NCBI GenBank assembly: GCA_964016885.1 | Contig: OZ024746.1 | Coordinates: 49,042,001 to 49,106,000, forward strand | Length of the DNA stretch: 64,000 nucleotides | Direction of reading: 5' to 3' | Source of the DNA: Eledone cirrhosa | Taxonomy: Eukaryota | Part shown: piece by piece, positions 1-64,000 of the stretch | How the letters are laid out: each line of letters starts with the position of its first letter | Position numbering within the stretch: position 1 is the first letter of the stretch | Program-made: the position numbers and the translations under genes | The notes under the pieces: model-generated | Databases searched by the model: none | What the model saw: the letters and a program-made list of their open reading frames with translations, nothing else | What the model was told of the DNA's origin: nothing

Positions 1-419
1 TAGAGAAAACTGATATACTATGAGAAACATCCCCAAATTTACTGATGTGCTGTAAAAATGTGAACAGAAATAAAGAATAAAAATAAAGAAGGAAATTTAG
101 ATATAAAACATAAATTGTTGTACATAGACATTTAGAGATTTTGTAGTACAGAATGTGTCATGCCTATGAGATTTTTTGCATAAGAATTGCAGAGAATGTG
201 ATAGATTCAGAAGTATTTTATTTATGTACTAGAAAGTGAGCAATGTATTGACTTTGTTTTCTTGAAATTTGTAGTATGTGCATTTTGAGATTTGCCAGCT
301 AGAGATTATTGAACGAGACAGATTAGATTGTCGAACTTTCCCCAGATTTACACTAACGCAAACAAAGAAATTACATTATTTAGTTAAAAATAGCCAGGCT
401 TGGAAACATTCCATGATCT

Positions 420-640
420 CTGTCTCTCTCTTCCCAGTCTCCTTCTCTCCTCCACCCACTGTCTTTCTCCCTCTCTCTCCTCATTTTTCCTCCTCCTCCT
501 CATCATCATCACCATCACCCCTCTTCATTTTCCTCCCTTCCCTCTCCTCCTCCGCTTGATCATCATCATCATCATCATCATCATCCCCTCCTCCCTCGTT
601 GTCGTCGTCGTCATAGTAGTAGTAGTGGTTGTTATTGTTT
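420..640. repeat. Low-complexity (TCC)n/(CAT)n/(GTA)n tract
   Basis: Trinucleotide and polypyrimidine runs seen directly; they explain the poly-S/I/V ORFs. Confidence 0.9.
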
Positions 641-2853
641 TTGTTGATATTCTTGCTAACTTTTATATATTTTTATAACTATTGCGTCGCCCCGCTCTGT
701 TTATTTTTCCTTCGTATGTTGTGTTGCTAATACTGTGTTTAATATTACCCAGTATGTTTTTATATTCGTACATTTCTCTTGGAATTCGGATTTAGACACA
801 TTTAAGTTCATATTAATTTCATAAATATTAATACTTTTTTTTCAAATTCAAATACTAATTGTGAAAGAGCGAGTAATAGTCACCCGAGAAGGAGAAAAGA
901 GCACGAAAGAGATTTGTAAAAGCAAACTAAATCCGGAATATTATTAATTCCTAGAGTAGATAGGAGAGAAAATAGACAAATCTATTTATAACTTAAAGAA
1001 TAATACGTTGTTTATATACTGGCGGTAAACTAGCTAAACAGTCTAGATTGCTTTCTGGCTGGAACATCATAAAATGGAAAAAGAAAAATTCTTGAATGTT
1101 GGGAAAGGATAAATTGACTGATTCAATATATCGATAAATTTCACTATTACATCACTTGGATATTTTCCAGGTGGATAATGATGTAATAAGGTAGGACGAG
1201 AGATGGCTGGAAAACAATAAAAGTTGAATACATGATAAATATCTAAATAGTGAATAATATACAAAAGTAACTTATACTTGAATAAACTACCATTCTGATA
1301 CTAAAATTGAACGTATAATGTAATTATGTTATATTCATATACAATATTATATTATATATTTAGATAAATAAGTTTAGAAATGTTCATGGTATAACAATAT
1401 ATCTGTTAGTGACTGGCCACCTTCTGCTTCGTGTGAGGATGTGATTTTGTTGATCTCCTGGACATTAATGCATTATTTATAATTAATTTATCGGATTTCG
1501 AAGAATCATACGCAAGGCATGATCCAAATTAGATGCTGCAAATTATCCAGACTGGCTTTCAATTATATGGGCGATGTCTAAAGTTTCGGTCTACATTTTA
1601 TAACACATTATAAATTATATTCAGGATTCAATGAATAATAGAACTTAAAACCTATGAATGATATATCTTGTGCAATAAAACCATGAATGCTGAATTCACA
1701 TTTATTTTATGGACTTTCATATCTCCCACGTTACATCTTAAATAACGAAAAACAATATTTTGTTAGATTACAGTGCTTGTTAAAATATGTTAACATTGAT
1801 TTAGGTAATAAACGTAAAACTTTTTATATAATGTTGTCGTATATAATAATGTTCGGAATGGAATATTATATTACATACTTACACGGCAATAAATAGACTA
1901 CCAGACAAGAAGCTATTGCAATTATATATATATATTTATATATATATATATATTCATATATTTTATCCAACCTCTCTATTTCGGCCTATATATGAATATA
2001 TATATATAAATAGAATGGCGAATACATTTCAGTATGTTTACAGTTCGTCAGTGCTCCCTGACTTACACGAATTATGGATTTTGAGAAACGAACTATTCTT
2101 GGTTAAATCGTGTAGTGCAGACTGGATCAGCTAGTGTTAACTGGCAATAGCATTAACACACCATGATTATGAATAGAGGAATAAATGAACACATATGTAA
2201 TTTGTTTATGTATAATAAACTTATATTTTGTCTACCTGTAAGGGGAATTATGTGATGTAATCCTGTCACAGCTATCTCTGGAAAGGGGTAAAAAATGTGA
2301 CAGCACTTTGTTTTATATTTTTAGAAAATCAAACATGCTTATAGAGTATCTTGATCTGGTTGTTATATTACATTGCTTTATTTTAGAAAGTAATCTCTCT
2401 TTCTATTACAAAAAAAAATTTAATCAAGAGAAAAAATGCAAGGAAATTGCAGCGACATTTAAATTGCATTCGTCTCAATATATTGGTGCATATATTGTTT
2501 GTATATATATATATATATATGTGTGTGTGTGGGGGGGGGGGGGTATGTGTGTGTGTGTGTGTGTGTATAAATAAATAAATAAATATATATATATATATAT
2601 ATATATAGTTAAGGTTGGCAACATCCATACTATATTTAGGCGGTGCTTATATTCACTGATTTTATAGAGTATAGAAATATATGTTTGTATTGCGACACGG
2701 TTGTCAAACATTGTAAATATTGACCATCGTTTGAATTGCTGCCTACACGATTTAAAACAACGACATTGAGAGGCCTTAAAATATTCAATTCTTTACTTCC
2801 ACAGCTTATTCAGATTTGCCTGTGATTACCGAAATTTGATGATACATATATAC

Positions 2854-2992
<139 letters not shown>

Positions 2993-3604
2993 GACAGCAG
3001 CTGTAGATAGAGATAGAAGAGAAAAGTATATTTGTTTGCCTTTCCTTCTCTGTGTGCATATAACTAACAAAGACAAAGTGTGCCGTTGTTGACATATTTT
3101 CCGCCTCGCAAAGTCCTATATATTGAAATGATACATATGTATGTATATATATATATATGTGTGTGTATGTATGTATGTGTGTGTGTGTGGGGGGGGGGTC
3201 ATATATAAATCTGTGCGTGTGTCTAAGTGTGTGCTTGTGTCTGTGTCTGAGTATGTGTGTATGTTCCTGTGTGTTTGTATGTGTGTCTGTGTGTGTGTGT
3301 GTGTGTGTATGTGTGTGTATTACTATTATACATATACTATTATTTATAGAAATGTTTTTTGCTTATATAATATAAATATGTAAACTGTTGATTAAATCGT
3401 TTCGATATAAGGAATGCCAGGTAATCGAATTCTGTCAGTTTGACAAAGTATATTTCAGTTGGTTTGTCAAGGGAAACATCTCCTAGTTGGATTTAATATA
3501 AATGACTGCATTTGTCACATACACACCTTTAATTTTAACAGAAAACCCTGACACACTCCTCATGAGACAGCGTGTAACATGGTTGGCGTTTTGAATTATA
3601 AACA

Positions 3605-3760
3605 GAGTCCATTCGTTTCCATACAGTTTCCGTCTACCAAATTTCACTAAGAAAGGATAGATTCATCTGAGGCTTTGGTTACGACACATGTCCAAGTTGC
3701 CAAGTTTGGTAATTGCACTTCACGAAAGAAAAGTGAACCGCTGAACCACTCGATTATACC
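3605..3760 (-). mobile_element. Degenerate SINE (second family)
   Basis: tacagtttccgtctaccaaatttcact...gacacatgtccaag resembles, from recall, the reverse complement of a common cephalopod tRNA-SINE. Confidence 0.5.
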
Positions 3761-3823
3761 AAGGGCAATAAATATTGTAAATCTGCAATGATACGCATGT
3801 TCTTAAAGAGCAGTCAATCAAGA

Positions 3824-3860
<37 letters not shown>

Positions 3861-3861
<1 letters not shown>

Positions 3862-4455
3862 CTTCTTCTTCGCCCACTTATTCCTGAGAGGGTCGTGTGG
3901 GCAGAGTCCATAAACACTCCTTCCATTGTGTCCTCTGAGAAACAATCGGCTTGATATCCAAACGAAACTAGCCAAGCTTATGGATATCATCCAACCATCT
4001 TGTTCGGTGTCTGCACCTGGGTCTCATGCCGGTTGGTTTTACCCTTAAGTTTTGTCCAGCGATTCTTTCCTGAGACATTCTAACCACATGCCCATAGTAT
4101 CGGAGATGTGATCTCTGAATTCGGAGAATTAGCGGCTCTACCTGGAGTGACTCTCTGATCTCTAGGCTACAAACTCTATCGAGTAACGTTACAAAGACCC
4201 TACCGAGGAATCCCATTTTCGTCGCTTATATTCGCGATGGTATTCTTTCGGTCATTACCCAAGATTCATGACCATATGTATGGGTTGGCACGAATACCGA
4301 ACTGAAGATTGCAAGTTTGGCTTTTACACTTATCTCCCTTTTGATTACCCAATACTGCAATTCTTGCACTTAATTGAGCCTCCTGGCTTCCATTACTCGT
4401 GAACATGACCCTGAGATACTTGAATTTCTCTACCTGCTTCAGTGGAACTCGATGT
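3861..4455 (-). mobile_element. 5'-truncated RTE-clade LINE, 3' end (pseudogene)
   Basis: Minus-strand peptides LKQVEKFKYL, PTHTYGHESWVMTER, LRYYGHVVRM...RPRCRHRTRWLDDI match the RTE ORF C-terminus; (AAG)n tail abuts (TA)n. Confidence 0.85.
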
Positions 4456-5860
4456 GTGTGTCTGTCTGTCTGCCTGTCTGTCTGTCTGTATGTATATATT
4501 TGTGTGTGTATACATATATATATATATTGAGAGAGAGATTCCACTGTATTTAATTTCTTATACTTGTAGCAGAATAGTCATTGAAGACGAATTTTCTGTT
4601 AAAGGAGCAGAAAATTTAGGATTTTTGAGAACTCAGTATAGTATTTCTGGCAATTGAATGACGAATCTGGTTGAGATCGTTGGACATGTTTTAAGTTAAA
4701 AGTAATATCTATATATAACAACGATAACTATGCTTTTATATATGAAACTTCTACACTAAACACTTTTAAGACATAACTGTCATTTTATCTCCTGGGTCTT
4801 ATTGTGAAATGAAAAATAATGGATTACATTAGTGTATTATTTATGGGTAAATGTTGTTTTCATGTCGACTAACGATTTCTAACATAATGTTGAGAATAAT
4901 CACTTAATACAAAATGTTGATCTTATTCTAATATCCCTGATATTAGGTTTAATTCTGCAGGACTTCTACATGATTGCAATGTCTATAAAAGAAATTGCAA
5001 CCAAATCATCCTCAAATCACACACTATCCTAAAAGAGAACATTGGACAGTGTAGGTTCTGATATACCGAAAGACAGGATCTTGTTTGATCTTAGCTTGAG
5101 ATTCCAAGATCTTAGAACTTTCCTATCTTGTGGGCTAGACACCAAAACAACAATAATAGTTTATATTTTTGAAATAGAATTGTTGCTATTTATTCACAGG
5201 GCAGATGTAAGCAAACATACAATGAATAGGGTCCCATCTATTAGCACCCCTTCTTACTCTATTACATTGAATACATTGAATACTTGGGACTACATTCTCA
5301 GGTTTATCTTCCGCTTAAAGATGGTAGGCGGTAAGAAGACAGATAACGTGCTGCTATTTCTAGCAGGTTGTATAAAGGCGTACAGCCATCCTATTTGGTT
5401 CAGGAAAACTTGTTTATTATTCAAGCATTATTATTGTTATTTATTTCTACTTCTTTTTAATGGGAGCGAGAAACATCGACCAGCTGTTATTTGATTGAAT
5501 GTTTTACGAATTCCTTTGTTATACATTTTATGCGTCGGCATTCTAAAACTTTTCTGAATCACTTGAAAGTAAATGATGCTTTTATAATGTATGATCCATA
5601 AAGAAATCAACTAAGAGAATTAAATTTCGAACATACATATTTTCGAATGTTAAATATAAAAATGCTTAAATAATTATGTAGATGAGAAAAAACGTAACGC
5701 AAATTGTAAGCGTATGAAAAGTAGTACAGGATTCAGCTTAGAAACATCTGCTCACAATAATCCAATGTATTTTAAAACAAACTTAATCATATTCTCTGTA
5801 ACTGTAAATTTCACGCCCTTATGCCTAAACTAGAAATCAATATATAATTCAGAAACATTG

Positions 5861-5952
<92 letters not shown>

Positions 5953-6160
5953 TTTCTGAATTTGTTTACCAAGATTCTTTATCTGAAAACGTGTGTTGAA
6001 ACCGATATTGTTATGCTTTGGGAGGGTCATGTTGCCAATAAGAAACACACGCACCAGTTGCTTTCACTCCAATTTATTATAAATTAAATTTATAAATTTA
6101 AGAATTTATAAATTTCCGGTTGGTTGGTTGGTTCCACAACCGGACGGTTGTTCATATATT

Positions 6161-6203
6161 GTTAAATTTCTTTCGTCACACATTCTGTGACCTCTTCAGT
6201 AAC
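6161..6203 (-). ncRNA. Hammerhead-like motif, minimal type I
   Basis: GUUA-CUGAAGA-G-GUCACA gaaug UGUGAC-GAAA-gaaa-UU-UAAC. Confidence 0.55.
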
Positions 6204-7824
6204 TGGGGATTCTTTTCTTTATTTTTGTGCCTCCCTTTGTTCTGTCCTACGCTATCTTGTTTTTGTGTGTGTTGTGTGCTTAGTTTGCGCATGTGTTACA
6301 TCCGGGTGTCTGTGTGTGTTTATATTTGTTTATTTATTTGTTTATTTAGATGTTGCTGGTTGGTTGTTTGTTCTATGTGTGTGTGTGTTTTAATTTTATC
6401 CTTAATTGTAAGTTGTGATGTTGCTATTCCATTCATGTTTTCTATTTAATTTTGGATGGAGTTCATTTATGTTTATTGCCTCTGTGATTTGTCTAAACAT
6501 TGCGTCTTTTTTGTGTGTAGATTCTATTTTTATTTCTATGTTCTCTAATTTACCCTTAGGTTCTATTTTAGCATGTTGTTGGAGTACAGATGATTCTTTT
6601 CTATCTTGAAGCTCTCGCCGGTGTTCATTTATCCGTTCTCCTATACTACGAGCTGTCTCACCTATGTACACTATATTCTTATCTCAACATTGTCCTTCAG
6701 TAAATATTATGCTATATACTACTATCTAGTTTTACGGTTAATATGGGGGCTTAGTTTACAGATTATACATTTCTATTAACCTTATTCCTACTTCTTTCTG
6801 TTCTATTCCAAAATTTGCTCCTATACAAGGGGCAGGTCCCATTTGTATTATTATTTACCATGATTTCATATTTGGTTCTGGCTTCTCTATATACTCTGAT
6901 GTTATCTCTCTGATTGTAACCAGAGAACTGCATACGGTGGATGAAGTATTGTATGTGTCTCTCTAGTTCTTTGGGGTTGCACATGCGGGACACGTTTCTC
7001 ATCACCCGAAAATTTTGGAATAGAATAGAAAGAACTAGGAATAAGGTTAATAGAATAAACTCATGGTATGATAGCAATAGATACCAGAGTGTAATGTTCA
7101 TCAATACAACCCCTAGAGGTGAATTAGCTTACAAATTTAGAAGAGCCCTATATAAACATAAACTCAATATTAAGATAGTAGAAAGACCAGGTACCTCCAT
7201 AAAAACACTTATTAGCAATACATACCCTTTTCAAAGACCTCCCTATATAGATAAGAAATGTATAATCTGTAAACTAAGCCCCATATTAACTGTAAAACTA
7301 GAAATGTAGTATATAGCATAAGATGTACTGAAGGACAATATCGAGATAAGAATATAGTGTACATAGGTGAGACAGCTCGTAGTATAGTAGAACGGATAAA
7401 TGAACACTGGCGAGAGCTTCAAGATAGAAAAGAATCATCTGCACTCCACCAACATGCTAAAATAGAACATAAGGGTAAATTAGAGAACATAGAAATAAAA
7501 ATAGAATCTACACACAGAAAAGACGCAATGTTTAGACAAATCACAGAGGCAATAAACATAAATGAACTCCAACCAAAATTAAATAGAAAACATGAATGGA
7601 ATAGCAATATCACAACTTACAATTAGGGACAAAATTAAAACACACACACACATAGAACAAACAACCAACCAGTAACATGTAAATGAACAAATAAATAAAG
7701 AAATAAAAACACACACAGACACCCGGATGTAACACATGCGCAAACTAAGCACACAACACACACAAAAACAAGATGGCGTAGGACAGAACAAAGGGAAGCA
7801 CAAAAACAAAGAAAATAATCCCCA

Positions 7825-7867
7825 GTCACTGAAGAGGTCACAGAATGTGTGACGAAAGAACTTTGAC
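7825..7867 (+). ncRNA. Hammerhead-like motif, minimal type I
   Basis: GUCA-CUGAAGA-G-GUCACA gaaug UGUGAC-GAAA-gaac-UU-UGAC; stem I covaries with the 6161 copy. Confidence 0.55.
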
Positions 7868-7991
7868 AATATATGAACAACCAACCGGAAATTTATAAAT
7901 TTTAAAATTTATAAATTTAATTTATAATAAATTGGAGTGAAAGCAACTGGTGCGTGTGTTTCTTATTGGCAACATGACCCTCCCAAAGCAT

Positions 7992-8043
<52 letters not shown>

Positions 8044-8335
8044 CAAAGTTGCCCGAAACAACATAAATGAATTACGTGGGAGGAACGACCTAAAGCACTT
8101 ATTTTCCTCTTCAGCCACCAGCGGCGTAATGCAATTTCATGCATAGAGGTTATTATTGAGTCCAGGCGTAGAACAAGCCGATGGAAAGACGTACATCAGA
8201 AAAGACAACGACATAGAGACAGGGGAGAAAAAGTGAGTATCTTTCGACTGAAAATATGAGAGGATACGGTACAGACAATTGTGGGAATGGTAACACCGGA
8301 AGTCATGAAATATGAAAACTTTCTGAATACTTATC

Positions 8336-8478
8336 TGGCACTTTATTCTATCAAACTCGGAAGGGTTAAATACTCTGTTGATATTAATGAGATTTGAACG
8401 CGAAACATAAAGAGCCGGATGGTATACTGCAAAGCATTTTGTCCAACGCCCTCACGATTCTGCCTATTCCCCGCACCA
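8336..8478 (-). mobile_element. Degenerate tRNA-derived SINE
   Basis: Diverged match to the young SINE family of this window (A box TAGGCAGAATCG, B box GTTCAAATC on the minus strand). Confidence 0.6.
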
Positions 8479-8514
8479 TACATTCTCTCTTTCTCTCTCT
8501 CTTTATATATATAT

Positions 8515-8770
8515 ATAAATATTGATTGCCAAATAAATTAACTATGGAGATATAAAAGATGCAGAAGCGAAAACCAACCAAACATTGAGTGTGTTCTGTA
8601 ATTATTTCTGGCGATATCATTACAACAATGTGAAGACTAAAATCCGAAGAGGGCTCGATAAGGATAATATATATATATAAATATATAAAACCATAGAGCA
8701 AATATTTATTAAAATAACAAATTAAAGTTTAAGCAAAGAATCGCTACCTTCCCCCTTAACGGGTTCTTCT
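8515..8770. mobile_element. Interspersed repeat fragment (probable PLE terminal repeat) with internal inversion
   Basis: 8515-8625 resembles the reverse complement of 16340-16460; 8632-8668 and 8712-8767 match 31143-31260 in opposite orientations. Confidence 0.55.
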
Positions 8771-8957
8771 GAAACTATATATATATATATATTACTCTTT
8801 TACCTGTTCCAGCCAACCGGCTGAGGTCATGCTGGGGACCGCCCTTATATATATATATATATATATATGTAAGAAAAACCACAAACCCTCCATCTGAATT
8901 CTACTTTTGAAAAGCACAAGAACTGCGAAAGCGGTAAAGGACCAATATATATTTTTT

Positions 8958-9193
<236 letters not shown>

Positions 9194-9194
9194 T

Positions 9195-9270
<76 letters not shown>

Positions 9271-10004
9271 CGTGTATGTATATATGAATATGTACATATG
9301 TTTGTATGTGTGTTTATCTTTCTGTCTGTGTACTCATCCATAAAATATTTTAAAATCCTGGAAACGTTGTGCCTGATTGTTAAAATAGATTCAGTCAAGT
9401 GTTCCCATTTCTATGAGAATACTTTGACTTTTTGTTGAGATTTTCAATGAATGGTGACATTTAGTGACTACCTGTCAGCGTTAGAATAGAAACGTATATG
9501 ATTTGAGACAGTAAAGTTGGATGGAAATCAAAAAGAATACTTGATGGGGTTATCGGAACAAAAACTAAAACTGTTCTGACAAAAGTATTTCTAGGTTTTG
9601 GAAATTAGCTATTCAGTGGACACTTCGCGTCAGTAATTGACAACCGTATTCCAAAGAATTATTGGAAATATAAGAAAAGAGAAAATAGATATTTCCTGCA
9701 TGCAGTAATCAGCCTATGTTATAATTCAAGATGAAATCCGTTATGGTTGACAATATTGTCTTAAGTAGGTGTAACTCTAACATTGATATATATGAGATTT
9801 TTTTTCCTTTTGAAAACTAATATCACCAGGTCATACATGTGGTGGGCTATGTTATCATACGGTTCTTTTAGCCAGGCCTAATGAATTGCATACATTCATT
9901 TAGTGTAGGCTGATCGTAACTCAATTTCTTAATTCAATGCTTCCTATTGCAGTAATCCATGAGCTATCATTTCCTCCCCCTTCCTCACTACCAATCTCAT
10001 AAAT

Positions 10005-10061
<57 letters not shown>

Positions 10062-10299
10062 TAAAAAAGAAAACACAGGTAAGCATTAAGAGAAGGATTT
10101 TATCCAGGTATTTACGACCGTTCCATTGGTAAGTGCAACCTTATATTGCTATACTGCAAATAGCAGCCACTCAATTATAATTGTTGTTCACAGTCAAAAT
10201 TTTCAAAATAGTGAGTGAAATAGTACGTTGAAACCATCCATCAAACTGGCTTTCTTAACCAAGAACTGGATCACAATAAGCAAATTTTTGCTTGTCTAA

Positions 10300-10397
<98 letters not shown>

Positions 10398-10974
10398 GAA
10401 CGCTGCATCTTTTCTTCTGATTCAGACTTTAGAAAGAACGCAGATATATCACGATGCCATCATGGGTAAAATTGAACTCAGTACAAATAATTTTGTCAAC
10501 AAATAAATTGCCTTGGATTAACATTCTCACTTCGTAAAATAGATGAAAATAATTAAATCTAGTTAGTGCAAGTCTGTAAAATATATATGAGATTGCCAAG
10601 ACAGGAATATCTCTAACATATATCTGCACCGTATACGATCTGATCTGAGATGAAACAAAAAGCGAACAAAAACATACCACTCTTTAACATAAGAATATCT
10701 TCGTTAGTGCACCCGAGGGATCGTACTGTATCATTAGGGATTTCCTAAAGATCATACAAAAGAGAAAATCTAATGTTTTCTGTCCTCTACTACAACAGTA
10801 GTAGCAAATCAGAATGAAAACCTCACAGGATTACAACCGTTTTTCAACTTACCATTTTTCCATTTCAATCTTATAGGATAACACGTTTACTCACACCTCC
10901 TCATAATACGTCGTATTTGTGAATCATAACAACTTCTTGAGAAAATACCAAATATTGTTTCGCAACAATAAAGT

Positions 10975-11861
10975 GAAATTTCACTTAATTGTTGCGAAAC
11001 AAATTAAAAATTAAAAATTTAAATTTGTCCAGGTATCACGGCTATTGCCAATATAGGTTTGTTTTTATTGATTTATTATTTTTAATCGTATTCATTTGTA
11101 TTACACGGCTCAGAAATATCCCTTTCTTTGAGCTATTTAATTGTAAAAAAACTATTTGAGTATATAACTCTATATATAATATTCTCGGCTCCATGCGCTG
11201 AGCTAATTTTTAGTCCCATAAAACCGGCTGCTATTTTTAGCGGCACGAGTATAGGACGTGCTAGACGCTGGGATACATGTGCGTTCAATAACAGATTTAT
11301 CTCAGTCTTCCTAAGTATTTTGAAGTGAAACTTACCAATTTCTGGATACCTGCAGGAATAGGAAATTTCACTTAATTGTTGCGAAACAAATTAAAAATTT
11401 AAAATTTAAATTTGTCCAGGTATCACGGCTATTGCCAATATAGGTTTGTTTTTATTGATTTATTATTTTTAATCGTATTCATTTGTATTACACGGCTCAG
11501 AAATATCCCTCTCTTTGAGCTATTTAATTGTAAAAAACTATTTGAGTATATAACTCTATATATAATATTCTCGGCTCCATGCGCTGAGCTAACTTTTAGT
11601 CCCATAAAACCGGCTGCTATTTTTAGCGGCACGAGTATAGGACGTGCTAGACGCTGGGATACATGTGCGTTCAATAACAGATTTATCTCAGTCTTCCTAA
11701 GTATTTTGAAGTGAAACTTACCAATTTCTGGATACCTGCAGGAATAGGAAATTTCACTTAATTGTTGCGAAACAAATTAAAAATTAAAAATTTAAATTTG
11801 TCCAGGTATCACGGCTATTGCCAATATAGGTTTGTTTTTATTGATTTATTATTTTTAATCG
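10975..11861. repeat. Tandem repeat, ~387-bp unit x2.3
   Basis: Unit starts gaaatttcacttaattgttgcg at 10975, 11362 and 11748; copies near-identical. Confidence 0.95.
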
Positions 11862-12110
11862 AGACAGGCAAACCGTATTATTTTAATTAGTATTTTTCAA
11901 TCTAGCTAACTTGGTCATTTGCAATGCAAACACGTGTATACTTGTATCAGTGTTTATCCCTATCATATATTCATTTGTATTACACGGCTCAGAAATATCC
12001 CTTTCTAATTGTAAAAGACTATTTGAGTTTATAACTCAATATCCCTTTCTAATTGTAAAAGACTATTTGAGTTTATAACTCTATATATTATATATATATA
12101 TATATATAAT

Positions 12111-12254
12111 TATTTGAAAAAAAAGGAAAAGAATGACTTCACTTGTAGTGTTAAAAAATGTGTCATTTAATGTTATAATATTAGAATATTATAACATTAA
12201 ATGATACATTTTTAACACTACAAGTGAAGTCATTCTTTTCCTTTTTTTCAAATA
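12111..12254. repeat. Near-perfect hairpin palindrome (~70-bp arms)
   Basis: gaaaagaatgacttcacttgtagtgttaaaaa...tttttaacactacaagtgaagtcattcttttc. Confidence 0.9.
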
Positions 12255-12304
12255 TACTTAACTGTACCAAGGATCTCACACATGTTCCAATATATATATA
12301 TATA

Positions 12305-13350
12305 TACAATGATATTAAATAAATGGAAACTATATTTATAAAACCATATTTATTTTATTATATATATTTCAAGGGTACCAAAACACTTTGGTACGCTTTC
12401 CTCAGATAAAATACAAAGTTTGCTTTATAAATAGAAACATACCCATGAAATTATCGTTTGGATATTCTCTGGAGTTATGAGGGATATTGGTTTTGTATTT
12501 TAATGTAAATAAATATTAAGTTAAATTAAATTAAATTAACTGAGTTAAGAAGAATATTTATATTTATGTGATTGAAAATGGGGAGATACGAAAAAAAAAC
12601 TCCGGTTTTATCTATTTATTCGTTAGTGTGAGACTATTTAGTCAAAATAAGTATAGCTGTTGAAGATACATTTAGCCAGAATCAGTTAGTGGGTATTAAT
12701 CTATTGAAAAAATATTGAAAAAATATTGAGAAAATATTGAAAAAATATTGAAAAAATATTGAGAAAATATTGAAAAAATATTGAAAAAAATATTGAAAGA
12801 ATATTGAAAAAATTATTGAAAAAATATTGAAAAAGTTTGAGAAAAATTATTTTTAAAATTATTTTTTAAAGAAATAAAAATTAAAGAAATAAAAATTAAA
12901 GAAATAAAAATTAAAGAAATAAAAATTATTAAAATTAAAATTTTAAAAATTAGGACTATATACGTATATATTTTATGAAACTTTAAGAAGTGGAATTATA
13001 GCAAATGTTATAGATATTATGACTTAGAGATATCAATATATTAAAACCAAGTGGATGAGATTGTTATGGAAATTAGTAGGAATATTATAAGTATAATTAT
13101 AAGTTATATATAGTTCTGAATGTTGAATTCTGGCGATGTCTACAAGAATTAAATAAATTCGTTCTTAGATTAATAGAGTTTTTACATTTAAGTATGTAAA
13201 AAGTTTAGTCAATAGATAATTTGCAGAATCTAGATTTTTAGAATATTTAATATCATTGAATATTTACTCCAGGAAACTGTTGAGTGCTCTAAATTAGTTA
13301 TAAACATTTATATTTGTCGGACTTCCAACAAATTAAATACCCCTTCTACT
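12305..13350. mobile_element. Non-coding PLE-derived element (family shared with 48135-48600; tails at 42285-42360 and 62190-62270)
   Basis: Left end matches 48135-48245; right end gttgagtgct...ttata...ccaacaaattaaata matches 48528-48590; internal 11-bp and 15-bp tandem arrays at 12702-12930. Confidence 0.7.
12351..12413 (-). ncRNA. Type I hammerhead ribozyme motif
   Basis: UAUUUUAU-CUGAGGA-AAGcGUACCAAA gugu UUUGGUACcCUU-GAAA-UAUAUA-UA-AUAAAAUA: 8-bp stem I, palindromic stem III. Confidence 0.8.
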
Positions 13351-13524
13351 TATATATATATAGGCTGTTCCAAGCATTTATTTAAAAACGTTCTTTGTAC
13401 AGAGTTTTTTTCTTTTCGAAATATGTATGTTTTAAGGTATTCTGAGGCTGTGTTATGCTAGATATTTTTCCAATATTTTTCTAATTTGTTTTAAAACTTT
13501 GCTTCAAGCATTATTTACGGTGAT

Positions 13525-13790
13525 TGTCGCATACAATACAGTTGCGGGTGTGTACGTGATCGGTGTAGACGAGGGCGCCTAAAGACAGTGAAGACGTTGA
13601 AAGGCCGCCAGCAGTTCAAGCATGGAACCGCCTACTACAGTAGTAATTTCAATTTAAGAAACAAATTTGATTGACAGGTGGAGAATGAAAAGAACCAAAT
13701 AGTGGACCACCATGAGTGGCTAGAAATATCGATGTCGTGTACAATTCTTGACCATTCATAGAATGACAACAACAGGATATAAGCCGACAG
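13525..13790 (+). pseudogene. Possible highly decayed GIY-YIG endonuclease of a PLE
   Basis: Across frameshifts: SCG.V..IG.TR.RLKT ... GENEKNQIVDH.EW ... TILDH. Confidence 0.3.
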
Positions 13791-15998
13791 GTGAAGGATA
13801 TCGATGTAAAAGGACATTAGGAAAATCTGCTTCGTAGAATCAAGACATATCTGAGGACCTTGCGATTTTCAGAGTCAAGTTCGATGTTTACATCGATCGT
13901 GTCTCGAGCTGGTTGCCAGAGAAACGATTGTAATATGTCCAATAAATTCCATTCGGCGCAACACTGATTCTCTTTTTTTCTGTGATATCATACTCTGTTC
14001 TATGAGAGCACCGAGTGCTCAAACGAGCTACCGCAAACGGACGCTTTAAGCATCCAACACCAATTATATATATATAACGAATTGAATTATAAATAGAGGT
14101 ATCGTCTTAAGTCATACATATCAAGTTATGGAAATGCTCAATGTACTATAATTATCAGCGACCACGCAAGTCAAAATAGTCCAAAGTATTGATATATGGT
14201 GTGATGTCAGGATATTTGAAGACAAAAGTAGTACAGTGCATACTATATGGTTTAGGGAAAGTCAACCAGAGATACCAAACAATTCAAAAATATTTACTGT
14301 TCGACAAATGTTTCGACTAATGCAGATAAAAATAAAGTTCTTCCATTATTAACAGTAAAATAATTCCATTGCTGATGTAAACACAGGCAATACATCAATG
14401 TATCTGCATCATCACCCCAGGATAAACACAATTTATCAAAACTGATTCGTAAACTTATATTGACAGAAATGCCAAAATCTCCACGGAGTTACCAGTAGAA
14501 AGATATTAAGTAAATTGGCAAAAGAATATATTAATACTGAAGTATGTTGTATCAAGAAATTATAAAGAATAAATTTCCTCGTTCAGTGTAAACGTTAGTA
14601 ATTCGAATTTACTGGGTCACATCTGATACAGTTAGGGTACATATAAAGGGCATAGTAATAGTATGCTCGATTATAACTCACATTGTGGAAATTTCTCATC
14701 TGATATAGGGCGGGCCCCAACAAAATATATTTAAAGAAATTTGTGAATTTGAAGGATGGAAACCAATGTTTTGTTATTTGTAAAAAAACATATTAATTTG
14801 TTCCGTGATATATGTTAACATAGTAATTATGTAAATGATAGTATTAAATATGAAATGTCTAATAATAAAATAATTAGAAAACGAAACATCTCTGATATAA
14901 TCTCTCCTACGGTATCCAAGAATTGTCTAATAAAGTTATTTTTATATACAATCAAACAAAACACCTGCTGCACGAGTATATATATACCATAGGATTATTA
15001 ATAAAAATACATTTTAAATGTCATACCTCCATAACGCCTAAGTTAACTGATAATATAACTTTTAGTAACCATAAGAAAATAAAAATGTAAGATTATATTA
15101 AATAATCAATTAGGTAAATAAAATAAAACCGCTGCAGTCTCACCGCCTCTAGCATATATATCCAGCACGAGAACATGGTGCCTATAATATAAGTAGATTA
15201 TAGTATATGAATATATATTTATCACAGCAAATAGCAAAACTTTTCATATAGGCGATACATTTAACTATTTAAGTGGCGCTACTATTTACATTCTTTTAGA
15301 AAACAACTACTTCATTTGTTAAATTCATTTGGGGCTTACGTAATCCCATCATAGAATATAGCTTACAATGTTGTTACTTACACAGTGGGTATTTCTGCAT
15401 ATAATCCCTGTTTGATCGAAGCTCTGGAAATAGCAATGTTTCATAAATCACTTTTGAATCGTCAAGAATTATTTTTTGCTGCCCACACAGTATTCATTTT
15501 TCTTTATCTTGAAGATTTTCTGAGCTTATACAGGTTTTTCTCATTCGAATAATTACTCCACTTATAAATTCTGTATAATCAATTCCCTAATAGCAGATTT
15601 TACTTTCTAAGTATATACTTGCATAGGCATGAATAATAATTACGAAATATTTTTGATTCTTATTAATGTCAGATGAATATAATCAAATAAGAACTTCGTA
15701 TGGAGCATTTTGATTTTGTTTTCAAGATTCGTTTAATATACTGTATAAAGGATATTTATTTCTCTTTTGAGGATGTTATACTTCTTTAAATATATTATAT
15801 AATTAGCTCTCTATAATTAAGTATTCTTTCAGATTTAATTGCTGTATTTGTAATAAATATATCTTGAAATATATATTGGAAGTAAATGTTTATTCTCGCT
15901 GAGATAATTAAAACATGTTATTTCCGTACGTTTGAATTCTACTTTTCATTAACATAATTAAGGTTTATTTTTAGTGCAGGTTTTATATACAATAATAA

Positions 15999-16162
15999 TA
16001 ATTGTTTCTACTTTTGGCATAAGGCCTGCAATTATCCCAGTACATTACTGGTACTTTATTTTATCGACCCCGTAAGGATGAAAGGCAAAGTAAACCTCGG
16101 CGGGAATTGAACTCAGATCGTAAAGGGACGTAACTATGCTGGAAAGCATATCCTACCCTCTA
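15999..16162 (-). mobile_element. tRNA-derived SINE (5'-truncated)
   Basis: Reverse complement of GAGTTCAA..CCCGCCGAGGT..ACTTTGCCTTTCATCCTTACGGGGTCGATAAAATAAAGTACCAG...GTAGAAACAATTATT. Confidence 0.9.
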
Positions 16163-16498
16163 TATATACAATAATAATAATGTTAGTTATGAATTGTCCC
16201 ATTATTATTTTCTCTAATACTCATGTAAACTTTAATAAACTAAATCCAATTAATTATACTTTTGATATTAAGTCATGCTTCGAAAAACAAGATATACTTG
16301 TAACCAGAAAGTTTATATATATATATATATATGGGAGGGTGATATTGTTATAATGTTGCCAGAAATAATAATAAAACACACTCACTGTTTGGTTTTGATT
16401 GGTTGCCTCATCTGTATCTTTTATTTCTCCGTAGTTAATTTATCTGGCAATCAATGTTTCTCATTGATTGACCAACGGTTAAAAATACAGATATAAAC

Positions 16499-16537
<39 letters not shown>

Positions 16538-16839
16538 GTCTATTTGAAGGAAACACTGTTTTAAGAGGAGATAAACAAAAATGTGAACTCTTCTATATAT
16601 ATGTATGTAAACAATGTTATTTTATACCATATTCTTAACTCCATTATAAATGTTATTATACACTTCCGTAGCATGAAGAACCCCACAAGGCTGAAACCGG
16701 TACTATAAATTCCTTTTTTGTGAATAAATGTTTTGCTGTTATTCTATGAGAAAATCCCATTAGCATTTTCTACTGTTTTTTTCTTTTTTACTATTATTTA
16801 TATCAACTGAGTCACTTCTCTTCACTCTAAATATATATA

Positions 16840-17413
16840 TAATTGTTTCTACTTTTGGCACAACGCCAGCAATTACCCAGTGCATTAGTGGTACTTTATT
16901 TTATCGACCCCGTAAGGATGAAAGGCAAAGTTAACCTCGGCGGGATTTGAACTCAGATCATAAAGGGAGGTAAATCTATGCTTCAAAGCATGGCGTCCGA
17001 CCCTCTACCGATACTGACAATCCACCGCCACTAGAATTTCTACTTTTGGCACAAGGCCAGATATACCCCAGTGTACCACTGGTACTTTATTTTATCGACC
17101 TCGTAAGGATGAAAGGCAAATTTAACCTAGGCGGATTTAAACTCAGAACGCAAAGAGCCATAACTATGCTGCAAAACATGGTGTCTGACGCTCTACCGAT
17201 ACTGCCAAACCACTGCCCTTTAATTGTTTCTACTTTTTGGCACAAGGCCAGCAATTACCCAGTGTATTACTGGTACTTTATTTTATCAACCCCGTTCAGG
17301 ATGAAAGGCAAAATTAACCTCGGCGGGATTTGATCTCAGAATGGCAAGGGCCGTAACTCTATGCGTCAAAGCATGGCGTCCGACCCTCTACCGATACTGC
17401 CAATCCACCGCCA
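16840..17413 (-). mobile_element. Three head-to-tail SINE copies
   Basis: Units at ~16840-17030, 17035-17220 and 17221-17413, each with A box TGGCAGTATCGG and B box GAGTTCAAATC or a close variant. Confidence 0.92.
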
Positions 17414-17556
17414 ATATATATATAATGTATGCGTATGTGCGTAGGGTGCTCTTTCAATGGGAAAGCGGAAATTTCTTACACTGATTACCTGATATATGTG
17501 TGCGCGTATCTTTGTATAGCTAGCTAGATGGATATAGTTATAGTTCTATTACTTAG

Positions 17557-17590
<34 letters not shown>

Positions 17591-17996
17591 TTACCCACGG
17601 ACATACACTCACATTGTTTTTCGCACCACGCCACCCACATACACACCACATATAAACACAAACACACACGTGCGTACACACTCCAGAACACGGAATCCAG
17701 AACATGGAACCTCGTCCTTCTTCTCACATACACACACACACACACACACACTCAGGTACACTTACACACACACACAAACACCTCCTTCAGCCTTCCCCGC
17801 TTCGACTCCCCGTTTCTCTCGCCCAACTCCACCCGCCACTACCCTTACACGCCTCACCCTTCCACCACTTGCTCATCTTATTGTTAATTCTTATGTTTAT
17901 TTTTACATTTATTTTTATTTTTATTTGTTCCCCTTCCCCCTTTTTTCTAAATGTATTTCCACACACCCTCGGAACTCTCTTCCTAACCTATTTATC

Positions 17997-18021
17997 CTGA
18001 AGAAGGGCTTATGCCCGAAAC
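17997..18021 (+). ncRNA. Partial hammerhead core in a PLE-like terminal fragment (~17540-18110)
   Basis: CUGAAGA-A-GGGC uuau GCCC-GAAA-C; stem III and cleavage triplet replaced by poly-C; related remnant at 62044-62068. Confidence 0.5.
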
Positions 18022-18767
18022 TCCCCCCCCCCCCCACACCACTCTCAAGAGCGTGAACCTAATAAACCTTTATTTGTCTGCCTCTCTGTTTTGTTCCCGT
18101 CTAAATTTGCACTATATATATACACATATATATATATACATTTCAAACGCGTATATTCGTGCGTATATTCGTATATACTGGTACGTATATTTATGTTTTT
18201 AATTTGTTTTAACCCCCACGGCAACGTATTTTGAAATTTCTAAATTCGTATATGTTTACCAATGATTCATTAGTTGCTAGATCTTGACCATATTGATTTA
18301 TCCGTGCTTAATACCACAATGGTTTGTGTGGAAATTAAACATAATATGGCTGCTTTATTGGCAACGGTTGAGATTTATCGAACACAAATAACGAAGAAGT
18401 GAGAATCAGCACAGTAATGAGCAGTTTTTCAGAGTAGACAACTCTTCTTGTTGCCAACATTGACATCCGCCACTGCAATGTAAGCATACACTATAAGCTG
18501 TGAATAAACAAGTGATCTTATAGCTTTTCCTAACCGTATACGAAAGATACACAGACTTTCACACATACACACAAGCACATTCTCACACATATATAAAACA
18601 CACATGTATATATATATATATATATTACACACATATATACACATATATATATACATACATACCTACATATATACACACATATATACACACATATATACAC
18701 ATATATATATACATACATACCTACATATATACACACATATATACACACATATATACACACATATATG

Positions 18768-19170
18768 GGGGCTGCCAACTCGTTTTCGAGTACGGCCACT
18801 ACTTTATATCCATGTAGGAGAACCCCTACCGATACGCTGAACGAGTGCGACTTTTTAGTCCAGCCAGCGACTTGAAAACTCTGGTACAAACACTACACTA
18901 ATGCTGGGCCCATGGTACCATGTGACGACAAGTGCCGAGAGATCTCCAGATATAAAGCAATGCCTGCGCCGTGAAGCTTTTATAGTGAGCAAAGGCATTG
19001 CACAAAGCCAGTCCCACTCTCTTAACCGAGATGATATTTACCAAAAAGAAGAACAAGTCAACATCATTGGATACCATCAGGGTTGCAGGTGTTATATCAG
19101 AGTTTTCCTTCTAGAATTCTGCCTTGACAAAGGCTAAGGGGTCATCTCTCCCGGTGATTTTGGTGACACA
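18768..19170 (-). mobile_element. Degenerate LINE 3' end (RTE-like, C2H2-type tail)
   Basis: Minus-strand CSVCTRVFKSLAGLKS followed by a CTCG-AAAA-CGAG terminal hairpin. Confidence 0.45.
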
Positions 19171-19214
19171 CATATATACATACATACATACCTACATATA
19201 TATATATATACATT

Positions 19215-19273
<59 letters not shown>

Positions 19274-19423
19274 TATGTATATATATATATATTTGTGAAT
19301 AGTGGTAGCTATGGTGCTTCCGTAGGCGGTATGCCAAAATTAGATCTCGATATTCATCAGAGTAGAGTGTAGGAATTATCAAAAAAACGAGAAATCAGTG
19401 ATACATCTGGACTTAGTTTATTT

Positions 19424-19514
19424 CGTGTTACAAATGTTTCGCCGGCATGTAGCTCGAGCCATGGTCCTTGTATGGATCTGGCTGATTCTACTTCTGCGGG
19501 TTCTTTCAGACACG
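19424..19514 (-). ncRNA. Hammerhead-like motif with extended stem II
   Basis: CGUGU-CUGAAAGA-[CC.GCA..GUAG..AGCCA..UCC/GGA..UGGCU..CUAC.UGC.GG]-GAAA-CAUUUG-UA-ACACG; one extra core A. Confidence 0.65.
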
Positions 19515-20059
19515 CCTGTTATGTCCGGAGCAAATTTTATCACTGAGGTGTTGTTATCAAAACAACCCCTCAAAAAACCTTCTTTCCACTCTTGTCATGC
19601 CATTGGTTGTTTTTACTCCACGTCATCACAAGTTCTTGTCAGTATCTGCTGCCACACGGTTCATCAACCATTTTCCGTCCAACATATTTCAATTGGGTCA
19701 TGCTTGGTTCAGTACCTCATGCGTCTGCTCACACTTCAGAGTAAGCACCCACACATACTAGAATAAACACATAGTAACACACACATATATATACTCAGAC
19801 ATACACCTATCTATGCATTCACACTCGTACGTCTACATGCTCAGACACCCACACCGCTACATACATACATCGCAGTATATATACTCACGCACCCTCTCTC
19901 CCTCTCTCCCATGAGCCCAGTCACACACACTTGTTAATACATGCCGCCACAAGCCTTCTGACTGTTCTGTATCAATTAGGTAAGCATGTCATATTTAAAC
20001 GTACACATATATACATACACATGTACGCACGCACACATACGGCCAAACTTCTATACATT

Positions 20060-20105
<46 letters not shown>

Positions 20106-20312
20106 TTAGTCGTTTGGAAGCCTCGACAATGCAAATGGGTAAATCTCCGGGTAACAAGATCCGGTGGTGGAGAGAGAGATGTAAGTGGGTGTACGTTGAG
20201 ATGCGTGGTGTGTAAAGATGTGTAAATGTGTAGAAGAAAGAAGGCAAGAGTATAAAGGATAAAATTAAAATAACAACACAAGAGAGAGTTACCTTGGGAG
20301 AGATTTAATAGT

Positions 20313-20348
20313 CCCTATATATTTCGAATTCACATCCATCAACTGGGG
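20313..20348 (-). ncRNA. Hammerhead-like fold with CAGUUGA core (copy 1)
   Basis: CCC-CAGUUGA-U-GGAU guga AUUC-GAAA-UAUA-UA-GGG. Confidence 0.55.
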
Positions 20349-20920
20349 TTTTTTTTTCCGGGGTAAAGGTTCTCTGTCGGACAGGTGCGAAACGCGTCCT
20401 CCGCTGTTTGTTGTTTTGAATATCTGAGGTATTCGGTAGAGCGCGTTTTTTCTGGTATTGGACTCTGGAGTGGTAGCACTGGTCGATTGCTTTAGTGATT
20501 TTCAGGAGCAAGTCCCCGGGTGCTATTGGCAGTCGATGTGTCCGCTCTGAGAGTGTCCGCTTATGGACGTGTAATTGGCGGTTGAGATGTCTCAGGATCT
20601 GTTTAATACATGTGCGATGTATGGGGTTAGTGGTGTTTTGGAAACCTGGTGTACGTAGGCTTACTGGTAAGCGGATGTTCCTGATGGTATTGGGGATGAC
20701 ATCGTTTTTTAGGCAGCGTTTCAGGAAAATAATTTGACAGCCAGCGTTGGCCCATTTCTCCGACAGTCTAAACAGTTCCCTTACGCATGCAAACAATTCC
20801 CGGCTCAGGTGTAAGGATAAGAGAGTATTGAAGTTTGCTTGAAGCATTGTGGAATAATAAATAAATATCTTTAAGTCGTTTGGAAGCCTCGACAAGGCAA
20901 ATGGGTAAATCTCCGGGTAA

Positions 20921-23457
20921 CTGTCGGAGAAATGGGCCAACGCTGGCTGTCAAATTATTTTGCTGAAACGCTGCCTAAAAAACGATGTCATCCCCAACAC
21001 CATCAGGAACATCCGCTTACCAGTAAGCCTACGTACACCAGGTTTCCAAAACACCACTAACCGCATACATCGCACGTGTATTAAACAGATCCTGAGACAT
21101 CTCAACCGCCAATTACACGTCCATAAGCGGACACTCTCAGAGCGGACACATCGATTGCCAATGGCACCCGGGGACTTGCTCCTGAAAATCACTAAAGCAA
21201 TCGACCAGTGCTACCACTCCAGAGTCTAATACCAGAAAAAACGGCTCAAGCGAAAATATGAGTGGATCTTGTCGAAACGCCACAACAGGAACATCGACAC
21301 TAACGAACAGACGGACCAGAACCACGTGGGAAACAACAACTTAACAACCGCCACCGCTGCATCCACCAACACCGAGCCATACCTCAACGATGCGACGCAC
21401 CTGGTCACCGACCTAACCGGCACTCTCACGAGCGACGAGCTGAAACTCCTACACCTCGGACCCAAGTTCATCGTCTCACAACGTCTCGACGACAGACTCA
21501 AACTCAACATCGAGGCCAACTTTTGTCGAGCCGCTTACCAACTTAAATGGGTGACCGCCATCAACAGCGCCACAGAAAATAACAGCGCCCACGTAACCCA
21601 CCCCAAGTTCCCCACTTACCACCCGAAAACCCAATGCACGCCCCCACCCACCAACCACGAACTCGACACTAAACTCATCAGGCTAAAACACTCCATCTCG
21701 GATATACTTCACAAACACACACGCACAACACATAACCCCACCAAATCTCAACTCACCACTCTCTCCAATCTAAAATCGAAGAACCTCATCTATCTCCCCT
21801 CCGACAAGGGAAAAGAATTCTGCGTCATCAGCAGAGAGGCCTACAACACCCTGGCCCTCCAACACCTTGACGATGACAACCTCTACTACAAGGTGACGGG
21901 AATCACTCTCGCGCAGATAGAAGAGCACATCAACGCCGCCTGGACCAACATCTGCGACCGGCGGAAGCTCCCGAAGAAGCTGAGATACAACCTCCTCACG
22001 AGGAACAGCAGACTACCCGCCTTCTACCACCTCTTGAAAACACACAAACAGGGACCCGACCTGAAGATCAGGCCCATCGTATGGAGCGTGGAGGGACCAC
22101 TCTACAAAATGTCATGGCTCCTAGCCAGAATACTCAAACCCATCTTAGACACCTTGCCGGGACACGTTAACAGCTCCGAGGAGGTGTTGAAGCGCCTGCA
22201 TCAAATGGATCCCGACACCAGAAGGAATAACAGATATGCCTTCAGCCTTGATGTAGTCGCTCTCTACACCTCGGTCCCGGCACTCCCGGCCGTCAATATA
22301 CTGATGGAACGCGTCCAATCCACCGATTTTCACTGCTTCGGGCTCACAACCACTGACATCCACCAACTCCTATCCATCGTCGTCGACAACACCTACTTCG
22401 GATTCCTTGACCAAACATACCAACAAACCTCGGGATTGCCCATGGGATCAAGCCTATCAGGTGTGCTAGCGATCTCTTACATGGACAACCTCGAACGCAA
22501 GGCACTCAACGCCTGCCACCCCAATGTCGTAGCCTTTTTCTCAAGGTACGTGGACGATATCCTCATCCTCACATCTTCCCAAGACACGGCGAACAGAATC
22601 TATGAGACGTTCAACAACACGGACGAGAACATTGACTTCAGTGTTGAACACCCCAACGAAGACGGGTCACTTGCCTTCCTCGACTTCCGAATCAACATCA
22701 CGAAACAGGGAAGGACCCACTGCAACTTCTACTGAAAGGCAGCCTGCAGGGACCTGTTTGTTCACTACAAGTCCGCCCTCCCTAACAGTGCCAAAAGAGG
22801 ATACATCACGAACGAGATCGCGCGAATCAAAAACAGATGCAGCGATCCCGCGAGTGGTGTCACTCATACCAAGCGATTCCTCGAGGTGCTGGAGACGAAC
22901 GGGTACCCTACCTCGATCACAGACAGAATAGGAGACACCAGACACATAAGACAGAGAGGCCCCCAAGGCAAGTGCTTCCATAAAATTCCACATCTGGGCG
23001 AGAATACCACCAATGCTATCCGCAAGGCTATACGGAGGGAGGGCCTCGACATCACCTGGCCCACTCGGGCCCCTCCCTGCAAAGATGCCTCTCCAAGAAA
23101 CCCGGGAAATCTACTGACGCATGCTCCCTCAGAGACTGCCCGATACGCCATCCGAACTGTTGCCTACGCACATACGTCGTGTATAAGATAGAATGTGACA
23201 GGTGCAACCAATACTACATAGGTAGCACAATCCGACCTTTGCACATCCGGATCAAGGAACACACTAAAACCAGGGCCTCGTCTTTCCGGAAACACATAGA
23301 CAAATGCGGAAACAAAGACGGAAGGCCCATTGTCACAATTCTAGCGACTGAAAGAAACGTCGGCACGTGACGTATCAAGGAAGCACTTTTTATCAAACGC
23401 CTGCAACCGCAAATAAACAACCGATTAGAGAGAAGCGAAATGAGATGGCTGGTTTAA
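20921..23457 (+). pseudogene. PLE reverse transcriptase-GIY-YIG endonuclease ORF, disrupted
   Basis: PSDKG, FYHLLKTHK, IRPIV, FSLDVVALYTSVP, QTSGLPMGSSLS, RYVDD, FLDF, NGYP, VVYKIECDRC..YIGST.R.L..RIKEH; stops at 21227 (CAA in the inverted copy), 22733 and 23368; 1-nt frameshift near 23055. Confidence 0.95.
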
Positions 23458-23834
23458 GTTAACAAACGATGTAGCAACACACAACACACGTGCACACAAA
23501 CGAGACAACTACACACACACACACAGTAGCATGCCACCATACGAACATACTACACTGCCAATACAGAGGAACAAGGCAACTACACACGCACACACACACT
23601 CAAGCGAGACAACAACACACGCACACACACACACAGTAACATTTAACAAACAGGCAGAGAATGGACTGACAGCTAGCGCCACCTCACTCCCTCATTCGGC
23701 CGCTGACCTCTGCCCGACCGACGCCATTTCCGGCGCACGCGCGCTCTGCCGAATACCTCAGATATTCAAAACAACAAACAGCGGAGGACGCGTTTCGCAC
23801 CTGTCCGACAGACAACCTTTACCTCGGAAAAAAA

Positions 23835-23870
23835 CCCCAATTGATGGATATGAATCAGAAATATATTGGG
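23835..23870 (+). ncRNA. Hammerhead-like fold with variant core (copy 2, mutated)
   Basis: CCC-CAAUUGA-U-GGAU auga AUCA-GAAA-UAUA-UU-GGG in the 3' pLTR. Confidence 0.45.
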
Positions 23871-24127
23871 ACTATTAAATCTCTCCCAAGGTAACTCTCT
23901 CTTGTGTTGTTATTTTAATTTTATCCTTTATACTCTTGCCTTCTTTCTTCTACACATTTACACATCTTTACACACCACGCATCTCAACGTACACCCACTT
24001 ACATCTCTCTCTCCACCACCGGATCTTGTTACCCGGAGATTTACCCATTTGCATTGTCGAGGCTTCCAAACGACTTAAAGATATTTATTTATTATTCCAC
24101 AATGCTTCAAGCAAACTTCAATACTCT

Positions 24128-24177
<50 letters not shown>

Positions 24178-24280
24178 CTCATACACACGCATATATACAT
24201 ACACACATACATTCACATACGTACATATATACGCACATGTGCATACACGGATATACATACACACCTAGGATTTTTTCATT

Positions 24281-24335
24281 CATTCTGATGAATGAAAGTA
24301 AATATCATTTGCTTTCAAGAAAACACTGGTAAATT
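24281..24335 (+). ncRNA. Type I hammerhead ribozyme motif (Naiad-associated family)
   Basis: AUU-CUGAUGA-aUGAAAGUAAAU auc AUUUGCUUUCAa-GAAA-acacugg-UA-AAU. Confidence 0.75.
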
Positions 24336-24526
24336 AAACAACTATCCTATGTTGTTCATTACATAACTATATGTATATATATATATATATATACATATAT
24401 ATACACACACACACATACATACACACACATATATACACAAACGTAAACTCACACATGTCCACACACACATACGAACACATACGTCCATAGACATTGCCTA
24501 CACACGTACTTACACACACACACACA

Positions 24527-24605
<79 letters not shown>

Positions 24606-24952
24606 AGTATATACATATAGATATATACACACATATGCATACGCATATCCACACATATACATAAAAATACCCACGTGCAGGCCGAACCACATACATCTAC
24701 ACATGCGTGCGCATGCATGTTGCCGCATGCATACACATGCACGCATGTACATCTGCCTACCCACACAGAAGTGCCACAACATATACATGTACATATATAA
24801 ACACACCTGTAAGTGAACAGTCGAAAATACCTTATGCAACAAAAAACAGTATAATAACATAAAACTGTATAATAACATAAGAAAAATATACAATGAAATA
24901 TTAGATAGAATGTGGTATATATATACACACACACACATAGACACATATATAT

Positions 24953-24997
<45 letters not shown>

Positions 24998-25002
<5 letters not shown>

Positions 25003-25579
25003 GGTAAATTTCTTTAAGTCGCTTGGAAGCCTCGACAATGCATATGGGTAAATCTCCGGGTAACAGGATCCGGTGGTAGAGAGAGAGATGTAAGTGGGTG
25101 TACGTTGAGATGCGTGGCGTGTATAAGACGTGTAGAGGAATGAAGGATAAAGCGTAATGGAAAAAAATAAAAATAACAACACGAGAAAGAGTTACCTTGG
25201 GAGAGATTTAATTGTCCCTATATATTTCGGATTCACATCCATCAACTGGGGGTATTTCTCCGGGGTGGGGGAAAGGTTGTCTGTCGGAAAGGTGCGAAAT
25301 GTATCCTCCGCTGTTCGTTGTTTTGAATATCTGAGGTATTCAGCAGAGCGCGCGTACGCGTGAAATGGGGACGGTCAGGCAGAGGTCAGCGGCCGAAGTA
25401 GTTCTTTCAATTGTGGGAGTGGGGTGGCGCTAGTTGTCAGTCCATTCTCTGCCTGTTTGTTGAATGTTATTGTGTGTGTGTGTGTGTGTGTGTTGTTGTC
25501 TCGCTTGAGTGTGTGTGTGCGTGTGTTGTTGCCTTGTTTCTCTGTATTGGCCTTGTAGTATGTTCGTATGGTGGAATGC

Positions 25580-25651
<72 letters not shown>

Positions 25652-25742
25652 GTCGCTGTCTCGCTTGTGCGTGTGTTGCTGCATCGTTTGTTAACTGAAA
25701 CCAACCACCTCATTTCGCTTCTCTCGGATCGGTTGTTTAATT
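24998..25742 (-). mobile_element. 5'-truncated diverged copy of the 20.1-kb PLE (last ORF codons plus pLTR)
   Basis: Reverse complement of 23413-24090 with scattered substitutions (NNRSERSEMRWLV). Confidence 0.92.
25216..25252 (-). ncRNA. Hammerhead-like fold with CAGUUGA core (copy 3)
   Basis: CCC-CAGUUGA-U-GGAU guga AUCC-GAAA-UAUA-UA-GGG; perfect stem II with GNRA loop. Confidence 0.6.
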
Positions 25743-25744
25743 GT

Positions 25745-28230
25745 GGCGTACTACACACAGGCATTATGTGATGCAGGCTTGTATCCGTGTATACAACAGG
25801 TAACAGTAACAAAACAGTGATATAAAAATATTAACAATCACTTTTCCAAAGAGGAGTAGGTGTAGAGTATATAGTCATGACTGATGGTGTACACATTCAA
25901 TGTGACGCCCGCCACGGTCGCCATGGGGCATGGCACCTTCTCTGGAGTGTGCTGTTCTAGACGTTTTGTGCACAGGTCCGGGCGGCAGTCGGCCCCGTAT
26001 CAGCCGGTCCCGACCCATGCATTGCATCTTCCAATGTTGCGTGCCCGGTCACGTGCGCACCCGGTCTACATATGATTGCCCCGCGGGTCGGACGTCGTCA
26101 TCATGGTATGTCGTCAGGTCCCCTAATCCCGCTAGACCAATCGGGTCTGTACTTTCTCATTCTCGTGCCCCCTGCTGCGTCACCCGCCGGATTCCATGCT
26201 GCAAAAGTGCATCTTCTCTGGTGTCTACATGTCATGATAATTTCAGACTTCAGGTTGACGGCGCCATCCTTCAGTCTGATTATCTCCATGGCCTCCTGTA
26301 GGCACAGTCGGCACTTTCTAATTCCGGCCGAATAGGCACGCACGTGGCGAACGATACTCCATTCCAGGGCGTATGGGGTGCCGTGGTCTTTCATGTCCCA
26401 CACGAGGTCCGCTAACCTAGTGGAGTGCCTTTTGCTACGGTCCCTGAAGGAATTCGTGTGATAATACATCCACGATTTAAAGGTCGTGGATGTTGCGCCT
26501 ATGTAGGTTCGATGCGCATTCTGGGTCGTCACCACACACTTGTATACCAGGTCCTTCATTAAGCATTTTCCCTGTAGGGGGCACTGGGTGCCCGCTCTAC
26601 AGTTGCAGGTTCTGCTGTCAATTCTTGTGCGTCCGATGTCCGGGCCCTGATCTGTAATGGCCCTCTCAAGGTTCTCAGTGAGCTGCACCGCCGCCGCACT
26701 TGTGTCCCAACCCCCATGCCCCTATTTCCCTCCCGATGTTGGACCATATCGCCCTCGACGGGTGCTCTGGTCGCCTCGGGGGCCGGGTTGTCATTTGAAG
26801 GCAGGTCCCTAGGTGGTTCTCCGCGCTCCGAAACATGGTCACTCTGTCGGCGCGGTTGCCGGCCAGTGTGCGCCTTCTTCACCGCGTTAGTTCTAGCCAT
26901 GTAGTCGGCCATATTCGGCGCCGTGGAGAAGGAAAATTTCACCGTGTGGCGGTTGAAGATTTTGTGGTATTTGTTTGTCGTCGGAAAGCACTCATCCAGC
27001 GCTCGGAAGAAAAGTCCTGGCACGTTGGTGCGTACATGTTTAGAATAAGGCGCATTGAACCAGGTAACGGCCTTAGATAAGTTCCTTTGTGTGCGTGGAT
27101 TCATGTTGTTGTGTCTAGGGTCGTTGCCGGCCCAGTGCTCTGCCCCACCTCAATTTCGTCTCGTGTGTTGTCCCTGTCTATTAGTCTGCTACGTTCGTCG
27201 TGGTTATGTTCTACCGTTGTAAATTTACGTCGTTCTATGTAGTCATCTATACGTCTATTCCCCTTAGGTCTATGTGATGTTATTGTCAGTGCTGTGGCAC
27301 TAGAACTAGGCTGTTCGTGCTCTGTGGCGTGTGCCCCGTTTTTATTTGTCGAAGATCTGTCCAAGGTTCCAGTTTCCACCGAGTATGCAGTGTGCGTGCA
27401 CACCGGGTGGTCTGGCTCCCATGGGTGCCTTAGTTTTATCTCTGGTCGGTCGTGTGCCATTAAAGTTAGTATTGTTGTTATTTGTGTTCCTGGCTACTAC
27501 TACTGGGTCAATTTTTCTACCTAGGGAGGCGCCCCCACTATTGTTAGGCTCTACTCTAACATATCGTTAGGCTCTACTCTATCTGCGGTATATACTATGG
27601 TGTCTTTGTAACCGGCCCTGCGCAGTGCCTCATTATAATATTCGGCGTGCTGTTTAAACACTTCTGCGTTAAACGACAAGGTGCATACGCGTTTTGACAC
27701 CCCTTTAACTATGGCTTCTATGACTGACTTAGGGTGATTCGATTGCCTGTTCACATACTGCAGGTTTTCGTTGGGCTTATGGTACGGTCTGTGGATTTCC
27801 GTATTCATTTCGAAGGTAACGTCCAGGAAATTGAGAACCAGTCAATTACCTCCTTAGTGGAGGTCAATAGGCTAAGCTTAGTTTTGTTTCTAAGTACCGG
27901 TATTATCCTATCTATAATATTCTTACTGGTCTTTCCTAGGTCGGATTTGGAGGGTGCTATTAACCTAACCGGTAGTTTAGTTTTAAAGTCTAATTTGTGG
28001 TCCTTAATAGATATACGTGGTCTTCTAGGTACATATACCTCGGTTCTATCCTCTAGTCCTAGCCCCGTCAGTATACTTTTTGCCGTGGCGTTAATACCAT
28101 CTAAATTTGTCTGTCCAGTGGTCCTATAGTTTTTCCTAATCTCCTTTCCGAGACATTCGTGTATATGTGTGGATATGCGTATGCATGTTAAGTTGTCCTT
28201 TCTTGTTTTCGTTTTTGTTTTGTGTGTATA
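25745..28230 (-). mobile_element. Naiad-type PLE with RT palm deleted
   Basis: ISIKDHK.DF....PVRLIAPSKSDLGKTSK; NFLDVTF; PYHKPN....YVN.QSNHP; TWFNAPYS; CNCR....CPLQGKC...LVYKC...YIGAT.TTFK; CRLC..E; TCRH. Confidence 0.88.
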
Positions 28231-28253
28231 CATCTATATATATATACTTATAT

Positions 28254-28308
<55 letters not shown>

Positions 28309-28361
28309 CGTAAAATAAGAAAATCTTTTTTTAAAAAAATTTTTTACTTACTTAAATTTTC

Positions 28362-28443
28362 ACTCCAACTAATTAGTTTCTGCAATGGGATAAAGACAGT
28401 TACGTAATCTAACTGTCGAGAATTCATTGCGTCATCAGGGAGT
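28362..28443 (-). ncRNA. Type I hammerhead ribozyme motif, canonical core
   Basis: ACUCC-CUGAUGA-cGCAAUG..GACAGUUA gauuacg UAACUGUC..CAUUGCa-GAAA-CUAAUUAG-UU-GGAGU; stem III is the perfect palindrome ACUAAUUAGU. Confidence 0.88.
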
Positions 28444-28953
28444 CTATTCTCAGCTAAGTCTCCAGGCAATGCGCGGACACTGGCGGCTCATATAAAAATA
28501 ATAATAATTCGGTAGATAGAACAGCTGGCGAGGACTGAATTCTATGTACTGAAATCCTCACTGCTTCTAGTCAAATGGCCGATTCTAAAGAATCAATCAC
28601 GTGACACAGAGGCTAGTCAGAAGGAATGGGATGGTAAGATGACTGACGCCTACTATCACCCCCCCAAAAAATTTTTTTAGAAGTGGTTTTGGCAGGTTTG
28701 CTCGACAAATCAGTGATTTGGAGATAAATATAGATAATTTAATATATCAACTAACATAAGCGCACAGATGTGTGTGTGTGTGTAAGTACGTGTGTAGGCA
28801 ATGTTTATGTACGTATGTGTTCGTAAGTGTGTGTGAACATGTGTGAGTTTACGTTTGTGTGTGTATGTGTGTGTGTGTGTATATATAAATGTATATATAT
28901 ATATATATATATATACATATAGTTATCTAATGAACAACATAGGATAGTTGTTT

Positions 28954-29008
28954 AATTTACCGGTGTTTTCTTGAAAGCAAACGATATTTACTTTCATTCA
29001 TCAGAATG
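28954..29008 (-). ncRNA. Type I hammerhead motif (inverted duplicate of 24281)
   Basis: AUU-CUGAUGA-aUGAAAGUAAAU auc GUUUGCUUUCAa-GAAA-acaccgg-UA-AAU. Confidence 0.75.
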
Positions 29009-29108
29009 AAAAAATCCTAGGTGTGTATGTATATCCGTGTATGCACATGTGCGTATATATGTATGTATGTGAATGTATGTGTGTATGTATATATGCGTGT
29101 GTATGAGC

Positions 29109-29187
<79 letters not shown>

Positions 29188-29737
29188 AATGTATAGAAGT
29201 GTGGCCGTATGTGTGCGTGCGTGGTAGTGTATGTATATATGTGTACGTTTAAATATGACATGCTTACCTAATTGATACAGAACAGTCAGAAGGCTCGTGG
29301 CGGCATGTATCAACAAGTGTGTGTGACTGGGCCCATGGGAGGCAGGGAGAGAGGGTGCGTGAGTATATATACTGCGATGTATGTATGTATGTGGCGGTGT
29401 GGGTGTCTGAGCATGTAGACGTACGAGTGTGAATGCATAGATAGGTGTATGTCTGAGTATATATATGTGTGTGTTACTATGTGTTTATTCTAGTATGTGT
29501 GGGTGCTTACTCTGAAGTGTGAGCAGACGCATGAGGTACTGAACCAAGCATGACCCAATTGAAATATGTTGGACGGAAAATGGTTGATGAACCCTGTGGC
29601 AGCAGATACTGACCAGAACTTGTGATGACGTGGAGTAAAAACAACCAATGGCATGACAAGAGTGGAAAGAAGGTTTTTTTGAGGGGTTGTTTTGATAACA
29701 ACACCTCAGTGATAAAATTTGCTCCGGACATAACAGA

Positions 29738-29812
29738 CGTGTCTGAAAGAACCCGCAGAAGTAGAATCAGCCAGATTCATACAAGGACCATGACTCGAGC
29801 TACATGCCGGCG

Positions 29813-29815
<3 letters not shown>
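29738..29815 (+). ncRNA. Truncated duplicate of the 19424 hammerhead-like motif
   Basis: Same stem I, core and stem II but ends at GAAA, directly followed by (TA)n. Confidence 0.55.
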
Positions 29816-29889
<74 letters not shown>

Positions 29890-31065
29890 ATTTATATATA
29901 TGTAGGTATGTATGTATATATGTGTGTCACCAAAATCACCGGGAGAGATGACCCCTTAGCCTTTGTCAAGGCAGAATTCTAGGAGAAGGAAAACTCTGAT
30001 ATAACACCTGCAACCCTGATGGTATCCAATGATGCTGACTTGTTCTTCTTTTTGATAAATATCATCTTGGTTAAGAGAGTGGGACTGGCTTTGTGCAATG
30101 CCTTTGCTCACTATAAAAGCTTCACGGCACAGGCATTGCTTTATATCTGGAGATCTCTCTCAACTTGTCGTCACATGGTACCATGGGTCCAGCATTATGT
30201 GTCAATAATATATATATTATTGTAGAACAACTGTCGATCCTGGGGACGAGCGTTCCAATTGTTGGTACAATGAAACAGACTGCACGTGAAATTAAGACAT
30301 GCTTTTCTGAAATCATGTGCAATCTTAACATAGTTCACAAAGAGGTTCCACGTGGTATAGTAAAGCTGGCCCGTTCAATTACTATTACATTTCATTTTTG
30401 CCATGCAACTAGAACAATATCAGTTAGTATATGTTTTGGGTAGTAGAGACAATGTAGTGAAAACAATGGACGTGTTTCAGTCTTTTTAGATTTCTTCAAT
30501 GAAGCATATTCACTTCATTTGGCTAGAAAACGTTGAGGTTTTTTTAAAAAATTAGATGGATTAATATAACTCAAATAGGCGCTGCTTTAGAAGGAGATTA
30601 TATTTTATCTGTGAAGAACAAATTTCGTTCTTCCTCTTCATTTCAGTTTTACTGTACTTTAAGTAAGACATATTAAGATAGTATCTTATGTGACGATCTT
30701 GATACTGAATAAGTTAAATGATAAATATCTTCATTGGCAATGACTGTTTTGTGTATATTTCACTAATACGAAAAACGTATCACGATTTATATGAATCAAA
30801 GAAAAATAAGATAAAACTAAAGAAAAATACTGTGAGAAATGAACAATTGTCGAATATTTATTTTACATTATTCAATTTCATTTTATTTTTCCTTATCGAA
30901 ACTATGTTAACGGGGAATTGTCTGGATATATGTAAACGTACACAATTATATATATATACATATAGGAAAAGAATCAGGGCCCCAACGGCTGAGCTCAGGC
31001 CGGCTCGACAGCCGTCGGTGTCTTGACTCTTTTCGTATTACCCACTCTACTGCACTAGTATCTAG

Positions 31066-31696
31066 TACTCTGGTGCGTTATGGTCCACCTGGTTCCTTAC
31101 CACACTTCCTTCGTTATATATATATGTATATATATATATATTAAAATAACAGATTAAAGTTTAAGCAAAGAATCGCTGCTTTCACCCTTAACTCTAGGGT
31201 TCTTATATATTTGATAGATATATTTATCCTTATCGAGTCCTCTTTGGATTTTAGTCTTTAAATTTATTATTATTATTATTATTGGGTGCTATACGAGAAT
31301 GCTGAGGATGGCTCTGAACATTAATCAGTATACACTGAGGATGAAAAACTCAGAGCTGTATGGGAGCCTCCCAAAATCAGCTCATAGGTGACATAGAGGA
31401 GCCTGAGGTTAGCTGGACATGCTCACCGATATCCAGAGTTGACATTGCACTCAATGCTCCTGTGGGAGCCCCTACAAGGACACGTTGGAAGCGGCAGACC
31501 AAGGTTAACGTATGTTGATGCCCTAAGGACAGACACTGGTCTTTTGGAGACGCAGGGCATGGCAGCGATAATGAGGGACAGAGACCGGTGGAGAGAACTC
31601 ACCCATGGATCTCGGGAATTTTACGCGCCCTAGAGAATATATATATATAACGAAGGACGTGTGGTAAGGAACCAGGTGGACCATAATGCACCAGAG

Positions 31697-31697
<1 letters not shown>
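31066..31697. repeat. ~55-bp inverted repeats flanking a repeat fragment and a LINE fragment
   Basis: ctctggtgcgttatggtccacctggttccttaccacac (31068) versus gtgtggtaaggaaccaggtggaccataatgcaccagag (31659-31696). Confidence 0.85.
31283..31633 (+). mobile_element. 5'-truncated RTE/RTE-X-like LINE 3' end
   Basis: YTRMLRMALNI...NSELYGSLPK...LRLAGH...LLWEP..G....GRPRLTYVDALRTDTG.....MRDRDRWR. Confidence 0.85.
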
Positions 31698-31739
<42 letters not shown>

Positions 31740-31819
31740 TGATAACGGAAGAAGCTTTTATTTTTCAACGGCGATGAATAGTTTAATAATTTCTTGTTCA
31801 TCGCTTCACTCGTCAGATA

Positions 31820-31937
<118 letters not shown>

Positions 31938-32149
31938 CGTGTGTGTGCATGTGTGCGCGCGCGTGTGTGTGTGTTGTACTTCAAAGCATTTTACGAATAA
32001 ATTTAGGTAGACAAATCCCCTAAAATCATAAATGTAGTTAATGACCTAATCCATTTTCTCTCAACAGATGACCCTTATTGAATCACTTCGTCATAACTAT
32101 CATCATCATCAACACCAGTAGCAGCAGCAGCATTATCATCACCATCATC

Positions 32150-32520
32150 ATCTTCAGATATTATCTGTCTCCTGCACGGTTAAATTTTCCCATGTCGGTG
32201 TCGGTGCCATTTATTTTTCCCAGTTATGTTTCATTCATTTAACGATCTCATCTCTCCAACGCTAAAATACTTGAACCTGTAGCTATTCATATCGATTTTA
32301 CACAGGTTTGTCCATCTGATGTCATTTGCTGACTTCAATCTGCTCTTTTAAATGTGTTTTATGGTGTCATGTCCTTTTTCTTTGCTCACTTAGCATCTGG
32401 TGTGTTTTTCTATACTTTTTAGTAATTCTTAATATTCTTTTTCGTATTGTTCTAAATATATGAGCCATGTTTTTAGTCATCGATCATGTCTCTGCTCCAT
32501 AAGTCATTGGTGGTTTCATC
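32150..32520 (-). mobile_element. Degenerate RTE-like LINE fragment
   Basis: PPMTYGAET* (cf. P.LTYG.ETW) and DRFKYF on the minus strand. Confidence 0.45.
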
Positions 32521-33751
32521 TTTTTTTCTTTAGTTCCTGTTGCTCCCTATAAGGCGTGGGCGACTATCATCATTTATGTACTTCTTCTCGGCACTCCCTG
32601 AAAACCATTAAGCGTTTCGAAGTTAAGGTTCCATTTATAACCTTATATAGGGGTTTATTTCAGATACTGTCAGCCGTAGCCAAATGGACTTAAATCATTT
32701 CAATATATTTTCAAAGGAACATTAACTAACGTTATTTCCACTATTGAAATAACATTTATTTATATTGTTCCACTCTGCTTTTAACGATTCAAAGGGTAAT
32801 TGTGCGTCTTGTTTAAATTAACGTTCCTTCAAATCACTTTACTCAATTATCAACGGAACAGTTGATAAGGCGTTATTTCACTCAACCGTCATATGTAAAA
32901 TAGGAGTGATACACTGGTAGAAATGTTCTGCTCTTCACGCAAAAAGACATCTTCTCACCACCTCGTCAAATTACCAAAGCCACATAGCACTATCACCCCA
33001 CTTTCAGTAAGCACACGCAATACCCCATTACTCTTTATACCCCCCCCCCCTCTTTTTTTAGATCCGAAAATCGATTAAAAATGTTTATCAATTTACAGGG
33101 AAATGGTATTTTTAGGTATGTTTACATTCATGAGATCCATGAATATCTTTATATATGTTGGTGCTGTCTTGGTTACATACTCTGTATTTATACAAATATA
33201 ACTTTATCATACGCTTCGGCTGCTACCACGTTTCTTATATTTATAAATATACTCACATCCAGAGAAATACCGATATATTCATAAATATTTGCATATATAT
33301 GTGGGCGTGCGTATGTTATCTGTGTGTTTGATTCAAAAGCAAAACCAAATCTACGAGTCTTTAAAACGAAAGTAGATCTTTCTCATTTAAACATACATAC
33401 ACACGCACGCTTGCATAACGTGTATAGTACACATTGTTCAGTTGTGTCAATGGAATATAATAGCGATCTAATCATATAAATGACTGTATTCATGTTCATT
33501 CAAAGAACAACAGCATCTGATGCATGTTATCAACAAATTTAATCTCACAATGAAAAACTATAGTAAGTACATTTTCCATTACCGAAAAGACGAAAATATA
33601 TTCTAAATCTAAACGCTTGCCAGATTAATTCAATATTCAACTACTGTTCTATTACCGGGATTCAATTTAATAATCCTTCTTTAGAATATACTTCGTTCTT
33701 TCATTTTTTGAAATCATATTTCTTTGTATTATTCAAACATATATAGATACA

Positions 33752-33865
<114 letters not shown>

Positions 33866-34348
33866 GGGGTATGTATAAGTGTGTATGTGGGGGTTTGTGT
33901 CTCTGTAGGTATGTATACGTGAATGTATGTATTTATGTATATAAATATATAAAAAGAAAATGTCAGATTGACAGATAGAAATGCTTATTTGAATGTTACA
34001 AAGTTTGGTAAAAACTTCTAACAATGTTATATATATATATATGTATATAGTGACGAAACATAAGTCAATTGCATGAACTCATAATCCTTTATTTACTGCT
34101 ATATATATTTCGATGAAAGCCATTGAATGGCTATGACCTCATCAGGCAGTTTGTCAGTTCTTAGATATGCCAGCTCTGTGTTTATGGTGTTTATATATAT
34201 ATATATATATAATCCTATTTCAATTTTATACGTATTACTTAAAGTATATATTAGACCAATAACGATTGTTTTCTCAATTTTTATATATTGTTATATATTG
34301 ATAAAGCCAAATACACTATACGTTGACCAATATACTCACACTGGCACC

Positions 34349-34458
34349 GACTACTGCTACTACTACTACTACTGCTACTGCTACCACTACTACTAATACT
34401 ACAACTACTGCTGCTGCTACCGCTACTACTAATACTACTACAAATACTGCTACTACTG

Positions 34459-34532
<74 letters not shown>

Positions 34533-34533
34533 G
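34349..34533. repeat. (ACT)n microsatellite
   Basis: Seen directly; source of the poly-T/S/V ORFs. Confidence 0.95.
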
Positions 34534-36039
34534 TCGATAGAATACAGCCCCAGAGAATGCACTGAAATAATCGATTTTTCTCTCCCCTCAAAATTGTTGG
34601 TCTTGTGCCTAAATCAGAAACGATTATAAGATAAGAGAATGTATTAGTAAAGGCATAGACGTTGAAGTAATTCTCACAACCATGAGATCTATGCCTCACA
34701 GAGAAGCTACTTATCAATTGCTTCCCTCTTTGGGATACCTTAAAACAAAAAAAAAACATACAAATACCATCAAGCAACCATCTTAATTTGAAATTTGCCA
34801 GGAGATTGGTCTGTTAATGTATATTCCAGTCGATAGATTTGGTTGCTTACAAGTAACATCTTCAGTGGTGCACCTGCTATTTGAAGAGTTGTAAAACCTA
34901 TTACATAAACACTATGACTGAATAGTGAATACATTTATAATTGTTTAATTGAAAGAAAACATACGTTATACGTGTAAATATTCAGATTAGTTGACATTCA
35001 TAGCTTGTAAAATTATTGAAAAGGACGTTTGTCGGAGGCTACAAATCTAGCTTCCAACTAAACCAGATTTGACACACCTGCTTGATATTATGTGCTAGTA
35101 CTTATTACTATTAGCACCTGCCACCGAAGAACCGGATATTAAACATTTCCGCTTTCAATGTTACGGAAGCCTTCTTCTGTGAAGACTTTATTAAAAGCAA
35201 TTAATTGTGGTATTTTGGGGTTGAGCGCGTTATTTTCTTTTTTTTCCTTTACGTCCTCTTTTATGGTATCCTTCATCGCTTGTATACTAAAATTGAAAAA
35301 TTAAACAACAATGAGACTAATTAGTAGCAGTAATAATAAAAATGTGAACACTCTAGTGAAAAATTGGTTTTTAATCTTTTGTTAACTCATTTGATCTAGA
35401 AATGAAATGACTTTTAGATAACAAAATCATTAGTCTCTTCAACTGTTTTGTTTAACTTTTTCATTGCCTAATGTTCTGGAAATGTATTTTCCTACTTACA
35501 ATAGTTACAAATAAAAATTGTTCTGATTGCATCGATTTGGTATTGAAGCAATTTTAGCTAGTTTCGTTTCAACCATTTTTATTTGATTACGGTTGAAACA
35601 ATTTTATAGTGGGTTTCAATTGGTAACATTCACAATCGTATTTCATGAGTCTGTTTAGAAAACGATCTGACAATTCTTACTCACAATTTTCTTTTTATAT
35701 TCGTACTAAACTTCACCTCGCTTTATATCCACAACAAACCGAGTTTATGACGAATGGAGAAATTAATAAATATATTGCTAGATAATTGGAACCAGAAATT
35801 TCAAACAAATCATTTCTGCAGACACTTTACTGCTGAGAAAGATTTTCAATAAGAAATCTAGTAATTTCGTTTATTATATTATGGAGAATGCGATTTGGGA
35901 CATTGGAAATATTCCAGATTTCAATGTCATTCACAGAGTTAAGGTTTTCATACTCTGGATATTATTCTAGTTATGAAATTGCAACAAGAGCGCAGTGGTA
36001 TACACTTAAAATGGTTCTAATGAATTACAAAATCGGTTG

Positions 36040-36290
36040 TGTTATGAAAATCAAGGGTAACGGGCCAGGTATTGTATTCATCGTTTACCTGGAAAATAAG
36101 TGCATACTAATCGAAGTATCAATCCCAACATATGATAAAATCTTTCAAAATGGAAACATCCTAAGATTTGACTATAGAGATTATCAGAATGCGAAGATTG
36201 AATCCGAAAACAATCCCTATAATAATAGGATACTTTAAAATAAGATACTTTAAAATATTTAACTAAAACAGCCCTACGTAAAATTGTATA
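36040..36290 (+). mobile_element. Restriction-like endonuclease remnant of an R4-like non-LTR retrotransposon
   Basis: NGPGIVF..LENKCILIEVSIP.YDKI then, shifted, DLTIEIIRMRRL.PKTIPIIIG; fits RPDIV...C.LID.A.P.D...KY.DL..EI.RMW...IPI.IG. Confidence 0.65.
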
Positions 36291-36769
36291 CAGCAAAGAG
36301 AAAATAGCACTATATATATTTTTCTACGTTTAATTATGTTACATCATGGTAAATTCCTTTCATCATAATAGATATAAATTTTACAGGTACGTCATTAGAA
36401 TATCAAATATGTTTTATGAATATAATAAAAAGATGAAATATCCTAAGATAACATTTAAAAAAATGAGATTGAAAACAAAAACTGAAAAATGATTCAAGGT
36501 ATGCAGCACCGGATAGGCTCATATCACTGGAATTTCCAATGTCTTTCAAGCTCTTTTGAAATGTTAAAAGCAGCAAAGATCAAAGGAAAGATAATTGATG
36601 AAATTTTGTGTCAACTGGGAAATCATTATTGCTAAACATCGATAAAAGTCATGTTTTAGAATCGATTAATCACTTCCGTAGAGAATGATTTCAAAGTTGA
36701 ATCAAATGCAAGAAATATCGATTTTGAACAAAAACATGAGGTCACAAGCCTTAGGGGCCTAGATAATAA

Positions 36770-36915
36770 TTTATCTCTATCACAATATCTGAGTGATACC
36801 TATTTTATCACCACCAGAAAGATAAGATCCGAAGCTGCCTTCGGTAATATTTGAAGTCAAAACATTCAGTAAGTATGCCAGAACATTTCCTCCAATGGTC
36901 TAATGAATCTGTCCA
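36770..36915 (-). mobile_element. Old degenerate SINE
   Basis: gatacctattttatcaccaccagaaagataag...gccttcggtaatatttgaa is a diverged match to the SINE core. Confidence 0.5.
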
Positions 36916-37033
36916 TGAATTATATTCAAAGTGCAAACATAAATATTAAATACAATAATAACAATTCAGCTGGAAATGAAGGTTGATGATAGTGCGATCG
37001 GTGGTGATGACAAACAATCTTCATTACTCCTGC

Positions 37034-37141
<108 letters not shown>

Positions 37142-39114
37142 TGCGTGTGTATATGTTGTTTGAATCTGAGGCGCTACTGGTCTAATGCAGTCGTTTTATA
37201 TATGATGTACAGGATACCTATTTTTGGTGGGCCGGCACATTACCGATTTAATTCCCCTTCTTTTTCATGGTAACTTGACCTATGTTTGAGCTGTTGCAAG
37301 CAAACAGACAAAGCTTGGCATAGAGAGTTATAATGTTTGTTTTGCACACCACATCGACGCCCTCTACAATTCTCTAGATACACTTGAATAACTAAACCGT
37401 TGGACAATTTTTCTTTCCTCATGTTTAACATCTGGTTCATTCTAATCTAATCTAATCCGGCCGAGTTTACACTCGCAAATAAGAACAACCAGGGTCGCCT
37501 CTAGAAGCATTGGATTTGGTGTACTTCTTATTTGTTTCAGTTGCTGAATACAATCAGGGGCGCTGCTTCTCCTGAAGGTCAATAGTTTTCTTTTGAAAGC
37601 AGGAGCGCCTTTCCATTGTCAATTTGCATTGATTATCTGCAAAGCCGCATTGTTCTCAGAATCACTACACCAGTCTTTCGATTCGTGCAGCTGGAACTAC
37701 TGCCACCCATTGATTTGGCAGGATATTTTTCTTAAGATGTCCGTTGACTTTTATGAGCTCTTTCTACGCACTACATAATTCTATTCCGCTCTAAGGCACG
37801 AATGTATCAACATTTATCTATAATCATTGTCTACTGTTTAGACAATATACTTTACTCATACGCTACTCCAGAAGATAGTGTCTAACCATATGCAGATATC
37901 GGGTACTCACTTTGCATTATATTCTGTGTGAAAGGAAAACATTAATGCTGATGTCTGTATGTTATTACAAGTCCTTTCTGAACGTTCATATTGTGTGTGC
38001 ATGTTTGGCCTGTTTTGATTATTTTATTTGGACGTCGTGTTCAGGTTTAATATTTCTCATTTAGTGACACTAGACACGTTCTGTGAGCCAACAAAATACT
38101 ATCTCTGTATATTTTCGATTCAGTGTTTCAAACTATTGAAAGCTAATAGCCAAACATTTCAATAGTTTGGGGATTTACGATAATTCTATTTATCTTCTAT
38201 TAATCGATTTCATGTCTTTTAAATATTTTTCTGCTCACATACATATTCACCGTATGATAGGACTGGTACACATATGCACTCATCACTGCATTTCTATGCC
38301 AAATCCGATAATTCTTTTATTTTTTTGACGAAATGCAAAATTGTCATGCAATTAGAGACAGCGAATTTGTTTATATTCATCCAGCCTGGAATGATTACAT
38401 GCATTGTGTTTGACAGTATGTTAAATTGGAACCAAGCACAACAAACTAAAACATTCAGTTTGAAGAAGGCGTATTTATGTTGTCACTCGAATTAGAAATA
38501 TTGGTGAAATATGTCTCAAATTACTTAATATCATCTTGGATGTGTAAGGGCTCATTAAATAATGTAGTGTGCGAATCACTGTGCCTGTGATATGCACACC
38601 GCTAAAATACCTTTGATCTGGATCTTCTCGGTCAGAATTCGCCAGCAGCTAAATAACAGAAATTAAAACACTCAAATTAATTTCATCCGATTTCAATTTC
38701 CGATTAAACTTCTCAGTTTATATTTCCCTTTGATAAAAATGTTGGTTCTGCCCTGTTGTGGTAAAATAATGGCTTAAGTTCATACGATAGTTTTCTTCTT
38801 TTTACATTCTGAGTTGCAATCACGAAGGGATTGATTTTGTTATTGTCATATTTGTTGTTGATATTGTTTTTGCTGTTGCAACTGTTGCTGTTGTTGTTCT
38901 TACTCCTGCTGTTACTTTAACCCAGATCAATACTGATCGAGCAGACCTATGCTAAAGCTCATTCTAGTAGTATCTGTGTTCACAGTTTTCTTATATAGTT
39001 GATGTGAGTAGAATTTGAATTGTTAGTAATTTCACTGCTATTTTCAGCATGTGAAACGACGGTGCATCGGATGTTAGTTAACGTACCTTTTAATTCCTCA
39101 GCCCGGCTTATTAT

Positions 39115-39298
39115 TGAATTGGCAGTATCGGTAGAGGGTTGGACGCCATGCTTTCTAGCATAGTTACGTCCCTTTATGGTCTGAGTTCAAATCCCCCGAG
39201 GTTAACTTTGCCTTTCATCCTTACGGGGTCGAAAAAATAAAGTACCAGTAATGCACCGGGTAATTGCTGGCCTTGTGCCTAAAGTAGAAACAATTATT
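39115..39298 (+). mobile_element. tRNA-derived SINE
   Basis: A box TGGCAGTATCGG, B box GAGTTCAAATC, core and GTAGAAACAATTATT tail. Confidence 0.92.
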
Positions 39299-41520
39299 AG
39301 AATATTTCCTAATGTACGTATGTAAAGCATTTATCGATTTATATGTACCCGTGAAACAAAGCTGATCATAAATGTATGTTCCGCCATAACATTCCCTCCT
39401 CCATCTAAGCCATTGTTGAAAGCGTTAAGCATAATGGGTTTTCTGTTTTTAATATATGCCATAATTATATTCTTAGCATTTCTATGTATTTTGGAGAAAA
39501 ATAAATTTAACACATTGCTGCTCATAATATATAGAACTGAAAGTACTTTCGTTATTGTTGTAAAAGAACAGTAATTGATACATATAGCAAAGGCAAAATA
39601 ATAATGTAATTTAATTTCCCCGGGCCTCTGTAGTAACATGCGTTTGAACAGTTCTTTTCCAAAACACATGTCTAAGCAATATTTTGTGTGGAAGATGGTT
39701 ATGAGGGCTATTCTCCTCGTCCGCACACAAGGAAAGGATAAGAGCCGATAATCTTGACACCTGTGGCGTCGCAGGTGAACATGGAATACAATGACCCGAA
39801 AGTGATATCGCATGGCATCACGTCCACTCAGCTGGTGAGCTTCAGTGTCCGCTGGTCTATTGGTGTTGTTGGAATTCAATGTGCGTTAAGTATTTTCTGT
39901 TGCGTGTGATAGAAATTTACGATGAACATGGAGAGGTCACGCTAGCCTATTGCTAATACAAATTTGTTTAGCCAAATTTTGCCCTAAGAATATCAACTAT
40001 TTTGTTCACTAACCGTGGATTTTGAGATGTAAAACTTTACAATTTTAATAATTGTTCTCTTCCCACCTCCAGGTATTCTACTGTTATGTAATGTAAAAAT
40101 AACACTTTGGGCTTCTCTCCATAACGTGACGACGTATGGACTGTCAGTTCTTGACATTTTAAAACAACCTCGCTTGTATATATTCAACTTTAGATTGTTT
40201 TCCACGAGAAAAATCAGCATCCACCAAAGACATTGAATTAGTACATTAAAAATAAAGAAAATACGAATTAATGGTACAGCTGAATGAACACGTTCAACAC
40301 GTAAAATATAATTACTTTTTGGCAGATAATAATAGATTCAGTTCCAAATACACAGTTGACAACAACAATTATAAAAAACATAATTCACCCTCACACACAC
40401 ACACACACACACACACATTTTGCTACGCGAAGAATAGAGTGAAAGGTTAAATCGAGCTCTAAAGATGGAAATATCAGACCAGTGAAAATCATGCTGGACA
40501 CGAAACAGCTGGCTGGTTTTCTAATGCCCTCATGTAAACAATTATCATTGTTCCTTATACAGGTGGGATATGGCTTACATTACCCTAATTCTAGTTTTCG
40601 TAACTGAGGACATGGTGATGAAACACGCCAGGCACCTGCTTCATACATCTGTCCATCCGCAACTCCTGCAATATATGGGACGAGGAATATTGTGGGCAAA
40701 AGAATTTACGTTTGGTTCGTCGTTATCCTTTTGCTGGAGTACAGGAGAGTTTTGACTGCGGAGGGTAAACCACGAACGGCATTTGGCTGGGTATCCGAAT
40801 TACCCACGAGCCCTTCCGTAAAGTTTCGAACTTAGTAACTCTAGGAATTGTTGAGAGCCTTGATCTTATTCAGGAAATGGTCTGATCACATTAAATTATG
40901 TCTGTGATTATATATTCATTTTATTAATATTATTAATAATAAAATCAGTTTTTATTATGTTTAATTTAAGAAATAACATATCTCAATATATTGTGCAATA
41001 GCCTTGCCCCTCTCTCGTCCCCATATAACATTGTTTCGTTCACCAGTCCCTATATGTTTAGTAACACCGCTTCATGTGTTATTGTATATATAAATGGGTG
41101 CCGGTGGCAAATAAAATAATTATTACTAATATTACTATCATCATCATCATCATCATCATCATCAACGTCATCATCATTATCATCATTATCAACATCATCA
41201 TCATGACTATCAGGATCATTATCATCTCAATGACCACGATCATCATCATGTATGTTCCCGGTGTCTGTTTTCCCCCTTGGAAATATGTCTGATAACCGAG
41301 CGATTACAAGGCATGAAGACAAATTACCAATATAATAACGACCAAAAAATATTTCTAACTCCCTTAAGATCATTCTTGCATATGTTTAGCCTTTAAAATT
41401 ATATAAAAGCTTTTACATTTGAAAATGTATTCCCGTGCATTTCAGACATATTTCATAAATAATGGATTTTCAACGTTTCCTTAATATGAATATGCATTAT
41501 CTATATTAGAAAATGTATTA

Positions 41521-41638
<118 letters not shown>

Positions 41639-41663
41639 GTGTGTGTGTGTGTGTGTATGTGTG

Positions 41664-41697
<34 letters not shown>

Positions 41698-41803
41698 AAG
41701 AGCATGTGTGGGTGGGTTGATGTCTGCCTGTGTAGTATATGTGTCTGTGTGCCTGAGGGTGTGTGTCAGAGTATGTGAGTATGTGTGTGTACGTCTTTCA
41801 ACG

Positions 41804-41887
<84 letters not shown>

Positions 41888-42137
41888 TTATCCGTATGTG
41901 TAGAAAGAGATTGATAGCAAAATAGATAGATACGAAGAAAACGAGGGGAGAAGGGAGAGTGTTATGTGCACCAGTACATTTATTCATGCATATATATTTG
42001 AGCTCACATTCATATATAATCATTTCAGACGGAACTAATCGAAAACCATTTATGAAATGTACCATGAAAAATTGCTAAAGAAACGAAAATCATCGAGACC
42101 TTTGCTATGGCACAGATTAGGAATATATACACATGCC

Positions 42138-42239
<102 letters not shown>

Positions 42240-42441
42240 CACACACATACATATATATATATATATACGATATCGTAAACCTACTCCAAAATCTGTTGAG
42301 TGCTTTTATATCAGTTATAAAATATTTACTCATTGTAACCCAACCATTTTAAATAAAACTTTTGCATATATATATATATATATATATATGCAAAACATAT
42401 ATATATATAACTTTTGCATATATATATATATATATATGCAA

Positions 42442-42476
<35 letters not shown>

Positions 42477-43123
42477 GTGTATATTATATTATATCTATCT
42501 ATATATGTGTGTGTAGCTCCTGGCATATGAGAGCGCCAGGACATAGAATCCGCCCCCACACGAACACAACCGTGAAGGTATCTTTCATTACTTTTCTAAA
42601 GCAATCATTATTATTTCTCAGTGTTATATAATACTAGCGCTTCGTCCCTATGTACGTTCCTAGTTGAATTATATTTCAACCACTCTATATGGCCCACACT
42701 GTACTTTGTTGGTAAATATTACATATTTCTTTGTATGGTTAAATGACTTTTTTTTCCATTTGCTAACTTAACATTAGCATATAGATATAACTATATGACT
42801 ACCTCTCAGTGGTTGTGCACTCTAAGTGATTAAAATGATTTAGTATGTTGAATTACGTTGAATTGTTATGCACGTCTTCTTTCTATATGTATATATAGCC
42901 TGAATTTTCCCCAACACGTCAGTTTTCTTCTTGTCTAATGAAGACACACGAGTAACAGGGTCAGCCTTAATCAGCTATTAAACTGTACTGGTGTATTGAG
43001 TAATGCTTCTAATATTCATCTGTACTAATGTATATATAAACATACATACATATATATGTGATAAACAGGCGAAACTCCAGAGTAACATGCCACACTTTTT
43101 AGCTTCAATGATAATGAATACTT

Positions 43124-43294
43124 GGACCCCGTACAGCCGAGCTCCTCCGCAAGGTCGGAACGTCGGTGGCCCACCTGAGGAAGGAACCCCGCGAGATTGG
43201 GTGGCTGTTGCGCCAGGTGTCAATGACCGTCGTCCGCGGGAATGCTTTTGCGGCCTTGTTCGTGGGGCCCAGCACTTCTGCCCCCTTGCCCTAG
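43124..43294 (+). mobile_element. C-terminal RLE fragment of a CRE-like non-LTR retrotransposon
   Basis: Frame not in the ORF track: GPRTAELLRKVGTSVAHLRKEPREIGWLLRQVSMTVVRGNAFAALF*, matching the GP.A..L...G...EPRE..FL.QR.S.AV.RGNA motif. Confidence 0.75.
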
Positions 43295-43482
43295 GGCCTA
43301 AGCCCAATCACCCTTCCTAATACACCCTCCCTTCCCTCTGCGACACCAGAGCTCTTGCCATCTCCTCCCCTTTCCGTTATATTTCTCCTTTCTTTTTCTC
43401 TTTTTTCTCTATATTTCCCTATTCTTTTTGTTTCCTTTTCTTTTTTTCATTATTGTCGTTATTACAGTTGTCGATATTATTA

Positions 43483-43876
43483 TGGATTGGCAGTATTGGT
43501 AGAGGGTCGGACACCATGCTTTCCAGCATAGTTACGTCCCTTTATGGTCTGAGTTCAAATCCCGCTGAGGTTAACTTTGCCTTTCATCCTTACGGGGTCG
43601 ATAAAATAAAGCACCAGTAATGCACTGGGTAATTGATGGCCTTGTGGCTAAAGTAGAAACAATTATTATTATTTTTATTATTGGTGAATTGGCAGTATCG
43701 GTAGAGGGTCGGACGCCATGCTTTCCAGCATAGTTACGTCCCTTTACGGTCTGAGTTCAAATCCCACCAAGGTTAACTTTTCCTTTCATTCTTACGGAGT
43801 CGATAAAGTAAAGTACCAGTAATACACTGGGAAAATTGCTGGCCTTGTGCCAAAAGTAGAAACAATTATTATTATT
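43483..43876 (+). mobile_element. Two tandem SINE copies
   Basis: Units at ~43483-43672 and 43683-43876 with A/B boxes and (ATT)n tails. Confidence 0.92.
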
Positions 43877-44215
43877 ACTGTAAATAAAGTTTACTTTTAT
43901 TAAATAAACTAAACATCCTCTACTTCGATATTAACTATTCCCTTTCTCTCAGCCATCTGAACCATAAATATATAAATATATTTATACCTGTGTGATTGAC
44001 GGCTGGGGGAAAGGTAACTGCTCTCTTTCTATATATATCACTGCTAGGACTGCAATATAACACATATCTGGTTTTTCTACTTGACCAAAAACCCGCCTCT
44101 CTTCTTGCCTTATTTCTTCTGCTTCATTCGTTTCATCTCTACCCGTCTTCTCCTTCTTCCCTATCAGCTTCTTCACCTCTCCCCTACATTTATATATATA
44201 TATATTGAACATAAG

Positions 44216-44283
<68 letters not shown>

Positions 44284-44372
44284 ATATATATATATAGAAA
44301 GAGAATTGAAATTTAGCTATATATATATACATATATATATAGCGAGAGAACTAAATTTCAATTCTCTTTCTT

Positions 44373-44414
<42 letters not shown>

Positions 44415-44739
44415 TACATATGCACGTATATATGTATGTGGGTGTGTGTCTATGTATCTATGTGTCCGTGTGATGAGCGTATCTATGAGCGATTGTCCGG
44501 GTGAGTGCATTAAATAATTTATGTAGACATATATATCATTTATCAATTTACAGCAATAATAATCGGATGAGAATTTTGAATATGGAGGTACTTTTCTATA
44601 ATTGCTCCATTAAATAGGCAATTATAACCGGGCAGGTTATTTTTTAGTAATTCCAGTACGTATTTTCGAATAGGTTTAATTTTGAGAATTCTGGCGGTAC
44701 ACTTCAATTCACATTCAATATTGATTACTTTCTATTCAG

Positions 44740-45595
44740 GTTGTTGTTGTCACTATTGTTGTTACTGATGTCGATGATGCTTTTGCTACTGTTGTTGTTA
44801 CTGACGTTATTGTTGATGTTATTGTTGATGATATCACTGTTGTTGCTGTTACCACTCTTGTTGTTGTCACTGTTGTTGTTACCGATGTTATTGTTGATGA
44901 TATCACTGTTGTTGTTGTTACCACTGTTGTTGTCACTGTTGTTGTTGTCACTGTTGTTGTTACCGATGTTATTGTTGATGATATCACTGTCGTTGTTGTT
45001 ACCACTGTTGTTGTCACTGTTGTTGTTGTCACTGTTGTTGTTACCGATGTTATTGTTGATGATATCACTGTCGTTGTTGTTACCACTGTTGTTGTTACTG
45101 TTATTGTTGTCACTGTTGTTGTTACCGATGTTATTGTTGATGATATCACTGTTTTGTTGTTACTGTTGTTGTTACTGTTGTTGTTACTGTTGTTGTTACC
45201 ACTGTTGTTGTTGTCACTGTTGTTGTTCCTGATGTTATTGCTGATATCACTGCTGTTGTTGTTACCACTGTTGTTGTTACTGCTGTTGTAACTGTTGTTG
45301 TTGTTACTGTTGTTGTTACCGATGTTATTATTGATGATATCACTGCTGTTGTTGTTACTGTTGTTGTTGATGATGATAATGTCACTGTTGCTGTTGCTAT
45401 TGTTGTTTTTACTGTTATTTTAGATGAAATCACTGCTATTGTTATTCCTGTTGTTGTTGTTGATGATGTCATTGTTGATGTTATTACTGTTATTGATGTT
45501 GCTACTATTGATACTGTTGTTAACGCTGTTCTTGTTGCTGTTGCTGTTATTGTTGTTGTAACTGTTGTTGTAACTGTTATTCTTGTTTGTTGTTT
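44740..45595. repeat. (GTT)n-derived minisatellite with 81-bp higher-order unit
   Basis: accgatgttattgttgatgatatcactgt recurs at 44881, 44962, 45043 and 45124. Confidence 0.9.
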
Positions 45596-46219
45596 GGTCT
45601 GATTTCAAGTGCTTTGATTTGGTAGACATATGATGAAAGTCATTCAAGTCGTAACCATACGGTAAGTTAGAAGTTTATAGTACTATAGTATGAACGGCAA
45701 TATGTCGCTTACTTCTTGTGGTCGTAGGATAAGATTTACACTGCAGTGCTATTTCTAGTATGTCAAAAGCCATATATAGGCATCACCGTTGGGTTTTATT
45801 TAGGTAAATGAGAATAAAAAGAAATAATCTCGATATTGTTATGATTTGAGAGTTAGGCATTTTCCTAGATTCTTTTGAATTAATGTTATTTTATTACATT
45901 TCATTTTATTTCAATTTAAAATATATATACACAAATAAGTTTAGTATCTGTTTCTATTTATAGGCTAGCCGATTCTATCTAGGTCATTCCAATTTACGGC
46001 AATTTCCAGTTCATTCGACTGATGCAGTGATTTGATCTATTCTGATTGTATTTTGCATTTTATGTTCTGGCAAATCATTTTTTTAATTATATATATATAT
46101 GTTTCCTGTGCAGGCGAAATCATGTTTTGATCATTTAAACGACTGATTTTTTTTTTTTTAGAGATGTCATTTCCTTTTCTTTCTTACAAATTAAACGTTC
46201 GGAAAGCGAACAATATAAA

Positions 46220-46410
46220 TAATTGTTTCTACTTTTGGCACAAGGCCAGTAATTACCCAGTACATTACTAGTACAATATAAATAATTGTTTCTACTTTAG
46301 GCACAAGGCCAGCAATTAACCAGTGTATTACTGGTACTTTATTTTATCGACCCCGTAAGGATGAAAGGCAAAGTTAACCTCGGCGAGATTTGTACTCAGA
46401 ATGGCAATAA
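46220..46410 (-). mobile_element. SINE, 5'-truncated with duplicated tail
   Basis: Two ataattgtttctact tails (46220, 46283) then the SINE core. Confidence 0.88.
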
Positions 46411-46534
46411 GCAAATATATATTTAGGATTACTTTTCAATCGACGTGAAGTCGCAGCTATTAGTTAGAAGTATAGTTGAATCAAACACGTTTATTTTTTT
46501 CTTAGTTTCTTTATAGATTTGCTAATATTGTTAT

Positions 46535-46726
46535 GTGGTGGATCGGCAGTATTGGTAGAGGGTCGGACGTCATGCTTTGACGTATAGAGTTACGGCCCTT
46601 TCCATTCTGAGTTCAAATCCCGCCGAGGTCAACTTTGCCTTTCATCCTTACGGGGGCGATAAAATAAAGTACCAGTAATGTACTGGTGAAATGCTGGCCT
46701 TGTGCCAAAAGTAGAAACAATTATTA
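46535..46726 (+). mobile_element. tRNA-derived SINE
   Basis: Full match to the family, with B box GAGTTCAAATCC. Confidence 0.9.
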
Positions 46727-47424
46727 TGTATTTCAATGGCCTAGTTTGATCATCTGATCATAATGCAAGACTTATGGGATTTCATCAGATGTTAATTGCA
46801 AAGTTAGTTACATAAGATAACAGGATTACAGCAAACCCAAGCTGTCTGAAAAAAACTAACATATAAAAGCGATATTATTTATACACATTCAAACACACAA
46901 ACACACACATATACACAAAAACAAACACAAATACACACGTACACTTGTTCCCCTATAAACACACATGCAGCAATCATCCTGACATATTTACAGTAATCAT
47001 AAATGTCACTATTTGGATTCTAAAGCAAAAACTGGTTTAAATTTTTCAAGTGAGTATTATTTTATCATTGTCAAAATGTTAGAAACAAAGGATTTTCCAC
47101 CTATTTCACAACCATTATAGGGTTTTTTCTAAGTGACTACATTTATTTATAACAGGATTCAAAATGTTTATGCATGATGTACCATGCATTTTACAAGGAA
47201 ACTTTTTCCTTCAGTGCACATTCCTTTGTGTTATGTTAAAATAGCGTTTTAAAATATATTTTCTGCATATTTGGAACTTGTAGTTTTTTCACATATTGTG
47301 TATTTCTTTGTTCATGAAATATTCATGCGTTCTTACAAGTGTTCATGAATACATATTCAATAATACGTTTATGTAATGATCTTTAAGTTAATGATTCTCA
47401 GCTTAAATGTTCATCTTCACTACA

Positions 47425-47700
47425 TTGGTCATCTATCGCCAGACCACTTCTGTTCTTGAGATTCTCATAATCGTTAGCTTTGGAATCCTCAATGTTACAT
47501 TGCATTTGGAAAGTCTTTATTGATGGTCTTTATTCTCTCTCGTCCACGATTTCACTGAACTTATATTCATAGAAATCTGGGACTTGACTCCTTCTTCCTC
47601 ACTTTTCGTTGCATTACCATCTTTGATTGTTTACAGTCTCGCTCGTTCCCCTTATTTACGTGTCCCAACGACTTTCTTTAGCCGTTGCTCACACCAACCG
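47425..47700 (-). mobile_element. Possible decayed RTE-like LINE 3' end
   Basis: Scattered minus-strand peptides LGHVN, VMQRKV, TINKD, VVWR. Confidence 0.35.
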
Positions 47701-47771
47701 GAGGTATATGGTCTTTAAAGCGATGAAATACCAATGAAGGTTGGAAGATCACTGATGAAGGACTAACTTTA

Positions 47772-47838
<67 letters not shown>

Positions 47839-48038
47839 CCATGCTTATGTACATAAGTATGTAGACGTATGCAAAGAATATCTAAACGGAAGCAACAAAG
47901 CACACTGCACAGTACAATGGTGAAATATATTAGTTTAACTCTTCTAGTCTTTCTCTAGAAGAAATAATGAGAAATAAAAGATGGAATAGAAAGATGGAGG
48001 TGATTAGAAAAAACCTTACTTTCGAAAATATATATATA

Positions 48039-48134
<96 letters not shown>

Positions 48135-48135
<1 letters not shown>

Positions 48136-48600
48136 ACAATATATTAACAAATGGAAACTATATTTATAAATACATATTTATTTCATTATACATATTTCAA
48201 GGGCCACCAAGGCAAACTATGGTGCGCTTTCATTAGATAAAATATAATATAGGTTAGTTTCATAAATAAATATTGACATACACCGAAAAAATGCAACCAT
48301 TCTGGTTGGAATCTCCTGGATTGGTTGCATTTTTTCAGGGTATGTCAATATTTATTTATAAAACTCACCTATATTATATTTTATCTGATGAAAGCGCACC
48401 ATAGTTTGCCTTGGTGGCCCTTGAAATATGTATAATGAAATAAATATGGTTTTATAAATATAGTTTCCATGGTTTTATAAATATAGTTTCCATTTGTTAA
48501 TATATTGTATATTTACTCCAATAATTTGTTGAGTGCTTTATATCAGTTATAAAAATATTTTGCTTGTTGTATCCCAACAAATTAAATATAACCTCTACAC
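48135..48600. mobile_element. Fold-back non-coding PLE derivative (~165-bp arms, ~20-bp spacer)
   Basis: 48135-48300 is the reverse complement of 48320-48510; flanked by microsatellite. Confidence 0.88.
48377..48442 (+). ncRNA. Type I hammerhead ribozyme motif
   Basis: UAUUUUAU-CUGAUGA-AAGcGCACCA..UGGUGgCcCUU-GAAA-UAUGUA-UA-AUGAAAUA; the mirror copy on the left arm has CUAAUGA. Confidence 0.8.
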
Positions 48601-48603
48601 ACG

Positions 48604-48656
<53 letters not shown>

Positions 48657-48871
48657 AATGTAGCGTCCAGTTACTGTAGGTTCACCGTCGTTTCCATTCG
48701 ATAAAGGGGTGTAGAACTAAGCAGAGATCCCACGAACTTTTAATTCCAGAGTCGGGCTAGATCGATACAGATCGAACTTTGCGGTGATCAATAGCGAAAT
48801 GCGCATCACTACTCAATAAACGTAATGAAGACATAACAAATCTTCCTTTTATTATTTACATATATATATAA

Positions 48872-49020
48872 GGGCGGTGGATTGGCAGTATCGGTAGAGG
48901 GTCGTGTTCAAATCTCGCCGAGGTTGACTTTGCCTTTCATCCTTACAGGGTCGATAAAATAATGTACCAGTAATGCACTGGGTATTTGCTGGCCTTGTGC
49001 CTTAAGTAGAAACAATTATT
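48872..49020 (+). mobile_element. SINE with internal deletion
   Basis: GGCGGTGGATTGGCAGTATCGG head, ~40 bp lost before the B box, then core and tail. Confidence 0.88.
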
Positions 49021-49055
49021 TACATATATATACATATATATATACCCCCTTTTTC

Positions 49056-49089
<34 letters not shown>

Positions 49090-49091
<2 letters not shown>

Positions 49092-51340
49092 GAAAAAGGG
49101 GGTAAATTTTCATACAAAACAATGGTTATAATTAAAGAGTGAAGGTGAAAATGCACACAAGTATATATAATGATTATGTTTTTCTTTAATCCGACAGAAT
49201 AAATAATTTCATAGCTGCTGCGTTAAATAAAACTAATTCAGATTGGTATAACAATCTTATCAAATATTATATATTAAATATTTGTTTAATGTTTTTTCAT
49301 GTATTCTGTGAGCAGTTTGAAGATATGTGAATTTTTTTGTCAAAATGCTTTCTTTTATATATGTTCTTTATGAAGGTAGACGTGGTGTTCAACAGGTCGG
49401 GATTCAATTGAATTCACTTGGTTAAAAAGAGAAAGTACACTTACCATTCATAATAATATTCAAGATTTTATGTGTGTGTGTGTTTAGTATAGGTTGTAAG
49501 GTGGTAATAAATATAATAAAAAATAATGAAAATAAGAATAAATAGGTGAAACAGGAAAAGAGAAAGATAGAGATGAAAGGAAAAAAGAAAGAAAAAGGAG
49601 AACGGGAAGGAAAATGGTCTTTAGTAGAGGTTTCCTTGGAGTTATGGTTTTTCCTTTATTATGTGATGTGTGTATGGCTGCAAGTGTTTATAAATTGGTT
49701 ATTCCCACCAATAGATCACTATTTATTGTTTAATGGGGAACAATCGCATAGATGATTATGGTTTATATTTGTTAATGAATTGTTTTTCTTTATTTATTCT
49801 CTGTTGAGTAAAAGAGTTTGAGCATTTGTAGAGTGAGAAAATGTTGAAGTTTGATATATTGCAATGTGGTTGCTTACGGGGATTTATCTCGTGTTTCAAT
49901 CGCGGGTTTGCTGGCGGTGCATAGCCATCTTTTGCCCCAAAAATGTATGTATTTCCTATATAATTTTGTAGACACCCACAGTATGTAATCACATAGAATA
50001 GGTTTTCCGAGTTGCAGGGAAATTTTCTTTTATTTTGAAGGTATTTTTCATCCTTAAATATGAGTCCTGGTATAAGTAGATACCACAATTTGTTCTTCCA
50101 AATTTTGTAACATTTGGGTTGGTGATTTGTTTGTAGGTTTTAGTGGTTTGGGCTGTATTTTACTATTGATGAATTTGTGTGTTTCTAGAATGTTTTTCAT
50201 TTTTTATCTTCAAATAAAATATGAAGGTTTTTGAGATATATTTGCGATATATTTCGATATATTTAGGGCTGGAAGTTAATGCATATGGTAAAATATTTTC
50301 CCCGTTATTTTTTTTCTTTTGTCCTTGGTTCTTAGATATCTATGTATTTAGCCCTTTCTATTCCGTTGGTGGTTACACCCAGAGGGAATACTCCTTGATG
50401 AATATATGTTCTAGTTCATCCAGTCTTTACTCACGTTTGATCGGGTCCGATACTATTGTACAAATCATTTTAGGTAGGGCTTTAAAAGTATGTTCAGAAT
50501 GTTATTCATGCTGCGTTTCACATGCAAAGCCTGCTATAAATGGCCTGAGCTTTAAATCGTAGGAGGTGTTACAGGTTGTATTTGGTTGTCGGGGTTTTAC
50601 AAACGTCATTTATCTGTTTGGATTTGTGCAGTTTTGGTAGGCCGTAGAATGTGCTAACTTTTCATTTTAATGGCTTATGTAATCGATTTCTTTCGTAGTG
50701 AGACTTTTGAAGTACTTATTTAGTAGAGTTAGATTTTCCATTATTTTTTATTGTTTGTAGCTGGGTGGTGTTTCATAGTAATTATTATCTTCTAACATAA
50801 TTCCAGATCATTGTAGTAATCTCTGTTCATGATGACAACAGTTCTACCTTTATTAGCTTCTTTGGTGGTGATTTCGGTGTTTTTTTAATCAATTAAGTTC
50901 TTCCATTCATTTAGTGGGAAATGTTATTTGGTGTATCTATTTCCATTTTTTTCAACGGGGAAATTCATTATGTGTTCGCAGTAGTAATCAAGTGCTTTAT
51001 TCCTTCCTTTTTCTCGACAGAAACCACTTTTACTTCTAACTAGTGACTCGTCTTCAATGTCATTGGCTTCGAAGATAAATTCTTCTAGCTTAACTATTCG
51101 ACAGAACTCTGTGATGTCGTTTTTCATTTCGGGGAAATTTGATTTTTGTGGGGTGGGTATAAATTTCAGTCACTTGATATAACTATTTTTGTTTTTGTAA
51201 TTAGCATCTCTGTAAGGTTGATTACCTTCGGTTTGAGGGCTATCATGTGACCTCGTTTTTCTGTCTTTGTGATAAAATACGATTGTTATTTTATTTGCAA
51301 CAGTGGTTTGATATTTATTTTGTGCGTCTGTTTTATGCAT
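49090..51340 (-). mobile_element. Decayed PLE (Neptune-like), RT palm missing
   Basis: TPQKSN...EFCR..KL.E; KEANKG.TVVIMN.DYY; FYGLPKLHKS; LKLRP.IAG.ACET; ICTIVSD; CNSENL.YVIT..GC.QNYIG.T; R..KEKQFI.KYKP. Confidence 0.8.
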
Positions 51341-51356
51341 GTTTATGTATATATAT

Positions 51357-52679
<1,323 letters not shown>

Positions 52680-52752
52680 ATATTATGTATTTATATATAT
52701 ATATATATATATTTATTTATATATATATATATGTGTGTGTGTGTATTGTATA

Positions 52753-52797
<45 letters not shown>

Positions 52798-53684
52798 ATA
52801 TAGAGAGAGGAGAGAGATACACATATACGTACATACAAATATACATAGATCCATCGATACATACATACATATATGCGTATTTACATCCATTCATTCATGC
52901 ATGCGTAATATTTATATTGGAATTTTCAAATTAGATCTATATTTTTCAAGGTATATGTATTTACTTGATGTAATTTACATAAATTATTCTTGACAAAATG
53001 AGATTCAATAATACTGTTATTTGAATACACAATTGAAGTGAATCTAGAAAATTACCTTGCTAGTAAAAGAAGTAATTAAAGTTGGGAATGGTGGTTATGA
53101 ATATTTGATAAGTTATATTGGTTTACCAAATTACTTGCATGAGTAAAATCGTTTTATTTTCGCACTGTTTAGTCGCTGCCTGCTACAAATTACCCTTCGT
53201 CGATAAAATGAAGGTATCGACGAGGTCGTTGACCAGCTATAAATATCAACCAAATCTTCTTCGAAGCGCACCGTACCGGCTTAAAAGTTTAATAAGCATA
53301 TACTCACATAAAAGGGTGAATAGCCACAAAACTGATATGCAAACCACAAGGCTCTGTATTTATTCGTAATATGCAAAAACTTGAACCTGTGTCTTCTTTC
53401 TTATCCACCTCATTTATTAATCCCTTAAGTCCTGATGAATTCGTCGGAACGCTCTAATGTTTCACGGCGTCCCTTAAGCATTTAAAATCTAGTGGGGCCT
53501 ATTCCTCTCCAGGTTGTAATGCTGTCGATGTTTTCAAGATAGAGAAAGAGAGAAGTGATAAAGAGAGCTTGAGGAATAATATACCCCATCTCCTATCGAT
53601 GTCTGAATACACCAGATTTCTTCCAGAGAAGACAGACATTGAGGGAAAAAGAAGAGAGAAAACGATATAGAGAAAGAATCAAAT

Positions 53685-53832
53685 AAAGTACTTGACTTGT
53701 ACTTTATTTATCGACCTGGAAAAGATGAAAGTAAAGTTAACCACGGTGGGATTGATCGCAGAAGGCAGTTAGTCTGGACTAATACTGATAAATGTTTAAT
53801 TAGATGCCCTAACAACTTTGCCAATTTGCTGT
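53685..53832 (-). mobile_element. Old degenerate SINE
   Basis: gtactttatttatcgacctggaaaagatgaaagtaaagttaaccacgg matches the SINE core. Confidence 0.65.
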
Positions 53833-53937
53833 CTTACCCTCTTCTGATTGACTTAATTTGGTCTGTAAAATCTACGCGAAATAATACACGCAGACACGCA
53901 CACACAAATTACATATATATATATACACTCACACATA

Positions 53938-53987
<50 letters not shown>

Positions 53988-53996
53988 CATATATAT

Positions 53997-54033
<37 letters not shown>

Positions 54034-54081
54034 TAAAAATAATGAATAAAAACAAAGAAACAGTTCCTTATATAAAAAATT

Positions 54082-54216
54082 CATCATTTTACGATCATTT
54101 CTAGGATATATATGTGTGTGTTGGTATGTATATCATATAGATCTATGTAAAAATTTTCCAAACTATCAGAGGGATATACATACCTACACATATATATGCT
54201 GTCTTCAGAAATAATG
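54082..54216 (-). ncRNA. Type I hammerhead motif with ~110-nt stem II
   Basis: CAUUAUUU-CUGAAGA-[AUAUAUAUGUGU.GGUAUGUAUAUC...GAUAUACAUACC..ACACAUAUAUAU]-GAAA-UGAUCG-UA-AAAUGAUG. Confidence 0.8.
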
Positions 54217-55937
54217 ATATTTGTTTATTGAAAAAAAAACAACAAAGATTTAATATAATAGGTCTGTTTGGGAACAGGTTTTGAATTGACCAATAGAAAA
54301 GTAGTAAGTGGTCAAGTGATGGAATAGTAGTAGTAGAAATTTAATTTAGGGGGTAGAGGAATGCAGACTTCAGTTTTGAATGGAAGATATTACTTTGGGG
54401 ATGAAAATAGGTCAAGCCAGTGAAAGGTACACGAAAATTTGATGTTATTAAAGAATAATGCTAATGTTAAAATCTAAGGAGAATAAAATTTTACGATAAA
54501 TGTGTTAGTGAAAAATATCAATCTTATTTAAAACATAAGGAATTTAGATCTATAAAAAGAAATTAAATTAAATTTAATTGATAGGTATATTTATAGGGAT
54601 AAATTTATATTAATTCATATAGATATGATAAATAAGAGTTAGATGTTATTAAAGAATGTTGTTAAAAACGAAGGAAAAAGACTTTTTTTTTGGGGGGGGG
54701 GGATAAATGTATTAGTGAGAATAACAAACTTATATAGATTACAAGGAATTTAGATTCATAACAGGAAATTAAAATAGTTTATAGGTATACTTATTGGTAT
54801 AAATTTTAGGAAAAGATAGCTATAAAAGGGAAATAAAATTATGCAGTTCTTAGTAGTAGAATATTAATTATAGGTTAACTAATTTTAAAAAATTAATTAT
54901 AATAATTTGTAAAATATAAGTGTATATTAATTAGGTTTATAATATTTGAAAGTTTTTCTAATTCTATGATTGCACGATATAATTAATTCTTGTCGCTTAT
55001 TTAATAGGATATCCTTAGATTTAATTATTTCAAAAGTTCCTGGGAACATAATCTACATTCATATCTATTATTTTGATAACGGGTGGCCCTGTTGAGCACA
55101 CTCCAGGTCAGGTTATAATGGATATTTGAAATAATGAAATCTAATTAAATAAGCGACAAGAATTAATTATATCGTGCAATCATAGAATTAGAAAAACTTT
55201 CAATATTATAAACCTAATTAATATACACTTATATTTTACAAATTATTATAATTAATTTTTTAAAATTAGTTAACCTATAATTAATATTCTACTACTAAGA
55301 ACTGCATGATTTTATTTCCCTTTTTTAGCTATCTTTTCCTAAAATTTATACCTAAAAGTATACATATAAAGTATTTTAATTTCCTGTTATGAATCTAAAT
55401 TCCTTGTAATCTATATAAGTTTGTTATTTCTCACTAATACATTTATCCCGCCAAAAAAAATTTGTTTTCCTTCGTTCTTAACAACATTCTTTAATAACAT
55501 CTAACTCTTATTTATCATATCTATATGAATTAATATAAATTTATCCCTATAAATATACCTATCAATTAAATTAATTTAATTTTTTTTATAGATCTAAATT
55601 CCTTATGTTTTAAATAAGATTGATATTTATCGTAAAATTTTATTCTCCTTAGATTTTAACATTAGCATTATTCTTTAATAACATCAAATTTTCGTGTACC
55701 TTTCACGGCTTGACCTATTTTCATCCCCAAAGTAATCTTTTCATTCAAAAATACTCTTTCCATTCAAATTGAAGTCTGCATTCCTCTGCCCTCTAAATTA
55801 AAATTTCTACTACTACTATTCTATCAACTTGACCACTTACTACTTTTCTATTGGTCAATTCAAAACCTGTTCCAAAACCTATTATATTAAATCTTTGTTG
55901 GGTTTTTTTTTCAATAAACAAATATCATTATTTCTGA

Positions 55938-56112
55938 TTGGCAGTATCGGTAGAGGGTCGGACGCCATGCTTTCTAGCATAGTTACGTCCCTTTACGATC
56001 TGAGTTCAAATCCCGCCGAGGTTGACTTTGCCTTTCATCCTTACGGGGTCGATAAAATAAAGTACCAGTAATGTACTGGGTAATTGCTGGCCTTGTGCCT
56101 AAAGTAGAAACA
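55938..56112 (+). mobile_element. SINE with 11-bp target-site duplication
   Basis: ATTATTTCTGA at 55927-55937 and 56113-56123; absent from the mirror arm. Confidence 0.93.
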
Positions 56113-56248
56113 ATTATTTCTGAAACAGCATATATATATGTGTAGGTATGTATATTCCCTCTGATAGTTTGTACATTTTTTACATAGATCTATATGATAT
56201 ACATACCAACACACACATATATATCCTAGAAACAATCGTAAAATGATG
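56113..56248 (+). ncRNA. Mirror copy of the 54082 hammerhead, damaged
   Basis: AUUAUUU-CUGAAA (G lost)...GAAA-CAAUCG-UA-AAAUGAUG. Confidence 0.55.
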
Positions 56249-56481
56249 AATTTTTTAATATAAGGAACTGTTTCTTTGTTTTTATTCATTATTTTTATTA
56301 ATTTATCTTAACCTTGTTTTCCTGCGTTTTTCATCGAAAAAATTTGAATACATCTTCTCTTTTCATGATATTTGGATTACATTGAGTTCTTCATACGGAT
56401 TGGACGCTACCGTATATTTTGGTAGATTTATCTACATATATATATATTTATTATTATGTAATAAACAACACAAGGCAATTA

Positions 56482-56541
56482 TTCCATTTACCAGTGGTTT
56501 CTTAAAAGCAAAAGGTTTTGCTTTCAATCCTCAGAATGAAA
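56482..56541 (-). ncRNA. Type I hammerhead ribozyme motif
   Basis: Reverse complement of the 61694 motif. Confidence 0.88.
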
Positions 56542-56838
56542 AAATCCTGGTTTGTTTATTGAATTTGGATCTTAAAAACAAAAAAGCAAGCTATATGAAA
56601 GTGAGGCTGGAGAAGGAAGAAGGAAAGGAAACAATAAAATAAGACTACACATACAACCACACATACACGAAAAAACATAAAGGCACACACACACACACAC
56701 ACACACACACGCATACACACACACGTATACACACACACGTTATTCCGGGTTGAATCGGAGGCAGCCATAGTAAGCAAGGCACTCAGTACACCGCAGAGCA
56801 TGAAAGTTTTAATATAGATGAGAATCTGTATATGTATA

Positions 56839-56877
<39 letters not shown>

Positions 56878-57303
56878 GCGCATGTGTATGCGCGCACGCA
56901 CGCACGCGTATACAAATATAAATATATTTCCCCCATACACATGTGTGTGCGTGCATGCGCGCATACGCGCATGCGTACGCGTGCCCATGGGTGCGCGCGA
57001 GTGTATGAGTGGGTATGTTCTGTTGAAAGTGTCTCGTGAATTTATGGCTACAATTTTATAGATTATACTTAGAAATTGTCTACAGAATTCCCTAAACCTT
57101 CGTCAATTTACTAGAACCTTTAAGAATTTAGCTTTTAAGGAATCTCCCCTTCCTCCAAATCTATCTACCATGACTCACCCCATACTGATCTTACAGACAC
57201 CTGTAAGCTAAAGAGAAACCTAATGATAAGGATTGGCTCCAATCTGAATACAGAAATCTGTCTGCCTTTGTTCCTCTAAAAACAAACATATACAAACATT
57301 CAT

Positions 57304-57352
<49 letters not shown>

Positions 57353-57444
57353 TATCTACACACACACACGCATACATATATATATATACACACACACACA
57401 TGCATATATACACACACATACACACACACACACACATATATACA

Positions 57445-57491
<47 letters not shown>

Positions 57492-57536
57492 GTGTACACG
57501 CATACACATACATACACATAGCCATACCCACACACA

Positions 57537-57591
<55 letters not shown>

Positions 57592-57693
57592 CATACATAC
57601 ATTCACACAATCAAACATATATACACACGTACATGCATACACATACATAAATGCACTCCTCTACATATTCACACACGCAAATAAATATAAGAA

Positions 57694-57800
<107 letters not shown>

Positions 57801-58238
57801 ATATTGAGACCGTTACATAAGGCAGCAAACTGGACAGACAAGCGTGGTAAGAAACACACACAAAAGCACATATACATACGCACGAAATAGTCAACGCATT
57901 CACACACTCTCACACATAAAAACATTTCAAATACAAATACATAAACGCATACATACGCATACATGCATAACCACGCACAGTTGTACAATCTATACACACA
58001 CACATGTGTATACAACTATATGCACACACACACATATATGCATACATATACACACATATATATACACGTACACATACACACACAATTACATACATAGCTA
58101 AACAATTATACACATACAAATACGTATATATCATAAACACGCACAACAGAACACAAACACACACACACACACACACACATACACACACACATACAATTAT
58201 CAATATATACACACGCACATATGTACACAAACACATAT

Positions 58239-58305
<67 letters not shown>

Positions 58306-58473
58306 CATGCATATACACATATACACACATACACAACCACGCACACACACATGCATACGCATACACACACGTATATGCGTGTGTGTATGTAAAACTCAAT
58401 CTTAGATAAATCATATGGACCTTACATATACGTATATATAGTAGTAAAGTATTAAAGCAACATAAGGCAATTA

Positions 58474-58535
58474 TTCCATTTACCAAGGGTTTCTTAAAAG
58501 CAAAAAAATGTTCCCTACAATCTTCAGGATGAGAG
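58474..58535 (-). ncRNA. Type I hammerhead motif in the 3' pLTR of the Naiad-type PLE
   Basis: UCAUC-CUGAAGA-UUGuAG..CUUUUAA-GAAA-CCcuuGG-UA-AAUGGA; diverged relative of 61694 and 24281. Confidence 0.7.
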
Positions 58536-58678
58536 AAACCTGGCTTATCCACACATACACATATATACACACACACACAAATACATACATATATAAATAC
58601 ATACACACAGGCACACACACACATACGTATAAACATATACATATACACATACACATACACACATATATCTATATATAC

Positions 58679-58713
<35 letters not shown>

Positions 58714-59019
58714 CATATATACACACAAATATACATACACATACACATAGGTATGTGGAGGGCAAGGTAAAAAGAATATATGTGGGGGTGCCGCATAGGA
58801 GAAGGTAAAATATAAGGGGAGGTAAGGGAGAAAAAAATAGATAATAAATGTAAATAAACAAGAGTACAGAACGTAGAAACAGTAAAATAAAAACCGTAGC
58901 AGAAGTAAAGAGCGGGTGAAAGAGTTCAAGGCGGTTGATTTATCATAGGAGTGTCAATCCAGTTACAGATCAGGTGCGGTCTCAGATGAGGACAGCATCT
59001 GAAGATCTCAGTCTTTGAA

Positions 59020-61023
59020 TTAAGGCAAGCGGAAGTGTCCTCTCAAGTTTAGCAAAATCCTATACTTTTCTGTGGTACACAAAGAACAATTCTTTGTGCC
59101 CCTTTGGTACTCCCTCGAATGGTCTAATATAGACCAATCAATAGAGTACGGGATGTTACTATCCTTGAGTTCCCACACCTTACTTGCGAGGGCCGTTGAT
59201 GTTCGTTTATCGGAGTGCTTAAAAGAAGCGACATGTGAGTAAAATCTGGTTTTAAACCTGTCCTGGATCATACCGACATATCGCTCACTCCTGGCTGGCT
59301 GGCTGGTTGTTGATTACTGGTGTTATCATAGCCTCATAAACGACAGATTTAGTGTTACATCTACCCTGCAATGGGCATTCGCCCGGCTTCCTGCAACTGC
59401 ATCTGGATTTATTCTCGTCCGGTTTGAGCTGGGTGATTTTGGACTTCATAGATGGGCAACAAGAGTAGCTGATCTTGACTACGTTCCTATTAAATATCTT
59501 ATAATATCTATGATTAGGAGGAAAATGTTTGTCTAATAGTTCAAGGAATTTCCTTCCTACATTAGTTTTGACAGTTAGAAGAAGGGGGGTGGGTGAACCA
59601 AATAATCTTCCTTTTCCTGTTATTGTGGTTAGTTTTAGGGGGGGGGGGAGTAGGTAAATAAGAATTTTTTTCTGTAAAACCGCTGTTCTTAAGGGCTTTA
59701 TTATAATAAGGTAGAAATCCTACGGCTAATGTTAGGAATAAGATTATTAAAAACTTTAGGGGGATGGCAAGACTCTTTGTGTATATACCTAAGATTTTCG
59801 TTAGGTTTATGGTAGGGTTTAAAAGAGGCAGTAAGTAAATCAGATTAATATCAAGAAAGTTAGCAATAGTAAGGTTCGTATCTATAGTAATTTTAAGGTT
59901 AAGATTAGCAAAAGTATTGATTAAATCTTTATGGAATTTATCAAGGTCATGGCCGTTGGTGGTATGAGAAACTGCTAATCCGTCATCACGGTATAAACCG
60001 ATATTATGGGACGGAAATTTCTCTTTGAGGGTGTGGAGAAGGAACAATCCAACTAAGTCACACACATCCGCACTGTCATATGAACCCATTGCGACATCAA
60101 AAGAGTTTTCAGGGTTTGACTTTTTAACCTAAATATTATCATTAGTAAAAAGTAAAGTTTTTCTAGCATGGAGGATAATATCTTCTTCTAATTTAGAAAT
60201 ATTAATGGAGGTCTTGCAAAATCTAAGGCCTTAGTTAATAAGGAAACAGTAATAGAAGGGTAAAAATCGACAATATCAAACTGGGTAAATCTACACTTAT
60301 TTTTACCTTGTATGTTATTGAACCAAGAAATAACAGAGGAAGTATTTAGCCACTGTGATAGGTCAGTGTTAGTTCTGATTTGGAGAATTATTTTTCTTAA
60401 GATATTCTTACTTACAAGGCCAACCTCGGATTTAGCCGGGTTAATCAATCTACAACTAGGTCGTTAGTAAAGTCCTATTTATGGTCTTTAAGGGTAATAT
60501 ATTCTTTACGCTTAGCTAAGCTTTCAATCCGGTTATCTATTTGTAAAGAACTAGCTAGTTCTTTAGCTTCTTTATTGATAGTATTGTAGGTATTATTATT
60601 AGTTAATTGATATTTATTGGTAATACTATTAGTTAAAAGTTGGTTATACAAAGTACTATTAACTTCAAAGAGGTTTTTAGTTTTATCAGAAAGAACGAAA
60701 GAGTTTGTAGAATTTCTAAAATTAGAAATATCGTTAGAAAGTTTGGTTTGAAAGTTATTATTGTACTTACGAAACTTGATATCATTAATTAGATTAACGA
60801 GGTCTAATTCGAAGCTGGCCATGTCTTTAATTCTAGGTGGATATTTACGAGATTTGATGTCAAAACAATCTTAGTATCAGCCCTGAATAGTCCGTCGTAA
60901 ACCATTGCCTTCCATCTCATTCTTTTAACGACTTGTTCGATTTTGTCTATGAGGATTTTGGTGTAAGTTGTGTTGGAAGGAGTGGGTATATTTTTGATTG
61001 AATAATCCAAATCATAAAGGTCC
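59020..61023 (-). pseudogene. Naiad-type PLE RT-GIY-YIG ORF, near full length but disrupted
   Basis: DYSIKNIP; KRMRWKA; SDKT.NLF; ITLKDHK; INPAKSEVG; QWLNT..VI.WF; FDIVDFYPSI; FDVAMGSYDSADVCDLVG; GLYRDDGL; CSCR...CPLQGRC; YVG...FKTRF.SH; CSLC.TEK; several stops and frameshifts. Confidence 0.92.
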
Positions 61024-61218
61024 AAGTATAATCTATACAATTGTAGCCATAAACTCACGAGACACTTTCAACAGAACATACCCACTCATACACTCGCGCG
61101 CACCCATGGCATGCGTACACATGCGCGTATGCGCGCATGCACGCACACACATGTGTATGGGGAAATATATTTATATTTGTATACGCGTGCGTGCGTTCGC
61201 GCATACACATGCGCGCGC

Positions 61219-61334
<116 letters not shown>

Positions 61335-61462
61335 TTGTATACATATACAGATTCTCATCTATATTAAAACTTTCATGCTCTGCGGTGTACTGAGTGTCTT
61401 GCTTACTATGGCTGCCTCCGATTCAACCCGGAATAACGTGTGTGTGTATACGTGTGTGTGTA

Positions 61463-61553
<91 letters not shown>

Positions 61554-61693
61554 CTTTATGGTTTTTCGTGTATGTGTGGTTGTATGTGTAGTCTTATTTT
61601 ATTTTTCCTTTCCTTTTTCCTTCTCCAGCCTCACTTTCATATAGCTTGCTTTTTTGTTTTTAAGATCCAAATTCAATAAACAAACCAGGATTT

Positions 61694-61753
61694 TTTCATT
61701 CTGAGGATTGAAAGCAAAACCTTTTGCTTTTAAGAAACCACTGGTAAATGGAA
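61694..61753 (+). ncRNA. Type I hammerhead ribozyme motif, canonical core
   Basis: UUUCAUU-CUGAGGA-UUGAAAGCAAA accu UUUGCUUUUAA-GAAA-CCACUGG-UA-AAUGGAA; predicted cleavage after GUA (61746). Confidence 0.9.
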
Positions 61754-61853
61754 TAATTGCCTTATGTTGTTTATTACATAATAATAATTAAGCTCTGTTG
61801 CTTACATAGAGCACTCTTTTTTTCCTGGACTTTTCCGACGAAATTACTTCATT

Positions 61854-61915
<62 letters not shown>

Positions 61916-62096
61916 ATATATATTATATATATATATATATAAAAGATGGCAACATGAATGGACCTGTTATTTTTCTCGAAAAACATTTTTTCCGATTCCG
62001 CCCACCCCGTCGCTTCATTCTTTCTAATTTCTCATTCTCTTTTCTGATGAATGTCCGAAACGTTAAGGCCCTCTTCCTCCTATTTTAAGAGTTAAA

Positions 62097-62184
<88 letters not shown>

Positions 62185-62291
62185 GGAGGTGAGTTTTATT
62201 GTAGCACAATAAAGCAATGCAAATATCGGATAAGTAGCTCTCAACAGTTTATAGGACTGGAGTATAAATAATATAAGATCAAAAGATGGTT

Positions 62292-62345
62292 AAAAGAGTT
62301 CCATGTATTTTATTATGCGCCTAATAAAATACATGGAACTCTTTT
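62292..62345. repeat. Short hairpin palindrome
   Basis: aaaagagttccatgtatttt...aaaatacatggaactctttt. Confidence 0.85.
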
Positions 62346-62429
62346 TGCCTTTCATCCTTACGGGGTCGATAAAATAAAGTACCAGTAATGCACTGGGTAA
62401 TTTGCTGGCCTTGTGCCTAAAATAGAAAC

Positions 62430-62433
<4 letters not shown>
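62345..62433 (+). mobile_element. 5'-truncated SINE
   Basis: ttgcctttcatccttacggggtcgataaaataaagtaccag...agaaacaatta. Confidence 0.9.
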
Positions 62434-62504
<71 letters not shown>

Positions 62505-64000
62505 CTGGTCATGGGTCTAAATTAAAACTCATAATTTTAATTTTGTATAATAATATACCAAATGTTAGGGCAAGATATAACATACATATGGAAAATAACA
62601 CTTAAGAACATTACCTTTAATGTTGTATGTTATGAAAATCACAATGACAGGGAGAACAGATCGGCCCTTGGCCCATGGTCACTGTCAGATAATTCTCTTA
62701 TAGACTGATGCTTCTCTAATTCAGATTCACTGCTACATTAAGATCTAGTAATACATAACGAAAACTAGTCAATCAGCTCTGACAAAAGAAATAGCATTTT
62801 GTTATAAAAAAAAAAGATATTGGAAAGAAAATCAATATATCCATTTGAGTAGATATTTTCCCATTCACTCGGCTTGTCACTACTACTTTTGCGTTCATCG
62901 CTTAATTTTGCCAGTCTATTTAGTAATACCAACTATGTATATGCAGTAGCGTAACAAATATCCATTGTATTTCAATGAATGAACGTCACGTGCAAGCCGT
63001 CTTGAAACATTTACATACTGGTAATTCAATCTCACTTGAAAGATTTCCGTTCATTTGCACTACTGGCGCCATGAGCAAAAGTGAAATATTTAGTCAATTT
63101 TACCACACACTTCTCCACCGCTATAACCACCATGCCATGCCTCCTTGATCACTATCATTCTTACTAGCTAAATCTGAATGACTACCATATCGAACTTCTA
63201 GAATATCCCTCCTCCTTTCACAATCTATCATTTGTACACTACTACTAACATCACTACTATTATTGCATTATGCCTAGCTTTTTCTAGTCCTATCAATAAC
63301 ATCAAATATATTTACAGAGAGAGAGGGGGGGGGGGGGAGGGGGCGAGAGAGAGTCTACGATGCTTACACTACTATTAGAATGACCACTACTAAACCTACC
63401 GTTAAAACATCACCACCACAACTATTCCATCTCAACTACCAGACTAAAGTTACTATCATTGCCGACTCTATTGCTGCTACTGTCTCCCACCACTAACACT
63501 AATACCAGCACCAAAATCGATACCAGAATGATAACATCAATGCTTCTAATATTCTATCAGCAACACCGGTATGCCATAAACTGCTAAGTTCTCCAGCTGT
63601 TTCACATTGATATTCTCATAAATTATATAATATTAAGCTTCCAGATTTGTTGAAACATCGAGGTTAGTTTGACTGTTAGTAGAAAGAGAATGACTGGAAG
63701 GAAATATACGTAGATATCTTCTACATAAAAAACAAATAGCCATCGCCTGGCAAAAAATACTACTTAATGAAAAGTGTGGAAAATAAATCATTTGCTCTAT
63801 GATACATTCTGACCAAGAAAGGCAGAAAAACAATCACATAATTTTAATTAATACAATTACTGAAACTATAGTGTTCCAGCATAGTGTTGGTAGAGGGCTC
63901 ATGTGTTACAGTGTCAGTACAGTGACTACTCTGGATATGTTTCGCCCTCCTCAACAACATAATATAACCGAGAGTTAGTTAATTTTTTTAGAGAGTTAGT

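Follow-up and report, generated by a model that had tools for sequence, protein, structure and literature searches.

Insertions of EN+ Penelope-like elements (PLEs) of the Pen2a_Av type are described, as far as the EN+ PLE passages of two reports go (PMC3846280, PMC8557442), with a pLTR running into the ORF start, an adjacent inverted 5'-truncated copy and a tail at a single end; they may be nested in another Penelope element, and their (TA)n targets hide the target-site duplication. The Hydra clade of C-terminal EN+ PLEs, in the part of PMC8557442 that deals with it, has a CxCX5C linker but lacks CCHH; its E and N residues are surrounded by CxxC and CxH, and DKT, RWK and insertion at (TA)n are further traits. 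That report also states the formation of inverted PLE structures to be an open question. For L1, insertions whose flank is duplicated in inverted form on 2-bp TA/AT homology have been described in the sections of bioRxiv 10.1101/2024.12.14.628481 that treat such events; in that case, which concerns somatic cells, the flank duplicated by the reciprocal end is that end's own. Outside subscription papers and bioRxiv supplements, no paper was found that couples Penelope with an inverted duplication of flanking DNA at the target site.

The locus analysed here lies in a window of 64,000 nucleotides from Eledone cirrhosa (GCA_964016885.1, contig OZ024746.1, positions 49,042,001 to 49,106,000 of the forward strand), and all coordinates given are those of the window. 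Nested PLEs in (TA)n, joined head-to-head with one tail, are a known layout; the inverted copy of the flank found at this locus is the exception.

Architecture of the locus

The left side opens with repeat C (18765-19170, plus strand), a putatively SINE-like repeat of ~620 bp, from which this copy has lost 175 bp internally at 19163/19164 and 20 bp near 18890. The compound microsatellite that follows (19166-19292) is made up of (CATA)n, (CA)n and (TA)n and is the probable target of an older PLE, family B, which lies on the minus strand. The 3' end and UTR of B (19293-20061) start with the long ('tail') end class at 19293 and hold a hammerhead-like motif at ~19514-19424. The UTR is interrupted at an internal (TA)n that received a 4-kb element of a second family, A, and now forms a left half (20062-20102) and a right half (24130-24169); it continues at 24170-25001 (minus strand), with a 33-bp deletion near 24633. 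Another (TA)n of B holds a 3' piece from a subfamily of A that has diverged (25002-25746, minus strand); the piece takes the place of ~400-750 bp of UTR and is 9.9% from the forward A copy, and its best relatives are at 96%. The B body (25747-28159, minus strand) comprises an RT piece, the CxCX5C linker and a GIY-YIG nuclease without CCHH, carries an internal deletion of ~450 bp at 27832 and is 5'-truncated at 28159.

The right arm is joined head-to-head with this truncation. Its inner part (28160-28303, plus strand) corresponds to B UTR from 24659 down to ~24560, and is followed, within the arm's microsatellite, by repeat X (28304-28768, minus strand). The arm resumes as a copy of B UTR (28769-29818, plus strand), which includes an empty (TA)n at 29114-29195 and ends at the equivalent of 19434. 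A start of the arm at 28769 was corrected to 28160; 28304-28768 is a separate repeat inside the arm's (TA)n. The inverted copy of the left flank (C'; 29815-30212, minus strand) consists of the microsatellite together with the 3' portion of repeat C, in which the private deletion is found again. At the outer junction with non-repeated DNA (30203-30222), a short TA run sits in a 20-bp palindrome, with 2-3 nt of AT microhomology.

Repeat X has 1638 candidates in tandem and inverted arrays. It resembles the animal non-LTR retrozymes, to the extent covered by the corresponding part of bioRxiv 10.64898/2026.07.22.740005, in being part of a ~560-bp tandem unit with a hammerhead-like core in (TA)n; it is hammerhead-like by motif and fold, but obtained no hammerhead hit in Rfam. 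The Rfam search gave only microsatellite-driven miRNA-type matches and weak other matches, all below gathering scores.

Element A: the nested 4-kb insertion

Judged by its sequence, element A is a canonical EN+ PLE, its 5' half being inverted and its tail confined to a single end. The 5'-truncated forward copy (20921-24129, plus strand) carries an RT (Pfam RVT_1, E=7.6e-11), a Cys-rich linker and, C-terminally, a GIY-YIG nuclease (Pfam E=1.8e-4; 22.1 bits, slightly below the cut-off of 22.6), with the motifs GPKF, DKG and YVDD, and ends in a long-class 3' end with tail; its best protein relatives with both RT and GIY-YIG stand at 38-41%, and the protein hits bear no clade names. Between the two cores lies a C-x2-C with two histidines after it, in the window copy and in the six variants listed of 37 matches. 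The Neptune/Nematis CX2-5CxxC linker upstream of the nuclease was present in 0/37 A copies and 0/27 relatives; a related C-X4-C-X5-8-C linker is present, and the more distant hits have Cys-free linkers. Naiad elements have an N-terminal nuclease and, in some families, a conserved in-frame UGA; Naiad identity was rejected, as the nuclease of A is C-terminal and its TGA codons are missing from other copies. Three stops and one frameshift in the forward copy are all private to it; with the stops private and TGA codons in none of the 39 and 42 copies compared, selenocysteine recoding was ruled out.

The inverted half (20103-20920, minus strand) contains a pLTR piece and the ORF start (ATG near 20847), has an internal jump equivalent to 21242 -> 23740 and ends in a short-class 3' end. 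The joint of this deletion is absent from 39 other best hits, and a non-autonomous family behind the deleted half was rejected, as no other hit of the 40 scored spans the joint. The halves meet head-to-head at 20920/20921 with 2 nt of microhomology, the long end lying at 24129 and the short end at 20103. Tails-outward pairs occur at 16/39 family A loci, and 15 of the 16 pairs combine one long and one short end. In the pLTR, where EN+ PLEs have a hammerhead ribozyme, a variant core near 23841 is kept among copies; its fold is not convincing and it has no Rfam hit. A matches the Pen2a_Av-type insertions: its pLTR leads into the ORF start, an inverted and 5'-truncated copy is adjacent, the tail is at a single end, and A is nested in another Penelope element at a (TA)n, a target that conceals any target-site duplication. 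The EN+ PLE passages of PMC3846280 and PMC8557442 offer no substantial difference, the internal deletion of the inverted half being a kind of change also seen there.

Element B: the older host element

By its motifs, family B would be a Hydra-like PLE. The window ORF at 26101-26721 has the CxCX5C linker and no CCHH, and CxxC and CxH around E and N residues, together with DKT, are found in this ORF and in copies L058, L079, L069, L158, L159 and L161. RMRWR is present in four copies, the corresponding part being absent from the window copy. B shares with the Hydra clade, as outlined in that part of PMC8557442, the traits listed above other than RWK, in place of which those four copies have RWR; in family B, 75/79 3' ends lie at (TA)n. 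Compared with the canonical hammerhead ribozyme of the Hydra clade, the hammerhead-like motif of B has a 5-bp stem I and is conserved among copies, with one extra core base and no Rfam hit.

Of 57 family B loci, 21 have tails-outward pairs, and 20 of these 21 pairs combine a long end with a short one. In both families, genomic ends alone point to two fixed end classes, one per side of head-to-head pairs (A ~24085/24129, B 19375/19293). In these classes and in their AT-rich targets, A and B resemble a system known from published work, in which both strands were extended in vitro; the B tail measures ~82 nt against 30-40 nt there. The right-arm end at 19434 has two exact genome matches, compared with 101, by a different pattern, for the short end that is usual, and 19434 was accordingly rejected as a common third end class; its one other place in the genome is an independent pair, L239, where it lies opposite a 19293 end.

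The two arms and the empty site

With the 4-kb element taken out, the arms align far beyond chance in three blocks, with 10/303, 16/597 and 7/264 substitutions (33/1164, or 2.8%, outside microsatellites). A stretch of 139 bp of the left arm (19295-19433) is missing from the right arm, and two stretches, of 33 bp and 20 bp, which are wholly or partly kept in the right arm, have been lost from the left. A sequence-only reading of this DNA had described the arms as an inverted duplication; they are real and aligned, but are mainly two halves of the older Penelope-like element and not duplicated unique DNA. They are composed of repeats dispersed through the 3.0-Gb genome, with 1816 and 2385 candidates at first look; dispersed copies have the arm sequence as colinear B UTR, and the right arm begins exactly at the 5' truncation of B, other copies carrying on with B UTR before 28160. 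A segmental inverted duplication of unique host DNA was thus rejected, neither single-copy arms nor breakpoints unrelated to element ends having been found.

On the minus strand of the right arm (29100-29200), ctatacatttaaa-(TA)n-cacacgctcatac runs without interruption, as the sequence-only reading had reported, and in the left arm the same flanks are parted by the 4-kb element, with (TA)n on each side. This comparison fixes the insertion boundaries at 20103-24129 (20101-24130 previously) and bears out that the inverted half and the forward ORF share one insertion site. The proposed (TA)n targeting extends genome-wide, 45/53 family A 3' ends abutting (TA)n when ends that continue into a tandem ORF start are excluded. 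The idea that the duplication preserved the empty site had to be given up: the site requires no duplication, because 15/25 spanning places in dispersed B copies are likewise empty at the B-internal (TA)n, the remaining 10/25 holding other insertions. A search for PLE remnants at the right-arm site found no element remnant there. Insertion of A after arm formation, the order suggested earlier, is likely, being the simplest, but the comparison of divergences (2.8%, 33/1164, for the arms, against 2.3%, 15/655; Fisher p=0.54) has no power to date the insertion and does not resolve the order. The copy panels are best hits to window queries and so lean toward young, similar copies; L051 (overlapping L046) and L082-L084 (flanking or overlapping pieces) were left out before counting.

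The inverted copy of the left flank

The inverted B half continues through ~400 bp of left flank, including the locus-private deletion in repeat C. Two of the three pattern hits to the junction of the 175-bp deletion are the two arms, and the third is an ordinary full-length C. Since this deletion is common to both arms and private to the locus, the flank copy derives from this very locus, and two independent C insertions are ruled out. A donor locus with B and C elsewhere was also rejected, none being found among 40 scored places, and no other C-microsatellite-B junction appeared among those places or by pattern. As the arm includes host flank, it cannot derive from the ordinary RNA of the element. 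C' is without the 5' part of C and ends at a TA remnant. Divergence between the arms is equal for flank (3.0-3.3%) and B (2.6-2.7%); a 3-bp indel in C differs between them, and the same variation exists among other C copies.

No tail with flank copy was seen in the other head-to-head pairs (0/37), and the EN+ PLE passages of PMC3846280 and PMC8557442 contain no description of host flank within an inverted half. Six candidate body-side flank inversions at five other loci do not continue from the element tail; to judge from their sequence, they look like small repeats lying on each side, L070 excepted.

A contig of run X1, whose sample may be that of the assembly itself, crosses the outer right junction; it covers 30169-30939 with 0 differences and reaches 40 letters into the arm. 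The inner junction 28159/28160 is absent among the contig pieces listed, and no RNA sequencing run with locus sequence was listed. In runs X4, X5 and X10 the unique side of the outer junction is uncovered, and X4 has nothing on 25660-28220; these runs give no evidence either way.

Order of events

The best explanation, which is held with moderate confidence, is that B was laid down head-to-head in the TA repeat, that the ~400-bp mirror copy of the flank arose by fold-back synthesis at the insertion break, and that A was inserted later inside B. The GIY-YIG nuclease of B would cut the (TA)n next to repeat C, and cDNA from 19293 to 28159 would be primed by the end of the top strand. With 1-2 nt of microhomology at position 24659 of the B UTR, the cDNA end could then fold back and copy its own strand through the B 3' end, the microsatellite and ~290 bp of C, before joining the right TA remnant at 30212; in a variant with equal product, the flank copy would be made at the break and the short half of B primed from it. 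Later deletions would have struck both arms. A, with its two 3' ends outward, would have entered the B-internal (TA)n by the usual PLE route, and repeat X and the diverged A fragment sit in other B microsatellites. The L1 inverted duplications at TPRT breaks, within the portion of bioRxiv 10.1101/2024.12.14.628481 concerned with them, are alike in that an inverted flank copy is primed on ~2 bp of TA/AT homology; here, by contrast, the flank at the element's 3' end is copied, element sequence is included and the setting is an assembled animal genome.

Fold-back during the insertion of B is favoured by the private changes in the single-copy body of B (24/2270, 1.06%), which approximate the post-duplication changes per arm (10 in 2x568, 0.9%), and by the RT piece, which differs from copy L158 at 4/316. 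Moreover, copy L054 contains 8/13 of the rare variants that the two arms have in common, so that much of the shared stem would belong to the source lineage; L057 and L066, duplicates of L056, were excluded from the arm-copy comparison and from the tree with L054. A synonymous test of source lineage against residence gave 19/51 against 28% expected. Against fold-back stand the single instance, the junction microhomologies of 1-3 nt, the 3-bp indel in C that varies between the arms as it does among other C copies, and a joint fit that places 40% (16-66%) of B's branch before the duplication. A later event would likewise accord with the strictly private variants common to the arms, which number 3-4/568 as against 4/2895 for ten other B pairs (p=0.03-0.09). 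Given the right-arm end at 19434, pure fold-back requires a 139-bp deletion, and the L239 pair favours ordinary two-ended priming.

Such priming is central to another order, possible though on the whole unlikely, in which a small inverted duplication of the C 3' end formed first around (TA)n, B entered its centre with 19293 as the long end and 19434 as a rare short end, and A followed. The long/short end rule of B pairs and the 19293/19434 pair at L239 agree with it, short palindromes are frequent near these loci, and the C arms are no less diverged than the B arms. Nevertheless, two rare events would be needed and the 19434 end is itself rare; further, only 2 non-majority sites in 269 of C are common to the arms, so the palindrome would have formed soon after the C insertion, just before B.

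The joint fit, with its substantial stem share, would also suit a history in which B came first and a later break at the TA run on its 5' side underwent repair, through either fold-back or one-sided invasion, that copied 1.7 kb of the left side. The FastTree stem of 0.010 (support 0.96; arm branches 0.014-0.016) and the distance of the nearest other B3 copies (4.9%, against 2.6% between the arms) point the same way. We consider this history quite unlikely, because an age of 3.3% predicts ~10 differences of the RT piece from L158, against the 4/316 observed (p=0.02), the private rate of the B body matches the post-duplication rate, and no divergence gradient runs along the arm. It is the nearest of the alternatives to the host duplication of the sequence-only reading.

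That the right arm should be an artefact of assembly, or else a retrocopy of read-through RNA carrying a 3' transduction, is very improbable. The region is spanned by none of the listed contigs, and X1 could come from the source sample; however, the arms differ by several indels besides their 2.8% divergence and each has its own insertion, the outer junction is bridged by the X1 contig, and the C-microsatellite-B junction recurs nowhere in the 40 scored places or the pattern search. Least credible of all is that A was already there at arm formation and that a deletion between the flanking (TA)n runs removed it from the right arm, making the empty site secondary: the divergences do overlap, and deletions are frequent at the locus, one ending in (TA)n, but no A remnant is left, the site is often empty elsewhere, the private rate of A (18/2055, 0.88%) is not above that of B, and a clean 4-kb loss is an extra event.

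Implications

The flank copy matters more than the empty site, which many dispersed copies share; with one case and three competing event orders, it is a lead and not a result. Caution is warranted in annotating such genomes, since what looks like an inverted duplication there can consist of element halves. We tentatively suggest that PLE integration might itself create inverted duplications of host flank, the cDNA end folding back and copying through the 3' end into the chromosome. If true, some inverted 5' halves of PLEs would be DNA copies and not the outcome of a second priming on RNA, and PLE activity at (TA)n would seed host palindromes in the germ line.

Inverted match and the 4-kb element

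Self-comparison of the window, which belongs to a 3.0-Gb animal genome rich in microsatellites, divides the inverted match into three blocks. The (TA)n of the right arm (29114-29195) is uninterrupted, and once the 4-kb Penelope-like element A (20103-24129) is removed, only 33 of 1164 sites (microsatellites excluded) differ by substitution between the left side and the reverse-complemented 28769-30202; the empty site described in the sequence-only reading is therefore real. The (TA)n targeting proposed there also holds genome-wide, with (TA)n adjoining 45 of 53 A ends.

The window copy of A carries three stops and one frameshift private to it. Its inverted half contains part of the pLTR, the start of the ORF and a second 3' end, and has an internal deletion. 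The insertion is thus bounded on either side by a 3' end lying on (TA)n, with the long-class tail on the right (24129) and no tail on the left. Such tails-outward pairs occur at 16 of 39 A loci, 15 of them combining a long and a short end. The layout is that of Pen2a_Av, also nested within another Penelope (PMC3846280), and the two ends fit two internal reverse transcription start sites (PMC11167929). Since the strict Neptune/Nematis linker CX2-5CxxC was found in none of 37 A copies and 27 relatives, A is classed here no further than as an EN+ PLE whose linker is Cys-rich.

A second Penelope-like family in the arms

The arms consist of repeats: a 351-bp arm piece and a 266-bp piece gave 1816 and 2385 first-look candidates in the genome, respectively, and the order 19293-20062, (TA)n, 24170-24915, 25747-27834 is kept in other copies (10-kb stretches around matches). 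These segments make up the 3' UTR and body of a second family of Penelope-like elements, B, which lies on the minus strand. In its nuclease region, B has a CxCX5C linker, lacks CCHH and shows E and N surrounded by CxxC and CxH; DKT and RWR are seen in other copies. The motifs agree with the Hydra clade as given in PMC8557442, except for RWR in place of RWK. The (TA)n target of A is internal to B, and the places spanning it (25 in 23 loci) are empty in 15 cases and hold other insertions in 10, three of which are probably one duplicated event. Tails-outward pairs are present at 21 of 57 B loci, 20 of the 21 having one end at 19293-19294 and the other at 19375-19385, and (TA)4 or longer follows 75 of 79 B ends. 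A 7.3-kb head-to-head B pair at another locus (L046; G000:C18, near 1.96 Mb) has its internal (TA)n filled once and empty once, like the window.

The right arm represents the inverted half of B. It begins at the truncation of the B body (28159) with 1-2 nt of microhomology; 28160-28303 is likewise B UTR, retaining a 33-bp piece lost from the left arm. The stretch 28304-28768 belongs to a different repeat, which occurs in tandem as well as inverted arrays and has a hammerhead-like core. The RT piece at 27833-28159 lies 1.3% from another B copy, L158, as against ~6.8% for the remaining B body; this switch coincides with the 450-bp deletion, which may reflect a jump of the template from one B RNA to another. 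A rare B end (window 19434; L239:1516) falls directly after the GAAA of a hammerhead-like motif, ~8 nt before the putative cleavage site.

The earlier proposal that A was inserted after the duplication stands as the parsimonious order, consistent with the data, but dating by divergence does not prove it, because arms and A halves diverge similarly (33/1164 versus 15/655; Fisher p=0.54) and private changes number 18 in 2055 sites of the A body versus 24 in 2270 of the B body.

Other repeats and palindromes

A further tails-outward GIY-YIG element pair occupies window 6005-7999 (arms 6005-6774 and 7254-7999, 92.7%); it is bordered by (TA)n on either side and has relatives in 22 fetched loci. A second Hydra-like family lies at 59285-60870 (minus strand), with decayed ORFs and DKT and CxCX5C in its translations. 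Palindromes of 88-94% are found at 51356-52439, 54205-55937, 48151-48470 and 8945-9207, the first three having relatives in fetched loci. Elsewhere, a 4.1-kb palindrome of 99.8% identity (L063:3005-7093; G000:C10, near 48.75 Mb) adjoins a B UTR piece and is either very recent or an assembly artefact. The window also holds a 386-bp tandem repeat (10975-11861; 2.3 copies, 99%) and a 191-bp one (16838-17418; 3 copies, with relatives at 43483-43869 and many loci).

Copied flank and formation of the arms

Beyond the end of B, the right arm continues into a microsatellite and then ~290 bp of repeat C, a presumably SINE-like element of ~620 bp with microsatellites at its ends, which lies in the left flank. 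The window's C copy has a 175-bp deletion whose joint is present in both arms and nowhere else (pattern search, three matches, the third being full C); the flank copy therefore derives from this locus itself. Where the copy stops there is a short run of TA, with AT homology over 2-3 nt, adjoining DNA without a close match elsewhere; a contig from sequencing run X1, possibly the source sample itself, bridges this outer joint with 0 differences. A tail plus copied flank was seen in none of 37 other A and B pairs. At locus L070, 105 bp just past the B tail (8665-8769) recur inverted at 2254-2359 (98%), 2.4 kb beyond the element's 5' end and without B tail sequence.

DNA was copied by some process, because ordinary priming from both cut ends yields two different flanks. 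In the simplest single event, the B cDNA end would fold back onto its own strand, copy ~1.7 kb through the 3' junction into C and then join the right-hand TA remnant; comparable inverted duplications arise at L1 breaks (bioRxiv 10.1101/2024.12.14.628481). The evidence on timing is mixed. Duplication at B insertion by fold-back, to which we give about an even chance, is favoured by the B body private rate (1.06% versus 0.9% per arm), the distance of the RT piece from L158 (4/316) and the presence in L054, another B copy, of 8 of 13 rare arm-shared variants. That a flank palindrome formed first and received B afterwards appears unlikely; in its favour, L239 also pairs a B end at 19434, the one seen in the right arm, with a 19293 end, though the 19434 end is rare, with two exact matches against 101 for the usual short end. 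Duplication later than B insertion, towards which a stem share of 40% (16-66%) and an excess of strictly private shared variants over ten other pairs (p=0.03-0.09) point, is more doubtful still. In the literature outside subscription papers and preprint supplements, the searches gave no description of a PLE that duplicates its flank. Both A and B in its head-to-head form belong to known kinds.

Follow-up and report, generated by a model that had tools for sequence, protein, structure and literature searches.

What becomes of a hammerhead-shaped RNA in a Penelope-like retroelement (PLE) when two bases of its core are lost? The CUGA uridine turn is held to be indispensable in hammerheads, and the role of hammerheads in PLEs is itself unsettled: they are nearly universal there, yet slow and dispensable in vitro. 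The question is raised by a window of 64,000 nt of Eledone cirrhosa DNA (contig OZ024746.1, positions 49,042,001 to 49,106,000), the whole stretch analysed here, for which an earlier note had described a hammerhead-shaped motif with the core CAGUUGA instead of CUGANGA.

The motif exists as described, with two copies on the minus strand and a mutated version on the plus strand (Table 1). The location given in the earlier note was right, but its span of 25216..25252 takes in one spare C and omits the strand. A search with the motif pattern at up to three mismatches returned three matches in the window, with 0.00 expected from 100 shuffles. The C3-G8 pair, G5, A9, G12, A13, A14, the A15.1-U16.1 pair and H17 are all present, and U4 and A6 of the CUGA uridine turn are absent, so that 2 of 11 core bases are off; the decayed copy carries G5A, C11.1A and A17U together with a change in loop II. 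The motif is in sense to the PLE open reading frame (ORF), and the candidate splice donor AAG/GUAACU, previously noted just after it, is indeed found about 20 nt downstream. In DNA contigs of one study, 25208-25250 has no alternative letter at 1% or more, an agreement that is not independent because these contigs possibly come from the assembly's own material.

Table 1. Coordinates of the motif copies and of their host element in the window
Feature	Position	Strand	Remarks
Hammerhead homologue, core CAGUUGA (U4A, A6U)	25216..25251	minus	subfamily B copy; minimal type I
Predicted cut site	between 25219 and 25218	minus	
Variant core C3-A4-G5-U6-U7-G8-A9	25242..25248	minus	
Stem I, 5′ strand CCC	25251-25249	minus	
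Stem I, partner GGG	25218-25216	minus	
Additional U after core	25241	minus	
Stem II, GGAU	25240-25237	minus	followed by GUGA loop
Stem II, AUCC	25232-25229	minus	
G12-A13-A14-A15.1	25228-25225	minus	
Palindromic helix III, AUAUAU	25225-25220 (feature 25220..25225)	minus	
A17	25219	minus	
Candidate splice donor AAG/GUAACU	25190..25198	minus	GU at 25195; kept in all subfamilies
Second motif copy	20313..20348	minus	AUUC in stem II (G-U pair); inside inverted pLTR 20091-20445
Decayed motif copy	23835..23870	plus	3′ pLTR, ~380 nt after ORF stop
RT + C-terminal GIY-YIG ORF of PLE	20921..23458	plus	RVT_1 E 7.6e-11; GIY-YIG E 1.8e-4, slightly below its curated cut-off
3′ pLTR	23740..24120	plus	two 3′-end clusters (~24081-24092; ~24120 or beyond) define tail; start codon 24102
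Inverted 5′ pieces of same element	20091..20921 (20091-20445, 20432-20767, 20817-20921)	minus	
5′-truncated second-subfamily copy (ORF end, 3′ UTR, pLTR)	25005..25746	minus	81% identical to 23407-24087

All three motif copies sit in pLTR sequence of one PLE family, and the placement expected of a pLTR hammerhead is borne out by their sense orientation and by a motif at the same place in a sister family. The element has the features of PLEs with a C-terminal endonuclease, namely RT and GIY-YIG in a single ORF, pLTRs, an inverted 5′ copy and a tail of 30-40 nt. Its ORF copy in the window is 5′-truncated and interrupted by stops and frame shifts; two genomic copies with an intact ORF of 874-875 aa were checked, and both carry CAGUUGA. 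As in the Nematis clade described by Craig 2021 (PMC8557442), the RT is followed by GIY-YIG with a Cys-rich linker, and SDKGxEF, KTHK and GPxxxxSW match rows of the Nematis alignment in that paper when compared by eye. By this motif match the element is Nematis-like and may belong to that clade.

The register of the motif was settled with its relatives. The sister family in the same genome, whose ORF is ~64% identical in DNA, has different stems and the core CCGAAGA at the same place (30 of 34 motif matches in extracted loci, with CUGAAGA in 3). Among 35 metagenome loci of related elements, most of the others being short or ending near the ORF, we found eight convincing motifs, seven with CUGANGA and one with CCGAAGA; in six relatives the motif lies 185-434 nt past the ORF match, and CAGUUGA was in none of the 35 in the pLTR position. 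An alternative register with UUGAUGG as the core was rejected, because the sister CCGAAGA and the metagenome CUGANGA motifs align base for base with CAGUUGA. In the RT tree the modern and sister families form one group (100/100), nested among relatives with canonical cores, so the variant core is derived.

The earlier note had left room for stems that neither hold nor covary across copies. Instead, 99.1% of 110 cells for hammerhead pairs are paired in an alignment of 11 rows, which omits the two modern window rows because the aligner shifted both by one column, and 33 cells are changed on both sides; none of 500 shuffles paired as highly, in a control that ignores relatedness (4 of the 11 rows are of the same lineage), and slid controls reached 26-44%. 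Stems I-III thus covary across families. Within the A6U lineage, a search for compensatory change at pair 10.2-11.2 only gave three matches and no family, so that the covariation comes only from other families. The minimal type I features are all there, with stems I and II, G10.1-C11.1, an additional nucleotide after A9 and a palindromic helix III. Judged by its sequence, the motif is truly homologous to the minimal hammerhead of PLEs but lacks one of the features that define a hammerhead, the CUGA turn, for which reason we do not count it among the proven ribozymes. Its folding energy is not significant (z of -0.34 and +1.08), that of the sister family being no better (z of -0.12), and an unconstrained dimer fold prediction did not yield a hammerhead dimer. 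Rfam gave no hammerhead for the motif stretch alone at E up to 10, only one weak unrelated match, and none for the whole window among the 150 of 236 matches listed, from which the canonical hammerhead motifs of the window are likewise absent.

Several further PLE-like elements and hammerheads were seen in the data. The sister family has many long open frames, with CCGAAGA in its ORF-rich copies and CUGAAGA in many others; these many further CUGAAGA copies in the genome reflect either CpG decay or a second subfamily. A different, broken PLE at ~6102-7908 with GIY-YIG fragments carries canonical CUGAAGA hammerheads at 7829 (plus) and 6199 (minus), one per pLTR copy and with a 6-bp stem II, and the same family was met at one extracted genomic locus. 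At 34145 (minus) lies a type I hammerhead-like motif with a canonical core, whose stem I reads CUGC/GCAG and whose helix III is a UA repeat. A repeat at 61701 (plus), 56534 (minus), ~24286 (plus) and 58527 (minus), possibly SINE-like or PLE-derived, has a canonical CUGANGA core, a stem II of 11 bp and a helix III that is short. ORF fragments at 26101-28233 and 59285-60870 (both minus) have the look of Naiad-type PLEs by eye, with a CxC motif and GIY-YIG-like and RT pieces, and 8960-9191 is MITE-like, with inverted repeat arms of ~40 nt around a microsatellite. Another abundant genomic family has a canonical minimal hammerhead with CUGAUGA, a GGAC stem II and an ACGU palindrome.

The variant core is the state of the amplifying element, which follows from open-core counts, from copies picked by RT protein and from the intact-ORF copies. 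A genome search with the seven core positions left open returned 2,350 exact matches (reversed control, 0); by hand count of the 100 matches listed, 88 have CAGUUGA and 12 are scattered mutants. Among 30 loci picked by RT protein, 29 have the 3′ motif, with CAGUUGA in 26. The earlier note had asked whether the family consensus might be CUGANGA; this core occurs in none of the 100 listed matches and in none of the 29 RT-picked copies. Its argument that a core shared by two window copies is that of the active element thus held for the state of the family, whereas the order of the changes could be read only from older subfamilies genome-wide.

These older subfamilies were recovered by pattern searches (31, 312 and 97 matches) and arranged with a midpoint-rooted tree of the flanks only (127 of 191 extracted copies), in which groups were set by hand from the tree and the cores and O1 and O2 are not cleanly separated. 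From old to young, the core runs CCGACGA, CCGUCGA, CYGUUGA, CAGUUGA. Subfamily O1 retains A6 and has C or U at positions 4 and 7; because of G-to-A changes beside these positions, its cores point to an ancestral CCGACGA with CpG decay, and O1 may also hold a true CUGAUGA subgroup. O2 has CCGUCGA and O3 has CYGUUGA, mostly with U4. CAGUUGA is common to subfamily M, with a 5-nt loop and a 4-nt palindrome (AUAU), and to the modern subfamily, with a 4-nt loop and a 6-nt palindrome (AUAUAU); the helix III palindrome is AUAU in the older subfamilies and AAUU in the sister family. The direction of the ladder rests on copy divergence (medians of 21, 26, 15, 13 and 6% for O1, O2, O3, M and modern) and on A6 in all outgroups. 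On these sequences, A6U preceded U4A, with position 4 passing from C, probably through U, to A. A CAGAUGA intermediate was considered and rejected, since that subfamily, when searched without prescribed core letters, carries CAGUUGA for the most part, the CAGAUGA copies being back-mutants.

Along this ladder the changes are confined to three core positions (4, 6 and 7), to loop II and to the palindrome of helix III, and C3, G5, G8, A9, G12-A15.1, U16.1, A17 and the stems never changed. We compared O2 with the modern subfamily in subsets of 10-15 copies from each group: of the scaffold and catalytic positions 0 of 25 differ, and of the flank columns 44 of 100 do (p 8e-6; upstream 34 of 56, downstream 10 of 44). 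Once positions 4 and 7 are counted in, the figure for the motif is 2 of 27 (p 3e-4 relative to the whole flank). Relative to the 45 nt immediately downstream (10 of 44 columns), where the donor block is conserved too, the excess conservation is modest, with p 0.011 for 0 of 25 and p 0.11 for 2 of 27. Because the earlier patterns had fixed stem II, we also read a sample obtained with the downstream flank only (197 matches, 70 read), and the 56 in register gave the same motif letters. In this lineage the CpGs at positions 4 and 7 have had their C replaced, and G5, G8 and the C11.1-G12 CpG have stayed; the last of these decays in dead copies (G12A in 6 of 56, C11.1T in 4 of 56).

Copy ends bear on how the motif might be used. 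The 3′ ends gather some 220-260 nt past the motif; among 90, 44 fall at ~24081-24092 (215-226 nt from the cut) and 38 at or beyond the reference end near 24120. By analogy with the PAc hammerhead element of the anole, these ends may be RT start sites. In a first sample of 5′ junctions, 16 of 68 rows lay at the predicted cut or one A before it, compared with 12-16 summed over the five positions upstream (p 0.001-0.008, classified by hand); the 16 junctions, when checked, were inversion jumps or host junctions. In a second sample (100 of 141 rows), 4-5 junctions fell on the cut and 2-8 on each position from +6 to +10, so that the cut had no more than AT-rich positions downstream. The 5′ junction excess, which did not clearly recur in the second sample, is a weak hint and no evidence of cleavage, and copies with a junction at the predicted cut are a small minority beside the 2,350 intact motifs. 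In many inverted insertions one arm begins right at the predicted cut and is linked to a different part of the element with little or no microhomology, resembling a template-end jump, and one copy has a short tandem micro-duplication around the predicted cut.

At a probability of roughly one half, we read the motif as a slowed pLTR hammerhead, assisted by dimer formation or protein and still under selection, that cuts after A17 only occasionally. Because two core letters are lost and the rest is kept, it is probably a slowed self-cutting RNA; the CUGA turn was lost stepwise, with the stems and the catalytic guanines retained, and occasional cleavage would probably take place as a dimer or with the element's protein. 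Published mutagenesis tells against this reading: in a pairwise scan of another hammerhead, every single and double mutant of the CUGA turn other than the C3-G8 swap has low activity (PMC9901934), which predicts low activity for CAGUUGA-type cores. In its favour, natural A6C and U4C hammerheads retain a low activity (PMC3088659). PLE hammerheads are described as slow, dimeric or protein-assisted, with uncut RNA as the main template (PMC4209133; PMC11167929). Here the RNA that is copied into DNA presumably passes the 3′ motif uncut, because the 3′ ends of copies lie 220-260 nt beyond it; a slow ribozyme would then yield more usable template, and rare cuts would still trim tandem or read-through transcripts. 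The stronger form, a natural hammerhead in which CAGU replaces the CUGA turn and which still cuts, either alone as a dimer or joined in an RNA-protein enzyme by the protein of the retroelement, which would stand in for the missing turn, is in our judgement unlikely.

A doubtful but serious alternative is that catalysis ended with A6U and that the fold or the sequence was kept as a non-cleaving scaffold, used by the RT-EN protein, by the machinery of the promoter or by the spliceosome. Two of 11 core bases are off and position 4 took three states, the donor block ~20 nt away is also conserved, Naiad and most Chlamys PLEs are described as spreading without hammerheads (PMC8557442), and in the anole element catalytically dead mutants insert equally well in vitro, so that insertion there did not require cleavage (PMC11167929). 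A scaffold alone does not predict that G5, G8, A9, G12-A14 and a cleavable UA are kept amid changing neighbours, nor does it sit well with 3′ ends far from the motif or with the weak junction excess at the cut in the first sample. One version of it, the RT-recognition structure proposed earlier, finds no support in these distant 3′ ends, nor in the anole element, in which RT starts in a separate AC-rich stem-loop and dead hammerheads insert (PMC11167929). A reading of UAUAUAG as a TATA box was not favoured either, because transcription starting 25-30 nt on would presumably coincide with the donor. That the motif is a dead relic, unchanged by chance or by constraint on the surrounding pLTR, would agree with stems that do not covary inside the lineage, with the folding z-scores and with the modest excess over the downstream block; we consider it quite improbable, given that 34 of 56 upstream columns have changed across six subfamilies and 0 of the 25 motif positions, and that fixation hit only the harmless side of each CpG. 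An A4-U7 pair atop C3-G8 might replace the U-turn and give a fully active core at normal PLE-hammerhead rates. In its favour, U4 contacts U7 in the structure of the full-length hammerhead, A4 appears in the ladder only after U7, and the palindrome has grown by 2 nt, to 6 nt, in the modern subfamily, the youngest, a change that would promote dimer formation. Such full activity is very improbable, however, because the part of the pairwise scan compared here, which gives no separate value for U4A-A6U, has no positive epistasis in this stretch of the core (PMC9901934), the natural A6C hammerhead is slow (PMC3088659), and the gain of a UA within a run of UA is what slippage ordinarily produces.

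The finding matters because amplification of the lineage went on, to thousands of young copies, once two core bases were gone, and because four successive natural core versions coexist with a near-canonical sister family as a ready test series. Activity that falls along the series would mean that cleavage is expendable or tuned down, and activity that holds would mean that textbooks ask too much of the core; in both cases such motifs are undercounted by CUGANGA descriptors. If CAGU does replace CUGA in a motif that still cuts, standard descriptors would overlook an entire tier of PLE ribozymes, some of them in elements described today as having no hammerheads. Reportedly the largest survey of PLE hammerhead variants, Lunse 2017 may contain a CAGUUGA core; it lay outside the literature and supplement text in which we searched for this core and did not find it.

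The closest known system is the minimal type I hammerhead of metazoan PLEs (Cervera and De la Pena 2014, PMC4209133), with which the motif shares its place in the pLTR, an additional nucleotide between 9 and 10.1, G10.1-C11.1, a short stem I, a palindromic helix III, an NUH site and an AU-rich 3′ flank; the consensus core reported there is CUGANGA, with U3-A8 as a variant, whereas the core here is CAGUUGA. The PAc hammerhead of the anole Poseidon element (Frangione 2024, PMC11167929) likewise lies in the pLTR upstream of two RT start sites, and both elements have two 3′-end sites with a short tail between them. Unlike our motif, PAc has a canonical core, needs protein for cleavage and overlaps the start codon, which here follows ~235-265 nt after the motif. 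Natural changes at positions 4 and 6 are shared with the variants of Perreault 2011 (PMC3088659), among them A6C in phage Bcep176, which is slow (under 0.1 per min), and a viroid U4C hammerhead that is poor in vitro and sufficient in vivo. Those variants are described as single changes in isolated examples, as well as insertions, with low activity, whereas in the element studied here A4 and U6 occur together, in thousands of copies and with their intermediates preserved.
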